From: a virus
Virus record (IMG/VR): IMGVR_UViG_3300044811_000010
Location: 1-64,000 of that record
Strand: one strand, 5' to 3'
Length of the DNA: 64,000 nt
In this document: in pieces, positions 1 to 64,000 of the stretch
How the letters are laid out: every line of letters starts with the position of its first letter
How positions within the stretch are numbered: the stretch's first letter is position 1
Made by a program: the position numbers and the translations under genes
The notes under the pieces: model-generated
Databases searched by the model: none
The model's input: the letters and a program-made list of their open reading frames with translations, nothing else
What the model was told of the DNA's origin: nothing

Positions 1-23
1 GGTGTGTCTGCTACACTATGTGC

Positions 24-359
24 ATGACCACGGCAGAGAAGGCGTATATCGCAGGGATCATCGACGGCGAAGGCTGGATGGGCCTTGTGTCTGATGGGAA
101 GGGACGAAACCGGCGACCTCAGATCGAGGTTGAATCCACCGACAGGGAACTTACTCTCTGGCTACATGAGAAGGCAGGTGGTTACAACCCCCGGAGTAGG
201 GAGCCCAGGAACGACCGGCAGAAGGCCATCCACCGCTGGCGAGTCGGCGGGCCGAAGGCCAAGCGACTGCTCGTAGAGGTACTGCCGTACATCGTGATCG
301 AGCGGCGCAGGATACGGGCGATGGAGCTGCTTGGGCACCGGACGGGGCTGGAAAACTAA
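24..359 (+). CDS. single-motif LAGLIDADG homing endonuclease-like protein
   Basis: AYIAGIIDGEG motif near the N-terminus; TACACT -10 box 6 nt before the ATG at 24 (leaderless start). Confidence 0.8.
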   Translation: MTTAEKAYIAGIIDGEGWMGLVSDGKGRNRRPQIEVESTDRELTLWLHEKAGGYNPRSREPRNDRQKAIHRWRVGGPKAKRLLVEVLPYIVIERRRIRAMELLGHRTGLEN

Positions 360-437
360 AGTGGTACGAAGCCCAGAGGCTCATAGTGGTACATCGCCTG
401 CCGGTGGACAAGACGTAGCACGCGCTACGATGTGCCT

Positions 438-881
438 ATGCCTCAGCTCTCTCTCCGCGCCCGGCGCGAACTCGCACGCGGCTTCAACTACCGCGACATC
501 AAGGCCATCGGCAACCGGTACTTCTGGGGACTGGGCAACCGCGCTGTGCTGCAGACGGCGCTCGGCACGCCCAACGCGGACCTCTACTTCTACGCGAGGA
601 CTCCCGGCACGGCCGGGAACTCCATCCGGGTTCGGATCGTTGTTGCTGGCAACAGCACGCCGCTCAGCGTGGTCGTTGCAGGCTCGGACATCACGGTGAA
701 CTCGGCGACCGACTCCGGCGGAGCAGCGACCTCGACAGCCCGAGACGTTGTCCGGGCCATCAACTTCGACAACAAGGCCGGCGGCGCTGGGCTTCTCGTG
801 CATGCACAGCACGCGCCCGCGAACGACGGCACCGGGGTAGTCTCCGCGCTGGCTTACACGAACCTCGCCGGCGCTGTCTAA
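438..881 (+). CDS. hypothetical, possibly virion-associated protein (sheath-like A-x-x-PG-x-x-GN-x-I-x-V motif)
   Basis: ORF 432..881; TACGAT-N6-ATG places the start at 438; Gly/Ala/Thr-rich composition. Confidence 0.6.
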   Translation: MPQLSLRARRELARGFNYRDIKAIGNRYFWGLGNRAVLQTALGTPNADLYFYARTPGTAGNSIRVRIVVAGNSTPLSVVVAGSDITVNSATDSGGAATSTARDVVRAINFDNKAGGAGLLVHAQHAPANDGTGVVSALAYTNLAGAV

Positions 882-894
882 CAGGCGCCTCCGC

Positions 895-923
895 TTGACT
901 TAGACTCCCAGTAGTGGTACGAT
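895..923 (+). promoter_or_regulatory. sigma70/SigA-type promoter
   Basis: TTGACT-N17-TACGAT with TG extended -10. Confidence 0.75.
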
Positions 924-1006
924 CCTTGGGTCGCTGGCGCTACGCGCACTACGTCCGGCTCAGACACGGCAGCGGCTTCTCTTCCCCAACCGAAGGAGGC
1001 TCTACC

Positions 1007-1231
1007 ATGCAGCTCACCAACCGGCATCCTCGCCCGGCCGCTCTCGCGTCAGAACTCGCGGACGCTCAGGCGAAGCACAACGCGGAGGTCGCCGCCTCCA
1101 AGCAGCGACTAGCCGACAAGCGGGACTGGGTCGTTCAGCGGGCGACGGATCGAGTGCAGGCTGTTCGCGAGCTTCAGCGTGACCTGAAGACCGAAGAGCA
1201 GGCGCTCAGCGATCTGATCAAGGCCGCGTAG
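1007..1231 (+). CDS. small coiled-coil protein
   Basis: GAAGGAGG SD before ATG 1007; helical Ala/Glu/Gln/Arg-rich sequence. Confidence 0.7.
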   Translation: MQLTNRHPRPAALASELADAQAKHNAEVAASKQRLADKRDWVVQRATDRVQAVRELQRDLKTEEQALSDLIKAA

Positions 1232-1251
1232 CTGATAGGCTACGGTGTGTA

Positions 1252-1325
1252 GGGCCGACGTTGGAGGGCAGAACGGGTAAACGGAAACGCCCCGGCTGTC
1301 GAGGGTTCGACTCCCTCTCGGTCCA
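1252..1325 (+). ncRNA. tRNA-like RNA with alanine acceptor identity and no canonical anticodon loop
   Basis: Acceptor GGGCCGA/TCGGTCC with G3:U70 and A73; T-arm GAGGG-TTCGACT-CCCTC; central region cannot form a 7-nt anticodon loop. Confidence 0.7.
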
Positions 1326-1327
1326 TC

Positions 1328-1386
1328 GGGGATTACAGGCATCGACGCGCCTAGCGCGGACGTGGGTTCGACTCCCACAGTCTCCA
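1328..1386 (+). ncRNA. minimal tmRNA tRNA-like domain (no mRNA-like domain)
   Basis: 5' GGGGATTACAGGCATCGAC and 3' GGACGTGGGTTCGACTCCCACAGTCTCCA match the tmRNA termini (G3:U70, TCGAC, GGAC, T-arm); they are joined only by the hairpin GCGC-CTA-GCGC. Confidence 0.8.
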
Positions 1387-1387
1387 C

Positions 1388-1680
1388 TGCAAGGCAGTAC
1401 AGACGGCCGCGCGGTCCCCTGCTCAGGTAAGGCACCGTGAGGAAGGTCGAGGCATCGCGCCCCGCCACATTGGGGAGGACGAGGGGCAAGAGGGAGGGCT
1501 TAGGCCCGCTATGACCTCAACTGCGGTCAAGCGATGCGATCCCTGAAGCGCCGGCGAGTGGCAGCCGGACTGGTGGGAGCGGCGGTAGCGAGCAATCGCC
1601 CGCTAGAGCCTAGGCTCTAAGAAGGATGGTCGTCACCGGCACAGGCCGGCACAGAACCTCGCCTATCGGACTGACTTGCA
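1388..1680 (+). ncRNA. rnpB: RNase P RNA (compact, 293 nt)
   Basis: P1 TGCAAGGCAGT/ACTGACTTGCA; P2 GACGGCCG/TGGTCGTC; CR-I GAGGAAGGTCGAGG and CR-V ACAGAACCTCGCCTA form the 8-bp P4 with bulged U; P5/P7 GCATCGC/GCGATGC; P15 TCCC/GGGA with GGT in L15; P19 CCGGC/GCCGG. Confidence 0.9.
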
Positions 1681-1704
1681 TCTGTCAACGAAGTATGCTA
1701 GAGT
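1676..1704 (+). promoter_or_regulatory. promoter of tRNA cluster 1
   Basis: TTGCAT-N17-TAGAGT with TG extension; near-identical copy at 9604-9632. Confidence 0.75.
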
Positions 1705-1762
1705 TCTTCGAACGCCGCAGAGGTTGGCTCTGTAGGAGGTTTGAATCCTCCGTGCGGCTCCA

Positions 1763-1835
1763 GGGGGTGTAGCTCTAACGGTAGAGCGCCTGCCTTGCAA
1801 GCAGAGGGTTGTGGGTTCGAATCCCATCTCCTCCA
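1763..1835 (+). tRNA. tRNA-Ala(TGC)
   Basis: cloverleaf, loop CT-TGC-AA, G3:U70. Confidence 0.95.
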
Positions 1836-1863
1836 CTTGGGGAGTCTTCGGGCTCCCCGCCAA

Positions 1864-1935
1864 GCGCCGCTAACTCAGCGGGAGAGTGCCACGGTGACAA
1901 CGTGGAAGTCGCAAGTTCGATTCTTGCGCGGCGCA
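1864..1935 (+). tRNA. tRNA-Val(GAC)
   Basis: cloverleaf, loop GT-GAC-AA. Confidence 0.95.
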
Positions 1936-1941
1936 CTTCAT

Positions 1942-2014
1942 GGCCCTGTAGCTCAGCGTGTAGAGCGTCCGGTTTACACCCGGCAGGTCGTAGGTTCGAA
2001 TCCTACCAGGGCCA
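1942..2014 (+). tRNA. tRNA-Val(TAC)
   Basis: cloverleaf, loop TT-TAC-AC. Confidence 0.95.
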
Positions 2015-2019
2015 CTCAT

Positions 2020-2096
2020 GGGACAGTATCCCCTCCGTCTGATAAGCGGTAGAAAGGGTAGCTGGTAACACGAGGGTTCAACTCCTTCCTGTCCCA
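2020..2096 (+). tRNA. atypical tRNA-Ile(GAT), D-loop displaced to the 3' side of the anticodon arm
   Basis: Acceptor GGGACAG/CTGTCCC+A; T-arm GAGGG-TTCAACT-CCTTC; anticodon CCGT-CTGATAA-GCGG starts 8 nt after the acceptor; D-loop-like AGCTGGTA lies after it. Confidence 0.75.
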
Positions 2097-2100
2097 CTCC

Positions 2101-2173
2101 GCAGCGGTAGCTCAATTGGTAGAGCACCACCTTGCCATGGTGGATGTCGCGAGTTCGAATCTCGTCCGCTGCT
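2101..2173 (+). tRNA. tRNA-Gly(GCC)
   Basis: cloverleaf, loop TT-GCC-AT, U73. Confidence 0.95.
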
Positions 2174-2176
2174 TAC

Positions 2177-2249
2177 GCCTCCGTAACTCAAATGGCTAGA
2201 GGCCCGGCTCTTACCCGGTGCGATGCGGGTTCGATTCCTGCCGGGGGTA
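2177..2249 (+). tRNA. tRNA-Lys(CTT)
   Basis: cloverleaf, loop CT-CTT-AC. Confidence 0.92.
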
Positions 2250-2253
2250 CTTC

Positions 2254-2326
2254 GCTCGCATGGCGCAAATGGCAGCGCACTCCCTTGGTATGGGAGAGGT
2301 TCTGAGTTCGAGTCTCAGTGTGAGCT
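2254..2326 (+). tRNA. tRNA-Thr(GGT)
   Basis: cloverleaf, loop TT-GGT-AT. Confidence 0.95.
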
Positions 2327-2369
2327 TCGGTGGGAAATGTCGGCCGTAAGGCTGGGCGCCCATCGGTAC

Positions 2370-2437
2370 GCCTCGCCATCAGGAGATGGCCTGTCCCTTG
2401 TAAGGACGGAGGCTGGGTTCGAGTCCCAGGCGAGGCT
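2370..2437 (+). tRNA. tRNA-Thr(TGT), compact D-arm
   Basis: GCCTCGC/GCGAGGC; D hairpin CATC-AGGA-GATG; loop CT-TGT-AA; 68 nt. Confidence 0.85.
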
Positions 2438-2441
2438 CTTC

Positions 2442-2508
2442 GCCGGACGATCAGGGATCAGCCGTCTTTCGTAAGGACGGCAGACGAGTTCGATTCTCGT
2501 GTTCGGCT
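2442..2508 (+). tRNA. tRNA-Thr(CGT), compact D-arm
   Basis: GCCGGAC/GTTCGGC; D hairpin GATC-AGG-GATC; 7-bp anticodon stem, loop TT-CGT-AA; 67 nt. Confidence 0.85.
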
Positions 2509-2511
2509 TAC

Positions 2512-2587
2512 GCAGGTGTGTTCACAACGGCATGATGCTGGCCTTCCAAGCCATGCGATGAGGGTTCGACTCCCTTCACCTGTTCCA
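2512..2587 (+). tRNA. tRNA-Gly(TCC)
   Basis: cloverleaf, loop CT-TCC-AA; followed by an encoded CCA. Confidence 0.92.
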
Positions 2588-2669
2588 AGGTTGTAGGTCA
2601 CCACGACCGCTGACTCCCGCGCGCATAAAGACGTAAGGCGCGGGGCGAGGACGGTGACTGCGTCTATGC

Positions 2670-2742
2670 GGCTTCGTAGCTCAGTCGGTAGAGCAGGCCC
2701 CTGAAAAGGGTCGTGTCGCAGGTTCGAATCCTGCCGAAGCCA
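2670..2742 (+). tRNA. tRNA-Phe(GAA)
   Basis: cloverleaf, loop CT-GAA-AA. Confidence 0.95.
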
Positions 2743-2746
2743 CTTC

Positions 2747-2786
2747 AACGCCCGCTAGAGAGGTCCGATCCCTCCTAGCGGGCGTT
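2747..2786. terminator. bidirectional hairpin terminator between tRNA cluster 1 and convergent ORFs
   Basis: AACGCCCGCTAG...CTAGCGGGCGTT inverted repeat. Confidence 0.65.
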
Positions 2787-2793
2787 CTGCGTT

Positions 2794-2994
2794 CTAGGGC
2801 TTGAGGAACGTGACGACGAGTCCGATGGTGTAAGGATCTCGTTGGTTGCCACCTTCCAGCGCTGAAGCAGACGACAGTGCGTAGCCAGCGTCTGCTGCAG
2901 CCTTCAGCTCGGCGACGAACGTCTCGGTGTCTGACAGAGACGCCGGGATTGGGGTCTTCACCGTCACGGTGTCCACGCGCTTGACCTCGATCAT
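2794..2994 (-). CDS. hypothetical protein
   Basis: ATG at 2994 overlaps the stop of the upstream ORF (ATGA coupling). Confidence 0.6.
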   Translation of the reverse strand: MIEVKRVDTVTVKTPIPASLSDTETFVAELKAAADAGYALSSASALEGGNQRDPYTIGLVVTFLKP

Positions 2995-3203
2995 CCGAGC
3001 ACCAGTACGCTGTTGGCGTTCTTGACCACCGAGACGTGGCCTAGATCGTTCTCGATCCTGATGCGATAGACGACGTGCCACTGGCTGACGCGCTTAGGCT
3101 CCCCAGGGTCGAGGACGACGCCGGGAACGACTTGGCCGCTCTGGTTGTAAGCAACCCTAGCGCCCCTCGTGATCTCAGTACCTCGGCTGTCGCAGACGAT
3201 CAT
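2991..3203 (-). CDS. hypothetical protein (small, SH3-like beta fold possible)
   Basis: ORF translationally coupled to both neighbours. Confidence 0.6.
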   Translation of the reverse strand: MIVCDSRGTEITRGARVAYNQSGQVVPGVVLDPGEPKRVSQWHVVYRIRIENDLGHVSVVKNANSVLVLG

Positions 3204-3946
3204 CGGGATTCACCGGCTGCCTTGGCTGCCGCCTTGCGGCCGGCGGCGTCATCGAGCTGCTCCTGCGTCGTCTCGGGGTAGACACCTAGGATCGCAGCGT
3301 CGAGCAGCAGCTTGAGGTTGACGGGGCGGTACTTCGTCTGCTCGACCGAGAGGTTGATGTGGTTGCGGACGAACGGAACGAAGGCGTCCCGGCTGTAGCC
3401 GTTGTTGTGGATGTGGCCGTGGACGCGGATGTGGTCGGCGGACATGGGCCCGTCCTCGGCGTCGTTCCATGCGTAGTGCGAGAAGCTGACTTGGTGCTGG
3501 CAGTCGGCCGGGTCGCCGAGTGGGTCGTCAAACCCGCGCACGCGCAGGTACGGCTCCTCTGCGTGGACTTCGAGGCCCAGCGCGAACGGCCGCACGACTT
3601 GGAAGCCTGACTTCTTGTAGAAGCTGTAGGGCTGCTTGTCGTGGTTGCCGATGATCAGCAGCTTACGGGCGCCGGTCAGCTCCTTGGCGATCAGGTGCTT
3701 GAAGCGGCCGTTGCCTCGGTAGCTGAGGTCGCCAAGGTGGAGCACCGTAGCGTCGTCAGGCACTTGGGCTCGCCATTCGGCGATCATCACTTGCTCGTGG
3801 TCTTCCGGCCTATGGCAGAAGCCGACGATGTTGTCGTGGCCGAAGTGCGTGTCGGAGACGATCCAAGTGTTCTCTGGGTCGATGTCGTCACGGAACTTCA
3901 TGGCCGGGCGCGATTCGGACGCGCTGCCGGTTCTAGAGTTGCTCAT
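3200..3946 (-). CDS. calcineurin-like metallophosphoesterase
   Basis: SDTHFGH, HLGD, GNHD and HGHIH motifs; leaderless TACGAT-N6-ATG. Confidence 0.9.
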   Translation of the reverse strand: MSNSRTGSASESRPAMKFRDDIDPENTWIVSDTHFGHDNIVGFCHRPEDHEQVMIAEWRAQVPDDATVLHLGDLSYRGNGRFKHLIAKELTGARKLLIIGNHDKQPYSFYKKSGFQVVRPFALGLEVHAEEPYLRVRGFDDPLGDPADCQHQVSFSHYAWNDAEDGPMSADHIRVHGHIHNNGYSRDAFVPFVRNHINLSVEQTKYRPVNLKLLLDAAILGVYPETTQEQLDDAAGRKAAAKAAGESR

Positions 3947-4067
3947 ACGAGAATCGTACCACTAACGGGCCTGATTAGCACGCTTTCGCGAGCGATTAGC
4001 ACGATCACCGGCCCGGAATCGAAGATAAAGTGGCGGTTAGAGGGTCTAACCGCAACTTTACTGGCAC

Positions 4068-4409
4068 TCAGAACCCGAGTTCGTCAAGGCTGGCGCGTGG
4101 GTCGGAATCTAGGACCACTTCTTCGCCGCTGCAGCCCCAAGGCTCGGCGCAGGGGACGTGATGTGGGCACGGACGGGCAACGCGCTTGTAGCCCTTCGGA
4201 ATGCTGCGCGCCCTAGGAGGCGTCGGCTTGTCGATGAACACGCCGAACTCCTTGAAGCAGTCGGCGCAGAGGTCGTACTTGCGATCCGGGTACAGCCCAG
4301 GGTCCTGCTGACGGCCGTTTGCCTTCAGGCCGGGCACGTCGATGGTGCGGCGACCGCTGCGGATTTCCCTACCGCAGCGGTCGCACTCGATGATGTTCCT
4401 GACGCCCAT
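4068..4409 (-). CDS. zinc-finger hypothetical protein
   Basis: CDRC...DLCADC plus further Cys/His residues. Confidence 0.65.
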   Translation of the reverse strand: MGVRNIIECDRCGREIRSGRRTIDVPGLKANGRQQDPGLYPDRKYDLCADCFKEFGVFIDKPTPPRARSIPKGYKRVARPCPHHVPCAEPWGCSGEEVVLDSDPRASLDELGF

Positions 4410-5812
4410 CAGAGCGCCGCCCTCTCACGGATCTGGTCGAACGTCTGCTCGTTGACGAGCTGGCCGTCCTTGAACACCGTCTGCAGCGCGTCGCACTCGT
4501 CGTTGTCGAGCCACACGCCTTCCCTGTCCGTGTGGAAGGTGTTGTGCTGCAGGTTCTGGATCAGTGTCAAGCGGCCCTTCTTCGACGCCTTGGTGGAGTC
4601 CAAGGGCTTCTTGTACACGTCGTGCCACTCGCCGTCGCGTTGCTGAGCGCTGCTCTTGAACGCGAAGCGGCAGGTGTCGCGGTTGAGGCGCTGCAGGAGG
4701 CCTCCGCCCATCCCGAACACGAGGTTCTCGGGGCTGAACCCCTGCAACATAGCGCGGTTGACGATCTTCTCGATGCCATGCTCGTCAATCCCGTCGCCCC
4801 ACAGCAGCCGGACGTGCGGGTCGAGGACCCTGAATCCCTTAGGCGTCTGGGTTCCGCCGTAGTAGCTCCACAGCCGCTCCAAGAGCGCCGAGGTCAGGAG
4901 CTGCGGAGTCGGATGGTCGCGCGTGACCGAGTCCGGCCGCACGACGAACACGCCGTCGCGCGAGAGGATGCGGTCCTTGAACGTCGTCCCGACCCGATCC
5001 ACGAACTCGTAGATGTCGTAGGAGTCCGCGACGACGCTGAGGATGCCGCCGGGGTGGTTGTCGAGAAGCCGCGACGTGATCGCGGCCTCTCCATCACGGC
5101 CGAGCGAGGTCATGACCGAGTGCTCGGTCGCCGGAACGCTGAACGCCAGCGTGTTGGGGTCAGCGCCATAGTCACGGATTGCCAGAAGCAGCGCCGGCAG
5201 CGTGTCAGCGCCAACGAAGCTCGTCAAATGGCCCGCCACGGCAATCGCGGCGGCCTCATGGCCCGCTGCACCCCGGTATCCGAAGTCGTGGAGCATGAAT
5301 TGAAGCCCATCGAGGCCCGATCCGGCCGCAGTGAGGCGTTCGGCGAGCATTCGCTTGACCGAGCGGCTCCTAGTGGCAACCGTCGTCGGGTACCAGACGT
5401 GCATGAGCAGCGATTCGAGCGCGTTGGTGAGCCAGAACGCATCGGGGTCGGTGTTCTCGACCGCCATCAGCACGTTCCCGACCGGGACAACGGACCCCTC
5501 GGGCACGGCCTTGATGTGCAGCGGCAGACGCCCTCCATGCCGGTCGATGATCGTCTCCCAGCCCTTGTAGTTGAAGACCGAAGCGTCCCCGAAGTGGACC
5601 CGAGCCAGCTCGAAGGCTTCACTGAGGTTCTCGTAGGTCACGCGAGGGATGGTCTTCAGGATGGACTGCAGGCCGAAGAACACCGTCTCGTCGTACTCCG
5701 AACCCTGACGGGCTTCGAGGTAGCTGTAGACGCCGGTCGTGTTGGCCGGGTACTGATTCCAGTGGCCCAGCTTGTAACTGTCGGTTGCGAGGATCGGATT
5801 GTCGAGCATCAT
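4409..5812 (-). CDS. nadV: nicotinamide phosphoribosyltransferase (NAMPT)
   Basis: TDSYKLGH, LHDFGYRG, PATEHS, SVVADSYD, VVRPDS, WGDGI and FGMGGGLLQ motifs. Confidence 0.95.
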   Translation of the reverse strand: MMLDNPILATDSYKLGHWNQYPANTTGVYSYLEARQGSEYDETVFFGLQSILKTIPRVTYENLSEAFELARVHFGDASVFNYKGWETIIDRHGGRLPLHIKAVPEGSVVPVGNVLMAVENTDPDAFWLTNALESLLMHVWYPTTVATRSRSVKRMLAERLTAAGSGLDGLQFMLHDFGYRGAAGHEAAAIAVAGHLTSFVGADTLPALLLAIRDYGADPNTLAFSVPATEHSVMTSLGRDGEAAITSRLLDNHPGGILSVVADSYDIYEFVDRVGTTFKDRILSRDGVFVVRPDSVTRDHPTPQLLTSALLERLWSYYGGTQTPKGFRVLDPHVRLLWGDGIDEHGIEKIVNRAMLQGFSPENLVFGMGGGLLQRLNRDTCRFAFKSSAQQRDGEWHDVYKKPLDSTKASKKGRLTLIQNLQHNTFHTDREGVWLDNDECDALQTVFKDGQLVNEQTFDQIRERAAL

Positions 5813-5814
5813 GG

Positions 5815-6885
5815 CTACGACTCCTTTCGATTGAGGTAGTCCACCAGCATCCCCATCAGCGGACGGTGCTCGGGGACAAGGTTGTTGTAGAACTGCTCTC
5901 GGGAGACTGGGTTGCCGAGTTCCTTCCCGTACTTCACGTCAGGCAGGTCAATCCACTTGACCTCTTCGATGTCGTCGCCCGGCGTGGGGCGGCCGTGGGT
6001 GTACTGCGCCGTGAACAGCATCGTCTTGATGCAGTCCGGCTCGTTGCGGTAGCGCCAGTCATCGACTCGAAGCGACCCGACGTAGCGCACATCCTCGACG
6101 TTCAGGCTCGTCTCTTCCTGAACCTCACGCTTGGCGTCGGCCTCGAAGCTGTCGGAGCGCGGGTCGGAGAAACCGCCAATGAAGCGATAGAGCGTCTCGT
6201 TTGGCTTGCGGCCGAGCAGAAGCTGCAAGGGCTTCTCCGTCGCATAGAAGGCTGCGGCCTCGTCTCGATGCACCGGACACGCAGTCCGTGGCTGGCAGCT
6301 TCGACAGTCGATCCACGACTGCGAAGCCTTGCGCTCGCGCGAGGGAACGTCCTTGAGAATCGCCACGTCTACCGTCGTGTAGGCGGTCGGGAAGCGGGCC
6401 TGCGACGCCCAGATGACGCCGGCACGGAACTCGGGGCTGGACTTAGCCCGGCTGCGGGCGATGTCCTTGCGCTGCGCGCGGCCGGAGTAGAACGTGGTCT
6501 GCGTCAGCTCCTGCGTCGGGTGGTTGCCCGTGTAGTGGCTGATGAAGGAGTCGCGGCCGCCGTAGAGGACGACGCTCTGGCCGGGAGCGACGAGGTTGGC
6601 GATGTTGTCGTCAAGAACGTGCGACCACGCGCGGTCGTTGTTCAAGTCCTTGACGTACAGGACGTTGGCCTCGGGGAACTCCGCGAGGATCATCTGCTTG
6701 CGCGCCTCGAAGTCGAGCGGATTGTTCGTGGAGACGGAAAGCGGCGAAAGGCCGAGGAAGATGATGACCTTGTCGTGCCGGTCGCAGACGTACTTGATCA
6801 GCTCCCTATGAGCGTTGTGCAGCTCATGGACCTGGAATCGCCCTACCAGTACCCCTACGTCGTACTGCTTCTCTGTTGGCTGCAT
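5815..6885 (-). CDS. nadM: bifunctional NMN adenylyltransferase / Nudix ADP-ribose pyrophosphatase
   Basis: GRFQVHELHNAH (HxGH-like), NPL, Nudix box GG..REVQEET; SD GAAGGAGG before ATG 6885. Confidence 0.9.
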   Translation of the reverse strand: MQPTEKQYDVGVLVGRFQVHELHNAHRELIKYVCDRHDKVIIFLGLSPLSVSTNNPLDFEARKQMILAEFPEANVLYVKDLNNDRAWSHVLDDNIANLVAPGQSVVLYGGRDSFISHYTGNHPTQELTQTTFYSGRAQRKDIARSRAKSSPEFRAGVIWASQARFPTAYTTVDVAILKDVPSRERKASQSWIDCRSCQPRTACPVHRDEAAAFYATEKPLQLLLGRKPNETLYRFIGGFSDPRSDSFEADAKREVQEETSLNVEDVRYVGSLRVDDWRYRNEPDCIKTMLFTAQYTHGRPTPGDDIEEVKWIDLPDVKYGKELGNPVSREQFYNNLVPEHRPLMGMLVDYLNRKES

Positions 6886-6986
6886 CAGGCGCAAACCTCC
6901 TTCTATGTCCGGGCCGCGCATCGGTGCGACGGCTCTACGAGAACCGTACCACAGGGCGGCGACGAGCGCAAGGGTAGAGTGGGAGG

Positions 6987-7391
6987 GTGGCTTTTCTCCG
7001 AGTAGTCAGAAAGAACTGGGTAGTGATTCTACTTCTGTTCGCCATCGTCTCGTCCTTCTTGGCGTCGATGCAGCAGACGCGCGCCGACACGGCTCAAGTT
7101 CGATCCAAGGCAATCGCCCTCTGCACCATCGACAACCAACGCGCCGTGCTGGTCATCACCTTCAAGTTCTCGGTGGCGAGGGCGGCGGACAAGCGCGGCG
7201 AGCACGCGGCGGCTGCTCACTTCCGGGCTCTTGGAGATAGTGGGCTGGCGTTGATCCCACTTGCCCCGGAAGATCAAGCCGAGCGAGCCCACCTAGCCGA
7301 TGTCATTCCGCAGGGAGGGCACTTCGTGCTGCCGCAGAAGGCGAAGGACGCGATCCGCGCGGGATGCGTGGATTCCTACCGCGCCAACTAG
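6987..7391 (+). CDS. membrane-anchored hypothetical protein
   Basis: N-terminal hydrophobic helix; TAGAGT-N6-GTG. Confidence 0.6.
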   Translation: MAFLRVVRKNWVVILLLFAIVSSFLASMQQTRADTAQVRSKAIALCTIDNQRAVLVITFKFSVARAADKRGEHAAAAHFRALGDSGLALIPLAPEDQAERAHLADVIPQGGHFVLPQKAKDAIRAGCVDSYRAN

Positions 7392-7421
7392 GTCAGAGAA
7401 GCGTGCTATAGTCCCTGACGC

Positions 7422-7499
7422 GCTGCCGCGCATAGGCGAGCAAGGCCGGCTGTAACCCGGCGTCCTCTGGACTTGCAGGTTCGACTCCTGACGGCAGCA
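7422..7499 (+). tRNA. tRNA-Tyr(GTA)
   Basis: loop CT-GTA-AC, long variable arm, reduced D-stem. Confidence 0.88.
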
Positions 7500-7503
7500 C
7501 TTC

Positions 7504-7587
7504 GGAAGGCTCCGCTTGGTGGCAGGCAACTCGGTTCGAACCCGAGGGCGGCGTTTCTCGTTGGGGGTTCGACTCCTCAGCCTTCCG
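7504..7587 (+). tRNA. tRNA-Ser(CGA), 8/4 fold
   Basis: 8-bp acceptor GGAAGGCT/AGCCTTCC, 4-bp T-stem, loop TT-CGA-AC, G73. Confidence 0.85.
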
Positions 7588-7591
7588 CTTC

Positions 7592-7663
7592 GTCGTAGTG
7601 CTGGGAGTGGCGACCAGCCGGGCTGCAACCCCGAGAACGTCGGTTCGAATCCGACCTACGACT
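7592..7663 (+). tRNA. tRNA-Cys(GCA)
   Basis: loop CT-GCA-AC, U73. Confidence 0.92.
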
Positions 7664-7666
7664 TAC

Positions 7667-7753
7667 GGAGAGGACCCGGCTGGATCAGGAGCTTGCCCGC
7701 TAAGCAAGTAGCGCGTCCTAGATGTGTTCGGGGTTCGAGTCCCCGTCTCTCCG
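7667..7753 (+). tRNA. tRNA-Ser(GCT)
   Basis: loop CC-GCT-AA, long variable arm, G73. Confidence 0.9.
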
Positions 7754-7758
7754 CTCAC

Positions 7759-7844
7759 GGAGAGGACCCGGCTGGATCAGGAGCATCCCTGGAAAGGATG
7801 TGCGGCGGTCACGCGTCTTCAGGGTTCGAGTCCCTGTCTCTCCG
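7759..7844 (+). tRNA. tRNA-Ser(GGA)
   Basis: loop CT-GGA-AA, long variable arm, G73. Confidence 0.92.
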
Positions 7845-8031
7845 CTTGATCGCTCCAACGGCTGCCCCGAGTAGCGCGACGATCATCACCAGTGCCGCAA
7901 GTGCCGCCACTACGACAGCCGCGTAGATGACGATGAAGGGCAGCAGGATCCCCGCGACGAGCGCGATTCCGGTGCCCAAGCAGCCTCCGTCAGACATCAG
8001 CCGCAGCAGACTCCACTGCAGGCGCCGCAGC

Positions 8032-9564
8032 TCACGCGAGCGCCTCGGCCCGCGTGAGCTGCCACTCCCGCGACATCGTCTGCTCGGTGGGCTGGCAGAC
8101 GACATCGTCCAGCACGGCGTTGAGGATCTCGCCGATCTTGCGGCCGTCCGCGCCGATGGCGCGCACGTCATGGCCGTTGATCTTCAGGTCCCTCGGAGAC
8201 GTGGGGACGTTGTCCTTCTCCGCCTCACGGCGCAGCAGTTCCATCCGGCTGATCTGCTCGATGTGACCCTTGTTGGGCTTGCCCTTGCCAGTCAGGTCGC
8301 ACATGCGGTGCAGGAACAGGTCGGCCAGCAGCTCGTCCCCGAACTGCACACGCATCCGGCGGACCTTCGAGCCCTTGAGCTTGCCGTCGACGGTGACCAT
8401 GTGATTGCGAATGAGCAGGCGCACGTCCTCGCGCAGACCGTTGCCTGCGTTCAGGCGCCGAGCGGTCTTGTTCCAGATGCGGGCGCCCGCAACCTCGTGG
8501 TCCTCCGTGGCGACCATCATCGGCGCGCCGCTAGCGACAGAGCGGGACGCGGTCCCGTCCTGAGCGTAGTAGTGCTTGCGTCCGTCCTTCCCAATCCACG
8601 CCGTCTCAGGCTTGCCCGCGTCGTGGAACAGCAGGGCCATGCGGACGCGCAGCGGCGCGTCGACGTGCGTAGCCGTCGTCAGAGCAGCGAACGTGTGCTC
8701 GTCGGTGGTCAGGTCGTGGTAGCGCGAGCCCTGATCGAAGCCGATCATCGGAGCCAGCTCAGGCAGCAGTGTGGCGAGAACGCCAGTGTCGAGCGCCAGC
8801 CTCAGCGCCTTGACCGGCTCGTCGCCCATCAGCAGCTTGCACAGCTCTTCCAGCACGGTTCCGGACGCGTAGCCATTGGCGCTCAGGCCGTTTACAGCGT
8901 CAGCGTGCTCACGCATCTGGTCGAGCGTGTTGCTCGACAGGTCGTAGCCAAGCGTCGAAACGAAGCGCAGAGCACGCAGCGTGCGCAGCGGGTCGTCGCG
9001 GAACGAATCCGGGTGAGTGGTGCGGATGATCTTATGGCTCAGGTCGTACAGGCCGCAGTTCGTCGGGTCCACGACGTTCTCGACCAGTGCCCCGCCCGAC
9101 ATGGTGGTCAACGAAGACATGCCGGCAGTCGGATCCACGATCTTGTAGAGAGCGTTGAACGTGAAGTCACGGCGCACGGCGTCTTCGTCCAGCCGCAGGT
9201 TCGGGTCAACCACGATGTCAAACGCGCGATGCACGTTCTCGCCGGGGGCGGGCGCGCGAGGGCGCTCCGTGCGCGGCAGGACGACTTCGATCAGACCCAT
9301 GCCGCGCGCGGCGACCCGCCATCCGGCCTGCCGACCATCGCGCAGCACCAGCGGGGAAACGACGTTGGACTTGTTCGCGGGGTCGTACCGAATCGCGGCG
9401 TCCTTGAGCGCAATGCCCAGCTTCGCCAGTCCGACGCCTCGGATCATGTAGTCAGCGTCCTTGACCTTGCGGCCGATCAGTTCGTCTCGAACGGAGCCGC
9501 CGACGCGGTAGGCTTCGAAGCCCAGGCCGGCGATGAAAGTGTCTGTCCGCTCGATGTACGCCAT
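8032..9564 (-). CDS. cca: CCA-adding tRNA nucleotidyltransferase with HD domain
   Basis: VGGSVRD, DAD, RRDFTFNAL, FRDDPLRTLRALRF and LLFHDAGK motifs; leaderless TACGTT-N6-ATG at 9564. Confidence 0.93.
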   Translation of the reverse strand: MAYIERTDTFIAGLGFEAYRVGGSVRDELIGRKVKDADYMIRGVGLAKLGIALKDAAIRYDPANKSNVVSPLVLRDGRQAGWRVAARGMGLIEVVLPRTERPRAPAPGENVHRAFDIVVDPNLRLDEDAVRRDFTFNALYKIVDPTAGMSSLTTMSGGALVENVVDPTNCGLYDLSHKIIRTTHPDSFRDDPLRTLRALRFVSTLGYDLSSNTLDQMREHADAVNGLSANGYASGTVLEELCKLLMGDEPVKALRLALDTGVLATLLPELAPMIGFDQGSRYHDLTTDEHTFAALTTATHVDAPLRVRMALLFHDAGKPETAWIGKDGRKHYYAQDGTASRSVASGAPMMVATEDHEVAGARIWNKTARRLNAGNGLREDVRLLIRNHMVTVDGKLKGSKVRRMRVQFGDELLADLFLHRMCDLTGKGKPNKGHIEQISRMELLRREAEKDNVPTSPRDLKINGHDVRAIGADGRKIGEILNAVLDDVVCQPTEQTMSREWQLTRAEALA

Positions 9565-9603
9565 GGGAGAAACGTACCACATTGGGCTTCCGGGCGCAAG
9601 TTC

Positions 9604-9632
9604 TTGCACATGTCACGAAGATGTGCTAGAGT
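9604..9632 (+). promoter_or_regulatory. promoter of tRNA cluster 3 (divergent from cca)
   Basis: TTGCAC-N17-TAGAGT with TG extension. Confidence 0.75.
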
Positions 9633-9685
9633 CCCATCTCTGGTCAGCGCTCCGTCGGCGACGGCGGGTAGCGGGGCCAGGACAC

Positions 9686-9757
9686 TGAGGAGTAGTGTAA
9701 TGGCAGCACCGGAGTCCTTGAAACTTCGTAGTGCGGGTTCGAGTCCCGCCTCCTCAT
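9686..9757 (+). tRNA. tRNA-Gln(TTG)
   Basis: cloverleaf, loop CC-TTG-AA. Confidence 0.9.
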
Positions 9758-9761
9758 TCAC

Positions 9762-9833
9762 TGCGGAATGGTGTAACGGCAGCATGGCGGGTTCTGAGCC
9801 CGTTCGATCTAGGTTCGAATCCTAGTTCCGCAG
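9762..9833 (+). tRNA. tRNA-Gln(CTG)
   Basis: cloverleaf, loop TT-CTG-AG. Confidence 0.93.
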
Positions 9834-9838
9834 CTCAC

Positions 9839-9909
9839 TGGCGTGTAGCTCAAGGGCAGAGCCTCCGGTTGTTACCCGGCGGATGAGGGTTCGAATCCTT
9901 CCATGCCAG
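9839..9909 (+). tRNA. tRNA-Asn(GTT)
   Basis: cloverleaf, loop TT-GTT-AC, G73. Confidence 0.93.
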
Positions 9910-9914
9910 CTCAT

Positions 9915-9988
9915 CAGCGTGTGGCGCAGTCTGGTAGCGCTCTTTTCTGGGGAAAATGAGGTCGCAGGTTCAAATCCTGCCACGCTGA
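9915..9988 (+). tRNA. tRNA-Pro(GGG)
   Basis: cloverleaf, C1-G72, loop CT-GGG-GA. Confidence 0.88.
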
Positions 9989-9994
9989 CTTCTC

Positions 9995-10067
9995 GCAGCC
10001 ATGGTCTAGTGGTCATGATGCCGGCCTTTCAAGCCGGACGACGAGGGTTCGAATCCCTCTGGCTGTA
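9995..10067 (+). tRNA. tRNA-Glu(TTC)
   Basis: cloverleaf, loop CT-TTC-AA. Confidence 0.93.
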
Positions 10068-10071
10068 CTAC

Positions 10072-10144
10072 GGCGCGTTGGGGTAACGGTTAGCCTCTCA
10101 GCTTCTCAAGCTGCTGGATACGAGTTCGAATCTCGTACGCGCTA
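10072..10144 (+). tRNA. tRNA-Glu(CTC)
   Basis: cloverleaf, loop TT-CTC-AA. Confidence 0.92.
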
Positions 10145-10149
10145 CTCAT

Positions 10150-10221
10150 CGGGATCAAGTGTTTATGGCTGCACCGGCCCCTCGGACGGGTCAAGACGGA
10201 GTTCGAATCTCCGGTTCCCGA
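10150..10221 (+). tRNA. tRNA-Pro(CGG)
   Basis: cloverleaf, loop CT-CGG-AC. Confidence 0.88.
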
Positions 10222-10225
10222 CTTC

Positions 10226-10308
10226 GCTCCCGTGGTGGAATGGTAGACGCGCTAGGTCGAGAGCCTAGTGCCCTAACGGGCGTGCAGGTTCAAGTCCTGC
10301 CGGGAGCA
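10226..10308 (+). tRNA. tRNA-Leu(GAG)
   Basis: long variable arm, loop TC-GAG-AG. Confidence 0.92.
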
Positions 10309-10314
10309 CTGCAT

Positions 10315-10399
10315 ACCAGCGTGGTGAAATTTGGTAGACGCAGCAGGTTCAGAACCTGCCGGCCGCAAGGTCTTGAGGGTTCAAGTCCCTCCGCTGGTA
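10315..10399 (+). tRNA. tRNA-Leu(CAG)
   Basis: long variable arm, loop TT-CAG-AA. Confidence 0.93.
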
Positions 10400-10403
10400 C
10401 TAC

Positions 10404-10488
10404 GCAAGAGTGGCGAAATGGGTAAACGCTCCGGGCTCAAACCCCGGCGAGGTCATTCCTCTTGAGGGTTCGATTCCCTCCTCTTGTA
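10404..10488 (+). tRNA. tRNA-Leu(CAA)
   Basis: long variable arm, loop CT-CAA-AC. Confidence 0.93.
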
Positions 10489-10492
10489 CTAC

Positions 10493-10566
10493 GTCTCCTT
10501 AGCTCAGCAGGATAGAGCGCTGGTCCGCGAAGCCAGAGGCCGCAGGTTCGAATCCTGCAGGGGACG
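10493..10566 (+). tRNA. tRNA-Arg(GCG)
   Basis: cloverleaf, A20, loop CC-GCG-AA. Confidence 0.9.
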
Positions 10567-10570
10567 CTCC

Positions 10571-10644
10571 GGTGATGTAACTCAGTCGGATAGAGTGGCG
10601 GCTTGTCAAGCCGTTGGTCGCGGGTTCGAGTCCCGTCATCACCG
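10571..10644 (+). tRNA. tRNA-Asp(GTC)
   Basis: cloverleaf, loop TT-GTC-AA, G73. Confidence 0.95.
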
Positions 10645-10648
10645 CTTC

Positions 10649-10721
10649 GCCTCCGTAACTCAGCGGACAGAGTGCTTGGCCTCGAACCAAGTGGTCGCGG
10701 GTTCAAATCCTGCCGGGGGCG
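10649..10721 (+). tRNA. tRNA-Arg(TCG)
   Basis: cloverleaf, A20, loop CC-TCG-AA. Confidence 0.9.
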
Positions 10722-10727
10722 CTACAC

Positions 10728-10802
10728 GGTGAATGTAGACTAATCGGTCAAGTCCCTTGGTTGTGAACCAAGCCGATGCGGGTTCGAGTCCCGTCGTTCA
10801 CC
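10728..10802 (+). tRNA. tRNA-His(GTG)
   Basis: G-1:C73 pair, loop TT-GTG-AA. Confidence 0.93.
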
Positions 10803-10807
10803 CTCTC

Positions 10808-10876
10808 GGGTCATAGGTCATGGCGACCAAGCAGGTTCCAACCCTGCAGGACAGCGTTCGATTCGTTGATGACCCG
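10808..10876 (+). tRNA. tRNA-Trp(CCA), compact D-arm
   Basis: loop TT-CCA-AC, G73, 69 nt. Confidence 0.87.
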
Positions 10877-10880
10877 CTTC

Positions 10881-10947
10881 GGCTCTCTGAAGGTACGACA
10901 CGGTCCCTCATAAGGACGGTGGACAGGTTCGAGTCCTGTGGGAGCTA
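10881..10947 (+). tRNA. tRNA-Met/Ile2(CAT), essentially D-armless
   Basis: GGCTCTC/GGGAGCT+A, loop CT-CAT-AA, intact T-arm, no D-stem; 67 nt. Confidence 0.78.
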
Positions 10948-10951
10948 CTTC

Positions 10952-11020
10952 GCCCTTGAAGTTGGATACGCGACGGCCCTCCTAAGGCTTGCGCAGCGAG
11001 TTCGATTCTCGCCGGGGGCT
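10952..11020 (+). tRNA. tRNA-Arg(CCT), reduced D-arm
   Basis: loop CT-CCT-AA, intact T-arm; 69 nt. Confidence 0.8.
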
Positions 11021-11021
11021 T

Positions 11022-11092
11022 CGCAGATAGGTGGTCTGGTGACCATTCGGGCCTCATAAGCCTGAGAGCAGGGTTCGACTCCCGGTCTGCTA
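11022..11092 (+). tRNA. tRNA-fMet-like (CAT)
   Basis: C1:U72 mismatch, A73, loop CT-CAT-AA, G-rich anticodon stem. Confidence 0.78.
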
Positions 11093-11146
11093 CTTGTGGT
11101 ACGATTCACCCTCGGCTGGCGGCTCGGGGGAGACGGTCGAATCCTT

Positions 11147-11184
11147 GAGGCCCGGACGGCTGCGAAAGCGGCTCTCCGGGCCTC
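11147..11184. terminator. hairpin terminator
   Basis: GAGGCCCGGA..GCTGC-GAAA-GCGGC..TCCGGGCCTC between convergent units. Confidence 0.6.
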
Positions 11185-11193
11185 TTGTTCGTT

Positions 11194-11931
11194 CTACGCT
11201 ACGTTGATCTGCCGGAATGGGTCGTCGTACAGATCGTAAAGCTGGTCCACAGCAGCGACGTTGTAGACCTGGTGGCCCGAGAGCGGGAGCCCATGCAGGC
11301 CGCGCGCCTCGTGGATGTGACCGCAGACGACGGCTGCAGGGTTCGCTCGTACGATGGCGTCGTTCAACGTAGGGTCGCCGACGTTCATTCCGCCCCAGTT
11401 CCCGTACTTGTTGCGCTGCTTCTCGCTCGTAGGGATGTAGTCCCCCGCGCGATGAGGCGGCCCATGCGTCACGAGGATGTCGATTCCGGTCGGGATTCTG
11501 TCGGCGCGAGCCTGCAACGCCTCCTCCCGTCCGTAGAAGGCCCAGTAAGGCAAACCGGGCACCCACGGCGTCCCCCACACTCGCAGGCCCGCAGCGCGCG
11601 TCTCAGAGTCCTGCAGCAGTGTCCAGGGAAGATCGGGCACCAAGAACGCGTGCTCACCGACGAAGTCGTGATTGCCCCAGATAGCCACGACTTCCGTGCC
11701 ACGCTTACGGACTGCGAGAAGCCACTCGCGGAACTCAGTGTCGAGCCATCGGCCCTGCTGAAGACCGCCCTTGTCGATGCCTCCGCGTCCGAGGGCGCGT
11801 TGATCGGCGCCGCGCAGTGCGAAAGGCCGGAAGTCGGGGCAGATGTCGCCGCCGAGGATCAGCAGATCGCACTCCGGGGCTTCGGGGAGGTTACCGTGCA
11901 GGTCAGAGACGGCGTATACGACGGGCGCCAT
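11194..11931 (-). CDS. metallophosphoesterase
   Basis: SDLHG, GGD, GNHD, THGPP and CGHIHE motifs. Confidence 0.9.
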   Translation of the reverse strand: MAPVVYAVSDLHGNLPEAPECDLLILGGDICPDFRPFALRGADQRALGRGGIDKGGLQQGRWLDTEFREWLLAVRKRGTEVVAIWGNHDFVGEHAFLVPDLPWTLLQDSETRAAGLRVWGTPWVPGLPYWAFYGREEALQARADRIPTGIDILVTHGPPHRAGDYIPTSEKQRNKYGNWGGMNVGDPTLNDAIVRANPAAVVCGHIHEARGLHGLPLSGHQVYNVAAVDQLYDLYDDPFRQINVA

Positions 11932-11940
11932 GGAGACTCC

Positions 11941-12363
11941 TTATCCTTCGATGATGTCAGGCACGAACTTGGTCATGTCGGCCTCTGAGTAGCTCGGGCC
12001 GCGCAAGACCTTACCGTCGCTACGGTACAGCGGCTTGCCGTCGGTGTCAAGCTTGCTCATGTTGGCCCGGTGGACCTCGGCGAATGCGCCGTCGATGTCA
12101 AGCCCGAACGTCACAGCCGCGCCCTCGATGACGTATCGCAGGTCGGCAAGCTCCAACAGCAGGTTCTGTAGATGAGGCCACTGGACATGTAGCGGAGCAG
12201 CCCGGCGGCCCATAAACATCAGCGCATCAAGCTCGGCCATGACCTCCTCGAACTCCTCACGGATCAGCCGCGCGCGGAGGGCGACGAGGTCCACGTCGGG
12301 GATCGTCGGATGGTCGGCCGCCGGCAGGCGAAACGCGGCGTGGAACCTGCGGACGAGGGTCAT
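11941..12363 (-). CDS. MazG-like all-alpha NTP pyrophosphohydrolase
   Basis: LIREEFEE, ELADLRYV and EVHRANMSK motifs. Confidence 0.85.
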   Translation of the reverse strand: MTLVRRFHAAFRLPAADHPTIPDVDLVALRARLIREEFEEVMAELDALMFMGRRAAPLHVQWPHLQNLLLELADLRYVIEGAAVTFGLDIDGAFAEVHRANMSKLDTDGKPLYRSDGKVLRGPSYSEADMTKFVPDIIEG

Positions 12364-12686
12364 ACCTGCAGCGACCCTAGCGACGCGTCGGCGCTACGCA
12401 TCTTGAACAGCTTACGTCGCTCGCGTTGAAGGGATGTGCTCGCTTCACGGATCTTCTTCCGGTTGCGCTCGGCGGTGTCAGTCGCCGGGCCGTAGGGGAA
12501 TCGCCCGATCTCGGATCGCAGGGGAGCCATGGCGGCCTTGATCCGCGTCAACGCCAGCTCGATGTCCTCGTTGCGCTGCGTGGAGGACTTCTTCGACCGG
12601 CGTCGATGGATCCGGCGGACCTGCTGAGCGTAGGCGACCGCCGCTTCCGCGCGCTCGATGCAATCCTGGGGTAGCTTGTTCGGCAT
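12360..12686 (-). CDS. basic hypothetical protein
   Basis: ORF coupled to both neighbours. Confidence 0.6.
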   Translation of the reverse strand: MPNKLPQDCIERAEAAVAYAQQVRRIHRRRSKKSSTQRNEDIELALTRIKAAMAPLRSEIGRFPYGPATDTAERNRKKIREASTSLQRERRKLFKMRSADASLGSLQV

Positions 12687-13042
12687 CAGACGAGCGTACC
12701 AGTTAGCGCACGCCAGCGCTCGTCCGCCGCTTCAAGGGCTGCGCGGCTGTATGGCGCGTCGCGGTAGAGAGGCGCAACGAAGTCAACATCCTCTAGAGAG
12801 GCAATGAAGCTAACGAGGGCCGCCGACGGAGAAAACCACTCCCCTCGAAGATGGTCAGCTAGGAAGCGATGATGAATGGCCGCCTCTTCTTCCCTGCCGA
12901 CTCCTCGGATAACGCCCCTGACACTCGACGGGTAGGGAAGCACACCCCCGAGCGCCGCAATCCTCTTCTTCAGCGACTGCTCGTCCCTGCTGAAGCCAAT
13001 CTTGATCGGGCCGTCAATGCCCATCTGCAGAAAGTACACCAT
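12686..13042 (-). CDS. GIY-YIG superfamily (T5orf172/MUG113-like) protein
   Basis: VYF..G.IKIGFS, E..IH..F and GEWF motifs; leaderless TACTAT-N6-ATG. Confidence 0.8.
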   Translation of the reverse strand: MVYFLQMGIDGPIKIGFSRDEQSLKKRIAALGGVLPYPSSVRGVIRGVGREEEAAIHHRFLADHLRGEWFSPSAALVSFIASLEDVDFVAPLYRDAPYSRAALEAADERWRALTGTLV

Positions 13043-13269
13043 AGGGGAATAGTACCACAACAGCAGGCGGGCTTAGCCCCATCAAATGCCGCTTGAGATG
13101 CTTGTAAGTGGTACGAATGTCCCAACTTTATGGCCCGTGTTTACTGGGGATTTCGGACGTACGCCCGTCACACACTATAGATAGTGTGTAGGGCTCGCCG
13201 ACAACTCCCTACCGGCAGCTCACGAAATCGGGTCTGTACCACCTGTCGGCTGCCCCGGTAGTCTCCCGG

Positions 13270-15516
13270 TTGATGGACTTCGACCTGACACGCGCGTTGC
13301 GAGCCCAAGCGGCAGGGAAGGCGCTTGGTCCGTTCCCGGCGCTCATGAGCCGCGACCCTGTCTCGACATACACACCTGGATATGGTCAGCAGCCCCGCAC
13401 CGACGCGCTGTTCTCTCAGCAGAACGCCGAGCGCCACGCTGGCGCATACGGCGGCGATCAGGCGATGGACTGGGTCTATGACGCGATCAACCTCTACGCC
13501 GACCCGATCTCCACCGCCCCCTTCCACCTGAAGCAGCAGGACGGCACCAAGCTGGTCAAGACCCGCCTGAAGGGCACGCCGCCCGACCACAATGTCGGCC
13601 CGCCCGATCTCTACCGGCTGCTTGAGCAGCCCAACCCGTTCATGATGTACGACGAGCTGGTGGCGCTGCTCGTCATCGACCTGATGCTGGTCGGCAATGC
13701 CTACTGGTTCAAGTGGCGCACCGGAACGTCCGGCAAGCCGCTGGCGATCTACCGCCTAGCGCCGTCGCACGTCAAGCTCGTTCCGGGGCCGTTCGGACCC
13801 GAGCGCTACGAGTACCAGCCGCCCGGAGTCAAGGACCCGCTGAAGATCAGCGCTGAGGACATGCTGCACTTCCGGCGACCCAACCCTCACTCTCAGTACC
13901 TCGGCCTCGGCGTCATTCAAGGCGGCGGCCGGGCGATGGACCTTGACCTCGCTGTGACCGACACCGTTGCGAGCTACTACGAGAACCGCGCCGACCCGTC
14001 CATGATCATTCAGGCCGAGCGCCGGGTGTCGCGCGACGTGTTCAACAAGCTTCGCGCGCAGCTTCGAGCCCGCTCGTCTGGGTCGCACCGAGCCGGCGAA
14101 CTGCTCGTCCTTGAAGCGGGGTTGAAGGCATCCTCGCTGAGCGCCAGCGCCAGCAACGCCCTTTTCGACTCGCTTTCGAAGATGTCGCGCGACCGGATCC
14201 TCGCCAAGTTCCGCGCGAACCCGAAGCTGTTGGGCATCATGGACGAGACGGGCGGCGCCGACAAGGTCGCCGACGCGCGCTTGGAGTTTGACAACGCTGC
14301 CCTGCGCCCGTTCATGGACAAGCTGCAGAAGCTCATCTCGGCCAAGCTCACGGCGGCGTGGGACTGCGAGTACGTCATCGACTACCGCACGCAGATGCCG
14401 CCGGACCAAGCCGTCAAGGTCGCGGGCGAGATCGCCAAGATTCCGGGGATCAAGGTCCGCGAGCTGCGTCGGCAGTACACGCAGTTCGGCATCGAAGAGT
14501 CGACCGGGGACGCCGCGATTGACGAGACGGTCCTCAACATGCCGACCAACGAGCTGGACGCCAACGGCAACCCCATCGGAGGGGGCGCCGGGCTCGCCGA
14601 TCAGCCTCTACCCGGCGAGGCAGGCCGCCCGCCCGGCGGCAATCGCACCGCAGCGTTCCCGAAGAACGGAGCCGCACCCACGCCGGGCGCCCGCGTTCGT
14701 GGCCCCGCCAAGAAGTCTCTGGACGAGATCGCCGCTCGCCTTGAAGTCCTAGGGCTCCTCGAAAGGGTCGAAGGCAAGGCGGTCAGCACGCCAGCGCCCG
14801 ACAACCGGCTCTCGGGAGAGCACCGCCCGAGCGACAGCTTCGCGGGCGCCCGGCGCATCGACATTGACGATGCCGCCTCTGACATCGCTGCGGGGCTTCG
14901 CGACGCGTCGGTAACTCTTGAGCGAGCGCTGCTGGACCACGTCGAGGGCAAGGCCCTGAAGACCTCAGACCTCGCAGGCCGCATCCGCAAGTCGGTGGCG
15001 TGGACGACGTTCCGCAACCAGATCACCAAGATCATCGAAGACGGCGCCAAGCGTGCTGCCCAGAGCGCGGTCGCGCACTCCGGGCTGACTCTTGAGGACG
15101 AGGTCGACTACGACTCCATCGTGAAGTCCGTCGCGAACCGTCCCGAGGGCATCCGCAGCATCGTCAACACGCTGCGCACCCGCGTTGTCAACGCCATCAA
15201 GGACGCCCGCAACGCCAACGCTGAGCGCACCGAGTTCGAGACTGCGGTTCGAGCGTCGCTGAGCGATTGGGCCGCCTCGCAGGCAGTCACCATCGCTGAC
15301 ACCGAGGCAACCCACACCTACAACGAAGCGACGCTCACAGCCGCCGAGCAGGCGGGCATCAAGTCGGTGCTCGTGACCGACGGCGACGAGGACGACGAGC
15401 CCTGCATTGAGGCCAACGGCCAGGTCTGGGACATCAAGACCGCCCGCGAGCGCCGAGTGGAGCACCCGCGCTGCCGCCGCGCCTTCCTTCCTCTGACTGC
15501 TGAAGCGGTAACCTAG
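13270..15516 (+). CDS. portal protein fused to a MuF-like head morphogenesis domain
   Basis: HK97-type portal motifs (L..PNPFM, LMLVGNAYW, LHFR); C-terminal IADTEATHTYN...C..ANG...HPRCR. Confidence 0.88.
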   Translation: MMDFDLTRALRAQAAGKALGPFPALMSRDPVSTYTPGYGQQPRTDALFSQQNAERHAGAYGGDQAMDWVYDAINLYADPISTAPFHLKQQDGTKLVKTRLKGTPPDHNVGPPDLYRLLEQPNPFMMYDELVALLVIDLMLVGNAYWFKWRTGTSGKPLAIYRLAPSHVKLVPGPFGPERYEYQPPGVKDPLKISAEDMLHFRRPNPHSQYLGLGVIQGGGRAMDLDLAVTDTVASYYENRADPSMIIQAERRVSRDVFNKLRAQLRARSSGSHRAGELLVLEAGLKASSLSASASNALFDSLSKMSRDRILAKFRANPKLLGIMDETGGADKVADARLEFDNAALRPFMDKLQKLISAKLTAAWDCEYVIDYRTQMPPDQAVKVAGEIAKIPGIKVRELRRQYTQFGIEESTGDAAIDETVLNMPTNELDANGNPIGGGAGLADQPLPGEAGRPPGGNRTAAFPKNGAAPTPGARVRGPAKKSLDEIAARLEVLGLLERVEGKAVSTPAPDNRLSGEHRPSDSFAGARRIDIDDAASDIAAGLRDASVTLERALLDHVEGKALKTSDLAGRIRKSVAWTTFRNQITKIIEDGAKRAAQSAVAHSGLTLEDEVDYDSIVKSVANRPEGIRSIVNTLRTRVVNAIKDARNANAERTEFETAVRASLSDWAASQAVTIADTEATHTYNEATLTAAEQAGIKSVLVTDGDEDDEPCIEANGQVWDIKTARERRVEHPRCRRAFLPLTAEAVT

Positions 15517-15520
15517 GGCC

Positions 15521-15718
15521 ATGCACGCCTACTTCTTCGCAGCCGATGTTCACAACGCGACGCGCGGGCGCCCCAAGCGTAAGCGTTCGGCGGGCGCCGG
15601 GTCTGCGGTCAAGGTCGGAGGCCACACGAGGACCCCACGAGGCCCCAATCGAGGGAAGCCCTCGGTTCGAGTCGACGGCTACGCTCGCGGAAAGCCGAAG
15701 AAGCGCCGCAAGTCGTAA
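15521..15718 (+). CDS. small Lys/Arg-rich protein
   Basis: TAACCT-N6-ATG; highly basic. Confidence 0.6.
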   Translation: MHAYFFAADVHNATRGRPKRKRSAGAGSAVKVGGHTRTPRGPNRGKPSVRVDGYARGKPKKRRKS

Positions 15719-15760
15719 TGTGGTACGCTTCCTAGCCCCGAGCAAGGAGCGCGCTACGTC

Positions 15761-16081
15761 ATGAACTACTCGCAGGACGAATTTCTCGACATCATGTCTC
15801 AGGTTGACCGCGAGGGCGGCGACCACTTGGACAAGGTGTGTAAGCATCGGCGCTATACCTTCTCCGGCCCGAAGCAGAAGCCGGTGATTCTTCCCGGCTG
15901 CGGCAACTCCACGCTGTTTGAGATTCCCTACGATCTCGAACCCGCTACCAACGTCTTGGAGAAGGGGAAGATCGGGGTCTGCGCGGTCGATGACGCCATG
16001 GGCGCGTGGCCGCGCTATGGTGCTAACGAGCACTCCCCAGCCACCGGCGGCTGGCTACCCGACATGGAGGAACTTCGGTGA
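15761..16081 (+). CDS. hypothetical protein
   Basis: AAGGAG SD; start of a coupled gene run. Confidence 0.6.
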   Translation: MNYSQDEFLDIMSQVDREGGDHLDKVCKHRRYTFSGPKQKPVILPGCGNSTLFEIPYDLEPATNVLEKGKIGVCAVDDAMGAWPRYGANEHSPATGGWLPDMEELR

Positions 16082-16290
16082 CCGTAGAGATCACAGTACG
16101 CGACGTAGTGGACCCCGTTCAGATCGAAGGGGACTTCGCTGGGTTCATCGCCGACCTGAACATCGCGGCAGCGTCCGGCAAGCAGTTCGTGATCTGCAAG
16201 GAGCTGGGCGGCGGCCCGGTCGCGTTCGAGACGCGGAACATCACAATCATGCGCGACGCGGAGGATGACAGTTCCTTCATCGGTCGCTAG
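16078..16290 (+). CDS. hypothetical protein
   Basis: GTGA overlap with the previous gene. Confidence 0.6.
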   Translation: MTVEITVRDVVDPVQIEGDFAGFIADLNIAAASGKQFVICKELGGGPVAFETRNITIMRDAEDDSSFIGR

Positions 16291-16414
16291 CTCTCTGTTG
16301 GCTTTCGGAGCCATCCTGACGGTCGTCTCCCCGGCCGCCGGGGTCATCGTTGCCGGGCTCGGGCTGGCTTTCGAGCTGGTGCTGTTCGTCGTCAGTGCGA
16401 CTGGGCAGCCCTGA
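16265..16414 (+). CDS. small two-helix membrane protein (not in ORF track)
   Basis: 49-aa hydrophobic ORF; its TGA overlaps the next ATG. Confidence 0.5.
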   Translation: MTVPSSVASSLLAFGAILTVVSPAAGVIVAGLGLAFELVLFVVSATGQP

Positions 16415-16656
16415 TGGCGATTGGCCGCCGCTGCTCGCTAGGTTGCGAATCGTGGCCCGACGAGGCGCTATTCACGACCTGTCCGCAATGCGGCGAGCCT
16501 ACGCAGAGGATGCGTAACCTGCATCCTCTCGCGGCCGACGAGGCTCACAACGTGCTCGCCCATTACGAATTCGAGAAGTTCTACGTCCGCTATTGCAGGC
16601 AGCGCGGCCAGCGGGTCGAGGGGCCGCTTCTTGATGAGCCCAGTCCAGTTGGCTAG
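16414..16656 (+). CDS. zinc-ribbon protein
   Basis: CSLGC...CPQCG. Confidence 0.6.
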   Translation: MAIGRRCSLGCESWPDEALFTTCPQCGEPTQRMRNLHPLAADEAHNVLAHYEFEKFYVRYCRQRGQRVEGPLLDEPSPVG

Positions 16657-16876
16657 ACTTCTGATTGGCACTTTCGAGGCCGTCGAGCTGGCAGATCGAG
16701 TCCTGAGCAGGGCGTTCCCGTACCGCTGGACTCGGGACGCTCTACTTGATACGATCCTAGGCCCCGCCGATAGCTTCGAGTACGTCAGCAGAACTGCCCC
16801 CGCAGGACCGCCGCCGACCATCTCATAGCCGAGCGGAACACCCGCTCACAGCCTGAATCCACAGGAGGATTACCCC

Positions 16877-18595
16877 TTGTCTGACATCTCCCCGTTCCAG
16901 ACCGACTTCGCGCACTCGGTCATCAGCGCGAAGTACATGGCCCCGCACGGAGAGCGCCATTGGTTCCAGACCGCTGACCGCGCCGTACTCCACCCGCTTG
17001 CCGCGCTCGAAGCGCGCACGGGCAAGTCCTACGCGCGAGAGCGTATCGCGCTACAGGCGCTCGTGCGCGCACGTCACTTCATGCCCGGCGGTCGTTACCT
17101 CTACGCGTCGGGCAACGATTTCCACCAAGTCCAGAACTGCCTGCTGCTGTCGTGCGAGGATACTCGCGAGGGCTGGGCAGACCTGTCGTGGAAGTCTGAA
17201 ATGTCGCTACTGACAGGCGCCGGCATCGGCGTCTACTATGGGGATGTACGCCCCAACGGAACGCTCGTCGGCCGCACTGGCGGCACGGCCAGCGGCCCCA
17301 TCCCGAAGATGATTCAGGTCAACGAGACGGGCCGTGCCGCTGTTCAGGGCGGAGATAGGCGGTCTGCGGTCTGGGCTGGGCTACCTTGGTGGCACGCGGA
17401 CGTGTTCTGGTTCAACCGCGTCAAGGACTGGCCGCAGTACCTCAAGGACGCGAAGGCTGAGGACCCCAGCATCGCTGCGCCGATGGACATGACCAACATC
17501 TCCGTGTGCCTTGACGACGAGTTCTTCGAGCTGATGGACACGGGAACGCTCGATGACCAGTCTTGGTTCTTGGAGAACGGCTACTCGGCCCCTGACGGCG
17601 GCACTTGGTCCGAATGGGCTCGGCGCGTCTACTGGGACGTAGTCAACCGGATGACGCAGACCGGCGAGCCGGGCTTCTCTGTTGACCTTGGGGAGCACCG
17701 TGACGAGAAGCTGCGCAACGCTTGCACCGAAATCGTCTCGGCGGATGACTCTGACATCTGCAACCTCGGGGGCATCGTCCTCTCGCGATTCACTAGCCCC
17801 AGCGACTTCGAGGAAGCGGTGCGGCTCGGGGTCCTGTACCTGACTGCCGGCACGGTCTACTCCGATCTTCCGTACGCGAAGGTTGGAGAGGTCCGTGAGA
17901 AGAATAGGCGCCTCGGTCTTGACCTGCTAGGAGTCCATGAGTTCCTGCTGATGCGTGGCCTCAAGTACGGAACCGACGACGCCTTCGAGGCGTTGGAGCC
18001 CTACATGGAGGTCTACGACCGGGCGTTGGAATACGCCCACGAGGCCCAGGCCGCCGCTGGGCTGTCGTTGTCGGTCGCGGCGACCTCCGGAGCCCCTACA
18101 GGCACGCGCGGCATCGGAGCTGAGACGACGACAGGCTGGGAGCCGGTCACCTACACGGCGTATAGCCGCTCCGTCATTACGTCCAAGGCCCACGCTCCGG
18201 ACGAGCGCACGCTGCACTATGTCGTGGATCCGACGGTCGAACGGCTGATCAAGGAAGGCTACATCCTGCCCACCGACGATATTGAGGACTCGGCTACGCT
18301 GGCATACGACTACGAGAGCCGCTTCCGCATGCAGGCGTACGCTCAATCTCATACCGATCAGGCGATCAGCATGACGATCAACCTCCCTCACGTCATGACT
18401 AGCGCGCAGGAGCGCAAGCAGTTCGGCGAGACGCTGTACCGCTACCTGCCCAAGCTGCGCGGCATCACGGTCTACCCGAACGGCGCGATCTCGGGGCAGC
18501 CGATCACGCGCGTACCTCTGGCCCAGGCGATGGGCTACGACTACGAGGTCACTGAGGACGCTGAGAAGTGCGCGACGGGGGTCTGCGGCATCTAG
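16877..18595 (+). CDS. nrdJ: class II (B12-dependent) ribonucleotide reductase
   Basis: FMPGGR, QNC, GAGIG, NACTEI, CNLG, APTGT, DQAISMT and C-terminal CATGVC; no NrdB in the window. Confidence 0.88.
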   Translation: MSDISPFQTDFAHSVISAKYMAPHGERHWFQTADRAVLHPLAALEARTGKSYARERIALQALVRARHFMPGGRYLYASGNDFHQVQNCLLLSCEDTREGWADLSWKSEMSLLTGAGIGVYYGDVRPNGTLVGRTGGTASGPIPKMIQVNETGRAAVQGGDRRSAVWAGLPWWHADVFWFNRVKDWPQYLKDAKAEDPSIAAPMDMTNISVCLDDEFFELMDTGTLDDQSWFLENGYSAPDGGTWSEWARRVYWDVVNRMTQTGEPGFSVDLGEHRDEKLRNACTEIVSADDSDICNLGGIVLSRFTSPSDFEEAVRLGVLYLTAGTVYSDLPYAKVGEVREKNRRLGLDLLGVHEFLLMRGLKYGTDDAFEALEPYMEVYDRALEYAHEAQAAAGLSLSVAATSGAPTGTRGIGAETTTGWEPVTYTAYSRSVITSKAHAPDERTLHYVVDPTVERLIKEGYILPTDDIEDSATLAYDYESRFRMQAYAQSHTDQAISMTINLPHVMTSAQERKQFGETLYRYLPKLRGITVYPNGAISGQPITRVPLAQAMGYDYEVTEDAEKCATGVCGI

Positions 18596-18625
18596 CATGT
18601 CGTAGTGGGCCGTAGGATTTGTCCT

Positions 18626-18799
18626 ATGCCTCTCTCGAACTTGATGTCCAAGCCCGTCCGGACGAAGCCGGTAGTCGTCAAGACCCGAATCCTCCCGGCC
18701 GCCTATCCGGCGGGGCGCGGTGTCAACCAGCCGAGCGGCAAGATCAAGGTCACGCACCGTAACCCGCCGAAGAAGCACAGCGTCGGCCGCCCTAGCTGA
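18626..18799 (+). CDS. small basic protein
   Basis: TAGGAT-N7-ATG; Lys/Pro-rich. Confidence 0.55.
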   Translation: MPLSNLMSKPVRTKPVVVKTRILPAAYPAGRGVNQPSGKIKVTHRNPPKKHSVGRPS

Positions 18800-18801
18800 G
18801 C

Positions 18802-19533
18802 ATGCAGTTCCCGGCTGACATCTTCGTCTCCCCGGTCGAGGGCCATGACGACCTGATCGCGTTCCGCTACGACTTCACGCTCGAAGGCAAGGCAGTCGAT
18901 GGGGCGTCGCCGCAGATCATCACTGAAGACGAGAACGGCGACCTCATCATCGAGGGCTACGCCGCAGTCTTCGATGGGCTCGACCGGCAGCGCGAGAACT
19001 TCGCCGACGGCGCCTTCCAGCGAGGCATTAAGAGCTTCCTCGACGGCCAAGCCTCTCTGAACTTTCACCACAAGCACGATCATGGGATCGGCAAGGTTCT
19101 CGACCTCAAGGAAGAGGAGGGCAAGGGGCTGTGGATGAAGGCGCGCGTTGATCATCAGCCTGAGTCCTCGCCGCTGCGCTACATCTACAACGCCGTCAAG
19201 AAGGGCACGTACAGCGCTCTCTCCGTGGGTGGGTTCTTCAAGCGTGCCCTCGTCGCTGGCGGCCAGAGGATCGTGGACTGCGACTTCACTGAAATCAGCG
19301 TCACTCCTGTTCCGGTTCACCCCGGAACAAGCTTCGCTGTCGTTGCCGGTAAGGCTCTCGCGAGCGACCTGCAGTCCGAGAACCTCAAGGTTCCGAAGCT
19401 GCCGGAAGACGAGATTCGCGACGATGACTTCTTCTCGGCGCAGTGCGCGCTTGAGACGCTGGACCGTATCTTCACGCAGCTCTCGAAGCGTGGAGCAGTC
19501 ACTTCAACCTCGGATGCCGCAGCCGCTGCTTAG
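18802..19533 (+). CDS. HK97-family prohead protease
   Basis: IEGYAAVF, D..R..F..GAF, H.H...IG, LSVGG and EISV.PVP motifs. Confidence 0.9.
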   Translation: MQFPADIFVSPVEGHDDLIAFRYDFTLEGKAVDGASPQIITEDENGDLIIEGYAAVFDGLDRQRENFADGAFQRGIKSFLDGQASLNFHHKHDHGIGKVLDLKEEEGKGLWMKARVDHQPESSPLRYIYNAVKKGTYSALSVGGFFKRALVAGGQRIVDCDFTEISVTPVPVHPGTSFAVVAGKALASDLQSENLKVPKLPEDEIRDDDFFSAQCALETLDRIFTQLSKRGAVTSTSDAAAAA

Positions 19534-19565
19534 CGGTTGTCACTGGCGAAGGTAAGGTACCACTC

Positions 19566-20888
19566 ATGGATCTCAAGCAGCTCACCGACGCGATCTCCGC
19601 CCTGGAGACGAAGGCCAACGAGACGCTCGCCGCTGTCGAGGCTGGCGACAAGACGGCCGAGGAAGCCAAGGCGCTCATCGCCGAGTGGCAGCCTCAGATC
19701 GAAACCCTCACGCGCGACCGTGAGTCTGCTCTGCAGGCCAAGGCGCTCGAAGACCTGCGCGGCGAGTTCGGCACGCTGCAGTCCGTCATCGAAGACCTCC
19801 GCAAGCCCGCTGGTGAGTTCGTGCTTCCCACGGACGGCGAGGGCAAGTCGCTTCCCGAGGACGACCCCTACTCCGCAGGCAACTACTCCGTCTTCGCCGA
19901 CATCCGCATGGCGAACAAGGGCCAGCAGGACGCCCGCGACCGTCTGACCAAGGGCTTCGAGGGTCTGACCCCCGAGGGCAAGGCTATGACGGAAGGTACC
20001 GACGCGCAGGGCGGCTACCTCGTTCGCCCGCAGATCGAGCGCCAGATCGTTGAGGCCCGCGAGCTGGACAACGTCCTTCGCACCCTCTGCTCCAAGCTGA
20101 ACGTCACCACGACGAGCATTCAGCTCGACCAGATCGGCCTGACGACGACTGCCGGCTGGGTCGCCGAGCTGGCTCAGAAGCCTGAGTCGACCGGCATGAC
20201 GCTGGCGACCGTCACGGCCAACGTCTTCACGGCGGCTGGCCTCGCGACGATCTCCAACCAGCTCCTGCAGGACTCCAACCCGGCCATCGACGGCCTCGTC
20301 ACGGCTGACCTCGCCAAGCGCCTCGTCGCGCTGGAAGAGACGGCCTTCCTCAACGGCTCCGGAACGGGACAGCCTCTCGGCATCCTGAACACTCCGGGCA
20401 TCGGCGCAACGCCGCTGACGGCGACGGACATTCTCTCGCTGCTGGACTCGATCCTCGACTCCATCGCGACGGTCGAAACGGCGCACGGCGCCCCGACGGC
20501 CATCCTGATGCACCCGCGTACGTGGACTCGCATCCTGAAGTCCCGCGACTCGCAGGGCGCCTACTACATCGACCCGGTCGGCGGTCCTCAGGACCCCCGC
20601 ACGGGACAGCGCGGCCCGGTCAAGTCCCTCTGGGGCTACCAGGTTGTCACGTCCAACCGAGTCCCGACCAACCTCGGAACGGGCACCAACGAGTCTCGCG
20701 TCATCATCGGCGACTTCGCCGAGGCGCTGATCCTCGACCGTCAGGGAATCACGGTGGACGAGTCGAGCCACGTCTTTTTCACCACGAACCAGACGGTGTT
20801 CCGCGCTGAGCAGCGAGTCGGCTTCACCGCCGCCCGCACCCCGTCCGCCTTCAACGTGGTCGGTGGCGTCGGCCTGGCCAACGGCTGA
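19566..20888 (+). CDS. major capsid protein (HK97 fold)
   Basis: coiled-coil delta domain, GGYLV.P, A.WVAE, ISNQLLQDS, GSGTGQPLGI, GDF, FRAEQR. Confidence 0.95.
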   Translation: MDLKQLTDAISALETKANETLAAVEAGDKTAEEAKALIAEWQPQIETLTRDRESALQAKALEDLRGEFGTLQSVIEDLRKPAGEFVLPTDGEGKSLPEDDPYSAGNYSVFADIRMANKGQQDARDRLTKGFEGLTPEGKAMTEGTDAQGGYLVRPQIERQIVEARELDNVLRTLCSKLNVTTTSIQLDQIGLTTTAGWVAELAQKPESTGMTLATVTANVFTAAGLATISNQLLQDSNPAIDGLVTADLAKRLVALEETAFLNGSGTGQPLGILNTPGIGATPLTATDILSLLDSILDSIATVETAHGAPTAILMHPRTWTRILKSRDSQGAYYIDPVGGPQDPRTGQRGPVKSLWGYQVVTSNRVPTNLGTGTNESRVIIGDFAEALILDRQGITVDESSHVFFTTNQTVFRAEQRVGFTAARTPSAFNVVGGVGLANG

Positions 20889-20917
20889 TCAACCAGCCTC
20901 ACTAGGAGAACTGACTA

Positions 20918-21325
20918 ATGGCACCCATTTCTACACCTGACAAGCCGGAGATCGTCGCTCAGGCTGGCGCCCTCATCGGTGACGAGGCAGTCAACGCTGC
21001 CCGCCACGTTGTCGAGCCCGAAGTCAACACCGAGCCCGTCGACGCGCAGGTCGCGCCCGAGCGCGACGCGGCGGCAGCGTCGGTCACCGTCCATGAGACG
21101 GTTGTCCACACCGACCGCGTGATCACGGATCCGTCCTCTCCGGAGGCCGTCCAGATCCCCGACGCAGGTCGCGGCGACGCTCGTCTCCCGATCCATCAGC
21201 TCGGCGAGCCCACGCCGGAGCAGGTCTTCGCTGGTGAAGAGAAGGAGAGCGACGAAGCTCCCGCCTCCACGCCGGACGAGACTCCGACCTCCACGCCGGA
21301 CGAGACTCCGACCAACAACGCCTAG
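20918..21325 (+). CDS. acidic hypothetical protein
   Basis: AGGAG SD; C-terminal STPDETP tandem repeat. Confidence 0.7.
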   Translation: MAPISTPDKPEIVAQAGALIGDEAVNAARHVVEPEVNTEPVDAQVAPERDAAAASVTVHETVVHTDRVITDPSSPEAVQIPDAGRGDARLPIHQLGEPTPEQVFAGEEKESDEAPASTPDETPTSTPDETPTNNA

Positions 21326-21351
21326 ACCACGCCCTACGACAGCCGTTTGTA

Positions 21352-21381
21352 ACGAGAGCCGCCAAGTGCGGCTCTCGTCGT
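21352..21381 (+). terminator. intrinsic terminator
   Basis: ACGAGAGCCGC-CAAGT-GCGGCTCTCGT followed by CGTTT. Confidence 0.65.
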
Positions 21382-21412
21382 TTCCGGCGAGCCCCACTGT
21401 ACCATCTGACAC

Positions 21413-22189
21413 ATGCCCACTGCCCCGACCCCTAAGCCGCTTGTAGCCCTTTTCGGCAACAACAACCCGCAGATGCAGGTTGAGGGGCAGAGCGTCCCGG
21501 CAGAGCATCTGAACCAGAGCGTCACTCGCGTCGAGTTCTGGCCGGGCATCGACAACATCGAGAACGTCGAGCACTCCCTTTCGACCAACAACGACCGGGT
21601 TCTCTCCATGATCGCTCGCGGTCTGGGGGACGCTCACCGTAAGTTCGCCATCGCGGTTGCTGAGGCCGAGCAGCTTCTCGGTATCCACGCCGCAGGCGAC
21701 GCGCCCGCGTACATCAACTCCGAGGACCCTGACCTCGCGGCGGCTCTCTCCAAGCACTTCGACGTTCCGATCCTCGACCCGCAGGCGCTTCTGACCAGCG
21801 TAGGGCGCGACGCGCTTCACGCTCAGCATCTTGGATCCGCTGGATCCCCGACGCAGCCTGCACAGTTCGGCTACATGGCTGTCTCGGCCAACGCGACGGC
21901 CGCATCGACGGCGTCCACAACGCTTCCCGGCGAAATCACGACTGCCGGCGGCGGACTTCTCCGCGCCCTCGCCACTTACGCCCACACCGCAGGTACGAAC
22001 ACGACGACGTTGACCAAGACCTTCACGGCCAACGGCTCTGACGCTCTGCCCGTGACGCTGGCGAAGATCGGCATTCTCAACGCGTCTTCGGTCGGCACGC
22101 TCGGCTACGAAACGCTCCTGAGCGCCACGGCGACCCTCACGGTGTCCGGCGACAACGTGACGATCACCTGGACCGACACAGCGGGCTAG
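21413..22189 (+). CDS. virion structural protein
   Basis: Thr/Ala-rich C-terminal beta domain; position in the head-tail module. Confidence 0.65.
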   Translation: MPTAPTPKPLVALFGNNNPQMQVEGQSVPAEHLNQSVTRVEFWPGIDNIENVEHSLSTNNDRVLSMIARGLGDAHRKFAIAVAEAEQLLGIHAAGDAPAYINSEDPDLAAALSKHFDVPILDPQALLTSVGRDALHAQHLGSAGSPTQPAQFGYMAVSANATAASTASTTLPGEITTAGGGLLRALATYAHTAGTNTTTLTKTFTANGSDALPVTLAKIGILNASSVGTLGYETLLSATATLTVSGDNVTITWTDTAG

Positions 22190-22192
22190 TTC

Positions 22193-22546
22193 ATGATGTG
22201 GCGCGCGGTCGCCGCCGCATTCGTGCTCATCATGGTGGCTGGCGTGGGAACAGACGCGGCTGGCGAAGCTCCAGGCCGCACTACGATCCTCAGGAACGGC
22301 GGAGCCGCCGGAGGAGACGCGCTGGTCATCCCGCGCGGTGACATTCTGAACGTCCGCAACATTCAAGGCGGGACCGCTAGTGACCCAAACCTCGACCTCG
22401 GCGCGGGCTCGTCCACGCACCGTGGCGTGCTGGCGCTGAACTACGACGTGGGTCGCTGCGTCGTCATCTACGACGGGCATCGACGACGCCTCGCTAAGTT
22501 CTGCCCCCACAAGATCGTCTTCTACGTCAAGCCGCAGGTGCGCTGA
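22193..22546 (+). CDS. signal-peptide-bearing hypothetical protein
   Basis: N-terminal hydrophobic segment. Confidence 0.55.
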   Translation: MMWRAVAAAFVLIMVAGVGTDAAGEAPGRTTILRNGGAAGGDALVIPRGDILNVRNIQGGTASDPNLDLGAGSSTHRGVLALNYDVGRCVVIYDGHRRRLAKFCPHKIVFYVKPQVR

Positions 22547-24411
22547 TGGCCGCCGCGTTCGTCAAGAACCACGGACAGGCGACCGGCAAGGCGGTCGCCC
22601 TCGGGACGATTCACCCCGTCACGACGATCCCCGTGGGCAACATGGCCCATGTGGTCCTGACTGCCAACGGCGCGGTAACTCTTTCTACCGTTGCGTCTAT
22701 CTCCGACACTAAGGGAAACACGTGGGGCATCGACTACAGCCTTAGCAGCGCGACGGGGTCGATCATCGTCTTCTCCAGCATCGTCACGGCCGCCATTCTA
22801 GCGACTGACAGCGTGAACCTGGCGTATAGCCCATCGTTGTCGGCGGCGGCCGCGTCGCTGAGTGAGTTCTCCGGGCTCACGCGCACGCTCGATGGAACCG
22901 TCGTCGCTGTGCAGAACAGCACCTCTCCGCAGCCGAGCAAGACGCCGACGGTGACCGGTGACATGGCAATCACCGTCGGAGTAACCAACGCGAACGCGGG
23001 AAACTGGGCTGCGCCCTCGACGGGCTGGACGACAGTCGATGGCGTCACGGCGTCTACCGGCGGAAGCTCGTCCTCCAACACCGTCAACCAGGTCTACTGC
23101 CAGACAGCTACCTTGTCCTCCGTACTGGCGGCGTGGCCGGTTGGCTCGGCGGCGGGCAACGGCTTCCTCTTGCTCTACGAGGCTGCTGTCACCGGCACCA
23201 ACTTCCCACGCACCGGGGCGGACACTGTCACGATTTCAGACTCTGCCGTCGCTGGAACGCGGGCACTTCTGCGAGCGGCCACTGATTCGGCGACGATCAG
23301 CGACGCAGCAACCCGGCAGGCTGGCCCTCATCCGCGAGCGATTGCCGACTCGGTGTCCGTGAGCGACGCCGTGAGCGCCCTCGTCGCACATTCCTACTCC
23401 GGAGCAGCGGCTGACTCCGTCTCGGTACTCGATTCCGCAGCAAGGCAGGCTGGCCCGCAGCCGCGATCCGCCTCGGACACGACGACTATCTCTGACGCTG
23501 CGGCGAGGTCTGCTATGGCCCGAATCCGGGCGGCTGTAGACGCCTTGACTGTCTCCGACGGCGCTCAGCGACAGGCTGGACCCCAGCCTCGCTCGGCTTC
23601 TGACACGCTTTCGGTTGCTGACGCGGCTGTGGGACAGCGAGGATCCACTAGGGTAGCGACCGACTCTGTGGCGCTTGCCGACGCAGCAGTCAGGCTGCTT
23701 GTGCTGGTGGGGCGTCCGGCTACTGATGCTGTGGTTCTCAGCGACGCGGCGACTCGTTCTCAGGCAAACGCAAGGGCCGCCAGCGACCTTATGTCGGTGT
23801 CAGACGCGGCAGTGCGCGCCGTGCTGGGGCGTATTCGGGCAAGCACCGACTCGCTGACGATTTCTGACGCCGCGACACGAGCGGCCCTCGCGGATCTGCG
23901 GACGGCGCAGGACGCCTTCGCCGTCGCCGACGCCGCAGTTCGTTCGGCATTGTCACGCACGCGCACCGCCTCCGACTCCGTCGTCGTCTCTGACGCCGCC
24001 ACTAGGCAGCTCGGCTCGTTGCTTCGGGCCGCCGCTGACTCGCTTGCTGTAGCCGACTCCGCAACACGGGCCGCCCTCGGGAAGCTGAGGGCGCCCGTCG
24101 ATTCGTTCACTGTCGCCGACTCGACCGTCAGGCTGCTCAGTATGGTGAGGATCGCGGCTGATTCCGTCGCCATTTCTGATTCAGCAAGCGCAGTGTTGAC
24201 GATGTATGCGTTGGTCCAGGCCAAGCTGCCTACGTCAGTAGCCCTCGAACTGCACCACACAGTCGCGGCGCTCGTGACGATCCGCAGCTCGGCGGCAATC
24301 ACCGCAGCCGCAGCCAAGGCGGCAATCGCCGCCCACGCCGCCAAGTCGGCGATTTCGCCCTACAAGAGCAAGGCCGAGGTCGCCGCGCCTGCAACAATGG
24401 TGGTGATCTAA
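22546..24411 (+). CDS. repeat-containing fibre/decoration protein
   Basis: about 15-16 repeats of R-x-A-x-D-x-x-x-x-S/A-D-x-A-x-R. Confidence 0.7.
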   Translation: MAAAFVKNHGQATGKAVALGTIHPVTTIPVGNMAHVVLTANGAVTLSTVASISDTKGNTWGIDYSLSSATGSIIVFSSIVTAAILATDSVNLAYSPSLSAAAASLSEFSGLTRTLDGTVVAVQNSTSPQPSKTPTVTGDMAITVGVTNANAGNWAAPSTGWTTVDGVTASTGGSSSSNTVNQVYCQTATLSSVLAAWPVGSAAGNGFLLLYEAAVTGTNFPRTGADTVTISDSAVAGTRALLRAATDSATISDAATRQAGPHPRAIADSVSVSDAVSALVAHSYSGAAADSVSVLDSAARQAGPQPRSASDTTTISDAAARSAMARIRAAVDALTVSDGAQRQAGPQPRSASDTLSVADAAVGQRGSTRVATDSVALADAAVRLLVLVGRPATDAVVLSDAATRSQANARAASDLMSVSDAAVRAVLGRIRASTDSLTISDAATRAALADLRTAQDAFAVADAAVRSALSRTRTASDSVVVSDAATRQLGSLLRAAADSLAVADSATRAALGKLRAPVDSFTVADSTVRLLSMVRIAADSVAISDSASAVLTMYALVQAKLPTSVALELHHTVAALVTIRSSAAITAAAAKAAIAAHAAKSAISPYKSKAEVAAPATMVVI

Positions 24412-24725
24412 TGGCCTCCCTTACTCTCAAGCAGCATGACAACTGGCCGCCCCTCAACGCGACCCTCTCCGACGCTGTCGGCCCTATGGATCTCACCGGA
24501 GCCACGGTCAAGCTGATCTTGGTTGGGGTCACAGTGACGATCACCGGAGCTTGCACGCTGGTCGACGCGGTCAACGGCGTCGTACGCTACACATGGGCCA
24601 ACGGGGATCTTGCTGTCGCTGGCGACTACAGCGGAGAGTTCGAGGTAACCTTCTCGACCGGCAAGATCGAGACGTTCCCCAGTGACTCCTACTTCACTCT
24701 GACCGTCAAGGCAGACCTCGGCTAA
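24411..24725 (+). CDS. BppU-like Ig-fold virion protein
   Basis: DLTGATV...G.V.Y.W..GD...AG.Y.GEFEVTF..G.IETFP. Confidence 0.7.
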   Translation: MASLTLKQHDNWPPLNATLSDAVGPMDLTGATVKLILVGVTVTITGACTLVDAVNGVVRYTWANGDLAVAGDYSGEFEVTFSTGKIETFPSDSYFTLTVKADLG

Positions 24726-25441
24726 TGCCTGTTACTCCGAACCCGCCCACTTACGAAGATGTTGTCTCCACCGACCTCATCTCCCTTGAGGACTACAAGC
24801 TGCTGTCCGGAATCGACGCAACGGACACGCGCAAGGACGAGCAGCTCGCCCAGATGATCTCGTGGGCGTCGGTTGCCGTTTCCAACTACGCCCAGCGCGG
24901 CTTCGGGCTCCCCGTGGTCACCGAAACTCGGCAGTTCGTCTACAACGACGACGACGCTGGGTTCTTGGACATCGACGACACGGCCAGCGTCGCCACGGTC
25001 GCTCTCGTAGTACCGCACGGCACAGACCTCGCGCTGACGACCGACCAGTGGGTAGCACTGCCTCCGCGCCGCGCCGACTCCCACGTCTACACGTACATCG
25101 CCCTCGCAGGATTCCAAGCGACGGCTGCGTTCAGCTCGGCGATGGGATTCACGCGCAACCTCGATGTCTACGCCCGCGAGGGGCGCCTGCGCGGCATCCC
25201 CACGGTCATCAAGGTCACCGCCGACTGGGGCTGGCCGCTGGTTCCCTCCGATGTGTCGCTTGCTACGGCGTGGACCGTACAGGACTGGCTCAGCAAGCAG
25301 GACGGAGAAGGCTTGACTGCCGAATCCATCGAGAACTACTCGCGGGCTTGGGGCCGATCTGGCGCAACCGTGGCAGCCGCTCTGGCGATCCCGAACCGAG
25401 CGCGCGATCTGCTCACCGATTTCCAGCGGATCCCCGTCTGA
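24725..25441 (+). CDS. head-tail adaptor
   Basis: LISLEDYK...D..L; V.ADWGW..VP.DV..A; synteny. Confidence 0.75.
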   Translation: MPVTPNPPTYEDVVSTDLISLEDYKLLSGIDATDTRKDEQLAQMISWASVAVSNYAQRGFGLPVVTETRQFVYNDDDAGFLDIDDTASVATVALVVPHGTDLALTTDQWVALPPRRADSHVYTYIALAGFQATAAFSSAMGFTRNLDVYAREGRLRGIPTVIKVTADWGWPLVPSDVSLATAWTVQDWLSKQDGEGLTAESIENYSRAWGRSGATVAAALAIPNRARDLLTDFQRIPV

Positions 25442-25917
25442 TGGATGTCGCCGTCTCCAATCGGGTCGTTGCTCGAAACGGCATCGGCCGGTTCATCAGC
25501 GAGTGCGAGGCCGCCGGCCAGCGTACGGTGGAGAAGGCCGTACGCAAGGGCACTGAGCTGTCTCGTCGCCGAGCGCCTGTAGGGCACAAGCCCGACTCTC
25601 GCACGGTCACGCTCAAGGAGGGCATGTTCTACAAGATGACCAGCCGCACGTCGGGGTACTGGGGCAACACAGCCCGCCACGCAATGCCGGTCGAGTTCGG
25701 GGCCGCACCACACGACATCCCCGCGACCGTCAGCTTCTACTGGGAGAAGATGGGGCGCATGTGGATGGTCCCTGAGGAGTATCTGCGACGCACGGGATTC
25801 CCCGGCGCGGACCCGATTCACCACCCTGGAAACGCCTCGCAGCCCTACCTGCGCCCCGCCTACAAGCAGATCATGGGCGAGATCATGCAGATCGCGCGGC
25901 AGGAGTACCCGAACTGA
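25441..25917 (+). CDS. HK97 gp10-like neck protein
   Basis: APV, VEFG, HPG...QPYLRPA motifs. Confidence 0.7.
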   Translation: MDVAVSNRVVARNGIGRFISECEAAGQRTVEKAVRKGTELSRRRAPVGHKPDSRTVTLKEGMFYKMTSRTSGYWGNTARHAMPVEFGAAPHDIPATVSFYWEKMGRMWMVPEEYLRRTGFPGADPIHHPGNASQPYLRPAYKQIMGEIMQIARQEYPN

Positions 25918-26372
25918 TGGCTGACTCTCCCTACGAAGCGGTCGCTACGGCGATCAAGGCTGTCATCGACGCGGAGTTCGCGGCCGAGTCGATCACTGCG
26001 ATTCAGGACAACATCCACGAGGCGCTAGGCCGCACGGGCGTCGCGGTCGGAATCGCACCTATCGAGGACTTGGTTCAGTCGTCCAACAACGTCGTGCAGG
26101 AGACGTGGGCCGAAGTCCGCTTCTTCGACCTGTGGGACGCCAAGATCGACCCGGAACAGGCCGTAAATCCCTTCAAGATCACGGCCTACGCCGACCGCTT
26201 TAGGCAGGCAATTCGCCGCGCCAGCGTGACAACTCCAGGCACCGGGCAGGTCTGGTACTTCGATCTTCAGCGGGTTCAGTACCCTAATGACCCCACCGGC
26301 AACAAGACGCGCTTCGTGGCAACGATTCGGGCCTACGGCAACAACAGCGGTCTGGTGGAGACTTCCGGCTAG
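25917..26372 (+). CDS. tail terminator-like protein
   Basis: size and synteny. Confidence 0.55.
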   Translation: MADSPYEAVATAIKAVIDAEFAAESITAIQDNIHEALGRTGVAVGIAPIEDLVQSSNNVVQETWAEVRFFDLWDAKIDPEQAVNPFKITAYADRFRQAIRRASVTTPGTGQVWYFDLQRVQYPNDPTGNKTRFVATIRAYGNNSGLVETSG

Positions 26373-26404
26373 AAGCTGGCAAGGAGCCCCGTAGTATACC
26401 TCCT

Positions 26405-26839
26405 ATGGCTCGCATCGTTCCTTCCGATCTTGCACCGGCTGACACCGTTCATTACACCTTCGCCGGTGTGGAGTTCGACCTCGGCGGCTCTGGCAAGGGC
26501 AGCTCCAAGTTCTACGAGACGCTCGACCGCGCCGCCCTGTCCAACGCCTCCGCTCACCCTTGGCTCGACGTTCAGTACGACGAGGCCGAGGCTGTTCCGG
26601 TTGTGTTTGCCAACAACCAGGTGAAGCCGGAAGACGACCCGCTGAGCGCGGTTGGCCCCAACGCCAACGCGCCGTTCGACCCCGCTGAGATCGCCAAGGT
26701 CGAAGAGGCCAAGGCGCAGGGCGCAACTACCCCGGTCGCCATCGACGCGGGACTCGACCAGACGACGGAAGTCTCGGAAGGCGAAGTCGCAGAGACAGTC
26801 GCTGCCGACGACGCCGCTGACACCAAGGACAAGAGCTAG
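26405..26839 (+). CDS. acidic hypothetical protein
   Basis: ORF with TAGTAT-N7-ATG. Confidence 0.6.
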   Translation: MARIVPSDLAPADTVHYTFAGVEFDLGGSGKGSSKFYETLDRAALSNASAHPWLDVQYDEAEAVPVVFANNQVKPEDDPLSAVGPNANAPFDPAEIAKVEEAKAQGATTPVAIDAGLDQTTEVSEGEVAETVAADDAADTKDKS

Positions 26840-26841
26840 AC

Positions 26842-27816
26842 ATGGCCGGACTTCGAGGCAACACCGCGTGGCTGATGGCCCAGAAGCAGACGGCGAAGGG
26901 CGCCGTTGCTGTCCCTGCCGTCGCCAGCGCGTACAAGAACCCGTTTACGGGCGGCTCCATCGGCCCGGTTCGCGCTACCGACAACCTCGCCGAGACTGAC
27001 GCGACGCGCGACCGTGGCGTTACCTTCATCGCCTCTTCTGGCGTCGAGGGCTCTCCCGAGTTCTACGTTCGAGACTCGTCCATCGGCTTCTGGCTCTTCG
27101 CGGCTCTTGGAGCCGACGCGGTCACGGGCACCATGCCCAACTTCTCGCACGTTCTCACGCCCGCCAACACGCTTCCCTACATCACCTGCTGGCGCGACAT
27201 CGCCGACACGCTGTTCGAGCAGTACCTCGACTGCAAGGTCGACACGCTCACAATCGCGGCCGAGGCTGGCGCACCCCTCACGGCCACCGCAGCGATCAAC
27301 GGACTGCAGGCGACTCGTCTGACGGCGGACCCGTCGATCTCGCCCATCATCCCGCTGCAGTCGAGCACGGTCTACAACTACAACAACGCGACGGTGACCC
27401 TCGGCGGCAGCGCCACGGCGCTGATCCGCTCCTTCGAGCTGACCATCGCAAACAACATCACTCGTCAGCAGACCGACGATGTCGTCCCCTACGACGTTGC
27501 GGAAGGCGTCCGCGAGGTATCGCTCGGGTTCGACCTGATCTTCGAGAACCTGACCGAATACAACAAGTTCCACTACGGCGGCGCGGCGGGCACCTCGATC
27601 TCGTCTTCGGTCTTCACGACCTCGGCGCTGTTCAACTTCTCGCTCGGAGCCAACAACTCCATCGCGTTCAACCTCCCGGCCATCGCGTACGAGGAGTTCC
27701 CTGTCGAGCCCAACGCCGGCGGCGACCCCATCGTCGCTTCCGTTCGTGCCTCGGCTCAGCGCGGAGCCTCGCCGGTCCTCACGGCCACGGTCGCCAACCA
27801 GGTCGCGTCCTACTAG
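26842..27816 (+). CDS. major tail (tube) protein
   Basis: 324 aa, HV.TP....P..T, Y.DCKV..L.I; lies before the chaperones and tape measure. Confidence 0.8.
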   Translation: MAGLRGNTAWLMAQKQTAKGAVAVPAVASAYKNPFTGGSIGPVRATDNLAETDATRDRGVTFIASSGVEGSPEFYVRDSSIGFWLFAALGADAVTGTMPNFSHVLTPANTLPYITCWRDIADTLFEQYLDCKVDTLTIAAEAGAPLTATAAINGLQATRLTADPSISPIIPLQSSTVYNYNNATVTLGGSATALIRSFELTIANNITRQQTDDVVPYDVAEGVREVSLGFDLIFENLTEYNKFHYGGAAGTSISSSVFTTSALFNFSLGANNSIAFNLPAIAYEEFPVEPNAGGDPIVASVRASAQRGASPVLTATVANQVASY

Positions 27817-27828
27817 GAGAACTGACTC

Positions 27829-27996
27829 ATGCCTCGAATCAAGCCCGCCTACAAGACCCAAGCGGCCCCGAAGGTCGTCTCGCTCGGCTCGGTTTCCAAG
27901 CCGAAGAAGCTGGCGAAGTGGCGCCCCACGACACAGCCCGCGCAGGCAACCCCTCGCGTCGTCAACCCGTGGCCCAAGGACAACACCGGGCTCTAG
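27829..27996 (+). CDS. small basic protein (not in ORF track)
   Basis: AGGAG SD; MPRIKPAYK... 55 aa. Confidence 0.55.
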   Translation: MPRIKPAYKTQAAPKVVSLGSVSKPKKLAKWRPTTQPAQATPRVVNPWPKDNTGL

Positions 27997-28162
27997 GCCC
28001 GCCCGAACCCCTGCCGACACCGGCCGCCCTCGTGGCGGTCGTTGTCGTTCTGAGAGGCGGTCTGCGCGCGAAAGGCGGCTAGGCAGGGTGCGCGCCTATC
28101 TTCACGCTCTCAGAGCCGCACACGAGCGCTCAGAGCGTCACAGCGGCATCTAGGCTTGGTGG

Positions 28163-28351
28163 GTGAACGAGCTACATGCTGCGGCCGACAAGCTGTTCAC
28201 CGAGGTTGACCATCTGGACCGAATCCTCGCCGGGCAGGATGACCCGTCTGAAGAACAAGTCTCGTTGGCGCTCGGTGTGGCGAAGCGTGTCCGGCGCGAC
28301 TGTACCATCCTTGTGCGGCTGCTAGCAGCCGCCCGTGACCAACAGCTATAG
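28163..28351 (+). CDS. hypothetical protein
   Basis: TAGGCT-N6-GTG. Confidence 0.5.
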   Translation: MNELHAAADKLFTEVDHLDRILAGQDDPSEEQVSLALGVAKRVRRDCTILVRLLAAARDQQL

Positions 28352-28369
28352 CCTTAGGAGGCACAAGCT

Positions 28370-28828
28370 ATGTCGTACGACGCAGAGAATGACGAGCAGA
28401 AGCCCACCAGCGTTGCCGCTTGGAAGAAGGCTGCGGTCCACTACCCGCTGCTGCCCAGCGGCGTGCGGGTCGGAATCAAGATCCCCGACCTTCCGAGGCT
28501 GATCGAGGTCGGCACGATTCCCCAGCATCTTCTCGAAGCCGCCATCGGCGTCGCCAGCGGCCAGCAGGCGCTGCCCACGAAGGAGCTGATCGTCCAGCAG
28601 CGCGAGTTCACCGACCTGACGGTGCAGCTTACGGTGACGGAGCCCAAGCTCTCCGAAGCCGACGTGGAGGGACTCCCCTACGAGGACAAGGAGCTGATCG
28701 TCGCTCTTGCCACGCGTCAGCGTGACATCGACGCGGAGGGCGAGCACATCGCCGGGCTGTCTACGTCCGAGAAGTTCCGTAGGTTTCGTAAGCTCGGCGA
28801 GTTCGACTCGCCTCTGGGCGACCTGTAA
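28370..28828 (+). CDS. tail assembly chaperone (G)
   Basis: AGGAGG SD; between tail tube and tape measure. Confidence 0.75.
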   Translation: MSYDAENDEQKPTSVAAWKKAAVHYPLLPSGVRVGIKIPDLPRLIEVGTIPQHLLEAAIGVASGQQALPTKELIVQQREFTDLTVQLTVTEPKLSEADVEGLPYEDKELIVALATRQRDIDAEGEHIAGLSTSEKFRRFRKLGEFDSPLGDL

Positions 28829-28991
28829 GGCAGGAGGGCGTCCTTGGCCGGTCCTCTGCGATGATGACGTAATCGACTTCATGGTCATGGAGGCGGTCGC
28901 GCTCAAGGCTCAGAAGGAGGAAGCGGCAGCGATCCAAGCGGCTAAGAAGAAGGATTGGAAGAAGGACCGAGAACACCTGAAGAACCTGTAG
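28785..28991 (+). CDS. tail assembly chaperone frameshift extension (T)
   Basis: overlapping +1 frame runs to 8 nt before the tape measure start. Confidence 0.55.
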   Translation, partial: FVSSASSTRLWATCKAGGRPWPVLCDDDVIDFMVMEAVALKAQKEEAAAIQAAKKKDWKKDREHLKNL

Positions 28992-28998
28992 AACCGCA

Positions 28999-31900
28999 AT
29001 GGACATCGCCCACGGCTCAGTCAAGATCGACCTCAACGACGCAGATGTCGTTGCTGGTCTGCGCAAGGTTGACGCCGAGTTCAGCCGGACGATGGACAAG
29101 ATCGGCCGCGAGCAGGCGGTCGCGTCGATCAATGCGGACCTCGCGCCGCTTACCGATAAGGTCGAGAAGGCCAAGCGTAAGCTGCGCGAGCTGCAGGGCG
29201 AGAAGGCATCGGCGCGTGTAGACGCCAACACGGCCGAGCTGACACGCAAGATCAAGAACGCCGAGCGCGAGCTGAAGCGCCTCGACGGGCGCAAGGCGAC
29301 TCTTGAGATCAAGCTGAAGGGCGCTGAGAAGGTACTCGCGGCCGAGGCTGCCCTTGAGGCGGCTGAGCACAAGCGCGCCAAGGCTGCGGAGGATGCGGGG
29401 CGCCGCATCGAATCTTCTCTGCGCCAGGAGGCCGCTGCTCGCCAGCGCGCCAGCCGCGAGAACCTGAACCGAGTCAACAGCGACGCGCGAGTCATGCGTT
29501 CGCTGGAAGACCAGCGGGTCAAGGAGCAGGCGGCTAGGATGCGTCAGGTCGAGAACGACGCGCGCGTTTCGGTCTCCTTGGAACGCCAGCGCGTCAGTTC
29601 GATGCGTACTGCGGAGACAGAGGCGCACCGCATGGACGCCGCCTTCCAGAAGGCTGCCTACAACCGCGACGTGGGCTCGCGCCGCGAAGTCACGCGCATC
29701 CTCTCGCTGCAGAAGCAGTATGCCCGGCTGACCGATCAGCTCGAAGCCCTCTCCCGCAAGCACCCCGTCGGCCGCGAAGCCCGTGCCAAGGTCAACCTCG
29801 ACGCTACCGGCGTGGTCGCGAAGATGGAGGCGCTGAAGGCGGAGCTGAACTTCCTCGGCGCGCACCCGCCCATCGACATCAAGGCGGACGTGAACAAGCG
29901 CGGCCTCGCGCGCGTCCAGCAGACCGTCACCGGGTTCGTCGCCGGGCTCGCCAACAAGGCCAGCGGGCTCCAAGACCTTACCCTCCGACTCGGCCCCTTC
30001 ACCACCTCGCTCCGGGGTCTGGGAGTAGCCCTAGGGTTCCTCGGGCCGTCGATCACCGACCTTCTCGGGGCCGCTGGGTCGCTCGTCGGAGTCCTCGGCG
30101 CGGGCGTCGCCGGGGCCGCCGCGCTGGGCGCTGGCGCCGTCACTGGCCTCGCCGGGGACTTCCTCGGGCTGAAGTTCGCCACCCGCAACACATCGCAGGA
30201 GCTGGCACAGGCCCGCACGTCGATCAACGCGTACCAGAGCGCTGTTCTGAAGTACGGAGCCGGTTCGGACAAGGCCATCGCCAAGCAGAAGGAGATGAAC
30301 TCTGTCCTGCAGCAGATCAGCCCGCTCGCCCGCGAGGCGGCGCTCGGCACGGAACGCTTCTTCAAGGGCTGGGACGCCTCGACCAAGCCGACGCAGAACA
30401 ACCTCGGCACCATCGCCAAGCAGGGCTTCGAGGCGCTGAACAAGCTGCGCCCGATGTGGGCGGCCTCGACCAACGAGATGTCCGGCGAGCTGCAGAAGGC
30501 GCTGGGCGGGGCGTTCAAGTTCCTCGGCGGCGCTCAGGGCCGCAACCTCCTCAGCGGGATCTTCGGCAACATCAACGCTCAGATCCCGACGCTGCTTCAC
30601 GGGCTTGGGTCGCTTGGGCACGCGTTCCTGAACCTCGCTTCGGCCGGGGCCAGCAATTTCGGGTCGCTGGCTAACGGGTTCGACCACTTCGCAACCTCGA
30701 TCCTGAACTTCACGCAGCAGGACTCCTTCGGGGCGACGGTCCACCGCTGGGTCAAGGACGCGGGCGACGTGATGCGCTTCTTCGGAGCCCTGACTCGCGT
30801 CCTCGTTCACTTCTTCGGCGACGGATCTCAGGCGGGCGACCGCTTCGTCAACACGATGACCAAGGCGCTCAACCGCTGGGACACGTTCCTGACTTCGGTC
30901 AGTGGGCGTAACAAGGTGGGCGAGTTCTTCTCCAACTCGGTCGCCGGAGCCCAGCAGCTCTACTCGGCCCTGAAGCCGATCATCCAGCTCTTCGCTCTGT
31001 GGTCCATCGGACTTGAGCCCGCTGTCGCGGCGATCACCAGCATCGCCGCGTGGCTCACCAACGCCGCAGCTTCGCTGGGCAAGATCGTCGGCCTCGGTAA
31101 CCCGCTGGCGACGCTTGGCACGACTCTCGGCGCCATGTTCGCTGTCAGCAAGATCGGCTCTTTCGTTTCGCTGCTCGCACGCGCGGCGGGGCTCATCAAG
31201 GACATGGCAGCCGCCGGAGGGGCAGCAGGAGTCCTGAAGGGCGTCATGGGCGGAGGCTTGCTCGGAGGGCTCAAGGGCGGCGGCGGAATCGTCACAGCGG
31301 CCGAGGCAGGCGCGAACGCGATGCGGGCGGCGATTATCTCCGGCGCAACGGTCGGAGCGGCCGAGCTTCGTGCCGCGATGGTTGAGGGCGGCGCCGTCGG
31401 AGCGGCTGAGGGCGGCGCTGGCGGGGGAATCGTAGGCGCCGCGAAGAAGCTGATTCTTCCGTCGGGCTTCGCAGCCGAAGCGGCGGGCGCCGAGGCTGCC
31501 ATTGGCGGCATCAGCATCGCGGCCGGAGCAGCCACAATCGGCGTCTTGGCGCTGGGCGGCGGCCTGATCTACCTTGGCCTCAGCCTCGACCACCACAAGA
31601 CTGCTGTCGACCGCGTCAACGACGCCTTGAAGGAGAACGCCAAGTCTCTGCAGAGCGACGCGACGTACACTCGGCTCTCTGCCGGGGCACAGGACAACGC
31701 AGCGAAGTCCCGCCATCAGGCCGCTGCAAGCATCAAGGCGCTGCGCACCGAAATGCAGAACGCGACCAAGGGCACCGTCGCCTACCGCGATCTGCAGCTC
31801 AAGCTCTACGACGCGAACCAGAAGCTCAAGAACAGCACGGACGCGGGAGTCGAGTCGGCCCACCACAACCACGACGCGGCTCAGCAGACGATTGACGACG

Positions 31901-34305
31901 AGCGCAAGCGCATCAAGCTGATCAACGACAGGCTCGACGCGGCGAAGAAGGAAGCCGGCACTCACATGGGCTTCAACCCGAACGGGACGGTGAGCGATCA
32001 GCGGGCCAAGGCTCAGGCAGATGCCACGGCCGCTCTGACGGTTGAACAGCGGCGCCTCAACACGGCGTACAACGCACGCGCTGCGGCGGCCCTGAACGTA
32101 GGTCGCGCCGAGCGCGGAATGGGTGCTCTCGCGGGTAAGGCAGCTCAGCAGATGGGAGCCCTCGCGCGCCAGAGCGGCGGCGGTCAGAAGCTGGCCCAGA
32201 CGATCTCGCTGAAGTACGAGAACCCCACCAATGCCGGCAACGTCGCGTCCGCAGCCAAGGCCGCTCTCGGCTCTGGCATCAAGGTCAAGACGGTCATGCA
32301 GATCGTCGCCGACTCGTCGGATGCCGACGCGGCGATCAAGCGCATCCGCTCGATCACGCTGGCGAGGAAGATGCAGCAGGTCGGCATCACCGGCCACAAC
32401 GGCGTGCTGAGCATGCTGAGCGCCATCGACCGTAAGGCGATCAGGCGCAAGATCGCGCGCATCATCGAGAACGGCGGCAACCCCACCATCGACAAGATCA
32501 ACAAGATCATCTCGATGCAGATTCGCGACAAGCCCTTCTCGGTGACGGCCAACGTAAGCCAGGCGCTCGCTCAGATCAGCCTGATGCAGAGCGGCCTGAG
32601 CGCCATCCAGTCCAAGAGCATCGTCATCAGTGCGACCGTCCGCATGAAGGGCTACCCGCACGCTAGCGGCGTAGGCCCCGGCGAGATGGGAACCCACGCG
32701 GCGCTCATCGGCGAGGGCGGCGCCCCGGAGTGGTACTACAACACCAAGCACGGTATCGGCTACAAGACCGCCGGGCCTCAGTTCGCCCGCATCGGACCTG
32801 ACGACGCAGTCATCCCGACCGAGCCGAAGTACAAGACTCGCGGCCGCGCCATCGTCTCTGAGATCGCAAGTGATCTTGGCATGCGCGCATACAAGACGGG
32901 CAAGAAGCCCGCGAAGAAGGCAAGCCCTAAGAAGGCGGCAGGGGCGCCGGGCGCAGTCAAGGTTCCGACAGGTGTCGCACAGGCTCAGCGGCTGGGAGTT
33001 CCCAACGTCTTCAAGAGCGGCGGCGTCGATGAGGGAACGCTGTCGACCGAGCTTGGCAACGCAGTCACCGCGTTCCGCAACCAGAACAGCCGCCTTGACA
33101 CGGCCCGTCAGGCCGAGGCTCGGGCCAAGAAGGCGTACGACCGGGCCAAGGGCGAGAAGTGGGGCGCTGACGGAACCGCCAACGGCGTCAAGCACAAGAA
33201 GGGTCAGCGCAAGCCGGTACCGCAAGGCACCATCGACTCCTACGACCGCGCCAAGCGGATCGCCTACGTCTACGAGAACGGCGGCAGGCTCCCCGGCTCG
33301 CAGATCAGTCTGCCCACCCTCGCGGCCCTGAAGACCGAGGTCAGCGACATCCGCACGGCCGACACGCAGGCGAAGCGCGCCAACCAGAACATCGACCACC
33401 TGACCACGCTCATCGGGCAAGAGCGTACGAACATGAGCAACGCGTCGTCCAGCTACGCGGCGACCGGCGACTCCAAGTACCTCGACGCCTACAACACGGC
33501 CAAGCAGAACCGTGCGGACGACATCACGCAGGTGTCGTCGCTGCTCTCGACGGCCAAGGGGGTCGCCGATGCGCTGACGTCCAAGTACCCCGCCTCGGTT
33601 GTTCTGCAGCAGGTCGCCGACGGCATCAACAGCGCCATCGGCGACGTGCAGAGCTACACCGTTGACAACAACACCGACGCCATCGAGCAGCCCGCTGCCG
33701 CTGACATCCCCGCCTACGACCTGAATTGGCTGCTTGGCGCTGCTGGGCTCACGGATCGCTACAACACCGCCCTCAAGGACGTAGCGGTCGGCAAGATCAA
33801 CAACGTCAGCGACGACCCCAGCACCACGATCCGCGAAGATTTGGCGTCGCTGGCTGACGACCGCGCGGCGTCCGGAGAGATGGTAGGGGTCCTGAAGGAC
33901 GCCTACACAGCGGCGCAGGGAACCGGCAACATCACGGCGATCACCAGCGCGGCCGACGCCTACAGCTCGGCCCTGTCCGACCAGCAGGGAATCGAGCAGC
34001 AGTTCAGCGACGCAGCCGCTGCTGCTGCTGCGGCAGCCGCTCCCGCCGTTTCACAGGATTCGATGCTCAGCTCGGCGCGCGCCGATCTCTACTCCGCCTT
34101 CGGCAGCAACTACAGCCCGGTCTTCGCTGGCGCCCAGAGGGCCGCTGACATGGGCCTCGGAGGCGGGGCATTCGGCCCGAATGCCTCCTCGGACAGCGCC
34201 GGAGGATCCACGAGCGTCATCATCAACAACACCTTCCCGACACCGCCGGCCGACCCGCACACCTGGTCGCAGGGAGTCGGCTGGGAACTGCAGACCGTGA
34301 TCTAG
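28999..34305 (+). CDS. tape measure protein
   Basis: 1768 aa, Ala/Gly-rich helical with hydrophobic segments; synteny. Confidence 0.92.
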   Translation: MDIAHGSVKIDLNDADVVAGLRKVDAEFSRTMDKIGREQAVASINADLAPLTDKVEKAKRKLRELQGEKASARVDANTAELTRKIKNAERELKRLDGRKATLEIKLKGAEKVLAAEAALEAAEHKRAKAAEDAGRRIESSLRQEAAARQRASRENLNRVNSDARVMRSLEDQRVKEQAARMRQVENDARVSVSLERQRVSSMRTAETEAHRMDAAFQKAAYNRDVGSRREVTRILSLQKQYARLTDQLEALSRKHPVGREARAKVNLDATGVVAKMEALKAELNFLGAHPPIDIKADVNKRGLARVQQTVTGFVAGLANKASGLQDLTLRLGPFTTSLRGLGVALGFLGPSITDLLGAAGSLVGVLGAGVAGAAALGAGAVTGLAGDFLGLKFATRNTSQELAQARTSINAYQSAVLKYGAGSDKAIAKQKEMNSVLQQISPLAREAALGTERFFKGWDASTKPTQNNLGTIAKQGFEALNKLRPMWAASTNEMSGELQKALGGAFKFLGGAQGRNLLSGIFGNINAQIPTLLHGLGSLGHAFLNLASAGASNFGSLANGFDHFATSILNFTQQDSFGATVHRWVKDAGDVMRFFGALTRVLVHFFGDGSQAGDRFVNTMTKALNRWDTFLTSVSGRNKVGEFFSNSVAGAQQLYSALKPIIQLFALWSIGLEPAVAAITSIAAWLTNAAASLGKIVGLGNPLATLGTTLGAMFAVSKIGSFVSLLARAAGLIKDMAAAGGAAGVLKGVMGGGLLGGLKGGGGIVTAAEAGANAMRAAIISGATVGAAELRAAMVEGGAVGAAEGGAGGGIVGAAKKLILPSGFAAEAAGAEAAIGGISIAAGAATIGVLALGGGLIYLGLSLDHHKTAVDRVNDALKENAKSLQSDATYTRLSAGAQDNAAKSRHQAAASIKALRTEMQNATKGTVAYRDLQLKLYDANQKLKNSTDAGVESAHHNHDAAQQTIDDERKRIKLINDRLDAAKKEAGTHMGFNPNGTVSDQRAKAQADATAALTVEQRRLNTAYNARAAAALNVGRAERGMGALAGKAAQQMGALARQSGGGQKLAQTISLKYENPTNAGNVASAAKAALGSGIKVKTVMQIVADSSDADAAIKRIRSITLARKMQQVGITGHNGVLSMLSAIDRKAIRRKIARIIENGGNPTIDKINKIISMQIRDKPFSVTANVSQALAQISLMQSGLSAIQSKSIVISATVRMKGYPHASGVGPGEMGTHAALIGEGGAPEWYYNTKHGIGYKTAGPQFARIGPDDAVIPTEPKYKTRGRAIVSEIASDLGMRAYKTGKKPAKKASPKKAAGAPGAVKVPTGVAQAQRLGVPNVFKSGGVDEGTLSTELGNAVTAFRNQNSRLDTARQAEARAKKAYDRAKGEKWGADGTANGVKHKKGQRKPVPQGTIDSYDRAKRIAYVYENGGRLPGSQISLPTLAALKTEVSDIRTADTQAKRANQNIDHLTTLIGQERTNMSNASSSYAATGDSKYLDAYNTAKQNRADDITQVSSLLSTAKGVADALTSKYPASVVLQQVADGINSAIGDVQSYTVDNNTDAIEQPAAADIPAYDLNWLLGAAGLTDRYNTALKDVAVGKINNVSDDPSTTIREDLASLADDRAASGEMVGVLKDAYTAAQGTGNITAITSAADAYSSALSDQQGIEQQFSDAAAAAAAAAAPAVSQDSMLSSARADLYSAFGSNYSPVFAGAQRAADMGLGGGAFGPNASSDSAGGSTSVIINNTFPTPPADPHTWSQGVGWELQTVI

Positions 34306-34315
34306 GCTGTAGCTG

Positions 34316-35209
34316 ATGAGTTTCGTCTACCCCAACGGCCCTGAGTACGGAGTCCCGTATGTCCTCACCGGACCCGACGGGTCGCGAGCGGTCTTCAACG
34401 ACCAGACCGACGCCGACTACGTGGGGGCGCTGACCGACGCCACCGGCTTCGACTCGCCCGAGGTCCGCGAGTCGGCCGACAACCTCGTCGGCATGGACGG
34501 AGGCATCCATGGCAGCTTCTACTACGGCCGCCGCCCCGTAACGCTGAGCGGCACGGTCTACAACGTAGCGACGGACGCCGTTCGCAACACTCGTCTGACC
34601 AAGCTGCAGCAGGCCAGCAACGCCGTGCGAGGCGACGCAACCCTGTCGTGGACGCCCGGTGGCGGCGTCGCGCAGCAGATCAAGGTTCGGCGACAGCAGC
34701 CGCTCCGCATCTCCGGCGGCTGGGTCAAGGACTTCCAGCTCAGCCTCGTGGCCGCCGACCCGCGCATCTACTCGGCCGTGCTCCACACGCAGAGCGTAGC
34801 GGCCTCCGGAACCCCGACCCCCAGCGGCCGTGGGTACGCCAAGGCGTACCCGGTCGTCTACGGCGGCGGCAGCATCCTCGGCCAGATGTTCGTAGTCAAC
34901 AGCGGATCGGCGCTGTCCTACCCGATCCTTACCTTCACTGGGCCGGGTTCAAACCCTAGCGCTCTAAACTTGACGACCGGCGAGCGCATTTCGCTGATCT
35001 ACACGCTCGGCGCGGGCGACACCCTCACCGTAGACACCCTGAACCGGACTGTGGTCCTGAACGGCACGGCGTCTCGATACTCGGCTATTGACTTCACGAA
35101 CACCGCTTGGTGGGGCTTGGTTCCGGGCTCCAACGACGTGCGACTGTCGTGGGGAGCGTACACAGCCGGGGCGAGCCTCACGGTACAGTACAGGGACGCT
35201 TGGCTCTAA
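34316..35209 (+). CDS. distal tail (Dit-like) protein
   Basis: DG....F.G.R.VTL.G, L.A.DP..YS, W..L.PG.N motifs. Confidence 0.8.
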   Translation: MSFVYPNGPEYGVPYVLTGPDGSRAVFNDQTDADYVGALTDATGFDSPEVRESADNLVGMDGGIHGSFYYGRRPVTLSGTVYNVATDAVRNTRLTKLQQASNAVRGDATLSWTPGGGVAQQIKVRRQQPLRISGGWVKDFQLSLVAADPRIYSAVLHTQSVAASGTPTPSGRGYAKAYPVVYGGGSILGQMFVVNSGSALSYPILTFTGPGSNPSALNLTTGERISLIYTLGAGDTLTVDTLNRTVVLNGTASRYSAIDFTNTAWWGLVPGSNDVRLSWGAYTAGASLTVQYRDAWL

Positions 35210-35237
35210 CGAGCGCCGCGACCGGAGTCACTAGAAC

Positions 35238-36185
35238 ATGGCACTTCTCACACCCGAGTATCTGCAGACCAAGACCTACGCGGCCTCCAAGGACCGCTAC
35301 GCTTGGGCCACTTCGGCACTGCAGGCTGGCGTCTACGCGGCGACTGACTTTCTCGTAGTACAGCACACCGGAACGGCCAACATGACGGTCGACATCGGTG
35401 CGGGGGCGGCTTGGGTTGCTGGCACGTCGGTAGCTCGCCAGGGCCTCTACCACATCGTCAACGACGCGGCCGTGCTGTCGGCCGTTACGCTCAACGCCTC
35501 GAACGTCACCAACCCGCGCCTCGACAAGATCTACGTCGTGATTCACGACTCGACCGACGCGGGTTCGTCTGACGACATCCCCGTGTTCGGCGTCGCGACC
35601 GGGACTCCGGTAGGCGGCACCACGCTCGACAACGGCAACACCAACGGCTCGGCTGCCGCCCTGCCGGCCAACGCCCTGCTGCTGGCTGACGTGCTCGTAC
35701 CCGCGTCTTCTACGACCGTCACGACGGCCAATATTCGCGACCGTCGGGCATGGGCTCGCGGTGCCAATTGGAGCACTATCCGCAACAACGCCGGAGGCGA
35801 CTACATCGTAACGGTGACGACCATGACGGCGTTGGACACTACGAATCTTCGTGCGCGCATCGAATGCACAGGTAACCCAATCAAGCTTACCCTGACCGGG
35901 GCTGCTGCTGCGCCTTCGACCGGCCAAGGCGCGCTTGGTTTTATGGTAGACGGCACGGTCTATGCGTCGGGCGAAGGCGCACCGCACGCTCTGAACCTCG
36001 GGAACTCGGCTCTTTCCGTTCCGTTCGGATTTTCGGACGTAGTCATCCCGGCGGCTGGCTCACATGTCTTCGATGCTGCCGCAGCATCGGGGGCTGGCAC
36101 GGGATTCCGCGTCTACGCCCAGGCTGGTATTCTTCTGCGGTTCGCCGTGGAGGAGATCGTACGACAGAACGCGAACAACAACTGA
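35238..36185 (+). CDS. minor tail protein
   Basis: NPRLD...V..D, ALLLA.V.V....I.D.R motifs typical of actinophage minor tail proteins. Confidence 0.7.
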   Translation: MALLTPEYLQTKTYAASKDRYAWATSALQAGVYAATDFLVVQHTGTANMTVDIGAGAAWVAGTSVARQGLYHIVNDAAVLSAVTLNASNVTNPRLDKIYVVIHDSTDAGSSDDIPVFGVATGTPVGGTTLDNGNTNGSAAALPANALLLADVLVPASSTTVTTANIRDRRAWARGANWSTIRNNAGGDYIVTVTTMTALDTTNLRARIECTGNPIKLTLTGAAAAPSTGQGALGFMVDGTVYASGEGAPHALNLGNSALSVPFGFSDVVIPAAGSHVFDAAAASGAGTGFRVYAQAGILLRFAVEEIVRQNANNN

Positions 36186-36523
36186 TGCCCTACCTACGAG
36201 ATGCACACACCAGCGAGGCGATCTTCGAGGGCACCCCCGAGGAGCTTGCCCTGCTCGCCAACGAGCTTGGTCGCGACGAAGTTCTGTTCGACGGAGTCGG
36301 CCTCGCATTCGACCCTGACGCGGTACTCTCCGCCCGGCAGGAGAACATCGACGCCAACAAGAAGCTGGCGGCTTCGACGGCCAAGGCCATCACTGCTGAC
36401 ATCAAGGACGCGGCGAAGGCTGCCGTTGCAGCCGCAACGGAGCAGGAAGACAACGTCAAGGCCGCCGCTCCCGACGCCCAGACGCTGCTGGACGAAGCAC
36501 GAGCGCGCCGTGAGGCGGGCTAG
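36185..36523 (+). CDS. hypothetical protein
   Basis: coupled ORF. Confidence 0.6.
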   Translation: MPYLRDAHTSEAIFEGTPEELALLANELGRDEVLFDGVGLAFDPDAVLSARQENIDANKKLAASTAKAITADIKDAAKAAVAAATEQEDNVKAAAPDAQTLLDEARARREAG

Positions 36524-36526
36524 CGT

Positions 36527-37651
36527 GTGGCTGTCTGGTCCTTCCAACTGACGGACCTGAACTTCCTGCCACTCGGGGAAGTTCTCAACGCACCGACGCG
36601 TAGCGTGGTGCTGCCGCTGAACAAGGTACCGACGGCGAGCCTCGTCGTTCGACTCGATAACCCCCTCGCCCCGATCATGGCGAGTGGCCTCGGCTACATC
36701 AAGGCGTACCGCAACGCGGCCTTGCAGTTCTTCGGACCCATCGTCACCGCTGAGATCGACGCAACCCGCGAGGACGCCACTCTCGCCGTCAACGCCGCCG
36801 GGGTCGCTTGGAACCTCGCGCACCGGCTGGCCGGCAAGACCGTCGCCGGAATCTCGTTCGCCTCGGCCGACCGGGCCGTGATCAGCAAGAGCCTGATCGA
36901 CACAGCGAACGGTGAAGACGAGACGCACATCGACACGTCGCTGGTGTCTCCCGCGTACCAGTCGTCCAACGGAACCTCGATCTCCGCCAACTCCGCGACC
37001 GCGTACGCGGCGAGCCCCTTCAAGCCCATCTCCGAGTGCCTGCTCGACCTCGCAGGGACGCTTGACGGCTTCGACTGGCGCGTGACCCCGCTAGAGAACT
37101 ACGTCAACAACGCCGTCATCTCTCAGAAGATCGGGCGCTTCGAGGCGTACCCGGTCATGGGCATCGCTCAGCCTGAAGCGGTCTTCGAGTGGGGCACCGG
37201 CCGCAACAACGTCGTTTCGTTCAAGCGCACGCTGTCGCGCGACACGCAGGCCAACAAGGTCTACAACTACACCAGCGCTGGGCCGGACGCTCCCGGCGCG
37301 CCCACCGTCGTCCAGACCGACGCGACCAGCATCACGACGTGGGACTTGATGGAGGCTCTAGCTCAGGCCGACATCCTCGATAACACGCTGCGCCAGCGCC
37401 TCGTAGACGAGCACGTCCGAGTGCGCAAGGGGCCTCGCCAGGTAGTCGAGTTCCAGCCTCACTTGGACGACGGGCGAGGCAGGGTGCCTCAGTATGGCAC
37501 CGACTTCCTCGTCGGCGACAGCCTGCGGGGCCGCATCTGCTACAACGGCTCGATGATCCTCGACGCCGCTGTGCGCTGCTGGGGCGCCCAGTTCGACATC
37601 AGCTCCGAGAATCAGGAGTCGATCACACTCACACTGTCGGATGACACCTGA
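36527..37651 (+). CDS. minor tail / baseplate hub-like protein
   Basis: 374 aa; YG.DF.VGD C-terminal motif; synteny. Confidence 0.72.
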   Translation: MAVWSFQLTDLNFLPLGEVLNAPTRSVVLPLNKVPTASLVVRLDNPLAPIMASGLGYIKAYRNAALQFFGPIVTAEIDATREDATLAVNAAGVAWNLAHRLAGKTVAGISFASADRAVISKSLIDTANGEDETHIDTSLVSPAYQSSNGTSISANSATAYAASPFKPISECLLDLAGTLDGFDWRVTPLENYVNNAVISQKIGRFEAYPVMGIAQPEAVFEWGTGRNNVVSFKRTLSRDTQANKVYNYTSAGPDAPGAPTVVQTDATSITTWDLMEALAQADILDNTLRQRLVDEHVRVRKGPRQVVEFQPHLDDGRGRVPQYGTDFLVGDSLRGRICYNGSMILDAAVRCWGAQFDISSENQESITLTLSDDT

Positions 37652-37881
37652 TGCCGACGCTGCTGGAACCCCGCGCCATCGACTCGGACGCCCGGCTGGC
37701 CCAGAAGATCGCTGCCTTGGAGCAGCGAATCAACGACTTGGAGCGAACACAGGCCAGCATCCCCGTCGTCGGCGGTGCCCCGACTTCAGTGTCGGGCGAC
37801 GGTCAGATGGCCGGCGATTCCGTCAACACCCGTCTGTGGCTCCGCGTCAGTGGCACATGGCGCTACGTGACGCTAACCTAG
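37651..37881 (+). CDS. small tail-associated protein
   Basis: coiled coil ALEQRINDLER, then LW.RV.G.W. Confidence 0.6.
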   Translation: MPTLLEPRAIDSDARLAQKIAALEQRINDLERTQASIPVVGGAPTSVSGDGQMAGDSVNTRLWLRVSGTWRYVTLT

Positions 37882-37897
37882 CTGGTACACTAGAGCC

Positions 37898-38416
37898 ATG
37901 GCTCGCAGCCGCCTGAGCATCCTCTACCCGGCCTACCACACCGTCACCTTCGACGGCGTGCCGATGTTCCGCGCGCAGGCGTGGGCGCTGCTGGACGCTC
38001 GTCGCTCAGGGGTTCGCTTCTCAGTGGCCTCGGCCGACAGGCGACAGGGCGTGGCCGAGAAGTACGGCCACCAGTCGCAGTTCGCGCTGTATCAGGGATG
38101 GCTTCGCCGCCTTCCCGGCTACTACCCGGCAAACCCGCCCGGCTACAGCTCCCACGAGCTGCGCTCGGATGGAAGCGCCGTCTACCGAGTCCGGCGCGGA
38201 GCTGCGATTCCGAAGTTCATGCTGGGAATCGACGCCAACGACGCTGGGGCCTCGAACTCCTGCGAACATCTGGTCCGGTGGCTCAACGCTCACGGCTACC
38301 ACGCAGTCCGACCCTACAGCGCAGGCTCGGAAGCTCACCACTTCAGCTTCACCAAGTCTCCCGCGTATAACGCGCGACGCCGCATCGCGGCGCAGAACCG
38401 AAAGGCACGACGATGA
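37898..38416 (+). CDS. endolysin, M15-like Zn peptidase
   Basis: R...Q..LY, ANPPGYSSHE, D, E.HH; leaderless TACACT-N6-ATG. Confidence 0.75.
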   Translation: MARSRLSILYPAYHTVTFDGVPMFRAQAWALLDARRSGVRFSVASADRRQGVAEKYGHQSQFALYQGWLRRLPGYYPANPPGYSSHELRSDGSAVYRVRRGAAIPKFMLGIDANDAGASNSCEHLVRWLNAHGYHAVRPYSAGSEAHHFSFTKSPAYNARRRIAAQNRKARR

Positions 38417-38943
38417 GCCTCGCATCAGACCTCAGGCTGGCTGCACGCGCTAAGCTGCACGGCGCAAACTACGCGCTCCGCATCATTCGCGAATCACGCG
38501 GCCACGGCATTCCGATCAGCGCGGGCTTCGCGTTGGTTCAGAAGGAGACGTATTTCCGCAACATCTTCGGCCACGACGGCACCACGTCGATCCCGAACTC
38601 GTGGAAGGGCGGCGCAGTCACCAAGAGCCGCTACGCCTACTACAAGGCGCGCCGTCCCACGCACGGCATGCAGGGCGTCGGGCCGACGCAGTTGACGTGG
38701 TACAGCTTCCAGGATGAGGCCGACAAGCTTGGCGGCTGCTGGCGCCCCGGCATCAACATCCACGTCGGACTGCGCAACTTCTCCGCGTCCTTCAAGACCT
38801 ACGTCGCACGAGGACAGACCCGCCGCACGGCGCTGCAGTCGGCAGCTCACGACTACAACGGCACGGGCGCGGCGGCTGACGCTTACGGCCGCGACTTCCT
38901 TGTCCAGATGGACAAGTGGCACAACATCCTGAACACCAAGTAG
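38413..38943 (+). CDS. endolysin, lysozyme/lytic transglycosylase-like
   Basis: ALVQKET, G.GPTQL, NI..G and YNG motifs. Confidence 0.75.
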   Translation: MSLASDLRLAARAKLHGANYALRIIRESRGHGIPISAGFALVQKETYFRNIFGHDGTTSIPNSWKGGAVTKSRYAYYKARRPTHGMQGVGPTQLTWYSFQDEADKLGGCWRPGINIHVGLRNFSASFKTYVARGQTRRTALQSAAHDYNGTGAAADAYGRDFLVQMDKWHNILNTK

Positions 38944-38954
38944 AGGAGATCCTC

Positions 38955-39266
38955 ATGGCAACGACCCCCACACCTACGCAGGACGCAACCGAGGTAGCCG
39001 GCATCCTCACGCAAGACGCCAAGCTCGGCACGCCTGTCGTCAACACGTTTCTCCATGACGCTCCTGTCGTCATCGCAGACGTGAAGGCGGGCTACAAGAC
39101 GACCGAGTTCTGGATCGCCGGCATCGGCATCCTGCTCACGCAGCTCGGGGCTCTCCATCTGCCCGGCAAGTACGGGGACACGATCACCACGGCCGCGCTC
39201 GCGCTGTCGTACATCCTGTCTCGCGGCTTCGCCAAGGCAGGTGCTTCCAAGGGAGTCGTGGCCTAG
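38955..39266 (+). CDS. holin
   Basis: GYKTTEFW motif, two TM helices, follows the lysins. Confidence 0.8.
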   Translation: MATTPTPTQDATEVAGILTQDAKLGTPVVNTFLHDAPVVIADVKAGYKTTEFWIAGIGILLTQLGALHLPGKYGDTITTAALALSYILSRGFAKAGASKGVVA

Positions 39267-39315
39267 GGCAGCCGCCACGCTCCCTCGTCCGAGGGGGTGG
39301 TCCTAAATCTCGCTC

Positions 39316-39337
39316 AGAGCCCGCTTCGGCGGGCTCT
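39316..39337 (+). terminator. hairpin terminator after the lysis cassette
   Basis: AGAGCCCGC-TTCG-GCGGGCTCT. Confidence 0.7.
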
Positions 39338-39353
39338 CTGCGTGCTGGTGGGC

Positions 39354-39382
39354 TTGCGTCCCTAGGGTTGCTGTGGTAGCCT
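39354..39382 (+). promoter_or_regulatory. SigA-type leaderless promoter
   Basis: TTGCGT-N17-TAGCCT-N6-GTG. Confidence 0.6.
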
Positions 39383-39388
39383 CGCGGG

Positions 39389-39583
39389 GTGAGCCATTCT
39401 GGAACCAAGAACAGGCACCAGCGCATCACCGCGCGAATGGGCCGTAAGAAGTTCCGGGCCGCCGAGAAGCGAGTGCTGCATGGCGATAACATCCGCACGA
39501 GCAGATACTCGCACCGATGGGGCGGAATGGGCGCGATGAAGCAGGACGACATCCCGATTGACCCTAAGGAGGAAACACCATGA
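39389..39583 (+). CDS. small basic protein
   Basis: leaderless start, Arg/Lys-rich. Confidence 0.55.
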   Translation: MSHSGTKNRHQRITARMGRKKFRAAEKRVLHGDNIRTSRYSHRWGGMGAMKQDDIPIDPKEETP

Positions 39584-39720
39584 AGATCCGTCGCCAGCGC
39601 AACGCCAACAAGCGCCTCGCCGTCCGTCAAGCGGGCCACGACACCCGCAAGAGCGCGGGCTCGGTCAACCCCAAGGCGTTCACGCGGCCGGGCTCTCAGA
39701 ACCCGCACAAGCAGGGATGA
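39580..39720 (+). CDS. small basic protein (not in ORF track)
   Basis: AAGGAGG SD; MKIRRQRN... 46 aa; ATGA overlaps at both ends. Confidence 0.55.
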   Translation: MKIRRQRNANKRLAVRQAGHDTRKSAGSVNPKAFTRPGSQNPHKQG

Positions 39721-40100
39721 TGCACCACGTTCTCGTCACGGGCGACCGAAACTGGACCGACGCTTGGGCCGTCAGCACCCAGATTCTGCGCCTCGTGGAC
39801 ACCCACGGCGCTCGAAACGTCCTCTTGATCGCCGGCGGCTGCCGAGGACTGGACCTCATGGCCGAGAAGATCGCCAAGGACCACGGAATCCATGTGGCGC
39901 GCATCGACGCGCTCTGGGACTCCTACCACCGGGGCGCGGGGCCAATCCGCAACGGCGTCATGCTGACGCTTCACCCGAACGAGGTTCTCGCCTTCCATAA
40001 CGACATCGAGAACAGCTCAGGCACCGCCAACTGCATCAAGCAGGCTCGGGAACTTGGGGCTGATATCACGATGATCACTTCAGAGACGCGGCCCGGATGA
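39717..40100 (+). CDS. SLOG-family (DUF2493/YspA-like) protein
   Basis: VLVTG.RNW.D, GG.RG.D, AGPIRN..M and S.GT motifs. Confidence 0.8.
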   Translation: MMHHVLVTGDRNWTDAWAVSTQILRLVDTHGARNVLLIAGGCRGLDLMAEKIAKDHGIHVARIDALWDSYHRGAGPIRNGVMLTLHPNEVLAFHNDIENSSGTANCIKQARELGADITMITSETRPG

Positions 40101-40588
40101 CCGGCTACCGGACGTGCGAGCGTTGCCCTCTGCCGCTGACGTGGTGGGAGCGGCTCCGCAACCTCACGCTCTGCGCCGACTGTCGACGCTGGGGTCGCTG
40201 ATGCAGGGTCCGCATTTCATCCACCTGACGAACGCCTATGTCGAAGCTCTAGGCTTGGAGAAGTTCGTCTACCAGCACTCTGGGCGCTACAGTTGTGTCT
40301 TCATCACCGAGGACTCGGTGTTACCTTTCGAAGCTCGTGGGTTCGATCTGGCCGTCGCCTACAACCACTGTCTGTACCTGCGGGCTTCTGACGGGCTCTC
40401 ATGGGACCTCAAGCGATGATCACTGACACGACCCGCGTCGTGGCCGAGATGATGGACGGCGTCAACAAGATGACCGGCGCCCCTCCCGACGCAATCATCG
40501 ACATCGCCCGGCACGCGACTAAGCGCGCTGGTCTGGATGACGATACTGTGGACGAGGCGCTCCGCTACCTGCGCGAGCAGGATCGGCT

Positions 40589-40843
40589 GTGAGCCACCCC
40601 TCGAAGACCATTCGAGGAAAGCGCCGCAAGCTGGTCCGGCTGCTCGTGCGCGACGGCTTCAACTGCCACATCTGCAAGGAACCCCTGAACCTCCGGGCCG
40701 AGAACAACGCTCCTGACCAGCCCTCCATTGACCACGTTCTGCCCCGAAGCGAGGGCGGAGGCCACGAGCTGTCGAACCTGAGGCTGGCTCATCGCGAGTG
40801 CAACTCGCGGCGAGGTAGTGCGCCAATCGAACCTGTACTATAG
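40589..40843 (+). CDS. HNH endonuclease
   Basis: RDG..CHIC, IDHV.P...GG....NL..AH..CN. Confidence 0.9.
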   Translation: MSHPSKTIRGKRRKLVRLLVRDGFNCHICKEPLNLRAENNAPDQPSIDHVLPRSEGGGHELSNLRLAHRECNSRRGSAPIEPVL

Positions 40844-40847
40844 GTCC

Positions 40848-40985
40848 GTGATCATTGCAGCCCTCCTTGCCGTCGTAATCGCCGCCCTCGTCTACTGGGT
40901 GGCTGTCCGCCTTGGGCTCCCGCAGCTCATCGCCATCATCGCTGCGATCCTAGTGATCCTAGGGATTCTTGGGCCGTACACCTAA
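40848..40985 (+). CDS. small membrane protein (not in ORF track)
   Basis: TACTAT-N6-GTG; 45-aa hydrophobic ORF. Confidence 0.5.
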   Translation: MIIAALLAVVIAALVYWVAVRLGLPQLIAIIAAILVILGILGPYT

Positions 40986-42532
40986 CGCAGCCACACGTCG
41001 GGAGACGTGAGCAGCTCGGAGATAGTCGGCGGCGTCCGGAAGTCGGTCAGCCCGATGGCGTCAGCCGCCTCCTCGTCGGTCAGCCCAGCATCCTCTTCAA
41101 CCCCGTAGTAGTCCTCGTCGGGGTCGTCCGGGTCGTGGATGTCCCAAGGGTCGCTGTCGTCGGACTGGCCGCCCTCTCCAGGATCCGTGCTCAGAACCTG
41201 AACGTCAGGGACGCCCTCGTTGACGAGGCCCCAATGCTGCAGCATCTTCGCGGAGACAACGTCGTCGTGCTCCCCTTCGGGAGCCGAGTACGTCATCTTC
41301 CCGGCAGGGCTCATCGTCATCGTGTAGTTCTCGAACTCGTCCCGGCCGCTCGGAACGAGGAACGCGCGGTTCTCTTCCAAGTCCTTCGCAAGCAGCCGGA
41401 CCATGTTGGTCTTGTGCGTCGTGAAGTTGATCGGGACCACGTCGTAGCCCTCGACCTCCATGTCCTCCACGATGGGGTCGCCGACGCCGGTCGAGTCCAT
41501 TACGAGCATGACGTTCTCGGCGCCCGCCTTCATCAGCGTCCTGACGGCCCTTCGGATGCGGCGCTTCTGCTCGGGCCAAGTGATCGCCTGCATGCGTTCG
41601 AAGTAGACGTTGCGCCGGTCGCGAGCGCGGGCTCCGTAGAGGACTGTCCAGTCGTTCGTGCGCGCGAGGTCGATCCCGAGTACGACGTAGCCTGCCGGCA
41701 GGATGACCTTGCCGCTGTCGGGGTCGGCGAGCAGGCCATCAGAGCGGACGATAACGTCCTGCTCGGCCCGGTTGCCAATGAGGAAGGTGCTCGATCCGGC
41801 CGCGAGGAACTTCGCCAATACCTCCTGCTCGAACTCCAAGCGCGGCATGGCGCCGCGCATGCGCTCGACTTCGCCCTCGGGAAGCGTGGGGTTGTCAGCC
41901 GACGTGAACGTCCAGCTCTCCCAGTCCTCGCGGTCGGGGTCTTGGCCCATCCTCCACACCTGATAGAACCAGTTGCGCCCTCGGGGCGTGCTGATCATCA
42001 GCGCGCCACCGCGACGGTCCATAAGGGTCGGGGAGACGATCTGGTTCCAGATGCGGCCCGGCATGGTAGCGGCCTCGTCCAAGACGGCGAAGTCGACGCC
42101 TTCTCCCAGCATGCCCTCAGGGCGCTCAGCGGAGTAGAACTCCATCCGCGTGCCGTTCTTGAAGCGCAGGATGACGGAGCGTCCCGCGTCGAAGTTGGTT
42201 TCGGGCGGAGGATCGTGGACCAGCACGCCGTCGGGTAGCTGGCGCAGGACTTCAGCGTAGCCACGCTTGACGATCTTGTACGTCGGCGCGACCCACCACA
42301 GCATCTGCTTGGGCTTTCGAGCCTTCCCGACGATGATCTTGGCGGCGATCTTCGTCTTACCGAAGCGGCGGCCCGCGTTCATCACCTTGAATCGCGCGTT
42401 GGAGCGGACCACCGGGAGCTGGGCCGGGTGCGGGTAGACGACCTTGTCCTTGAGGCTGGCGATGAGCCTCCGGAACTGCTCAGGGTCGTTCTCCGCAAGC
42501 TCCTGCAGCCGGTCGAATGCCTTGTCGGCCAT
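40982..42532 (-). CDS. terL: terminase large subunit
   Basis: AGRRFGKT Walker A, VLDEAA Walker B, ISTP.G.NWFY, GIDLA and HDD. Confidence 0.95.
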   Translation of the reverse strand: MADKAFDRLQELAENDPEQFRRLIASLKDKVVYPHPAQLPVVRSNARFKVMNAGRRFGKTKIAAKIIVGKARKPKQMLWWVAPTYKIVKRGYAEVLRQLPDGVLVHDPPPETNFDAGRSVILRFKNGTRMEFYSAERPEGMLGEGVDFAVLDEAATMPGRIWNQIVSPTLMDRRGGALMISTPRGRNWFYQVWRMGQDPDREDWESWTFTSADNPTLPEGEVERMRGAMPRLEFEQEVLAKFLAAGSSTFLIGNRAEQDVIVRSDGLLADPDSGKVILPAGYVVLGIDLARTNDWTVLYGARARDRRNVYFERMQAITWPEQKRRIRRAVRTLMKAGAENVMLVMDSTGVGDPIVEDMEVEGYDVVPINFTTHKTNMVRLLAKDLEENRAFLVPSGRDEFENYTMTMSPAGKMTYSAPEGEHDDVVSAKMLQHWGLVNEGVPDVQVLSTDPGEGGQSDDSDPWDIHDPDDPDEDYYGVEEDAGLTDEEAADAIGLTDFRTPPTISELLTSPDVWLR

Positions 42533-42534
42533 GA

Positions 42535-42981
42535 CTACTCCGAGGCGGCTGCTGCGATGCCTTCAGGCACTTCGCCGCCCTCGAAGAGCTGCGCGAGCTT
42601 CTCAGCGAGGTCCGGATCGCGCTCCATCGCCTCGACCGCCTGCGTGATCGTCTCTTCGTCGGCCTTCTCGGTCTGGGCACGCAGCGCTCCACCGAGGAAC
42701 TCCTTGCGGACGGCGAGAAGCTCGGTGATCGTCATTTCGCTGGCATGCTCAAGGCGCTCGGCGATGACGCCGTCGACCTTGCGGGTGACCTGAAGAACGC
42801 GGTCTTCGATGAGGCGCAGAGCGCGGCCCTTGACGCGGGGGTCCTTGCGCCACCGTGTGATGGTTGCGCTGTCCTTGACTCCGAACAGCTCGCACATGTC
42901 GGCGCGCGAGGCGCCGCTGGCGAACGCCTCGGCGACCTGCTGAGCGAAGTCGGGGTCTGCGAGAGGGTTTGGGCGAGCCAT
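42535..42981 (-). CDS. putative terminase small subunit
   Basis: N-terminal HTH, directly upstream of terL; leaderless TAGAAT-N6-ATG. Confidence 0.65.
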   Translation of the reverse strand: MARPNPLADPDFAQQVAEAFASGASRADMCELFGVKDSATITRWRKDPRVKGRALRLIEDRVLQVTRKVDGVIAERLEHASEMTITELLAVRKEFLGGALRAQTEKADEETITQAVEAMERDPDLAEKLAQLFEGGEVPEGIAAAASE

Positions 42982-43125
42982 GAGGCTATTCTACCCCGTT
43001 ATTCGACACGGGCTTGTTGCCGGGATCGGCGCAATCATGGGGCGGAGAGTAGTCCCAGTGCCCCGGCTCGGGGTGCCCGAGATAGACACGCCCTCCGCAC
43101 TTCGGGCACACCATGGCGATAGCCA

Positions 43126-43440
43126 CTACTCGACCACCTGAATCGCCACTGTGCCGTCCGGCCACACCAGCCGGCAGCTAGAGATGTGGGAGTCCGATGC
43201 GACGCACAGCCGATCCGCGAGGTCGAGGCTGATCGTAGGCTTGGACTCGTCCGGGTTTAGCACGCGGTAGACCGTGCGCGTCGACACTCGCGCCTTGTGG
43301 GCAATCAGGGACACGCTCTCGCCAGCCTCGTCGCTACCGGGCCGGATGATCCGCTGCAGTATCGCCTGCACGTCCGCTGTCACCACTCGGGGCTCCGGCC
43401 CCTCGTGGCGTTCGATCTCGTTGTCCAGTAGTGTCGCCAT
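43126..43440 (-). CDS. helix-turn-helix DNA-binding protein
   Basis: IAHKARVSTRTVYRVLN. Confidence 0.75.
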   Translation of the reverse strand: MATLLDNEIERHEGPEPRVVTADVQAILQRIIRPGSDEAGESVSLIAHKARVSTRTVYRVLNPDESKPTISLDLADRLCVASDSHISSCRLVWPDGTVAIQVVE

Positions 43441-43611
43441 CTGTCTCCCTAGGTTCGGTCTGGACGTGTGACGGTCCAGGGAGACTTGTGTGCTGAACGC
43501 CGAAGAGGAACTTCTCGTACAACGCCTTGTCGGTGACCCTGAGAGTGAAGGTGACTCCGACGCCGTCGACCTCCGATGAGACTACTTCGAATCCGGGCGG
43601 CAGGCTAACCA

Positions 43612-44172
43612 TCAGGATCGCCTAAGTCGGCCAAGGAGCGTCCGAGTGGAGCGCTTCTCGGCCCGTCGCGTCCGAAGCCACTCGTTGATGAGGTCCGCAG
43701 ACCAGCCGCGCTGTAGCCAATGCTTGATCTGGCTTAGCTCCTCGGGAGTCAGGTGGTCCGTCTCGATGATCGTCGGCCTGTCGCGGTAGAGATCCAGCGA
43801 GCTGAAGGTCGCGGCGACGTGGGGGCTGTCCTTGTCCACGATCTCGATGCCGAGCGCGGTGGGGACGATGGAGGCAACTTCGGTGTGCCCCTCATCCAAG
43901 ATCAGAGCGGTCTTGAACCCGCGTCCGTTGAGGTATCGCTCGATGTCGAGCAGGTGCTCCCGGTCGCGCGCCTCCATGACCAGTTTCATGTAGTGGCCGC
44001 CCTTGTACCACTGGTTGACGAGGCCCGTCTCGATCAGGTGCCCGAAGCCTTCCTCGCCGTGTCGGCAGGAGATTCGGTACGCCTCGACCGCCGCGTGGCT
44101 GGCCTGAGCGGCCGCCTTGCCGGTCGACATGCCGAGCCCCTTGTTGAGCACGATGTACATTGCTGGCCTCAT
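43612..44172 (-). CDS. pth2: peptidyl-tRNA hydrolase, Pth2 family
   Basis: MYIV...L.MS.GK.AAQ.SHA, KLV and I.D.G.TEV....TALGI motifs. Confidence 0.88.
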   Translation of the reverse strand: MRPAMYIVLNKGLGMSTGKAAAQASHAAVEAYRISCRHGEEGFGHLIETGLVNQWYKGGHYMKLVMEARDREHLLDIERYLNGRGFKTALILDEGHTEVASIVPTALGIEIVDKDSPHVAATFSSLDLYRDRPTIIETDHLTPEELSQIKHWLQRGWSADLINEWLRTRRAEKRSTRTLLGRLRRS

Positions 44173-44555
44173 GGCCGCCTCGCCTCGCAGAACTGGGTCC
44201 AGTATTGGCCGACGCAGACGCCGAAGAAGAACACCCAGCCGCTGCCCCAATCGTACGCCATCGCCAAGGTGGCTAGCGCTACAGAGATTGACAGCAAGGC
44301 CGCTGTTGCCCAGCGCTGAGTGCGTCGAGACATCAGTCGGGCCATCCTGGACCGCAGGTGACCCGCACGCGATGCGGGCACATTACATTCATGCAGGTCG
44401 TCCCCAGAGGGCACCCGCATTGAGGCATCAGCAGCCCGCCGGGGAGGGGCTCGTAGGGTCCTCGCTCAGCCTCACGAACGAACCTCTCCATAATCTCTGA
44501 CAAGCTCTCTCCTTCGCAGGCGAGCCGCACGTCGTCAGCGAACTCCAAGAGTTCC

Positions 44556-45107
44556 TCAGGCGACAGCACTGGGCGCTCCCGGCAACGTCTTGAGGTCGAT
44601 CCCGGCCTTGAGGCCGAGCAGCTCAGTCTGGGTGTAGAAGACGAAGTGCTGGATCGCGTCGTTCTGGTGACGGTTCTCCTTGAGCGGCTTGTAGTACAGC
44701 TCTTCCGCGCCCGCCGCCTGCGCCGCCTTCTTGATGGCGGCCGGTTGAAGCACCAGCGGGATCTCGAAGTGGCGGCACAGGAACGTGATCGCCCCAATGA
44801 CCCTAGCGGTCCTGCATTGATCCCACTTCAAGAACTTCAGCTTCTCGGGGTACAGCCGCCAGTCCTCGCAGACCACGCGTCCGATGGGGCCAGTGTTGTC
44901 CTCGGCCGTGACTCCGTCACGAGCGTAGGCGTCCCCGTTGAAGATCGAGGCGTGAGGGTCGCTAGGGTTGCTCAGCGCCTCCCACATCTCGTCAGCGGTG
45001 ACCCACATCTTCTCTGTCCCGCCCGCAAGCAACCGCGTGTGGCGGCCGACAGCCCACCCGAAGTCCTCGCCGGGGTCGCAGTAGAGGGTGCGGAAGTCCT
45101 CAGACAC
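44556..45107 (-). CDS. RuvC-like Holliday junction resolvase
   Basis: DPG..FGWA, VV.E.W and H.NDA..H acidic motifs. Confidence 0.7.
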   Translation of the reverse strand: MSEDFRTLYCDPGEDFGWAVGRHTRLLAGGTEKMWVTADEMWEALSNPSDPHASIFNGDAYARDGVTAEDNTGPIGRVVCEDWRLYPEKLKFLKWDQCRTARVIGAITFLCRHFEIPLVLQPAAIKKAAQAAGAEELYYKPLKENRHQNDAIQHFVFYTQTELLGLKAGIDLKTLPGAPSAVA

Positions 45108-45369
45108 TGGGAGCCTCTACGAAGCGGCGCCGAGTCGACAGCTTGATCGGCAGCGAGGCGCGGACTGAGGTCGTTGCGGCGTTGAAGGCAATCTGCCCGA
45201 CGTAGTTAGCGAGGTCGCCCCGCTTGCCGAAGTCCTCGGCGGCCTCTACCATCATGGCTTCGGGAACAGGCACGGCGATGAAGAGGTCGTTGTACCCATC
45301 GGCCCTGTTGTAGCCGGGCAACAGCCGCTTCAACGCCCTACGGCGCCACCAACGGCGCCACCAGCTCAT
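45100..45369 (-). CDS. hypothetical protein
   Basis: coupled ORF. Confidence 0.5.
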   Translation of the reverse strand: MSWWRRWWRRRALKRLLPGYNRADGYNDLFIAVPVPEAMMVEAAEDFGKRGDLANYVGQIAFNAATTSVRASLPIKLSTRRRFVEAPSV

Positions 45370-45653
45370 GTCTGCACCGTGAGCGTGTCGCGCAGGTGAG
45401 CCGGAACGGCGATGACGACCGGAACGGCCTCAGGCTTTCCGTCCTTGCCTCGGATGGTGTATTCGCCGTAGCCGACCTTGTGGCTCTCAGAGCGCAGCTT
45501 GCCGCCTAGGATCAGGAGCCGTGCCTCGCGCTTGGTGCGGGCATGGCCGCGCGAGACGATGAACTCGACCGGGTCGATGAATGCGGGAAGCTCGCGGCGA
45601 AGCAGCTTGCGCAGCTTCGCGATCTTCTTGGCCTGAACAGGTCGATGGCTCAT
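45366..45653 (-). CDS. basic protein with an S4-like RNA-binding motif
   Basis: FIVSRGHARTKREARLLILGGKL resembles the S4 consensus L...G...S..EARRLI..G.V. Confidence 0.5.
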   Translation of the reverse strand: MSHRPVQAKKIAKLRKLLRRELPAFIDPVEFIVSRGHARTKREARLLILGGKLRSESHKVGYGEYTIRGKDGKPEAVPVVIAVPAHLRDTLTVQT

Positions 45654-45657
45654 TTCT

Positions 45658-46170
45658 CTAGATCACCGAGGTCTGGACGGGCTGGCCCGTGTCCTCGACA
45701 CCGGCCTCAGGCGAGACGGGTCCGAGCGGGCCATCGCTGGGCTTCGGACGAGGATCGACCAGCGGGCTCTCGGCGGCTGCCTTGATGGCGCCCGGCCGAC
45801 GCGGCGCGTCAGGGTCGCCAGGAGCCTCCTTGGCGAAGATTTCCTCAGGCGTCGGGCCAGCGTCGCCGGTCGTGGGCGAAATGACGCGAACCTGCGGCCG
45901 AGCGTCTACGAGAACCTCAGGCACGGAGACGACCGTGTAGAGAGCCTGCAGCTTCCCCAGCGGCTCATCCAACGTCGAGCCGAAGTTGGACTCGGGCGTG
46001 ATGATCACGCCAGCGCCGGCAGCCCCGGACCACTCGGATTGAGCACCAGCCCCATGGTTGATCGGGGACGGGCCGACGACCTTGACCCGGTTGTACGGGA
46101 AGACCTCGTCAGTCTCGGAGTCATTGGGTCGCTGGTCGTTGAGTTCGAGGATGGTTCCGGGCGTGTACAT
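45658..46170 (-). CDS. hypothetical protein
   Basis: AGGAGG SD; Pro-rich tail. Confidence 0.6.
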   Translation of the reverse strand: MYTPGTILELNDQRPNDSETDEVFPYNRVKVVGPSPINHGAGAQSEWSGAAGAGVIITPESNFGSTLDEPLGKLQALYTVVSVPEVLVDARPQVRVISPTTGDAGPTPEEIFAKEAPGDPDAPRRPGAIKAAAESPLVDPRPKPSDGPLGPVSPEAGVEDTGQPVQTSVI

Positions 46171-46401
46171 GTGGGTCAGACCTCCTGGGTCAGCTTGTCG
46201 CGAATGACGGACGACCGCCTGAGCAGCCTGTCCAGTTCAGCAGAGAGCGCGATGTGGTCTACCGGCCAGAGCCGGGCGTCAATCGAGTTCAGAGAAATCT
46301 CGACCTTTCGGACGCTGCGATTGACTTCGGCGTACCGACGCCAGAGGCGACGACGGAACCATGCGCGAATGAAGTAGGGCATCTGCAAGGAACTGTACCA
46401 G

Positions 46402-46818
46402 CTATTCCTTGTAGGCGTCGTAAAGCTGACGAGCGACGCGGTCTACGAAGCCCTCGCGTCGCTGATCCACGGTTTCCTTGAAGTCCTCGTACGTCTGCTC
46501 GGGCATCCACGACTCGACCGCGTGTAGTGACACATCGAAGTCTCGCATCGCCACATGTACCCATTCGTGGATGATCGTCTGGTCGAGTTCGTGCTGGTCG
46601 GCCTCGTCCACGAAGTCGTTGTCGAAGTAGAAGTGACAGGAGTCGTAGAGAACCGAAGTCTGCACAGCAGCCACGGCAGACAAGCCTCCCCTACACGGAA
46701 CGTCGTCCGTCGTCGTCACGCACTTGATGTCGAAGTGCCCGATGGCTAGCATCGGCAGCCTCTTCTGCCAGAACTCGATACGCTTGGCTAGCTTGACAGC
46801 TCCCCGGCTGGTCATCAA
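46402..46818 (-). CDS. putative zincin metallopeptidase
   Basis: TIIHEWVH (HExxH). Confidence 0.6.
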   Translation of the reverse strand: MMTSRGAVKLAKRIEFWQKRLPMLAIGHFDIKCVTTTDDVPCRGGLSAVAAVQTSVLYDSCHFYFDNDFVDEADQHELDQTIIHEWVHVAMRDFDVSLHAVESWMPEQTYEDFKETVDQRREGFVDRVARQLYDAYKE

Positions 46819-47474
46819 GCGAGTTCACTCTCAACTTCAGTCACGATCTGCTCGACGTGGTCTGTCGTGGTGCTCATGTTGAGTTCCAGACAAGGTAGCT
46901 CGTAGGCGTCCAGCATGTCCTTGATGCGCAGGTCGAGGTTCTGTGCCTCGATCTCGGACTGAGATCGGCCCTTAGGGTTGTAGGGCCGTTCGATGTTGCG
47001 GCGCAGGAACACGTTGAGCGTCCGGCGGGCACGCCAGTCAGCGACGATCCACTGGTGGAACGCAAGATCGCGGAGCGGCGAATCGCTGGACTTACTGTAA
47101 ATCAGCGAGAGCATCGTTGATGTGTCAGTAATGATGGCGTCGACTTGACCGTGGAGCCGGTCGTAGCGGAACATCTGCTTGGCAGCGACGTAGGGCTGAT
47201 GGGCCAGCGCGCGATGCCGCTGCTCCCACGTCAAGTCCTTCGCAACTTCGTGGACCAGCTCGACGTTGTGGCCGTGCTGCTTCAGCGCGCCGAATACCAG
47301 CGAAGCCGTCGTTGACTTACCCGTGCCGGGGCCTCCGTAGAGCGCCACCAGCAGCGGCTGAAGGCGCCCCTCGGCCCGGTCGATGTCCTGCTGCAAGCTT
47401 CCGATGATGGGCGGGCGGCTAGGAGGAAGGACGAACGGAACCTCGCGTACGCACGGCTGAGGACCAGCGACCAT
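46815..47474 (-). CDS. P-loop kinase (NadR/AAA_28-like)
   Basis: LYGGPGTGKST, E.V.E.AK, IITD, Y...GR.Q. Confidence 0.75.
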   Translation of the reverse strand: MVAGPQPCVREVPFVLPPSRPPIIGSLQQDIDRAEGRLQPLLVALYGGPGTGKSTTASLVFGALKQHGHNVELVHEVAKDLTWEQRHRALAHQPYVAAKQMFRYDRLHGQVDAIITDTSTMLSLIYSKSSDSPLRDLAFHQWIVADWRARRTLNVFLRRNIERPYNPKGRSQSEIEAQNLDLRIKDMLDAYELPCLELNMSTTTDHVEQIVTEVESELA

Positions 47475-47752
47475 CAGGCGGCCTTCCGGTCGAGGGCTTC
47501 AATCCACGCCAGCGCGACAGCGGCTACATGGACGACTTCCTCACGAAGCTCGCCATGGCCCTTGCCGGCCGATCCGAACTGGGCGGTGAGAATCTCCTGC
47601 GCCGCCTCGCCAACCTCTTCGCTGAGGATCGCCAACCACGTCAAGTCGAGATGATTCTGCTCGCCCCACTTGTCGCTCTGCCTGCCGCGCTCCTTGCGCA
47701 CAGACTCGAAGGCTTCGTAGGCATATTCGGGTACATAAACGGGCTCGTTCAT
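47474..47752 (-). CDS. MazG-like pyrophosphohydrolase
   Basis: IL.EEVGE, LREE.V.VAAVA. Confidence 0.75.
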   Translation of the reverse strand: MNEPVYVPEYAYEAFESVRKERGRQSDKWGEQNHLDLTWLAILSEEVGEAAQEILTAQFGSAGKGHGELREEVVHVAAVALAWIEALDRKAA

Positions 47753-48057
47753 CAGTTCTCCTTAGGAGGTCGTGGGGCGTCGTATTGGGGACGCCGTAGG
47801 CGATGGACCACGAAGTTCTTACCGCTGCCGCGACATCCTCCGCAAGACTGTCGAGTGCCATACTCGTCGCTGTAGCTGTCGTAGTGCGGCCTGCCGTAAG
47901 AGCCCGAGCAGGGAACGAACTCCCCGAAGCGCTCGAAGGCCCGCCCGTCATTCGACCACTGGATGCCGTGGCTCATGCAGCGGGACTCGACTTCCTTCTC
48001 GAACTCTTCACGGTCGATCTTGTCGGCCTCTGCTCGCAGCTCTGCTGCCGTACTCAT
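47752..48057 (-). CDS. hypothetical protein with a DnaJ-like CxxCxGxG motif
   Basis: CGGCRGSG. Confidence 0.55.
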   Translation of the reverse strand: MSTAAELRAEADKIDREEFEKEVESRCMSHGIQWSNDGRAFERFGEFVPCSGSYGRPHYDSYSDEYGTRQSCGGCRGSGKNFVVHRLRRPQYDAPRPPKEN

Positions 48058-50219
48058 GCGGCCACCGGGCGCTTCTCGCCGCCTGCCCACTCGGGAGTGA
48101 ACAGGTACTCGGAGCCGTCGGAGTCCTTGAGATGCTTAGCGTCTGACCAGCGCTGCACGATGTCAGCGTCGGCCCTTAGCGGCACGATGTCCTTGAGCCC
48201 CTCGAACTCGGTCATCCTCGTCTCAATCAGCTTCCCAACCTCGGGAGCGTCCGCAGTCGGGACGTGGGCCACGATCTCGTCGTGGACCAGAGCGACCATA
48301 GGGACGCCGTCCTCGTGCAGTTTGACGACCGCGTACTTCAGCAGCGCGGCTGCTGTGCCTTGGACGAGGTAGTTCGTCGCCTTGTAGGCGTCGCGGGGGT
48401 CGACGCGGAAGCGCCGTCCGCTGATCAGCTTGTCCTGAATGTAGCCGTCGTCCTGCAGCCTGTACTCGATCCGCGTCTGCAGCCTCTGAACCTCGGGGTA
48501 CGCATCATCGAACCGGCGCTTGAGCAACCGGGCCTCGTCCATCGTGCAGCGGAACTGGCGCCGGATGGTCCGGAGGCCGCCGCCGTAGACGCGCGAGAAG
48601 TTGTACGTCTTGCCGAGCTGGCGGGCCGTCTCGACGCCGCCCCCCATCCGCTTACGGTCGCGGAGGCCCAGCATCTGAGCCGTCAGCGTGTGGAGGTCAT
48701 CCCCGCGCTTGACGGCGTTCAGCAGGCGGCCCTCGCCGCAGTAGGCCGCGAACAGCACCATTTCGATGTTCGAGAGGTCGCAGGTGACCAGCGAGAAGCC
48801 TGGGTCTGCCACGATGTTGTAGCGCAGCCTCAGGTCGTCTCGCGGCTGATTCTGCATGTTGGGGTCCGAGCAGCTCATTCGGCCCGTCCGGGCCCCGACC
48901 TGCCTGTAGTTGGCGTGGATGCGGCTGTCGCCCGCGATGAACGGCTCCTTGTAGGTGTTCATCGACGTGACGTAGGACCGCCCGATCATGGGACGAACGT
49001 AGGTGCTCAGCACCTTGTACTCGGATCGGAACTTCAGGATCGCGACCGCCAGCTCGTCATCGACAGCCAGCAGGTTGTCCTTGTCGGCCGACAGCGCTCC
49101 GTTCTTCTCGGACATGAATGACATGTCGGCGCCCCGAGACTTCAGGGCCGCGAGAATCTGCGGGGTCGAGTTCGGGTTGAACTCCGGAACGCCGCCCTTG
49201 TAGGAGACGATCTCTGCGCCGTTCCCGTTGTCTTCGACCTCCACTTCGATCCCGAGCGCCTTGGCGTAGACCTTCGGGTCGCCCTCGGACGCAAGCGCAT
49301 GCACGCGGTCTTCGAGGGTTTCGAGGTTGCCGATGACCTCCTGTTCGAGCTTCAGGTATTCCTCGCGACGTGCGGGGAGCCCGCGCTTCTCGATGGCGAA
49401 CAGCGCGTCCATCGCCTTGCGCTCGAATTCGTAAACGCCGGCGAGGTCGGGCTGGTTCTCCAACGTCGCCTCGTACACGTCACAGACCTTGCGTGTCAGG
49501 ATCACGTCGTCCAGCGCGTAGGGCTCCATGATCTCCATGGGCACGTCGGCGAAATTGGCGTAAGAGAAGGTCCCATCCTCGCGACGATACTGGGACGCCT
49601 CCGCGAGCACGTCGCGGACTTCCTCGTCCGTGGCCTTGCGCTTGCGGTTCTTCTCGACTCCCGGCAGGCCGCAGGTGACGCACAGATCGCCGCCGCCCTC
49701 CCACTTCTGGGGACAAGCTTCGCAGACGTACTCGACGTAGTCGATCTTGAGCGTCCCTGCCTCGGCCTTCTCGGCCTGCTTCTCGACGTGGCGGCGGCGC
49801 TTGTTCTCGTCGTTGAGCCAGCCCTTGACCTTCTTCTGCTCGTCGGCCGCGTCCTCGCCGAAGAGCTGAGCGGCGACCGCCTTCAGGGCGACCGAGCGGC
49901 GCTCGTCAATCGCGTGAGCAACGAGCATCCCATCGTGCCAGCGCCCGTCGCCGGGTACCGTGAACTGGCAGGCCGTCTCAGCGAAGGCGCGGTCGAACTT
50001 GGCGTTCCACGCACGAATCCCGTCAGGGTCGGCGATGGCCTCGTTGAACCACTCCTGAATCCTGTCGTGCGCAGCGCCGTCAGGGTCGCTGGGGAGGTAC
50101 TCGATGGCCTCGGCGCGGTCGCCGTCGGCGCTCAGGAAGATCCAGAGGAACGCCTCGTTCCCGTCGCTGTAGGGCTGAAGCCCGGTCGTCTCACAATCGA
50201 ACTCAATAATGGCTATCAC
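48054..50219 (-). CDS. polA: family A DNA polymerase
   Basis: ExoI DCETTG, WNAKFD, YA.DD; TGR.SC..PN.QN, D.SNIE, R..GK..NF..VYG, QGTAA, VHDE; GTG start with AAGGAGG. Confidence 0.95.
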   Translation of the reverse strand: MIAIIEFDCETTGLQPYSDGNEAFLWIFLSADGDRAEAIEYLPSDPDGAAHDRIQEWFNEAIADPDGIRAWNAKFDRAFAETACQFTVPGDGRWHDGMLVAHAIDERRSVALKAVAAQLFGEDAADEQKKVKGWLNDENKRRRHVEKQAEKAEAGTLKIDYVEYVCEACPQKWEGGGDLCVTCGLPGVEKNRKRKATDEEVRDVLAEASQYRREDGTFSYANFADVPMEIMEPYALDDVILTRKVCDVYEATLENQPDLAGVYEFERKAMDALFAIEKRGLPARREEYLKLEQEVIGNLETLEDRVHALASEGDPKVYAKALGIEVEVEDNGNGAEIVSYKGGVPEFNPNSTPQILAALKSRGADMSFMSEKNGALSADKDNLLAVDDELAVAILKFRSEYKVLSTYVRPMIGRSYVTSMNTYKEPFIAGDSRIHANYRQVGARTGRMSCSDPNMQNQPRDDLRLRYNIVADPGFSLVTCDLSNIEMVLFAAYCGEGRLLNAVKRGDDLHTLTAQMLGLRDRKRMGGGVETARQLGKTYNFSRVYGGGLRTIRRQFRCTMDEARLLKRRFDDAYPEVQRLQTRIEYRLQDDGYIQDKLISGRRFRVDPRDAYKATNYLVQGTAAALLKYAVVKLHEDGVPMVALVHDEIVAHVPTADAPEVGKLIETRMTEFEGLKDIVPLRADADIVQRWSDAKHLKDSDGSEYLFTPEWAGGEKRPVAA

Positions 50220-50827
50220 GCCTCCTTGATGGCAGTGTTGGCGGGGAACTCCAAGATCAGCTCGCGAGTTACGGAGAACCACTCCTGCAGCACGTTGTTG
50301 TGGCTGTACTTGGCGTGCAGCTTACGCTCGTCGTCCTCAGTACCCGGCATAGCGTACAACACTTGCAGCGGGCGCGGGTTTCCCGTCTGCAGCTCGGCCA
50401 CGCGCTTCTCCGGGTTGGTAGAGAACCCAATCTTCCCGTAGTTGATCCCGCCGCCGGGCAGCTTCTCGATGATCAGGTAGACGAAGCCCTGAACGCCCGC
50501 CTTCTGAGCCTTGTAGTCGCGCAGGACCCCCAGCGCATCCTTGACCTCTTGAGGCAAGGGCTGAGAGGAACGCGAGGGTCGCTTGTGGCCTGCGGACTTC
50601 AGCTTGGTGGCAGACCACACGTCCGGGTTGCCGTTGGCATAGTCGCAGTAGTCCTGCGCCGCCTCAAGCGCAGTAGCACGCTGCGGACCCCACCACGCGT
50701 GCCCCGCACGCGTCAGCTTGCCGCCATAGGCTTGCGCATGGTAGAACGCGCCGCCGTTGTGGATGTTGACGTGCTTGTAGCCGCTCTTGAGCGCGGTGTT
50801 CCGGATGTCGGCGGGCTTCAGAGTCAC
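50216..50827 (-). CDS. GIY-YIG (T5orf172-like) endonuclease
   Basis: GFVYLI, KIGFS.NP.KR...LQTGNP, E..LH and EWF motifs. Confidence 0.85.
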   Translation of the reverse strand: MTLKPADIRNTALKSGYKHVNIHNGGAFYHAQAYGGKLTRAGHAWWGPQRATALEAAQDYCDYANGNPDVWSATKLKSAGHKRPSRSSQPLPQEVKDALGVLRDYKAQKAGVQGFVYLIIEKLPGGGINYGKIGFSTNPEKRVAELQTGNPRPLQVLYAMPGTEDDERKLHAKYSHNNVLQEWFSVTRELILEFPANTAIKEA

Positions 50828-51471
50828 AGCGTTTCCAGCGCGGTGACGACGCGGCCTTCGAGAACGTCGAGGTCGCCATCGTTGATGATCTTGTAGTCGA
50901 CCAGATACGGCGGCAGCGGCGTCTCTGTCGCGTGGCCGTCGCTTTCGGTGCCGGGGCGTAGGACTTCCCAGACGACGCCGCCGAGCGCCTTGACGCGCTG
51001 AGCCTCGTTGGGGTAACGCACGTCGGTCACGCAGACGAGGTCTGCGTCCGGGTACATGAGCGGCAGCGGATCCAGGCCGCCGGCAAACGCCGGGTAGGGC
51101 AGGATCTGGTCGATCCAGAAGTTGTCGCCGAACACGTCGCGGGCCTTCGCTCCGAAGAGCTGCAGGTACTCACGGCCGCTCAGCGTCTTGATGCTGGCCG
51201 GGTCGCCGAGCATCGTGTCGTCGGGGCCGTTGCCCTCGTACTGATTGAGCTGCGTGACGATGCGCCCGCGTGCCTTGAAGTCGTCCATGTGGTCGATCAG
51301 CTCCTGCGGAGGCCCTTCGTAGCCGAGCACCAAGGCCGCCATGATCTTCAGCTTGTCGGCGAACGCTACGCGCTGAACGAACGCGTCACCATCGCCGTAG
51401 ACGTGGCTGAGGATCGTGTAGGTGGTGTCCTTGCCTGAGGTCTTGAACCCGTTGATGCCGATGAGTGTCAT
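50824..51471 (-). CDS. deoxynucleoside monophosphate kinase
   Basis: IGI.G...SGKDT, FAD.LK, R..LQ.FG, W, TDVRY.NE, H.TE. Confidence 0.9.
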   Translation of the reverse strand: MTLIGINGFKTSGKDTTYTILSHVYGDGDAFVQRVAFADKLKIMAALVLGYEGPPQELIDHMDDFKARGRIVTQLNQYEGNGPDDTMLGDPASIKTLSGREYLQLFGAKARDVFGDNFWIDQILPYPAFAGGLDPLPLMYPDADLVCVTDVRYPNEAQRVKALGGVVWEVLRPGTESDGHATETPLPPYLVDYKIINDGDLDVLEGRVVTALETL

Positions 51472-51472
51472 G

Positions 51473-51838
51473 TTAGAACACGTCTCCGTTCTGTTGGATC
51501 TTGTCGTCCTCATAGGGAGCGACGATGTCGTTGTAGTAGCCGTCCAGCACGGTGTTGAGCACGTAGTGGGCGACGAGGCTATCTGTGGGGCGCCGCCTGA
51601 TGAACTCGCGCCTAGCACACTCCAAGCACCCTACCACGGACGACAGGAGCGCGTAGGAGAGCTTCTTAGCGCCGAGGTAGTCGGCGATCTCCTGCTTGAT
51701 CGCCACGACGAGGTAGGTGTCGTAGTGGTCCAGCATCAACAGGTGAGCAGTGACGACGTAGGTCAGCTCGCCGGGAGTCTCGGCTGTGCGATACCCATGG
51801 TCGAGAGAGTCCTTGGTGGCCTGATCGACGTAGGGCAT
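51473..51838 (-). CDS. conserved phage hypothetical protein
   Basis: MPY...GEL.Y...G.LEC...E..RR...PYED.KI..NGDV pattern. Confidence 0.7.
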   Translation of the reverse strand: MPYVDQATKDSLDHGYRTAETPGELTYVVTAHLLMLDHYDTYLVVAIKQEIADYLGAKKLSYALLSSVVGCLECARREFIRRRPTDSLVAHYVLNTVLDGYYNDIVAPYEDDKIQQNGDVF

Positions 51839-51995
51839 CAGCGCATGACCATCGCGGAGGCGTCCCCGACTGAAAGGAGCGGCCAGAGAACTCGACGCGC
51901 CTCGTTGGTTGCCGTGACGGCGCTGCTCATACGCCGCTCGTCCATGATGAAGGCGGCGAGTGCTGCTACAGCGTCATCGAAGTCGATCTTCGCCA

Positions 51996-52619
51996 TCAGA
52001 CGGCCCTCCGGCCGCGCGGAATGTCGAGGCCGGGGCGATGCTCGCCCAACGTCCGCTGAGAGCGTGAGAGGCCCAGCGGGTCGAGTTCCAGCCTTCCGAC
52101 GCGGTAGGGGCTCTCAGGGAGCGGCGGGGCCTCACGCATGGCCTCCAACAGCTTGCTGTTCTCGTGGTGCTTGATCGCCTCGTCACGGTCAATCTCCATG
52201 AGCACGAACGCCGTGTCCTCAGGACGAATCCACGCATCCTCGATGAAGAGGTAGATAGGCCGCTTGAACCGCTTGGCGATGAACGTCTCGATCTGAGCGC
52301 CGAAGCTATCCTCCCAGCCCTTCAGGCAGATCACGCCAACGCAGCGAGGGTGCATCACGATGTTCACGTCGCGCCGCAGAAGAGCTAGCCCAACAGGCGC
52401 GTCGGAGCGCAGATGCTCCTGCGTGCCGTCGCCGTCCATGACCTCGTCGTAGATCGGGGCGTCGAGGTCAGCCGGGGAGCAGATCGTGTAGTGCGCCTTG
52501 GTGAGCTTCTCTGAAACGCGCTGGAACTCGGGGAAGTTGTGCTGTGGGTAACCCGTCATCGGCCCGGCGAGGTAATAGAACTCCCCGTACGGCACTGGCA
52601 CGTCGATTGTGATGCTCAT
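51996..52619 (-). CDS. DUF4406 / nucleoside deoxyribosyltransferase-like protein
   Basis: YLAGPMTG....NFP.F, PA and L.GWE.S.GA..E motifs. Confidence 0.8.
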   Translation of the reverse strand: MSITIDVPVPYGEFYYLAGPMTGYPQHNFPEFQRVSEKLTKAHYTICSPADLDAPIYDEVMDGDGTQEHLRSDAPVGLALLRRDVNIVMHPRCVGVICLKGWEDSFGAQIETFIAKRFKRPIYLFIEDAWIRPEDTAFVLMEIDRDEAIKHHENSKLLEAMREAPPLPESPYRVGRLELDPLGLSRSQRTLGEHRPGLDIPRGRRAV

Positions 52620-53791
52620 AGCTTGATACCTCCGAAATCCTCGTTGTCGCTAGACGGCAACCTATACCGTACACCAGTCGAGCCATTCTGTCCACTCACA
52701 GATGGCATCTTCTTCACGCGCTTCTCGTCTACGAGCTGCGCCATGATCGGCCGCAGCTTGGAGCGTGTCTCGCCTGTCTCGTCGGCGATGCCGGCCAGGT
52801 TCATGGGCTCGTCGTCGGACTCGCGCAACACAGCCAACACGCCGTCGGCGATGGAAGAGGTAGGAACCCACTTGTACCAGCCCGTCTCACGCTCCCACTC
52901 CATGCGCACAGGGGTCGGGCCGGGGAGATAGCGGGCCTTGCTCCACGTCATTTCCCTGTACTCGTTGTTCTTGACGCTCTCGAAGTTCTCCATGACCGCA
53001 ACGACGCCTTCGAGCACGGTCGATCCTCGCCCGGCGCTCATCTTCTCGCCGTCGTCTCCGACGCCGCCCTTGCGCTCATGGTGGCTAAGAATGACCGCAC
53101 ACTGAAACTCGGTGGCGAGCGCCACGAGGTTGTCCACGACGACGGCCATATCGGTGGCCGAGTTCTCGTCGCCGCTCCACAGCGACCGGAAGGGCTCGAT
53201 GAAGACGATGTCCGGCGAGCACTTGTCGACAGCCGCCCTCAGCTTGTTCAGCCCCTCCGGCTTGTCGAGCTTCATACCTGAGTAGCCGCCGTCGCCGTGG
53301 ATCCAGAGATTGTCCTTGATCAGCTCGCGGTGGTCCTTTTCCAGCGGCCCGTTGTTGAGTAGGATTCCGACCTTCTGGTGGAACATCCCAGCGTTGCCTT
53401 CGTTCTCGGCGATCAGCGTCTTGAGCGGCTTCTCGGGCTGCAGGTAGGTGTTGCCGTCGTGGTCTGTCCAGCCGGGGAACAGCGCCAGCCCGGCCGCCCA
53501 CGCGAAGATGCGGTTCAGGTTCATCGTCGTCTTGCCCTTGCCGGCGCGTCCCAGCGTTGTGGTGATCTCACCGCGAACGGCGATGGTCGGCCACACCAGC
53601 GAGGGCGGAATCGGAATTTCACGGAGTAGGTAGTCCCGCAGCAGCGTCACGTCGGGCTCGAAGGCTTCCTCGGGCGCGATGTTCACGGCCCGCATCTTGA
53701 CCTGAGCGAGCAGGCGCTCGCGCTCGGCCTCGTCGGTGATGGATGCGAAGTGTCGAATGAACCCGTCGATGGCGGGGTTGGCTGTGCTCAT
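52616..53791 (-). CDS. RecA-fold (AAA_25/RepA-like) replicative helicase
   Basis: GRAGKGKTT, E.E, GDENS, ILSHH.RK, GRGS; C-terminal wHTH. Confidence 0.85.
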   Translation of the reverse strand: MSTANPAIDGFIRHFASITDEAERERLLAQVKMRAVNIAPEEAFEPDVTLLRDYLLREIPIPPSLVWPTIAVRGEITTTLGRAGKGKTTMNLNRIFAWAAGLALFPGWTDHDGNTYLQPEKPLKTLIAENEGNAGMFHQKVGILLNNGPLEKDHRELIKDNLWIHGDGGYSGMKLDKPEGLNKLRAAVDKCSPDIVFIEPFRSLWSGDENSATDMAVVVDNLVALATEFQCAVILSHHERKGGVGDDGEKMSAGRGSTVLEGVVAVMENFESVKNNEYREMTWSKARYLPGPTPVRMEWERETGWYKWVPTSSIADGVLAVLRESDDEPMNLAGIADETGETRSKLRPIMAQLVDEKRVKKMPSVSGQNGSTGVRYRLPSSDNEDFGGIKL

Positions 53792-54213
53792 CAGGAGCTG
53801 GGCACTAGCGACGTGATCACGACGACCCGGTCGACGTTCTTGAGCGACACGACGCGGTTGGGGTCGAAGATCGCGCTCTGAGTAGAGCCCTCGCGCGTCC
53901 GTCGGACACGAAGCATGTACGCCTTGGAGTCATCGCGCACGAAGTCTCCGTACACGCGTCCAATCTTGTTCATCGGGTGAGCGGCGCCGGGATCCCAGCG
54001 GCCGGGAATGAGGCGCCTCACGTAAGGCTTCGCCGCGTCACCGGGGATCGACCCGCGCCGGTTCTTCGGGTCGGCAGGGTCCTCAGGTGTGATCGGGATG
54101 ATCTCGGTCACGACGCCTTGGTTGAGGTCGGCGGCAGAGCTACCGCTGCAGGTCGGGTAGACGATGCTATCTCCGACTGCGATGCAGTTCCCCAGATAGT
54201 CTGTGTAGTTCAT
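53791..54213 (-). CDS. hypothetical protein
   Basis: D.LG..I.VGD.IVY motif; coupled ORF. Confidence 0.6.
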   Translation of the reverse strand: MNYTDYLGNCIAVGDSIVYPTCSGSSAADLNQGVVTEIIPITPEDPADPKNRRGSIPGDAAKPYVRRLIPGRWDPGAAHPMNKIGRVYGDFVRDDSKAYMLRVRRTREGSTQSAIFDPNRVVSLKNVDRVVVITSLVPSS

Positions 54214-54216
54214 GGA

Positions 54217-55185
54217 TTAGCTCCTTGGATGGGCGATGGGGCAGTTGGGATGCGCGTACGGCAGGAACAAGGGATCGTCGCACCCAGTGGAAGTGTACTG
54301 GCCTCGCTCAGCGTTCGCGAGGATACGTCGTAGCTCGGAGTCCGGGGCCTTGTCGGGGGACGCCTCGCTGACCGAGCGCAGGATGTCGAGCGCCTCGTCG
54401 TGGTTGACGAGTCGCCAGTTCGTGAGCTGCTTGGCGAGCGCGAAGTAGACCGCGTTGCGATGGCCGTCGAGTACCGGGTTGTCCTCGGCGTGCTCGATGA
54501 CGTGTTCGGCGCAGATGTGCAGGTTCTCCTGCTGGCCGAAATCTGTGCGCTCAGCACGCGCTTCACGCGGGTCGGTAAGCATCATCCACGAGGCACGCTT
54601 GCGCCAGTCGCGCGGGTCGTTCATGGACGCCTCAGCGTCGTCCAAGAACATGGGCAGCTCGGTGGCGAGGTCGTACCAGTCGCCCTCGTGCTCGGCGCCC
54701 TGCATCTGGATCGGGCGCCTGTCGCCATGCCACGGAAGGTTGATGTAGTTGCCCAGCTTGACGCGGGTGAAGTCGGGGTTCTTAGGGAAGACCTCGACTC
54801 CCTTCTTGCCGGCCGCTACGACCGCCTCCTTCAGAATCCCCATCGGAATCCACGCCTCGATGGCGTCTGAGAAGAAGACCCAGACGTGTGCGTTCCCCGA
54901 CCGGGAACTCTCGATCCATGACGTGCCGGGGATGTACTGCTGCATATCGCGGGCAGCCGCGAAATCAGGCTCGTCCAGGTCGATAGCTGCGAAGCGCACG
55001 GTGCTGTCGGCGCGCAGGGGCGCGATGCCCATGCCCGGACCATCGCCGCGCAGGTGCTTCAGCCAGTCCTCGGGCTGCGGGGGTCGCTTGATCCACTCAC
55101 CGTTCCCGGTCCCGAACGCAACCCGGAGGCCATCGAACAGCGCCGTGAATCGGGGCTGCAGTTCATAGAGGTCGCCTGAAGTCAC
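54217..55185 (-). CDS. archaeo-eukaryotic primase (AEP) with PriCT-like C-terminus
   Basis: FAAIDLD, SRSG.AHVW.F, EVFPK, GNYINLP and G.RN motifs; GTG start overlaps the upstream stop. Confidence 0.85.
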   Translation of the reverse strand: MTSGDLYELQPRFTALFDGLRVAFGTGNGEWIKRPPQPEDWLKHLRGDGPGMGIAPLRADSTVRFAAIDLDEPDFAAARDMQQYIPGTSWIESSRSGNAHVWVFFSDAIEAWIPMGILKEAVVAAGKKGVEVFPKNPDFTRVKLGNYINLPWHGDRRPIQMQGAEHEGDWYDLATELPMFLDDAEASMNDPRDWRKRASWMMLTDPREARAERTDFGQQENLHICAEHVIEHAEDNPVLDGHRNAVYFALAKQLTNWRLVNHDEALDILRSVSEASPDKAPDSELRRILANAERGQYTSTGCDDPLFLPYAHPNCPIAHPRS

Positions 55186-55352
55186 GCGAGTGCAACCCCG
55201 AGGCAGGCCGCGAGAAAATAGACCGTAGCGACGATGGCGTAAAACACGCCGAACCAGAAGACGGTCGGGCTGTCGGCGCGCACCATGTTGTAGAGAGCGC
55301 AGCCGGACGCCAGCAGCCCGAATACGCCGGCAAGGTAGAACAGCCCGATCAT
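55182..55352 (-). CDS. small membrane protein
   Basis: two hydrophobic helices. Confidence 0.5.
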   Translation of the reverse strand: MIGLFYLAGVFGLLASGCALYNMVRADSPTVFWFGVFYAIVATVYFLAACLGVALA

Positions 55353-55558
55353 GACTGGCGCTCCGCTGCACGCATCAGCATCGCACGGCCGACAGGGCGA
55401 GGGAGGATACCCTTGAAGGCACGTCGCATCGCCTTGTCCCACGCAATCGCGACCTTCTCGGCCTCCGACATCGCGGCCGCCTCGGTCGACTTGCGCTGCA
55501 GAGCTGCTGCGCGGGCTACCTTCGAAAGATCGACTGCGTTCCTAGGGTCGATGGTCAT
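55349..55558 (-). CDS. hypothetical protein
   Basis: AAGGAGG SD, ATGA coupling. Confidence 0.55.
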   Translation of the reverse strand: MTIDPRNAVDLSKVARAAALQRKSTEAAAMSEAEKVAIAWDKAMRRAFKGILPRPVGRAMLMRAAERQS

Positions 55559-55788
55559 GCGGTGACCTCCTTGATGTAGCGCCGCATGACGATGTCGCGC
55601 GTCGCGCGAAGGCCGGTGCGGTCCTTATCCTCTCGCTCGTCGCCACGGTCAAGCTGCTCGTGGATGTAGTCGATCTTCCGTACATCCTCGGCAGGCATGG
55701 ACTTACGAACAGAGGCGATCTCCTTGCGGAGTTCCTTCTCTCGCTGGGCGGCGCGCTCTACTGCACGCTCTGCTGCGGTCTTAGGGAT
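55555..55788 (-). CDS. hypothetical protein, possible ATC start
   Basis: AAGGAGG-N6-ATC; 77 codons; stop overlaps the next ATG. Confidence 0.45.
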   Translation of the reverse strand: MPKTAAERAVERAAQREKELRKEIASVRKSMPAEDVRKIDYIHEQLDRGDEREDKDRTGLRATRDIVMRRYIKEVTA

Positions 55789-55879
55789 GGTAGACCTCCT
55801 TCTCTTGGATGATGTAGTGCCGGGTCGCCTCCGCCGCGCTCCCGGCCAACGGCTGCTAGGCCGCTCCCTCCGCGCCTCG

Positions 55880-56056
55880 CTAGAAGCGCTTGGACTTGAT
55901 GGCCGCTGCCGCCAGCGCGAAGATCACGAGCGCGAAGACGAGCCCGACACCCCCCACGATCAGCAGGATCGCTCCGACCGTTGCCGCCCCGGTGAACCAA
56001 GACGACCCGGCGAGCAGCAGCACCAGCCCGGCGATGATGAACAGGAAGGCGGGCAT
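55880..56056 (-). CDS. small membrane protein (not in ORF track)
   Basis: 58-aa hydrophobic ORF coupled to the upstream gene. Confidence 0.5.
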   Translation of the reverse strand: MPAFLFIIAGLVLLLAGSSWFTGAATVGAILLIVGGVGLVFALVIFALAAAAIKSKRF

Positions 56057-56892
56057 CAGACTCCCAGCCCACCCTTCGCGTCCGGCTCGACGGGCTTGTC
56101 GCCTGTCGCAGCGGCGACCGCGTTGTCCGACACGCGACCTGCGGCTACGGCCTGCGCCAGCTCGACGGCCTGCGACCGCTCTTCCGGAGTCGTCTCGCGA
56201 CCCAGCGTCGCGTTCAGCAGGTGCGCGGAGCCCCTGTCAAACGTGCGCTTCTCCGTGGACAGGTCGTAGACCTTGTCCCAGAACGGACGGTTGCGCAGCG
56301 ACGCCTTCTTCAGCGTCAGGATCTTGCGGACAGCGGGCATGTTGGTCCGCTGCAGCGATAGACGAACCGGCTGCAGCTCGTCCTCGTCATCGCTTCCCTC
56401 GACCGCGCTGATGACAGCGAGCCCAGTGAAGTTGTGGGTGGTCGAAATCAGCGGGCCCTTGCCCCACTCGATCTCCTTGGCGTTGACGCGCTTCTTGAAC
56501 GTCTCTTCGGCGTCCGGGTGCTCCGAGAACGGAGTCCCGACGAACTGCTCGCCGACGAGGTCAGCCCACGCCTCGGGGATGGAGTCGCCGAAGGCGACGT
56601 AGGCGCGACCGGAGTCGCGGTCGGCCGCGAAGCGGCCCTTCTGGTAGAAGGAGACGATGAACTCCAACTTGTCTCCGATGCCCTGACCAGTCAGGGTGTT
56701 GATGAACTCGCCGGCCTCGGCCTGCTCGTTCTGAACCTCACGGGTGAGGGGCTGACCGATCTTGAGGATCGGTGTCTGGAACAGGTCGGAGTCGATCTCC
56801 GAGTCCTGCTGGGCCTGAAGAGCCTGCAGCTCTTCCGGCGAGATAAGAGCGCCTGCGCTCTCGGGGGCTTCCACGTCGGTTGACGGGGTCAT
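56056..56892 (-). CDS. replication-module protein, possibly ssDNA-binding
   Basis: P.LKI.Q..T.EV.....GEF.N..T pattern; AGGAGG SD; context. Confidence 0.55.
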   Translation of the reverse strand: MTPSTDVEAPESAGALISPEELQALQAQQDSEIDSDLFQTPILKIGQPLTREVQNEQAEAGEFINTLTGQGIGDKLEFIVSFYQKGRFAADRDSGRAYVAFGDSIPEAWADLVGEQFVGTPFSEHPDAEETFKKRVNAKEIEWGKGPLISTTHNFTGLAVISAVEGSDDEDELQPVRLSLQRTNMPAVRKILTLKKASLRNRPFWDKVYDLSTEKRTFDRGSAHLLNATLGRETTPEERSQAVELAQAVAAGRVSDNAVAAATGDKPVEPDAKGGLGV

Positions 56893-56985
56893 GCTGATGA
56901 TGCCTCCTATCGTTGGTTTCTGCGTCTGAGCGGAAGAACCGCGCGACCCACTGAGAGTAGCAGCTCAGTGGGTCGCGCGCAAGTG

Positions 56986-57387
56986 CTAGCCGGTGTGCAG
57001 GTTGAAGTCCGGAATGATGTTCTGCGGCTTGAGGACGATCTCCGTGTGGTACTCGCTGACGTTGAGCCCTTCGAGCTGCGTAGCGACGAAGAACATGTTG
57101 TCGGCGAGGCCGAAGTAGTGCTTCTTGAAGTCGTGCAGACCCTGCTGGCAGGTGACCACCAGCGCCCGGATGCCCGGAAGACTGTCGGAGCCCTCGATGG
57201 AGCAGCGGCCGACAACCTCGAACTCCACCTTGTCGGTGATTCCGTTGACGCCGATGATTCGGCGCTGGCAGTTGAACTTCTCGCATTCGGTGCTGATGTT
57301 CTTCGACACCTTGTCGGCGTTCGACGCACAACCAGCGAGCGGGACGATGAAGACGACAGCGAGAAGAAGTGCGATGGTGCGCTTCAT
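56986..57387 (-). CDS. conserved phage lipoprotein
   Basis: lipobox LAGC; AD.VS.N.S, RRI...NGITD. Confidence 0.75.
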   Translation of the reverse strand: MKRTIALLLAVVFIVPLAGCASNADKVSKNISTECEKFNCQRRIIGVNGITDKVEFEVVGRCSIEGSDSLPGIRALVVTCQQGLHDFKKHYFGLADNMFFVATQLEGLNVSEYHTEIVLKPQNIIPDFNLHTG

Positions 57388-57429
57388 GAGTATGGATCCT
57401 CCTTCGTTGGGATACAGATGACGCGAGGG

Positions 57430-57458
57430 ACGCTACAGCACGCCCCTCGCGATGTCAA
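57430..57458 (-). promoter_or_regulatory. consensus SigA promoter overlapping an inverted repeat
   Basis: TTGACA-N17-TAGCGT on the minus strand; CGCGAGGG...CCCTCGCG. Confidence 0.7.
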
Positions 57459-57461
57459 GCG

Positions 57462-57881
57462 TCAGCTCTTCTGCTTCGTGATGCTCACGAAGCGGCGCTG
57501 GTAGAAGTCAAGGCCGGGCGGCAGCTTCTCGCCCTGCTCAACAGCGTCGCGCACCAGCTCATTGACGCGAGCCATAACGAACTTCGGCTCGCTGACTTCC
57601 TCGACCATCTGGCGCTGCTCGAAGTATTCCTGCGCTTCGTCGGCGTCGATGACGCGGCCGTAGATCGTCTCGCGAGCTTGGAAGCTGACCTTGCCCCACG
57701 GCTCGCCAAGGTCGATGTTGTTGAGCCTGTCCATCGGGCCTTCATCGAGAGCTTCGTACACGTCAGCCTCTGCCTCGCGGTACGCCTTCTCGTCAATCTC
57801 GGCCTGCTTCTTGGACTCGTCCCGGCGCTGCCTCAGCTCCATGAGCCTGCGGAGCTTCTGCAGGCTGTCTTCACCGATCAT
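57462..57881 (-). CDS. coiled-coil hypothetical protein
   Basis: coupled ORF, C-terminal GE.LP.G motif. Confidence 0.6.
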   Translation of the reverse strand: MIGEDSLQKLRRLMELRQRRDESKKQAEIDEKAYREAEADVYEALDEGPMDRLNNIDLGEPWGKVSFQARETIYGRVIDADEAQEYFEQRQMVEEVSEPKFVMARVNELVRDAVEQGEKLPPGLDFYQRRFVSITKQKS

Positions 57882-59743
57882 GCTGCGCCCTCCTTGATCT
57901 CGTCCTTAGGAATCACGGTCTTGACGATGCCTTCCTTGAGCGTGTTGGTCGGCTCGACGTTGTTGGTCGACACGGTGTTGCGCGGGAGCGGGATGTAGAT
58001 GCGGACCAGCTCCTGCTGGCCGAGCCGGTCGCAACGCGACTCCCACTGCTCGTTGGTCGCTGGCACCCAGGCCCGCGTGAGCTGGTACATCGAATGGCCG
58101 CTCGTGAGGGTGATGCCTTCCTTCGTGGCGTCGAGCGTGCCGACGATCACGTCCAGCTCGCCGCGCTGAAAGGCGTCCTCCATCTTCGTGCGGTCCTCCG
58201 GCGGCGTGTCCCCAGTGTACACGCCCACGTCGGCGTTGTACTTGGACCGCAGCCGAGCGGCGAGGATGTTGCAGGACTCCTTGAACTTGCACGCCACAAC
58301 CCACTGAGTAGGCCGCGAGTCGATGAACTTCTGCTCGAAGTCATCCATCAGCGCCGAGTCGTCCTCACCGCCGAGGATCGCCGGGTTCTCAAGGATCTGC
58401 TGGCAGCGAATCATGCGGGCGGCGCCGTTGGGGATGTTGTAGAGCATCCCGACCGGGTCTACCGCCTGCTCGATCTGCAGCGCTGTGGTGTCTCCGGCCG
58501 CCGCGTCCTTCTTGACTTCGAGCCACATGACCTTCTCGGCCTCGTCGTAGAGCTTGCGCTGCTTGGGGTTCAAGTCGACTTCGTACCGAATCCGCTTGCG
58601 CCCCTTGAGGCCGAGGATCGCAGCGGTGCGCCGGATCAGCTTCCCACGCAGCACGAACCGCAGCGCGTCCGGGTTCTTGACGCCAGTGACGACCTTGCGC
58701 TTGTACTGATCCTCCCAGTAGTCAACGTAGTCCTCGTAGAACGCCCAGTAGGCGACGCGGGGGTGGCCTGCGGGGTTCTTGGCCGAGCGCGGGGTGGAGT
58801 TCCCGTACTCGTCCGGCCACAGCCAGCGGAGGATGGACCACAGCTCGTCGGGGGAGTTCATCAGCGGCGTGCCGGTGAGCCCGAGCATCATCTGCCCCTT
58901 GACGCGCCAGAGTCCCTGCGTCTGCTGAGACTTACGGTTCTTGGCGCGGTGGACCTCGTCGGCGATGGTTGCGAGCCATTCAGTGTCCTCGAACAGCGGC
59001 TCCTTCAGCATCGTGACCGTCTTCCGGCCGCCGTTCTTGAGCAGTACCTTCTCCTTCTTGACGCGTAGCTGCTCCCAGTTGACGATGGTCCACGCCGATT
59101 CCTCGATGGCTGCTTCGAGCTGCTTGGACCGTGCCGCCGGCGACTTGGCGTCAACGATCTGGTGTGGAGCGTCTTCAAGCCACCGGCTGATCTCGCGAGC
59201 CCAGCCGCCCAGCACCGAGTTCGGCGCAACGACCAGCTTCGGCCCGTCGATCTGTCCGTTGCGTAGCGCGAACTCTTCGACCGCGCTGATCGCCTCGAAC
59301 GTCTTTCCGAGCCCCATGTCGTCGGCGAGGATAGCTCGCGTCGAGGCCGCCATTGCTGAGACTGCGGCTCGCTGGTAGTCCAGCAGCCCGTCGTACTTCT
59401 CGTCGTTGACGTACTCGGGCTGCCACGGCATGCGCTTAGTCGCCCACGGAACCAGCAGGTCTGCGGCGTCGTCGGGCAGCTCGGTCGTCAGCGACTCCTC
59501 CGCTCCGCCCTTGGCCTCCTTGATCCACTGGATGATCTCAGGGTCGCACTCCGGGCGCAGCGTCTTGAGTACGCGCTCTGCGTTCTGGACCGTCGCCGGG
59601 ACGATCCACAGCTTCGTGTCCCAGTCGAACCGGCGTCCGGGGATGTCGCTGACCTTGTCCTTGGCATCCTGGAATTCCATGCCACGGCAGCCCGATAGGG
59701 CCAGTTCCAGCGAGTCTCCGTTTCGCGTCAGGACAGGCGGCAT
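57878..59743 (-). CDS. SNF2-family helicase
   Basis: LADDMGLGKT, DEVHR.KN, LTGTP..N.P.EL, EGITL and R.DRLGQ motifs. Confidence 0.92.
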   Translation of the reverse strand: MPPVLTRNGDSLELALSGCRGMEFQDAKDKVSDIPGRRFDWDTKLWIVPATVQNAERVLKTLRPECDPEIIQWIKEAKGGAEESLTTELPDDAADLLVPWATKRMPWQPEYVNDEKYDGLLDYQRAAVSAMAASTRAILADDMGLGKTFEAISAVEEFALRNGQIDGPKLVVAPNSVLGGWAREISRWLEDAPHQIVDAKSPAARSKQLEAAIEESAWTIVNWEQLRVKKEKVLLKNGGRKTVTMLKEPLFEDTEWLATIADEVHRAKNRKSQQTQGLWRVKGQMMLGLTGTPLMNSPDELWSILRWLWPDEYGNSTPRSAKNPAGHPRVAYWAFYEDYVDYWEDQYKRKVVTGVKNPDALRFVLRGKLIRRTAAILGLKGRKRIRYEVDLNPKQRKLYDEAEKVMWLEVKKDAAAGDTTALQIEQAVDPVGMLYNIPNGAARMIRCQQILENPAILGGEDDSALMDDFEQKFIDSRPTQWVVACKFKESCNILAARLRSKYNADVGVYTGDTPPEDRTKMEDAFQRGELDVIVGTLDATKEGITLTSGHSMYQLTRAWVPATNEQWESRCDRLGQQELVRIYIPLPRNTVSTNNVEPTNTLKEGIVKTVIPKDEIKEGAA

Positions 59744-59861
59744 CAGGAGCGCGTCGAGCCGCCGCCGTAGCGGCGTTCGTAGGCCGCCTTCTTAGCCAGC
59801 TCGTCAGCGAGGATCGTGACCTGCTTGATCAAGCTGATGATGGCGTGCTCTAGAGCCATGC

Positions 59862-60080
59862 TCATTCGACGCGCTCGGCTTCCATGGCAGAGATGTTCTG
59901 GGGGTTGACGTAGAGGATCTTCACGGGTAGTCCTTCGAGCTTGACGCGCTCTTCAGCGATAAGCGCGGGGATTCCGTACGTCTCCTCGTTGACGAGGCTG
60001 ATGTAGTTGATCCCCGAAAACTCGATGGGCTCCCCTGTTTCGTCAGCGGCGGGAAAGACCCGTACGTTGATCGTGTTCAT
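59862..60080 (-). CDS. hypothetical protein
   Basis: AAAGGAG SD. Confidence 0.55.
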   Translation of the reverse strand: MNTINVRVFPAADETGEPIEFSGINYISLVNEETYGIPALIAEERVKLEGLPVKILYVNPQNISAMEAERVE

Positions 60081-60221
60081 GGGTAATGGTGCTCCTTTCG
60101 GGGCGAGTGATGTTGTAGATGGGCCTCCGGCTTACACGACGCCGCCACATAGGACGCACGCCCCTCCATCCTCATCCAACCGGAGGCCCACCAAGAACGG
60201 TAGCAGACGATGCCGTCTGCG

Positions 60222-60551
60222 TCAAACCTTGGGAGGCTTGCGCGGGTTGAATCCTGCGGCCCTCGCGAGGACGCCAAGCCGCGTCCGGAGGTTCTTCACG
60301 TCCTGCTCGGCGGCCTTGAACTGCCGGCCCTGAGGGGTGCCCTCCCAGCCCGGCGCGTCCGCATCCTCAGCACGTAGTAGCTGCCGCTCCATCTCGGCGT
60401 TGCGGGCCATCACGTCGGCGCTTGCGAGCGAGTCCGTGAGCAGGTCCACCAGCGCCAGCGACTGCCTTGCGGCGCGCTCGGCGACTTCGAACGGGTCGCC
60501 GTCGAAGTCGCGAGGGTCGCTGATGGAGAAGTTCTTGATCCTTGGTCCCAT
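60222..60551 (-). CDS. hypothetical protein
   Basis: AGGAGG SD before ATG 60551. Confidence 0.55.
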   Translation of the reverse strand: MGPRIKNFSISDPRDFDGDPFEVAERAARQSLALVDLLTDSLASADVMARNAEMERQLLRAEDADAPGWEGTPQGRQFKAAEQDVKNLRTRLGVLARAAGFNPRKPPKV

Positions 60552-60579
60552 TTCACTGCCTCCTAAGTCCGTAGACTGA

Positions 60580-60771
60580 GTGTTGATGTCTGCGCCTGAA
60601 GCCAAGAAGAGGTCGTTGTTCCCATGGTTCTATGCGACGCGTGGGCTGGGTGTAGTGTTCTTGCTCTACGGGTTGCTTCATGACCACTCCGGAGATCGGG
60701 GCACCATCATCCTCACGGGCGCTGGCCTGATCGGAGTCGACAAGGTGGCTCGTTCAGAACCCGGAAAGTAA
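60580..60771 (+). CDS. small membrane protein
   Basis: hydrophobic segments. Confidence 0.5.
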   Translation: MLMSAPEAKKRSLFPWFYATRGLGVVFLLYGLLHDHSGDRGTIILTGAGLIGVDKVARSEPGK

Positions 60772-60943
60772 AGACATGGTCCCACAGGATTGCGAAGAAG
60801 TCAAGCGACGTGATGGTCACGCAGCATTGATCTCCTGGATTGAGTGCCATCCGCGCACGGGCTGGTACATCGCGGTCCTGACCACGCTGAACGTGGTCCT
60901 GAACCTTCTCGGCCTGTTCCACTGACACGATAGACTGGTACTG

Positions 60944-61438
60944 ATGCCCCAATTGACCGAAGATCAGCTCGACTTCTTCTCCCAGCAGACGGAACGCGCG
61001 GCTCGTAAGGCGGTGCGGCGCTACCGTCGGAGCGCGGTTGTTGGCTTCGCTGTCTTGGCGCTCGGAATCGGGGCACAGCAGTACACGACGAACCACGATG
61101 CGAATAGCTCTAGGCAGGCAATCGTGGTCACGACGCGCGACGTTGCCACAGCTAGCTGCAACGGGCGCTTCCTCGACCGGCAGGTTCTTCGTGAAATCGT
61201 AGAGGCCCAGAGGCCGGTTATCGCCGGTTATGTCAAGGACGGCACTCTGACCTTGGGCCAAGGCACGCAGGCCATCAAGCAGCTCAACGAGACACTGACT
61301 CTCCTACGCCTCCCCGACTGCCGGCGCGCTGCAGAGATCATCACCGATGATCCGACGCATGCTGCCCCTAACACGCCTCCGGCGCTGTACCCCGGCGCCC
61401 CCGCTGCGGGCGGCTTCACCTACAAGGCCATCGGATAG
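60944..61438 (+). CDS. membrane-anchored protein
   Basis: single TM helix, Cys pair; TAGACT-N7-ATG. Confidence 0.6.
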   Translation: MPQLTEDQLDFFSQQTERAARKAVRRYRRSAVVGFAVLALGIGAQQYTTNHDANSSRQAIVVTTRDVATASCNGRFLDRQVLREIVEAQRPVIAGYVKDGTLTLGQGTQAIKQLNETLTLLRLPDCRRAAEIITDDPTHAAPNTPPALYPGAPAAGGFTYKAIG

Positions 61439-61611
61439 CTCATGCTGCTCGTTGCATACATCGCCATCATGGGCTCAGCGCTCACCCTCAGCGCGTCCGG
61501 CCTCTTCGTTCCGGCGCTCGTGCTTGGGATCGTGGGGTCGATGTTGGCGTACCGCTGGACCATCGTGGCGGCTGCACACCGGGTCAAGACGCAAGCATCC
61601 CGGTCGCGCTC

Positions 61612-62034
61612 TTGATCGACCATCTGCGCAGCATCCGATGGTGGGACGCCACGGTCTTCGTGATTCTAATTGCGGCGATCATCTTCGCCATCCACACCCA
61701 ACAGTCAGTGACGCGGGTCGAGCGCCACATCACAACCATCACGAGGGCTGGCGCGCGTGGTCGTCCGGGTAAGTCTTGCGTGGTCATCGTGCGGCGGCCT
61801 GTGGCCGTGGGGCCGCTTCAGCGCCGCGTGCTTCCCAGCCACGCTAGAAGGTCAAGCGCGCTAGGCACAGCTCGCCGCCCTAGCGGCGCAAGTCCGGGGC
61901 GAACGAAGGGCCACGCTCGAACCAAGAGCACAGCGGGCAAGGCACGCAAGCGCGACGTGACTCGCAAGCACGCTGCCAAGCACCACGGTCGGCATCTAGG
62001 CCACAAGAAGCATCACGGCCACAAGAAGCACTAG
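61612..62034 (+). CDS. membrane protein with a basic His/Lys-rich tail
   Basis: TM helix; KHHGRHLGHKKHHGHKKH. Confidence 0.5.
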   Translation: MIDHLRSIRWWDATVFVILIAAIIFAIHTQQSVTRVERHITTITRAGARGRPGKSCVVIVRRPVAVGPLQRRVLPSHARRSSALGTARRPSGASPGRTKGHARTKSTAGKARKRDVTRKHAAKHHGRHLGHKKHHGHKKH

Positions 62035-62214
62035 GCGAGACTCAGCCCGCCACGACGGCGATGGACAGGCCCAGTGTCGTAAACGACAGAAGCACGACGC
62101 AGATGATGTAGAACGTAGAGTTCCACGTCCGCGTGATCGGCTGGTCGGCGAACTCCCAGACGAACCCGATTACGTTCCAGACGATGATGACCCACGCCAG
62201 CCAATGAGCGGTGT

Positions 62215-62784
62215 TCATCCTGTCACCGCGCAGATGGCCGTGACCACGACGTTCGCCGGAGTGGTCGTGTCGGTGTTAGAGATACGCGCCGTCCATGAGT
62301 CAGTGCCGCCGGGACCTGACGCCTGAATAGCCGTCGCCGAGGCGGAAGACGCTCCACCGCCTAGGACGTGTTGCCCGGCATCGCACACGGCCGAGAGGGT
62401 AGCCACCTGCAGCGGCCCAATCGAGGCTGACGCCTGCGGATAGGTCACCTGCGTTACGCCCGGCGAGCCCTGTGGGCCAGCAGGTCCCTGCGCTCCGGGG
62501 TCGCCCTTCTCGCCATGAACGGTGATGTTGATGCCGCTCGCCGGGTCGCTCAAGACCTCAGTGATAGCGTCGCGCAGATTCGTCTTCGTGATCGCATGTG
62601 CCGGCGGCCTGGCCGACGGCGCAAGGTCACGAACGCGCACCGAGCGGTCGTGAATGGCGCGCGTGCCTACGGCGCCGGTCCTGATCTGGTTCGGGCCGAC
62701 CTGAGTGGCCGCGTAGCCCACGCCGCCGCTCGCCAATACGAGCGCGAGGACGGAGAGGGCCGTGGACGGCGAGGGGAGCCTCAT
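62215..62784 (-). CDS. secreted protein with a short collagen-like repeat
   Basis: signal peptide, GEKGDPGAQGPAGPQGSPG, C-terminal C...VLGGG...IC domain. Confidence 0.75.
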   Translation of the reverse strand: MRLPSPSTALSVLALVLASGGVGYAATQVGPNQIRTGAVGTRAIHDRSVRVRDLAPSARPPAHAITKTNLRDAITEVLSDPASGINITVHGEKGDPGAQGPAGPQGSPGVTQVTYPQASASIGPLQVATLSAVCDAGQHVLGGGASSASATAIQASGPGGTDSWTARISNTDTTTPANVVVTAICAVTG

Positions 62785-63227
62785 GCGACCGAAACCTCGC
62801 CCTTCATGCGGTCCACGCGATAGGCGCGCGGCTCGTCGCGGTCGGGGTCGTAGCCCGTGAACGTGACGTGGCCTGCGACCTCCTTGACCTCCGTGGGCTG
62901 CAGGGTGCGCGTCTCGATGACGGCGCCGTCGCCCTTGGCGTAGCGGAATGTCACGGTCTTGCTGTGGACAGCCGCGAGGCGCAACAGCCCCTCGTTGAAG
63001 CTGATCTGCGAAGCCAGAGGAACTCCGTCGAGCTTGACGCTCTGGGGGTGCTCAGCAGCATCGCCCAAGAATTCGTTGCAGGCGCTGCGCAGCGCACGCA
63101 CGCCGTCCGTCTGCGCTTCCTGGAACTGGAAGCTGGAAACGTCCCGGTCGCCATTGAGGTCGAGGGAGCCTGTCGCCGCGTGAATCTGCAGAACGTCGCC
63201 GCAACAGTCTGTGATGTTTACGTGCAT
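62781..63227 (-). CDS. WYL-domain protein
   Basis: F.Y....G....R.L.P...GYD..R.E.R.YRVDRM. Confidence 0.8.
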   Translation of the reverse strand: MHVNITDCCGDVLQIHAATGSLDLNGDRDVSSFQFQEAQTDGVRALRSACNEFLGDAAEHPQSVKLDGVPLASQISFNEGLLRLAAVHSKTVTFRYAKGDGAVIETRTLQPTEVKEVAGHVTFTGYDPDRDEPRAYRVDRMKGEVSVA

Positions 63228-63263
63228 GGTTGACCTCCTAGGGTCGTTGGGATAGCTGAAAGT

Positions 63264-63515
63264 CTAGCAGTAGTTGGCTCGCCGTCGCGTCAACGCGGCC
63301 AGCTTCGGGCGGTGCTCGTGCTCGTGGATCGCCGCGCGGACGATCAGATCGCGCTCGTCCTTGGGGAGCAGCAGGTTGCAGACGATCAGAGCGTCGCTGG
63401 GAGCCTCGGGGTGGAACTGGTAATCGCTCCACCTAGGGTTGGTGGGGTAGCCGCCGTGGGATGGCGTCGAGAAGTAGCCCACGTCGTCCTCGTCCTCGTA
63501 GATCACAACTCCCAC
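63264..63515 (-). CDS. hypothetical protein
   Basis: overlaps the upstream WYL gene. Confidence 0.5.
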   Translation of the reverse strand: MGVVIYEDEDDVGYFSTPSHGGYPTNPRWSDYQFHPEAPSDALIVCNLLLPKDERDLIVRAAIHEHEHRPKLAALTRRRANYC

Positions 63516-64000
63516 AGCCTTTCGATGCGATCCATCCTGAACGTGCGGGGCTCGTCCTTCGCCACGTCGAGCGCGACGAGATAGTCGGTCTGGAATCCGA
63601 GGCCGGCGCGGCGCTGCTCGACCCTGATCGGGACGATGGCGCGCGAGGACTCGATTCCGTTTTCGGTGCTATAGCCGAGCTGCATCTGGGGAACGTCATC
63701 GAGGCTCAGAACCTCGATAAGCAGCTCCTTGATGCGCTCCGTGCTGGCCGCTCCACGCTTGATGCGGGCCGTGGACGGCGTGGAGTGGGGCTCGACTGAG
63801 TCGCGCTGGTGAGGGACCACAACGTCGGGGCCGATGATGAACGGCTGTGTCTTGTTGTAGTAGGCATTCATCGCCTCCATGACAGCGTTTCGCTCAGAGA
63901 CTCCGCCTCCGCAGGCGCCGCTGGACAGCAGCTCGCTGGACTCGCAGACGAAGGCGACGGTTCCGCCACCCTCGCGCACGAACGTCTCGACAAGGAGCCG
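63503..64000 (-). CDS. WYL-domain protein (frame open to the window edge)
   Basis: Y....G..S.R...P....LVA.D....E.RTFR.DRI. Confidence 0.75.
   Translation of the reverse strand, partial: RLLVETFVREGGGTVAFVCESSELLSSGACGGGVSERNAVMEAMNAYYNKTQPFIIGPDVVVPHQRDSVEPHSTPSTARIKRGAASTERIKELLIEVLSLDDVPQMQLGYSTENGIESSRAIVPIRVEQRRAGLGFQTDYLVALDVAKDEPRTFRMDRIERLWEL

Follow-up and report, generated by a model that had tools for sequence, protein, structure and literature searches.

Recognition of the tRNA elbow normally falls to a region within the specificity domain of RNase P RNA. The Pyrobaculum type T, Mycoplasma fermentans and organellar RNase P RNAs keep the catalytic domain and have a smaller or modified specificity domain. 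Extra, divergent copies of the RNase P RNA (RPR) gene occur in Mycobacterium austroafricanum and M. sp. YC-RL4, and horizontal transfer has been suggested for them (PMC9569102). Mycobacteriophage DS6A has a tmRNA with hardly anything beyond the tRNA-like domain, and Hudson, Lau and Williams (2014) refer to evidence that a molecule of this kind strongly inhibits tmRNA (PMC4131195). Phage tRNAs can evade tRNA-targeting defences (PMC10264068, PMC11555353, PMC11464382), and NAD+ reconstitution by NARP2 (NAMPT plus NMNAT) is a known kind of counter-defence (10.1101/2024.02.11.579819). Our literature search found no paper on phage RNase P RNAs.

The 64,000 nucleotides analysed here (the window) come from an 80-kb contig of an uncultured soil phage, and its clade consists of high-GC soil phages, probably actinophages. 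At 1233-11092, on the plus strand, lies a module of four promoter-led units. Unit 1 encodes three non-coding RNAs: a tRNA-like RNA of the alanine type, a tmRNA of 59 nt that retains just its tRNA-like domain, and an RNase P RNA of 291 nt; units 2-4 are three tRNA arrays with 34 tRNAs in total. The features of the module and its surroundings are as follows.

1233..1241, plus strand: promoter-like extended -10, TGATAGGCT, upstream of the non-coding RNA unit (pattern match, by eye)
1252..1325, plus strand: alanine-type tRNA-like RNA (acceptor parse and fold)
1328..1386, plus strand: tag-less mini-tmRNA, 59 nt (RF00023 match and fold)
1389..1679, plus strand: reduced type-A RNase P RNA, 291 nt (RF00010 match and covariation)
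1696..1704, plus strand: promoter-like TGCTAGAGT (TGCTAKAGT motif), for tRNA array 1
1714..1762, plus strand: minihelix of an acceptor-like stem and T-arm, 3' end UCCA (fold)
1763..2742, plus strand: tRNA array 1, 11 genes (ARAGORN and manual): Ala-TGC, Val-GAC, Val-TAC, rearranged Ile-GAT (2020-2096), Gly-GCC, Lys-CTT, Thr-GGT, Thr-TGT, Thr-CGT (2442-2508), Gly-TCC (2512-2584; CCA at 2585-2587), Phe-GAA
2747..2795, plus strand: terminator-like hairpin after tRNA-Phe (sequence reading; weak)
3200..3946, minus strand: metallophosphoesterase (phosphoesterase phrog_547; Pfam 22.2 bits, PHROG 111 bits, PDB 1xm7)
4409..5812, minus strand: nicotinamide phosphoribosyltransferase, NAMPT (Pfam NAPRTase and NAMPT_N; phrog_448, 499 bits)
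5815..6921, minus strand: cytidylyltransferase-like (NMNAT-type) and Nudix fusion (NUDIX 44.8 bits; residues 15-86 match phrog_395, a cytidyltransferase)
7404..7412, plus strand: promoter-like TGCTATAGT (TGCTAKAGT motif), for tRNA array 2
7422..7844, plus strand: tRNA array 2, 5 genes: Tyr-GTA, Ser-CGA, Cys-GCA, Ser-GCT (C33), Ser-GGA
8032..9609, minus strand: class-II tRNA nucleotidyltransferase, CCA-adding type, with C-terminal HD residues (Pfam, PHROG)
9624..9632, plus strand: promoter-like TGCTAGAGT (TGCTAKAGT motif), for tRNA array 3
9686..11092, plus strand: tRNA array 3, 18 genes (ARAGORN and manual): Gln (two), Asn, Pro (two), Glu (two), Leu (three), Arg-GCG, Asp, Arg-TCG, His, Trp, CAT (10881-10947), Arg-CCT (10952-11019), Met-CAT
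11194..11931, minus strand: second metallophosphoesterase (Pfam 34.6 bits; MPPED2-like in PDB)
43612..44250, minus strand: peptidyl-tRNA hydrolase, PTH2 type (PF01981, 70.4 bits), 32 kb from the module

TGCTAKAGT has three occurrences in the window where 0.29 would be expected, all of them immediately 5' of a tRNA block, and is also found in related contigs. The sigma-70 scan called no promoter for the element at 1233..1241; a TGnTAnnnT motif is present at the equivalent position in contigs L015, L016 and L097. The hairpin at 2747..2795 is rated weak because the terminator scan did not call it.

The RNase P RNA scores 32.4 bits (E 3.6e-7) with RF00010, far under the gathering score of 100, and 242.8 bits with our own model R1, of which it is one of the seeds and which includes the sequence columns of the P4 pseudoknot without its base pairs. 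Its reality rests on covariation of the fold, P4 pairing and synteny. In an alignment of seven sequences (A8: the window, five syntenic homologues and one jumbo-phage RNA), 92.4% of cells pair, compared with 35-43% when partners are slid, and 60 of the 82 pairs show compensatory two-sided change, which none of 500 shuffles matched. P4, with its bulged U (AGG-U-CGAGG at 1444-1452 with CCUCG-CCU at 1657-1664), is 100% paired in 7/7 sequences, and 4/7 of its pairs covary. P1-P5, P15/P16 with GGU, J18/2 and two further hairpins are present, and CR-I (GAGGAA), CR-V (ACAGAA), the bulged U, J5/15 (UGCGA) and the GGU beside P15 are conserved. The catalytic domain is whole, and most of the specificity domain is gone, with about 75 nt left; since the elbow-reading region is missing, the RNA could be weak or inactive. 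Homologues occupy the equivalent syntenic position in six other contigs, and the RF00010 matches in the window, L097 (56.9 bits), a complete 215-kb phage (103.5 bits) and a complete 437-kb phage (49.5 bits) all fall within tRNA clusters.

Upstream of this RNA, the predicted alanine-acceptor mimic was borne out by a 7-bp acceptor with G3:U70, A73 and a canonical T-arm. The element has no anticodon loop and reaches only 21.2 bits with the Rfam tRNA model; an ARAGORN call of a tRNA-Pro with intron (1229-1325) was rejected. Counterparts with G3:U70 occur in L097 and L231. The mini-tmRNA was likewise recognized by RF00023, which scored it at 51.3 bits in one search and 42.7 bits in another, against a gathering score of 47; 314 positions of the model are deleted in the match. 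The RNA consists of the tRNA-like domain only, a GCGC-CUA-GCGC hairpin replacing the mRNA and pseudoknot domain; homologues are found in L015 (61.5 bits), L016, L097 and L231, and none in the related contig L232. The original prediction assigned it to translation rescue, a role that does not fit an RNA without a tag frame whose published tRNA-like-domain-only type is described as an inhibitor (PMC4131195). The minihelix abuts G1 of tRNA-Ala, and similar hairpins with NCCA ends occur in L015, L016 and L097.

The predicted 34 tRNA genes were recovered in steps: 28 real tRNAs with ARAGORN at default settings, four more with the relaxed option (-ps; Thr-CGT, Ser-GCT, Ser-GGA and the second CAT) and two by hand (Arg-CCT and the rearranged Ile-GAT). 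Coverage of all 20 amino acids is secure for 19, isoleucine depending on the rearranged element. Both CAT tRNAs lack the C1xA72 mismatch and the three G-C pairs beside the anticodon loop, so the proposed initiator-like tRNA was not upheld. As predicted, an encoded CCA is limited to Gly-TCC and is lacking in 33 of the 34; the spacers are pyrimidine-rich and 2-7 nt long, and 26 of 34 trailers start with CU. In a sample of 17 phage genes (9,202 codons), the set decodes 52-54 of 61 codons, or 92.6-99.1% of codons; each unread codon makes up no more than 0.3% of phage usage, and reading GCC and GCT (6.6% of codons) needs four-way wobble or a host tRNA.

The protein genes named in the original prediction were all located. 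The nucleotidyltransferase lies between tRNA arrays and matches the PolyA_pol head (43.9 bits), the RNA-binding domain (32.4 bits) and phrog_2244 (151 bits); its HD domain, at 19 bits, falls short of the 22-bit cut-off, but the HD residues are invariant in alignment A2. It is 57-62% identical to its counterparts in G001, G002, L094 and L097. Its PDB relatives include A-adding, CC-adding and CCA-adding enzymes, and it could be CC-adding or A-adding instead of fully CCA-adding. Both metallophosphoesterases, one inside and one just after the region, have generic family matches and no specific tRNA link. Pth2 is present at 43.6 kb.

The expected co-occurrence across relatives was found: RNase P RNA, tRNA arrays and CCA enzyme occur together in 6/6 related contigs long enough to judge, and this conservation indicates a real tRNA-making module. 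In the distant relatives G003-G006, tRNAs or the CCA enzyme are present and no RNase P RNA is detectable, so the RNA is dispensable for such phages. The further claim of a self-contained, complete pathway failed. The 80-kb contig yielded no RnpA, no SmpB, no RtcB and no nuclease of the RNase Z type (Lactamase_B_2), the scanned ORFs included no synthetase, and because these partners are missing from the contig the module is not self-contained. Since the contig is 66% complete, the third that is missing could still encode a protein partner; RnpA was likewise not found in two complete jumbo phages with RNase P RNA.

These data favour, as the probable reading, a conserved module for tRNA supply and the upkeep of tRNA ends that depends on the host. 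The three arrays would yield tightly packed polycistronic precursors, each from a TGCTAKAGT promoter-like motif, with 34 tRNAs in all that fit the codon usage of the phage itself. We infer that the phage RNase P RNA is catalytic and most likely pairs with host RnpA, adding 5'-end cutting capacity. Because the spacers are just 2-7 nt, each cut would leave on the preceding tRNA a short trailer beginning with CU, which host 3' nucleases may trim before the CCA is built or repaired by the phage nucleotidyltransferase. The mini-tmRNA is more likely a competitor of host tmRNA for SmpB than a ribosome rescuer, and the alanine-type mimic perhaps competes likewise.

It appears unlikely that the module is an autonomous pathway for maturing tRNAs and rescuing ribosomes, independent of host pools and processing and selected against tRNA-cleaving defences. 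The near-complete decoding set, the joint conservation of RNase P RNA and CCA enzyme, Pth2, the known evasion of defences by phage tRNAs and the NAMPT and NMNAT-Nudix genes within the region, of a known counter-defence kind, are all consistent with such a pathway, and an anti-defence purpose of the module is plausible. Autonomy is opposed by the missing partner proteins, the inhibitor-type tmRNA without a tag frame, the rearranged isoleucine tRNA, the demands of GCC and GCT, and metallophosphoesterases without a specific link to RNA repair.

It is still less probable that the RNase P-like RNA is a decoy that binds host RnpA or pre-tRNA and redirects or stops host RNase P during take-over. The reduced specificity domain, the low Rfam score, the lack of a detected phage protein subunit and the adjoining mini-tmRNA, itself best read as a decoy, would suit such a role. 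However, nucleotides that serve catalysis rather than protein binding (the bulged U and geometry of P4, ACAGAA, GGU and the A of J5/15) persist in 6/6 clade members despite heavy divergence elsewhere, and a block of RNase P would hurt the phage because its own 34 tRNAs need the enzyme. We consider it equally improbable that the locus reflects ordinary large-phage codon supplementation, with the RNase P RNA, mini-tmRNA and tRNA-like RNAs being captured host fragments of little function. Large phages do commonly carry tRNA arrays with a CCA enzyme (matches to the enzyme occur in 211 cultured phage records), and G003-G006 manage without RNase P RNA. Yet the compensatory changes and synteny across 7 contigs show purifying selection on the fold and not decay, the non-coding RNAs have their own promoter-like motif, and a search for a close bacterial source found none.

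The host-dependent module favoured here resembles several described systems in part. Large tRNA-rich phages, for example T5-like and Cronobacter/Salmonella phages and Bxz1-like mycobacteriophages, also combine large tRNA arrays with a CCA-type enzyme and sometimes a tmRNA; the window's enzyme is less than 30% identical to any of theirs, and our searches found no report of RNase P RNA in them. As in NARP2, NAMPT directly adjoins the cytidylyltransferase-Nudix fusion, but the predicted pair is a neighbour of the tRNA module and not a component. Compared by description, mycobacteriophage DS6A similarly has a tmRNA that amounts to hardly more than an alanine-type tRNA-like domain (PMC4131195), whereas here the mini-tmRNA appears to share a transcript with a second alanine-type mimic and is separated from the RNase P RNA by just 2 nt. 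With the bacterial type-A RNA (E. coli M1 RNA, rnpB; RF00010) the phage RNAs share P1-P5, P15/P16 with the GGU loop, J18/2, CR-I, CR-V and the P4 pseudoknot with bulged U. They differ in being virus-encoded, in their length (270-374 nt), in having no cognate protein gene, in having about 19-75 nt where the specificity domain of the model has some 105 positions, in two non-standard hairpins after P16 and in scores of 32-57 bits against the RF00010 gathering score of 100. The extra mycobacterial RPR copies, again compared by description, likewise keep the catalytic domain and have a changed specificity domain (PMC9569102). The reduced RNase P RNAs used here for comparison are cellular or organellar genes, whereas the one described here is a phage gene.

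The module divides by strand: its RNA genes are all on the + strand, and the intervening protein genes are on the - strand. Unit 1 comes after a promoter-like motif, and its three RNAs follow one another with gaps of 2 nt. These features, and a protein gene beyond the last RNA unit, are as follows.

1233-1241, + strand, promoter-like motif TGATAGGCT of unit 1
1252-1325, + strand, alanine-type tRNA-like RNA
1328-1386, + strand, mini-tmRNA
1389-1679, + strand, RNase P RNA
11941-12363, - strand, MazG-like nucleotide pyrophosphohydrolase, directly after the second metallophosphoesterase

The motif TGCTAKAGT heads units 2 to 4, at 1696, 7404 and 9624 (3 matches against 0.29 expected), and these units carry 11, 5 and 18 tRNAs, respectively. 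Genes for a metallophosphoesterase, NAMPT, a cytidylyltransferase-Nudix fusion and a tRNA nucleotidyltransferase lie between the RNA units, and the second metallophosphoesterase and the MazG-like gene lie past the last one. No promoter was called by a sigma-70 consensus scan, and terminator-like sites showed no enrichment. The motif TGGTACNNT occurs at 13 sites in the window against 1.9 expected, mostly right upstream of protein genes (e.g., 915, 3953(-), 6943(-), 9571(-), 11097 and 12693(-)), and looks like a second promoter class, separate from the TGCTAKAGT of the tRNA units.

The window covers bases 1-64000 of a contig of 80,254 bases, an IMG/VR virus from a soil metagenome; the contig is estimated to be 66% complete, and GC content is even along the window at about 64%. 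It codes for a portal, major head protein, large terminase, DNA polymerase, helicase and primase, as well as a protein of the Mycobacterium-phage VG64 family. Its head protein and CCA enzyme are each less than 30% identical to anything in cultured phages, and megablast of the region against cultured phages returned just one 74-nt chance match. No cultured phage is thus a close relative. The contig is therefore phage and not host contamination; the host is probably an actinobacterium.

The RNA at 1389-1679 matches the Rfam model of bacterial class A RNase P RNA (RF00010) with 32.4 bits (E 3.6e-7), short of the gathering score of 100, in an alignment that spans P1-P3, CR-I, J18/2 and CR-V and deletes the middle. 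The RNA of L097, from a related phage contig, has canonical CR-I and CR-V and scores 56.9 bits, likewise below 100. RNAalifold predicted 78 pairs from three sequences, 35 of them with compensatory change, and the covariance model of the clade RNA (R1) was built from that alignment; R1 holds P4 as sequence columns only, not as base pairs, and P4 pairing added nothing to the score. In an alignment of seven RNAs (the window, five clade relatives and one jumbo phage), in which the P4 pseudoknot was entered by hand and the nested helices were model-fitted and hence biased towards structure, 92.4% of cells are paired versus 35-43% with slid partners, both sides have changed in 60 of 82 pairs, and none of 500 shuffles matched any measure. 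The P4 pseudoknot, with a bulged U and flanked by CR-I (GAGGAA) and CR-V (ACAGAA), is 100% paired in the seven sequences and covaries at 4 of its 7 pairs. Its strands in three of them read:

Window, AGG-U-CGAGG / CCUCG-CCU
L097, AAG-U-CCGGG / CCCGG-CUU
L096 (related phage G002), ACU-U-CGGGG / CCCCG-AGU

The catalytic-domain helices P1, P2, P3, P5 and P15/P16 are 84-100% paired, with compensatory changes. All six clade members share the bulged U, ACAGAA, the J5/15 sequence UGCGA and a GGU beside P15, which, from what is established for E. coli M1 RNA, is the loop that pairs with the tRNA CCA. In the window the bulged U is at 1447 and the GGU at 1573-1575. The full specificity domain (P7-P14, CR-II and CR-III) is absent, about 105 model positions being reduced to 19 nt in L097, and in the window's RNA the P5 strands are about 75 nt apart. 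This comparative evidence identifies the RNA as a true type-A RNase P RNA, reduced but under selection, whose catalysis is putative. The G002 RNA (L016:1906-1816 (-), the same as L096) also carries an expansion of ~100 nt at P3 that folds into a long hairpin.

Relatives were reached via the head protein and the CCA enzyme, and a homologous RNA lies at the same syntenic spot in G001, G002, the contig of L097, the metagenome contigs L231 and L232, and L321. The original prediction had proposed co-occurrence among relatives as one check, and this held: RNase P RNA, tRNA arrays and CCA enzyme (48-62% identity) are found together in 6/6 clade contigs long enough to judge, namely the window's own contig, G001, G002, the contig of L097, L231 and L232. 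The mini-tmRNA is present in all of these except L232. In L097 and L231, ARAGORN reported 'tmRNA*' genes that extend across the RNase P RNA; these were rejected as artefacts. In L231, and in no other relative, the interval from the RNase P RNA to the tRNA promoter holds a strongly basic ORF of 49 residues (19211-19060 (-)), which has an AGGAGG ribosome-binding site. L321 (CAZBOT010000022.1) is a contig of 31 kb assigned to a Saccharibacteria MAG. It has the clade RNase P RNA at 143.6 bits, 69% GC at the RNA, and the 11 tRNAs in the same order; its bin yielded no CCA gene, and the contig probably belongs to a phage and was mis-binned.

CCA enzymes also led to two complete jumbo phages, each with a compact RNase P RNA within a tRNA cluster. 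That of the 215-kb phage G008 (L226, G008:6298-6587) scores 103.5 bits to RF00010 and exceeds the Rfam gathering threshold; that of the 437-kb phage G009 (L227, G009:167306-167563) scores 49.5 bits. An RNA pattern search of bacterial genomes returned 13 stretches, of which 12 were chance matches (including two Mycobacterium contigs) and L321 alone was real. A strict DNA pattern gave 69 stretches in IMG/VR, with P4 paired in already known contigs only, a canonical CR-I/CR-V pattern found two contigs only, and blastn with the jumbo-phage RNA matched no cultured phage. R1 and RF00010 detected no RNase P RNA in G003-G007; G007 ends before the expected place, and the more distant relatives G003-G006, fragments 13-74% complete, have tRNAs or a 40%-identical CCA enzyme. 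Literature searches for phage or viral RNase P RNA found no paper, the nearest published case being extra, divergent RPR copies in two mycobacteria (PMC9569102).

ARAGORN at its default setting called 29 tRNA genes in the window, one of which, a 'tRNA-Pro (ggg)' with an intron at 1229-1325, is an artefact and really the alanine-type mimic. A mildly relaxed setting brought in four more (Thr-CGT, Ser-GCT, Ser-GGA and a second CAT tRNA), most calls at -ps70 were false positives, and Arg-CCT (10952-11019) and Ile-GAT (2020-2096) were found by reading the sequence alone. The total agrees with the 34 genes predicted originally, and CCA is encoded after Gly-TCC only, also as predicted; an 'initiator-like' tRNA was not borne out, as neither CAT tRNA carries the bacterial initiator signature. 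The tRNAs are secure for 19 amino acids, and isoleucine hangs on a rearranged element missed by ARAGORN and Rfam. In this element the D-arm-like AGCUGGUA is placed after the anticodon hairpin, and isoleucine coverage is therefore uncertain; the sequence is a pseudogene or else folds in an unusual way. At the equivalent place four relatives carry a canonical tRNA-Ile(GAU). By standard wobble rules the tRNAs can decode 52 of the 61 sense codons, or 92.6% of the 9,202 codons in 17 phage genes, and 54 codons, or 99.1%, if tRNA-Ala(UGC) reads all four Ala codons. The codons left unread are used at 0.3% or less each, and the doubtful ones are ATC and ATT (together 4.4%) and GCC and GCT (together 6.6%). 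The tRNA-Ser(GCU) at 7667-7753 has C33 instead of the near-universal U (anticodon loop CCGCUAA).

The protein encoded at 8032-9609 has the nucleotidyltransferase head (PF01743, 43.9 bits) and RNA-binding domain (PF12627, 32.4 bits) of class-II CCA-adding enzymes. Its head shows the pattern GGxVRD, DxD and RRDxxxNA, and GGSVRD, DADYM, RRDFTFNA and DDPLRxLRALRF are invariant in the CCA-enzyme alignment, as are H298-D299 and H329-D330 of a putative HD phosphohydrolase domain (PF01966) that scores 19 bits against a cut-off of 22. A-adding, CC-adding and CCA-adding enzymes are all among its nearest solved relatives. A peptide-pattern search with this protein alone found nothing, relatives coming only via the alignment, and the alignment run against bacterial genomes gave relatives of at most 35% identity and no source lineage.

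The mini-tmRNA reached 51.3 bits in one search against RF00023 and 42.7 bits in another, where the gathering score is 47. It keeps the acceptor GGGGAUU/AGUCUCC with G3:U70, A73, the UCGAC loop, the T-arm and paired 5' and 3' ends, and it has no resume codon, tag frame or pseudoknots: a hairpin of ~11 nt, aligned as 3 insert nt, stands in for 314 model positions. It thus falls in the same 'TLD only' form to which Hudson, Lau and Williams assigned the tmRNA of phage DS6A (PMC4131195). Because a molecule similar to TLD-only tmRNA strongly inhibits tmRNA, perhaps via SmpB titration (PMC4131195), inhibition of host tagging is the better-supported reading of this RNA. Tag-free rescue, with Pth2 releasing the peptide, would be a possible but less supported alternative. 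The ribosome rescue originally predicted was overstated, given that the mini-tmRNA has no tag frame and that its published counterpart type is described as an inhibitor (PMC4131195).

Other small tRNA-like elements accompany the module. Minihelices or hairpins ending in an encoded NCCA lie between the tRNA promoter and the first tRNA, two each in L016 and L097 and none in L231 or L232:

Window, 1714-1762
L015 (related phage G001), about 1822-1854
L016 (related phage G002), about 1500-1395 (-)
L097, about 15545-15495 (-)

An RNase P cut at tRNA-Ala would release the NCCA minihelix with an exact CCA end. L231 carries a second alanine-type (G3:U70) tRNA-like RNA (19606-19674 (-)), with a seven-base loop containing GGU, which ARAGORN called as tRNA-Thr; if charged and used, an RNA that combines a threonine anticodon with an alanine acceptor would lead to codon misreading.

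The module had been predicted to be a self-contained maturation pathway. RnpA (PF00825), RNase Z-type (PF12706), SmpB (PF01668) and RtcB (PF01139) domains are absent from the whole 80-kb contig (66% complete), and neither a synthetase nor an exonuclease domain turned up in the roughly 50 ORFs scanned, with the RNase PH and RNase D families outside the direct search. RnpA is also absent from both complete jumbo phages. Without RnpA, SmpB or an RNase Z-type domain the system cannot be self-contained; lacking RnpA, the RNase P RNA must act with a host protein or alone, and since no 3' nuclease was found, trimming of 3' trailers must fall to the host. The metallophosphoesterases were considered as tRNA-repair enzymes, and no specific link to tRNA repair was found. 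An ATP-dependent ligase on another stretch of the contig (L308:6433-7362 (-)) matches DNA_ligase_A_M with 35 bits and RNA_ligase with 25.5 bits, below cut-off; it is most likely a DNA ligase, with an RNA-repair role as a possible alternative. What stands of the earlier interpretation is a module, real and conserved, that would make tRNAs and maintain their ends; its autonomy and its role in rescue were overstated. This correction matters in that the system is host-dependent and its mini-tmRNA more likely an inhibitor than a rescuer.

The tRNA spacers are 2-7 nt long, relatives show the same spacer style, and 26 of the 34 trailers have CU immediately after the discriminator base. From established RNase P biology, each 5' cut would free the upstream tRNA with a trailer of 2-7 nt, which host exonucleases or RNase Z may trim before the phage enzyme adds CCA. 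More speculatively, C74-U75 of those 26 trailers may pair with the GGU as a stand-in for the missing CCA, and having lost the specificity domain may suit the RNA to the phage's odd tRNAs. It is conceivable, if somewhat doubtful, that the phage RNase P RNA is a private processing enzyme tuned to the phage's unusual substrates and not mere spare capacity. With the elbow-reading domain gone, such an enzyme would rely on the acceptor end and could process substrates that the host enzyme would handle poorly: closely spaced precursors without CCA, tRNAs whose D-arms are miniature, and minihelix or TLD RNAs. Together with the phage CCA enzyme it would form a maturation channel surviving host shut-off or attack on tRNA ends.

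If true, this would place a virus-encoded ribozyme in core information processing. To our knowledge, RNase P RNA is taken to be a gene of cells and organelles only. A viral copy that is conserved, keeps the whole catalytic half but only a stripped specificity half, and lacks a protein partner would be a natural minimal ribozyme and a new class of phage auxiliary gene, and would give a direct handle on the virus share of tRNA biogenesis. Because the RNA travels with CCA-less arrays and the CCA enzyme in every informative relative, the pathway is testable in vitro as cutting, trimming and CCA addition.

Within the tRNA region NAMPT adjoins the cytidylyltransferase-Nudix fusion (4409-6921 (-)). 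Compared with NARP2, the pairing of NAMPT with an NMN adenylyltransferase is found here, NAMPT at 499 bits and the cytidyltransferase N-domain and Nudix by family match only. An AAA_28 protein (46815-47474 (-)) and a Macro-domain protein (L308:8350-9075 (-)) lie elsewhere on the contig. The gene content suggests that these genes may form an island countering NAD+-depleting defences, and NAD+ salvage genes beside the module would fit the emerging view that phage islands restore what is destroyed by host defences. Compared with bacterial class A RNase P RNA (RF00010), the phage copy is without the full specificity domain and scores below the gathering threshold, but it shares P4, CR-I and CR-V, the catalytic helices and the GGU loop.

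Follow-up and report, generated by a model that had tools for sequence, protein, structure and literature searches.

Introduction

In trans-translation, the stemless D-loop with its UCGAC and the GGAC junction of tmRNA form the surface that is read by SmpB, and the pair G3:U70 together with the discriminator A73 makes up the AlaRS identity set. In organelles, a template-less tmRNA is the organelle's sole tmRNA, works with imported SmpB and is permuted in many cases. Such RNAs of jakobid mitochondria and Mallomonadaceae plastids consist of the tRNA-like domain (TLD) only, and the plastid forms are about 65 bp long (PMC11915505). Among phages, mycobacteriophage DS6A has been listed with a 'TLD only' tmRNA (Hudson, Lau & Williams 2014, PMC4131195; tmRNA Website tmID 11587). 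According to a passage in that paper, a DS6A-like TLD molecule strongly inhibits tmRNA irrespective of whether it can be charged, perhaps by SmpB titration (PMC4131195, citing Mao et al. 2009). A 2025 database paper likewise has a passage on inhibition of endogenous tmRNA by the DS6A form in E. coli (PMC11915505, citing Mao et al. 2009), and it counts nine 'standard, no CDS' tmRNA sequences. The published record comprises one phage TLD-only tmRNA, that of DS6A, and these nine sequences overall, and full-text literature searches returned no paper describing a family of phage mini-tmRNAs.

Here we describe a TLD-only tmRNA homologue of 59 nt (hereafter mini-tmRNA) from an uncultured soil phage. 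A phage tmRNA of this kind has already been published for DS6A, and what is new is the unusually small copy. The organellar template-less tmRNAs are likewise TLD-only and of similar size, but the mini-tmRNA is an additional copy that a virus brings into a cell already equipped with a full tmRNA. The original prediction for this locus cited jakobid mitochondria as its only mRNA-less precedent and missed the phage precedent DS6A. Full-length phage tmRNAs, such as those of the Streptomyces BE cluster (e.g. Mildred21) and the mycobacteriophage Bxz1 group, resemble the mini-tmRNA in lying among phage tRNA genes, in large actinophages, but they keep a tag frame (e.g. ANSKFAFALAA) and are about 267 nt or longer.

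The covariance model R1, built on the short class of the family described below, locates the DS6A element at JN698994 28478-28557 (+), with a length of 80 nt and a score of 47.9 bits. Like the mini-tmRNA, it is a phage-encoded TLD only, with G3:U70 and A73 and with neither tag frame nor pseudoknots, and in the R1 alignment its motifs resemble those of tmRNA, with GUCGAC in the D-loop and GGCAC before the T arm. It differs in its longer inner stem, with an inner insert of about 19 nt that is absent from the R1 alignment, whereas the 59-nt RNA described here has a stub of 4-5 bp and a 3-nt loop. Moreover, DS6A is a temperate 60-kb phage in which the copy is isolated among protein genes, whereas the present copy heads a 28-tRNA array and lies in tandem with an alanine-acceptor tRNA mimic and an RNase P-like RNA. 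The GenBank record JN698994 carries no annotation for the DS6A element, which is situated between gp33 and gp34.

Results

Source record and layout of the locus

The IMG/VR record IMGVR_UViG_3300044811_000010 comprises 80,254 bases with a G+C content of 64% and a CheckV completeness of 66%; its first 64 kb were analysed and are referred to as the window. The capsid protein is less than 30% identical to that of any cultured phage, with no close cultured relative found, and blastn of positions 1150-1800 against INPHARED phages gave no match. ARAGORN called 29 tRNA-type genes in the window. Three small RNA genes, all on the plus strand, lie upstream of the first tRNA array: an anticodon-less Ala-acceptor tRNA mimic recognized by sequence and fold (1252-1325), the mini-tmRNA (1328-1386, 59 nt without CCA) and a reduced RNase P RNA-like gene found with Rfam RF00010 (1391-1681). 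A 3' trailer, CUGC (1387-1390), follows the mini-tmRNA and doubles as the spacer to the RNase P-like RNA. The first tRNA array itself (1763-2743, +; ARAGORN, Rfam) contains nine ARAGORN-called genes, of which tRNA-Ala(UGC) is the first, and this array and the three small RNAs probably form one transcription unit. Two NAD salvage genes, encoding NAMPT and a NUDIX-domain protein, were also observed between the tRNA arrays (4409-6921, -).

Structure and identity of the 59-nt element

The element begins with the acceptor 5' strand GGGGAUU (1328-1334), followed by the stemless D-loop ACAGGCAUCGAC, which contains GG and ends in UCGAC (1335-1346). The next segment is the hairpin GCGC-CUA-GCGC (1347-1357), made up of the P2a stub (1347-1350/1354-1357) and a CUA loop (1351-1353), after which come GGAC (1358-1361), the T arm GUGGG-UUCGACU-CCCAC (1362-1378), the acceptor 3' strand AGUCUCC, forming G3:U70 and U6:G67 (1379-1385), and the discriminator A73 (1386). 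As originally predicted, both tmRNA termini are intact, with G3:U70 and A73, and all elements were found in place. The minimum free energy (MFE) fold consists of exactly the three helices of this layout; its z-score of -1.84 is unremarkable alone and was not taken as evidence for structure.

The Rfam tmRNA model RF00023 aligned to the element end to end, over model positions 1-374, with 314 inner positions deleted. The score was 42.7 bits (E 1.2e-15) in a cmscan of the region, which falls below the gathering score of 47 bits, and 51.3 bits in a whole-record search, which lies above it; E-values ranged from about 1e-15 to 1e-20 across searches. Nearly all highly conserved TLD positions at both ends of the model are matched. 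The sequence, the fold and Rfam agree on a 7-bp acceptor stem with G3:U70 and A73, and the fold and Rfam on a T arm with a 5-bp stem and a 7-nt UUCRA-type loop. In the Rfam consensus, the C of GAC pairs with a G of GGAC beside tandem G.A pairs, and the inner helix of the mini-tmRNA in this structure contains five Watson-Crick and two G.A pairs capped by a 3-nt loop. The insert had been predicted as a 4-bp hairpin; GCGC-CUA-GCGC is indeed present, but the helix is not confined to 4 bp. R1 scored the element at 57.1 bits (E 3e-11), and the next best scores in the window were those of tRNA-Ala (24 bits) and the upstream mimic (23.4 bits).

The TLD is complete and in the standard, non-permuted order; it encloses a short inner stem-loop and lacks a CDS. 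No tag reading frame, resume codon or pseudoknot was found at 1328-1386, where the gap between UCGAC and GGAC is 11 nt. Compared with bacterial tmRNA (ssrA, RF00023), which has a homologous TLD and to whose model both ends align, the mini-tmRNA lacks helix 2 beyond the stub, the pseudoknots, the resume codon and the tag frame, and it cannot template a tag. The 21-mer of GGAC and T arm is identical in many bacterial phyla among the matches listed, and in a GTDB scan with the 29-mer of T arm and acceptor the matches listed were tmRNAs of many phyla, which gives no host inference. Among the computational checks suggested with the original prediction, the cmsearch-type comparison with the Rfam model returned a tmRNA match, but ARAGORN made no tmRNA or tRNA call at 1328-1386.

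Several other identities were considered and rejected. The element is not a tRNA (RF00005): it has no D stem and no anticodon loop, and its best clan match is tmRNA. It is not one half of a permuted two-piece tmRNA, since one 7-bp acceptor stem closes within the mimic and another within the mini-tmRNA. An antisense ORF at 1109-1489 (126 aa, GC3 0.73) is not a gene, since no ORF is conserved over the element; the ORFs over the orthologue in the related locus L197 (see below) have another frame and length, and their products are Arg/Pro-rich. Judged from its sequence, the stretch 1328-1386 is a tmRNA homologue that has been reduced to the TLD and has kept the alanine identity elements. The predicted TLD-only tmRNA without a tag frame is backed by the Rfam match as well as by the covariation and the conserved orthologues described below.

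A family of mini-tmRNAs in IMG/VR

IMG/VR was searched with a pattern that required UCGAC and GGAC, separated by 4-34 nt, and then a T arm. At least 120 loci matched this broad pattern, so that the phage search for the same terminal motifs with a short insert, suggested with the original prediction, yielded a family; a narrower short-insert pattern matched 59 loci. Filtering for a perfect 7-bp acceptor stem and a 5-bp T stem gave at least 146 copies with at least 98 distinct sequences. Among the matches listed there were two size classes, one of 59-67 nt (29 distinct sequences) and one of 73-82 nt (69 distinct sequences), and the copy in the window is, at 59 nt, the shortest of the clean copies listed, with the shortest P2a stub seen. 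The GGG start, G3:U70 and A73, none of which was required by pattern or filter, were present in 98/98 distinct clean copies among the matches listed. UCGAC and GGAC were invariant in the 29 short-class sequences, the search pattern itself having demanded both.

Covariation was counted on an R1-fitted alignment of 36 distinct sequences, mostly of the short class; fitting favours structure, but the margin was large. In this alignment 97.3% of the cells were paired, compared with 54-61% when the partners were slid, double-sided changes occurred in 12 of the 17 pairs, and none of 500 shuffles reached the observed covariation score. Covarying positions were the acceptor pairs 5-7, all five inner-stem pairs and three T-stem pairs, the T-stem cells being 100% paired in the family alignment. 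In contrast, acceptor pairs 1-2 are constant; pair 3 appears as G:U in 32 of the 36 rows and is unpaired in the other four. That G3:U70 and A73 are invariant while acceptor pairs 5-7 are free to change speaks for selection acting on alanylation. These comparisons indicate that the mini form is maintained by selection and is common in uncultured phages.

In the long class (IMG/VR loci L009-L128, 73-82 nt), a motif of UAA, UAG or UGA followed by a purine and CC, typically UAAAGCC, was seen in 38 of the 69 distinct copies, with about six expected from shuffles, and it sits at the 5' side of small inner hairpins, for example CCGCACGCGG. The idea that this inner loop presents a stop codon was rejected, as stop triplets were no commoner (54/69) than in shuffles (48); what is conserved is the UAA-purine-CC sequence motif. 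In addition, TLD-like elements of 48-49 nt were observed in four loci (L055 3929-3977, L093 3941-3989, L103 and L121). They have no inner hairpin and carry a U3.U70 mismatch, and in the two that were searched, those of L055 and L093, R1 scored 40-43 bits; these elements may be still smaller relatives or decayed copies.

Relatives with a mini-tmRNA at the syntenic place

Single-protein searches of IMG/VR with ORF 914-1231 and with the CCA-adding enzyme returned no relatives of the phage. The CCA enzyme has hundreds of homologues at 55-72% identity, the two closest being 72% and 65% identical, and an alignment of 33 of them led to 56 IMG/VR loci; it was only in this way that relatives were found. 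In the locus L197, whose CCA enzyme is 56% identical, a mimic, a UC spacer, a 60-nt mini-tmRNA (R1 62.2 bits) and an RNase P-like RNA follow one another; as in the window, the CCA gene lies on the other strand. The mini-tmRNA of L197 retains the D-loop ACAGGC, UCGAC, GGAC and G3:U70 and differs from that of the window by compensatory changes in all three stems. In L195 (CCA enzyme 58% identical) a syntenic 80-nt mini-tmRNA scored 61.5 bits with RF00023, over the gathering score, with an RNase P-like RNA directly after it. The presence of 60-nt and 80-nt forms in place in two related phages, with compensatory stem changes, implies that the mini-tmRNA is not a one-off deletion.

The locus L196 (IMGVR_UViG_3300018432_000021; CCA enzyme 58% identical) has the same tRNA arrays, but the cassette is missing upstream of its tRNA-Ala, and no mini-tmRNA and no RNase P-like match was found in the 10 kb covered, suggesting that the small-RNA cassette is gained or lost as a unit. 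No mini-tmRNA was found in the stretches covered of L198-L202 (CCA enzyme 40-47% identical). The mini form is conserved, but with the patchy distribution that an accessory gene would be expected to show. A full-length tmRNA at this place in relatives would have spoken against the original prediction, and none was found in the loci of the eight relatives.

The neighbouring small RNAs

The mimic at 1252-1325 is 74 nt long and ends 2 nt upstream of the mini-tmRNA. It has its own 7-bp acceptor stem with G3:U70 and A73 and a normal T arm, and is miscalled by ARAGORN as a 97-nt tRNA-Pro. The corresponding mimic in L197 (15964-15889, -; R1 28.8 bits) is followed by the same UC spacer and retains GGAC together with a variant, CGUC, of the D-loop motif. 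By these likenesses, the mimic looks like a diverged duplicate of the mini-tmRNA. A pattern for the junction of mimic and mini-tmRNA had no match in metagenome contigs, and a looser version matched, in IMG/VR, one unrelated low-GC phage whose mini form is 71 nt long.

The RNase P-like RNA aligned to RF00010 over model positions 1-367 with 32.4 bits (E 9e-9 to 2e-8), below the gathering score. Its P4 strands GAGGAAGGUC and ACAGAACCUCGCC show compensatory changes and a bulged U, and its blocks are conserved in L197 (about 15826-15500, -) and in L195 (about 15070-14740, -). Patterns based on RNase P P4 matched no metagenome contig, and their 13 matches in IMG/VR all fell by chance in unrelated sequence. 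L197 keeps the tandem order of mimic, mini-tmRNA and RNase P-like RNA, in which 2 nt and about 4 nt separate the neighbours, and this conservation makes coupled processing of the three likely. Of the 28 other short-class loci examined, 24 lack both a nearby tRNA call and an RNase P context, indicating that the function of the family cannot depend on that context.

ARAGORN also reported permuted tmRNAs in L197 (15498-15979, -) and in L163 (1776-2507, -). In the L197 call the tag is placed inside the RNase P-like RNA, and the tag peptides of the permuted calls are long; both calls are most likely artefacts of tandem tRNA-like units.

Maturation and protein partners

Among the 28 ordinary tRNA genes (1763-11093), at most one encodes CCA, and in 23 of the 28 ARAGORN tRNA calls the last base is C and the following one T, consistent with a CU trailer. 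In the mini-tmRNA, A73 is followed by CUG, a 3' context shared with the phage tRNAs. As CCA is not encoded, it must be added after transcription. A gene for a tRNA nucleotidyltransferase of the CCA-adding enzyme family, recognized by its Pfam PolyA_pol head and RNA-binding domains and by the names of its homologues, lies between the tRNA arrays (8032-9609, -), and this phage enzyme is the likely source of the CCA ends on the mini-tmRNA and the phage tRNAs alike.

SmpB was found neither in the phage record nor in any of 32 other mini-tmRNA carrier records, and the phage record encodes no ArfB/RF-1 and no bacterial Pth; the mini-tmRNA must therefore rely on host proteins as its partners. The window contains a gene for a PTH2-domain protein at 43612-44250 (-; 70.4 bits), 42 kb from the mini-tmRNA and on the other strand. 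PTH2 was absent from all 32 other mini-tmRNA-bearing virus records, 14 of which are at least 90% complete.

Discussion

We consider, with a probability of roughly 0.55, that the mini-tmRNA is a functional phage gene for a TLD-only tmRNA homologue that would act as a charged, SmpB-bound competitor blocking tagging, and that it probably interferes with host tagging of unfinished proteins. In the proposed sequence of events, the RNA would be transcribed together with the neighbouring small RNAs and tRNAs, RNase P would cut its 5' end, the 3' end would be trimmed, and the phage or a host enzyme would add CCA. Host AlaRS could then charge it with alanine by way of G3:U70 and A73, and host SmpB would bind through the stemless D-loop and the UCGAC/GGAC junction, with EF-Tu binding too. 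The charged RNA would compete with host tmRNA for SmpB and stalled ribosomes, and, as it has no template, the ssrA degradation tag would not be added; a nascent chain passed to it would end untagged and be resolved by host factors.

A tentative second reading, to which we give a low probability, is that the mini-tmRNA serves as a minimal rescue RNA which, charged with alanine and escorted by SmpB and EF-Tu, would take the nascent chain and let the ribosome be recycled untagged. The ribosomes concerned would be those stalled on broken mRNAs, for example after the action of host defence nucleases. If this were true, the phage would turn host quality control into tag-free recycling, and a functional tmRNA could be as small as 59 nt.

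The original prediction had offered an SmpB decoy as one of two functions, and that part has a published experimental precedent. In its pure form, the decoy would titrate free SmpB and never enter the ribosome, with charging irrelevant. According to the passage on DS6A-like RNA cited above, a TLD-like molecule inhibits tmRNA chargeable or not, perhaps by titrating SmpB, so that ribosome entry is not required for inhibition (PMC4131195). A sponge, however, would need neither G3:U70 nor A73, both of which occur in all 98 distinct copies listed while neighbouring acceptor pairs covary, and we regard this form of the idea as unlikely. A competitor that would enter ribosomes is favoured over a mere SmpB sponge because charging seems to be under selection, although the published inhibition did not need charging.

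The second function offered was a rescue RNA whose peptide is released by phage Pth2. On this account, the Ala-mini-tmRNA would take the chain productively, the phage PTH2-domain protein would hydrolyse the peptidyl-mini-tmRNA, ribosomes would be recycled and the proteins would escape proteolysis. The invariant alanine identity, which suggests that charging matters, and the presence of a PTH2-domain gene fit such a scheme, but the gene's distance and opposite strand and its absence from the 32 other carriers, which means that PTH2 is not the general partner of the family, leave the hand-off to Pth2 unsupported. Furthermore, no ArfB/RF-1 or bacterial Pth is encoded, and a template-less peptidyl-RNA has no known exit from the ribosome, which makes this route, too, an unlikely one.

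It is improbable that the RNA is an alanine-acceptor mimic unrelated to SmpB, for instance one that donates alanine or acts as a decoy against a tRNA-targeting defence enzyme. A second Ala-acceptor mimic, which has no tmRNA motifs, does lie directly upstream, but the motifs conserved in the mini-tmRNA are exactly those that separate tmRNA from tRNA-Ala. Much the same holds for a role as a processing handle, in which a tRNA-like cleavage signal (RNase P, 3' processing) would define the ends of the RNase P-like RNA 2-5 nt downstream. The mimic/mini-tmRNA/RNase P-like order with its few-nucleotide spacers in L197, and the position of the mini-tmRNA directly before the RNase P-like RNA in L195 as well, would agree with a handle, but any tRNA would serve this purpose, yet UCGAC/GGAC and the alanine identity are conserved, and 24 of the 28 other short-class loci have no tRNA call or RNase P context; we consider it a poor candidate. 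Finally, a functionless, decaying remnant of a full phage tmRNA left by a one-off internal deletion is largely refuted: the 3' end of the mini-tmRNA is 87% identical over 32 nt to that of the full tmRNAs of Streptomyces BE-cluster phages, but this segment is generic to tmRNAs of many phyla, and mini forms with compensatory changes persist at this place in diverged relatives, whose CCA enzymes are 56-58% identical, alongside strong covariation in the family.

The finding bears on how small a tmRNA can become: in the TLD-only form, an acceptor stem, D-loop, 5-bp stub and T arm can be all that remains. Annotation pipelines overlook or miscall such genes, and artefactual permuted-tmRNA calls of the kind seen in L197 and L163 could enter annotations. 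The invariant alanine identity suggests that charging of the mini-tmRNA matters and, if so, the simple view of such an RNA as an SmpB sponge would change. The mini-tmRNA gene is also a compact natural reagent for what the TLD alone does on a stalled ribosome.

Follow-up and report, generated by a model that had tools for sequence, protein, structure and literature searches.

RNase P RNA in cells and viruses

RNase P RNA is regarded as one of the core genes of cells. The RNA of Escherichia coli (M1 RNA, rnpB) has about 150 nt inside helix P5, and type-A enzymes pair the GGU of L15 with the 3' end of the tRNA. Smaller forms exist in cells, such as the type T RNA of the Thermoproteaceae (Pyrobaculum), with about 200 nt and a nearly absent specificity domain (S-domain), and the RNA of Mycoplasma fermentans, with about 276 nt. 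Both have been reported to be active, and reduction of the S-domain is therefore compatible with function. Viruses carry several kinds of translation-related genes, including those for tRNAs, tmRNA, CCA-adding enzymes and aminoacyl-tRNA synthetases. In a full-text search of the literature we found no description of a phage- or virus-encoded RNase P RNA beyond the RNase P-like RNA of camelpox virus, which is reported to be inactive in pre-tRNA processing (PMC3001073), and two papers on rnpB finders do not mention phages, viruses or plasmids. Theta (HDV-like) ribozymes adjoin phage tRNAs, and a role in tRNA maturation has been proposed for them (PMC10879173).

The locus described here lies at 1391-1677 (plus strand) of a window of 64,000 nt, which is the whole stretch of DNA analyzed and corresponds to the first 64 kb of an IMG/VR record of 80,254 bp with an estimated completeness of 66%. 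With E. coli M1 RNA it shares the order and pairing of P1-P5, including a bulged U, and of P15, the GGU on the 5' side of the P15 3' strand, a candidate P6-like loop pairing, a P18-like hairpin and the sequences of J3/4, J18/2 and J2/4. It differs from type-A RNAs in being viral, in its length of 287 nt, in scoring 32 bits against a cut-off of 100 and in having no recognizable P7-P14. It also has a P19-like hairpin and, between P15 and P18, an additional hairpin with a GNRA cap, its candidate P6 partner is located in a hairpin loop (a kissing contact), and no RnpA gene accompanies it in the record. As in the type T and M. fermentans RNAs, the catalytic domain (C-domain) is kept and the S-domain has shrunk. 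However, those RNAs are the only RNase P of their cells and work with cellular proteins, while the window RNA is an extra viral copy, of bacterial type-A descent and with its own conserved replacement module. The camelpox RNA is likewise virus-encoded and resembles RNase P RNA, but it belongs to a eukaryotic virus and the similarity is a loose structural one, whereas the window RNA keeps the catalytic core of the bacterial enzyme in detail and with covariation. Theta ribozymes also occur in phage tRNA regions with tRNA maturation as the proposed role, although they are small, self-cleaving in cis and of unrelated fold, while RNase P is a trans-acting enzyme with many substrates.

The phage contig

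The contig belongs to a genuine tailed phage, uncultured, from soil. Comparison with PHROGs detected a portal (13270-15516), a capsid or major head protein (19566-20888), a large terminase (40982-42532, minus strand), DNA polymerase, helicase, RNR, NAMPT and an NMN-adenylyltransferase/Nudix protein. The GC content is even along the window, at 0.61-0.67 (about 0.64). Among INPHARED phages, blastn with 1200-1800 gave no match and tblastn with the CCA-adding enzyme of the phage gave no relative above 30% identity, so that no close cultured relative is present in that collection. RnpA (PF00825) was not found in the 80-kb record, which is about 66% complete, in agreement with an earlier note on this DNA that had seen no RnpA ORF. 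None of the RNA runs among the sequencing runs searched for the locus contains it.

Identity and anatomy of the RNA

A default scan of the window at the Rfam gathering thresholds detected tRNAs only and missed this RNA. In a permissive cmscan of 1150-1800, RNaseP_bact_a (RF00010, model positions 1-367) gave a global match to 1391-1681 of 32.4 bits, about one third of the gathering score of 100 bits. The E-value was 1.9e-8 in this 651-nt search and 5.5e-10 in the per-genome search, which found no second copy in the record. The match extends to 1681 and P1 closes at 1677; we place the gene at 1391-1677 on the basis of RF00010 and of a model built here (R1, see below). The blocks aligned with high confidence are P1-P3, GAGGAAgGUC, AGAaGgAUGG and ACAGAACC. 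GAGGAAgGUC aligns to the RF00010 consensus GAGGAAAGUC, and J3/4 with the 5' strand of P4 matches the consensus GAGGAAAGUCCGGG with high posterior probability. AGAaGgAUGG comprises J18/2 and the 3' strand of P2 (RF00010 consensus AGAugAAUGg ... ACAGAA, again with high posterior probability), and J2/4 with the 3' strand of P4 forms the confidently aligned block ACAGAACCucGCcUA. P7-P14 of RF00010 are deleted in the alignment and unrelated sequence is inserted at that place. The minimum free energy of the single sequence is no better than that of shuffled sequences (z = 0.31).

The earlier note had taken this stretch for a phage RNase P RNA and had proposed a covariance-model search as a check. 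The RF00010 match is significant by E-value (1.9e-8 to 5.5e-10), though its 32.4 bits fall below the gathering score, and together with the P4 pseudoknot and covariation in seven lineages it upholds that identification. Judged by its sequence, 1391-1677 is a diverged, phage-borne homologue of bacterial type-A RNase P RNA, set apart from ordinary type-A members because it scores below the Rfam cut-off and is devoid of the type-A S-domain.

All elements of the predicted structure are on the plus strand. P1 (1391-1401/1666-1677) has 9 of 11 pairs, with two mismatches, P2 (1402-1408/1628-1634, previously placed at 1402-1409/1627-1634) has 7 of 7, and the P3 hairpin (1410-1418/1431-1439) has 8 of 9, with one C-C mismatch. 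J3/4 (GAGGAA) and the 5' strand of P4, AGG-U-CGAGG, occupy 1439-1452 (P4 1444-1452), with U1447 bulged, and the 3' strand CCUCGCCU (1657-1664) forms the pseudoknot with 1444-1452 through 8 of 8 pairs. The earlier note had counted three compensatory changes in P4, and there are indeed three both-sided differences from the RF00010 consensus AAGUCCGGG/CCCGGCUU. P4 lies outside what the RF00010 model scores, yet it pairs completely in the window RNA. P15 is formed by UCCC (1540-1543) and GGGA (1575-1578), with an internal loop, and encloses the P16/17 hairpin (1551-1568) and the GGU (1572-1574), which abuts the 3' strand of P15 on its 5' side. This is the type-A position, and the GGU is found exactly where it had been located in L15. 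A hairpin at 1581-1604 with the GNRA tetraloop GCAA (1592-1595) separates P15 from the P18-like hairpin (1605-1618). J18/2 (AAGAAGGAU, within 1619-1656), a P19-like hairpin (1636-1649) and J2/4 (ACAGAA, 1651-1656) complete the 3' part. P15 with an internal-loop L15 carrying GGU and with P16-P17 is the arrangement of type A, as opposed to the hairpin L15 of type B; P4 with its bulged U, GAGGAA and ACAGAA is likewise of type A, as is the framework of P1, P2, P3 and J18/2 in the global alignment. Helices P1, P2, P3, P4, P5, P15 and P19, all named previously, are present with coordinates that agree within one base. The predicted fold keeps the whole C-domain, that is P1-P5, the bulged U of P4, J3/4, J18/2, J2/4 and P15 with the GGU.

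P5 (1453-1458/1531-1536) encloses a reduced S-domain of 72 nt, in which the helix names are provisional. It contains the hairpin S1 (1460-1475) and a 4-bp helix, Sx (1490-1493/1515-1518), which encloses the hairpin S2 (1496-1507) through an asymmetric internal loop, and the strings GGGAGG and ACC within it are conserved. A P6-like loop-loop contact of 5 bp would form between GCCAC (1464-1468) in the loop of S1 and GUGGC (1558-1562) in that of P16/17. The P7-P14 of type A, which read the elbow formed by the tRNA T and D loops, were not found among these 72 nt, whose small helices are different ones, and the S-domain is predicted to be rebuilt as a 72-nt module. Since it has no detectable similarity to type A, recognition of the tRNA elbow may be lost or changed.

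Relatives in other phages

An alignment of relatives of the CCA-adding enzyme (A1) was used to pull 56 viral loci. Of 50 viral records that encode a related CCA enzyme, 7 gave a match to RF00010, scoring 56.9 bits in G007, 49.5 in G034 and 27-28 in G008, G009 and G011; G026 and G044 carry more canonical matches, above the cut-off. R1, a covariance model built from the window sequence and our own structure with the pseudoknots (P4 and P6) left out, added two more. Its scores were 156.7 bits for L197, 103.7 for G007, 57.7 for G005, 55.3 for G011/G008, 51.6 for G009 and 26.5 for G006. In 1.19 Mb of viral loci, R1 gave just one further match with E < 0.001, to a phage RNase P RNA of another kind that scored 22 bits. 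A fast first-pass search of genomes with R1 missed G005 and G006, both of which are detected by cmsearch of the loci. The search for viral homologues that the earlier note had suggested thereby yielded six further lineages with R1, five on viral contigs and one on a contig binned in a MAG (L197). The window RNA and its relatives, at 32.4 and 27-57 bits, stay under the RF00010 gathering threshold. The seven lineages share about 45-70% identity.

A signature pattern of the family, applied to 2.9 million viral contigs, returned exactly the six member records and no chance match. In 185,579 prokaryotic genomes it gave eight matches, seven of them due to chance and one a true member, L197:4074-4368, which is about 68% identical to the window RNA. 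The L197 contig has 31 kb, encodes phage-family proteins and is binned in a bacterial MAG that carries its own canonical rnpB on another contig (123.5 bits). No CCA enzyme was found in this MAG with the query used. An exact 15-mer of the P4 5' strand occurs in 101 stretches of viral contigs, and these matches are attributed to chance because, among the listed loci checked, only the window has the matching 3' strand. NAMPT and portal anchors led to few contigs, unrelated or too short, and to no RNase P RNA, and a first version of the family pattern gave chance matches in coding DNA of metagenome contigs, with no GAGGAA upstream.

Other phage RNase P-like RNAs, all of different lineages, were also detected. 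L109-L112, L169, L170 and L172, on viral contigs of 74-437 kb, match RF00010 and, like the window RNA, lie directly after or among tRNA genes. L169 and L170 are different lineages that pass the Rfam cut-off (173 and 103.5 bits). L109-L112 are different lineages too, with AAGUCGGGG/CCCCGCUU as P4 and devoid of the signature of the window subfamily; R1 scores L111 at 22 bits.

These data bear on the possibility that a host chromosomal rnpB was mis-assembled or mis-binned onto phage DNA, or that the resemblance is fortuitous. The contig is a metagenome assembly and its relative L197 is in a bacterial MAG, both of which would suit such an origin. However, GC is flat, phage genes lie on both sides, the tRNAs are on the same strand, and six other contigs carry this RNA in a matching context. 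The rnpB genes of cells, that of the L197 MAG itself among them, score above 100 bits. A Logan contig of 13,133 nt, which may derive from the same sample, is identical to the window over 600-3400, and this independent assembly across the locus, together with the uniform GC, gives no sign of the host mis-assembly that the earlier note had considered fatal to its reading. E-values of 1e-8 to 1e-10 and the lack of chance signature matches among the viral contigs speak against coincidence. We regard an artifact or a chance resemblance as extremely improbable.

Covariation and selection on the fold

The seven lineages were compared over 86 pairs in an alignment (A8) fitted to a model built from the structure of the window RNA itself, and its pairing counts are therefore inflated for all helices other than P4 and P6. 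With this inflation, standard pairs occupy 95.0% of the cells, against 70.2 +/- 1.6% in shuffles (0 of 500 as high) and 35-47% with slid partners. Both-sided changes affect 51 of the 86 pairs, compared with 28.7 in shuffles and 10-14 with slid partners, and the covariation score is 0.508, compared with 0.164 and 0.05-0.09, respectively. MAFFT misaligned the divergent members, and in the covariance-model alignment the S-domain is misplaced in G011/G009, as is the 5' part (P1-P3) in G006. P4, which is outside R1, was checked by hand in six lineages. There, 47 of 48 cells pair and four positions show at least two pair types, with A-U, G-C and C-G at pair 2, G-C, U-G and U-A at pair 3 and C-G, G-C and A-U at pair 5; G005 is without the last pair. 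GAGGAA and the bulged U are invariant in these six lineages. In each of the six lineages examined, the GGU lies 0-1 nt on the 5' side of the 3' strand of P15, and J2/4 is CCAGGA in G007 and ACAGAA in the others.

Both-sided changes were found in 8 of 11 pairs of P1, 5 of 7 of P2 and 7 of 9 of P3 (20 of 27 for helices 1-3, which are 89-98% paired). P15 covaries (UCCC/GGGA, UCUC/GAGA and CCUC/GAGG), as do P5, Sx, S1 and S2, with 67-95 nt inside P5 across six lineages. The hairpins between P15 and J18/2 (helices 12-14) are 91-100% paired and 11 of their 14 pairs covary. The P6-like contact was seen in 4 of the 7 lineages, as GCCAC/GUGGC in the window and L197, CCGUC/GACGG in G007 and GGCCG/CGGCC in G006, and was not found in G005, G011 and G009. 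The P19 hairpin occurs in the window, L197, G011 and G009 and is absent from G007. Logan contigs from three other soil studies have 2-12 substitutions in 1529-1638, and on one of them this stretch has 3 substitutions against 45 in 227 nt of the upstream ORF. Taken as a set of aligned sequences, these comparisons show purifying selection on the predicted fold in related phages.

A functionless relic of a host rnpB, picked up with tRNA genes and now decaying, could account for the low Rfam score, the mismatches in P1 and P3 and the loss of most of the S-domain. Decay is very unlikely, however. Across seven lineages that share about 45-70% identity, 95% of the pairs are kept, with 51 both-sided changes, and in other soils the stretch from the C-domain has changed far less than the adjacent ORF. 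The small S-domain also has conserved motifs and covarying helices of its own.

tRNA-like elements, tRNA arrays and the CCA-adding enzyme

The earlier note described the RNA as lying between protein genes, and here our results differ. On its 5' side is a tRNA-like element (1328-1386), and on its 3' side a promoter-like element and a mini tRNA-like element (1714-1762, plus strand, ending in U-CCA) head a tRNA array. Two tRNA-like elements precede the RNA on the plus strand. Element A (1252-1325) has the acceptor stem GGGCCGA/UCGGUCC with G3:U70 and a T arm, but no anticodon arm, and ARAGORN labels it an odd 97-nt 'tRNA-Pro'. Element B (1328-1386) is a tmRNA-like domain (RF00023, 42.7 bits, cut-off 47) in which 3 nt replace the 314-nt tmRNA body; it also has G3:U70 and is devoid of an anticodon arm. 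The tag frame and pseudoknots of a full tmRNA were not found in 1328-1386, where the tRNA-like domain alone matches RF00023, and element B is predicted to work like an alanine-type tRNA-like domain and not as a full tmRNA. The gap between it and the RNase P RNA is of 4 nt (CUGC), the same as the spacing between tRNAs. Homologues of element B lie directly 5' of the RNA in G007, G005 and L197, and in three aligned copies G3:U70 is invariant and 7 of 17 pairs are compensatory.

The promoter-like element (1676-1704, plus strand), a consensus reading only, consists of TTGCAT, 17 nt and TAGAGT, with TGC before the second hexamer. It overlaps the 3' end of the RNA and heads tRNA array 1. The same element is present at 9604-9632, ahead of array 3, and TGCTATAGT is found at 7404-7412, ahead of array 2. 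Similar motifs lie 3' of the RNA in G005, G006, G007 and L197, and in G011 one lies 4-5 nt before it. TGNTAGAGT occurs twice in the window, a count that is not significant (15 of 100 shuffles), and its position before tRNA arrays is suggestive.

ARAGORN predicted 29 tRNA genes, all on the plus strand and in three arrays. Array 1 (1763-2743) has 9 tRNAs, and arrays 2 and 3 (7422-11093) have 19. The phage tRNAs have no encoded CCA, and the spacers within runs are mostly of 3-6 nt. C-U-N-N(-N) comes after the discriminator base, and the next tRNA mostly starts right behind it. The tightly packed, non-canonical pre-tRNAs postulated earlier are thus seen in the gaps of 3-6 nt, the missing CCA and the tRNA-like elements. 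On the minus strand at 8032-9609, an ORF of 525 aa encodes a protein of the CCA-adding enzyme / poly(A) polymerase family (Pfam PF01743, 3.6e-11; PF12627, 8e-8; HD, 0.0018). It has over 2000 relatives, and those at the top of the list are 55-72% identical and in many cases on contigs of 80-93 kb. The CCA-less tRNAs and the phage-borne CCA-adding enzyme fit together.

Proposed function

We consider it likely, from the conservation described above, that 1391-1677 is a functional phage RNase P RNA gene, with a kept C-domain and a rebuilt S-domain, whose product cleaves phage pre-tRNAs together with host RnpA. The RNA would probably be transcribed in a short non-coding unit composed of tRNA-like element A, tRNA-like element B and the RNase P RNA, and would probably be freed by tRNA-type processing drawn by the flanking tRNA-like elements. 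It would then act in trans, probably cutting the 5' leaders of the 29 CCA-less phage pre-tRNAs. Host RnpA is the most likely protein partner, since the record encodes none. The earlier note had likewise proposed that the RNA would cut the pre-tRNAs of the phage, with RnpA of the host or with no protein. The GGU could pair with R-C-U on the 3' side of the precursor via a G-U wobble. The phage CCA-adding enzyme would finish the tRNA 3' ends, and with the two together the phage may sustain the maturation of its tRNAs while it infects the cell.

The RNA might instead be a catalytically dead mimic, acting as a decoy for host RnpA or as a competitor for the substrates of host RNase P and thereby shifting RNA processing in favor of the phage. 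Such a role would be in keeping with the unrecognizable S-domain, with a score far under the family cut-off, with a phage record that encodes no RnpA and with the inactivity in vitro of the published viral RNase P-like RNA, that of camelpox virus (PMC3001073). However, capture of RnpA does not need the bulged U of P4, ACAGAA or the GGU of L15, and all are kept, P4 via compensatory changes. These residues serve catalysis and binding of the 3' end and not protein capture alone, and the gene is in a tRNA-maturation neighborhood with a CCA-adding enzyme. A decoy is for these reasons disfavored and in our opinion unlikely.

A bolder version of the functional RNase P RNA, which we put forward tentatively and hold to be less probable than not, is that the phage has a self-contained tRNA-maturation kit. 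This would be an active mini RNase P with a 72-nt S-domain specialized for its own substrates, working alone or with host RnpA and itself released from its transcript through tRNA-style punctuation. Its substrates would be the CCA-less pre-tRNAs with CUNN spacers of 3-6 nt and the anticodon-less, alanine-type tRNA-like elements.

Implications

The Rfam cut-off misses genes such as this one, which leaves them unannotated in viral catalogues. The RNA and the alanine-type tRNA-like elements occur as a fixed pair, which hints at a so far unexplored unit of processing or regulation. The covarying S-domain replacement of 67-95 nt offers a ready-made minimal enzyme for the question of how substrates are measured by an RNase P that is devoid of the canonical elbow reader. 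Should the phage indeed have a self-contained kit, its RNase P would be the first from a virus to act in trans, and would show in nature how small an S-domain the enzyme can do with. If the RNA is active, these phages would secure the 5' maturation of their own tRNAs, and a universal ribozyme would be added to the translation-related genes carried by viruses.

tRNA-like elements flanking the RNase P RNA

Two tRNA-like elements lie upstream of the predicted phage RNase P RNA gene (P RNA; window 1391-1677, + strand). The nearer, separated from it by 4 nt, is a tmRNA-like tRNA-like domain of 59 nt (1328-1386) with G3:U70, an A discriminator and a T arm, in which a 5-bp hairpin takes the place of the entire mRNA/pseudoknot body. 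Homologues immediately precede the P RNA in the viral records G007 and G005 and at L197, a relative on a contig binned with prokaryotic sequence, and there are compensatory changes among them. The second element (1252-1325), which stops 2 nt short of the first, is of the alanine type (G3:U70) and lacks an anticodon arm; ARAGORN reported it as an odd 97-nt 'tRNA-Pro'.

A mini tRNA-like element (1714-1762), with tRNA-Ala directly 3' of it, consists of a 6-bp acceptor stem and a T arm (GGAGG-UUUGAAU-CCUCC), and its 3' end is U-CCA. Among the listed 3' ends of tRNAs and tRNA-like elements, it alone has a clear discriminator-plus-CCA end. A weak YrlA-like Rfam match was detected at 1705-1800.

Neighboring protein genes

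Just upstream of the non-coding RNAs there is a small ORF (1007-1231, + strand; 74 aa from the ATG at 1007). No family match was found for its product, and its DNA is about 80% conserved in a relative from X2, a sequencing run of another soil study. Between tRNA arrays 1 and 2, genes for NAMPT and for an NMN-adenylyltransferase/Nudix protein form an NAD salvage pair (4409-6921, - strand). A protein of the CCA-adding enzyme/poly(A) polymerase family with an HD domain is encoded at 8032-9609 (- strand); the + strand ORF that overlaps this gene (7927-9825) is probably spurious. Over 2000 proteins are related to it at E <= 1e-10; those ranked highest share 55-72% identity with it and derive largely from metagenome assemblies, in several cases from contigs of 80-93 kb.

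RNase P RNAs on other contigs

More canonical RNase P RNAs are located directly 3' of tRNA genes on viral contigs of 10-205 kb (L109-L112, L169 and L170), and two of them passed the Rfam cut-off, with 173 and 103.5 bits. In the 437-kb phage G034, which has inverted terminal repeats, an RNase P-like RNA (49.5 bits) is accompanied, at a distance of about 1 kb, by a match to bacterial small SRP (4.5S) RNA (L172:492-578) that lies at the Rfam gathering score, with 40.4 bits.

The L197 contig (CAZBOT010000022.1; 31 kb, GC 64% over the sampled 7.4 kb) harbors phage-family proteins, a tRNA array and an RNase P RNA of the window's type, upstream of which about 100 nt are masked as N. The MAG to which it was assigned, a 2.8-Mb 'Candidatus Saccharibacteria' bin, contains a canonical rnpB of its own, and L197 is probably a mis-binned phage contig.

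tRNA arrays and their signals

Each tRNA array is preceded by a promoter-like element (1676-1704, 7404-7412 and 9604-9632) composed of TTGCAY, 17 nt and TAGAGT with TGC ahead; the second site reads TGCTATAGT. In the relatives, motifs resembling this element occur next to the P RNA. The ordinary tRNA genes (1763-2743, 7422-7663 and 9686-11093) encode no CCA, their discriminator being followed by C-U-N-N(-N), and where they abut, the next tRNA starts 3-6 nt on. The CUUC, CUAC and CUCAY spacers that recur between these tRNAs look like a common processing signal.
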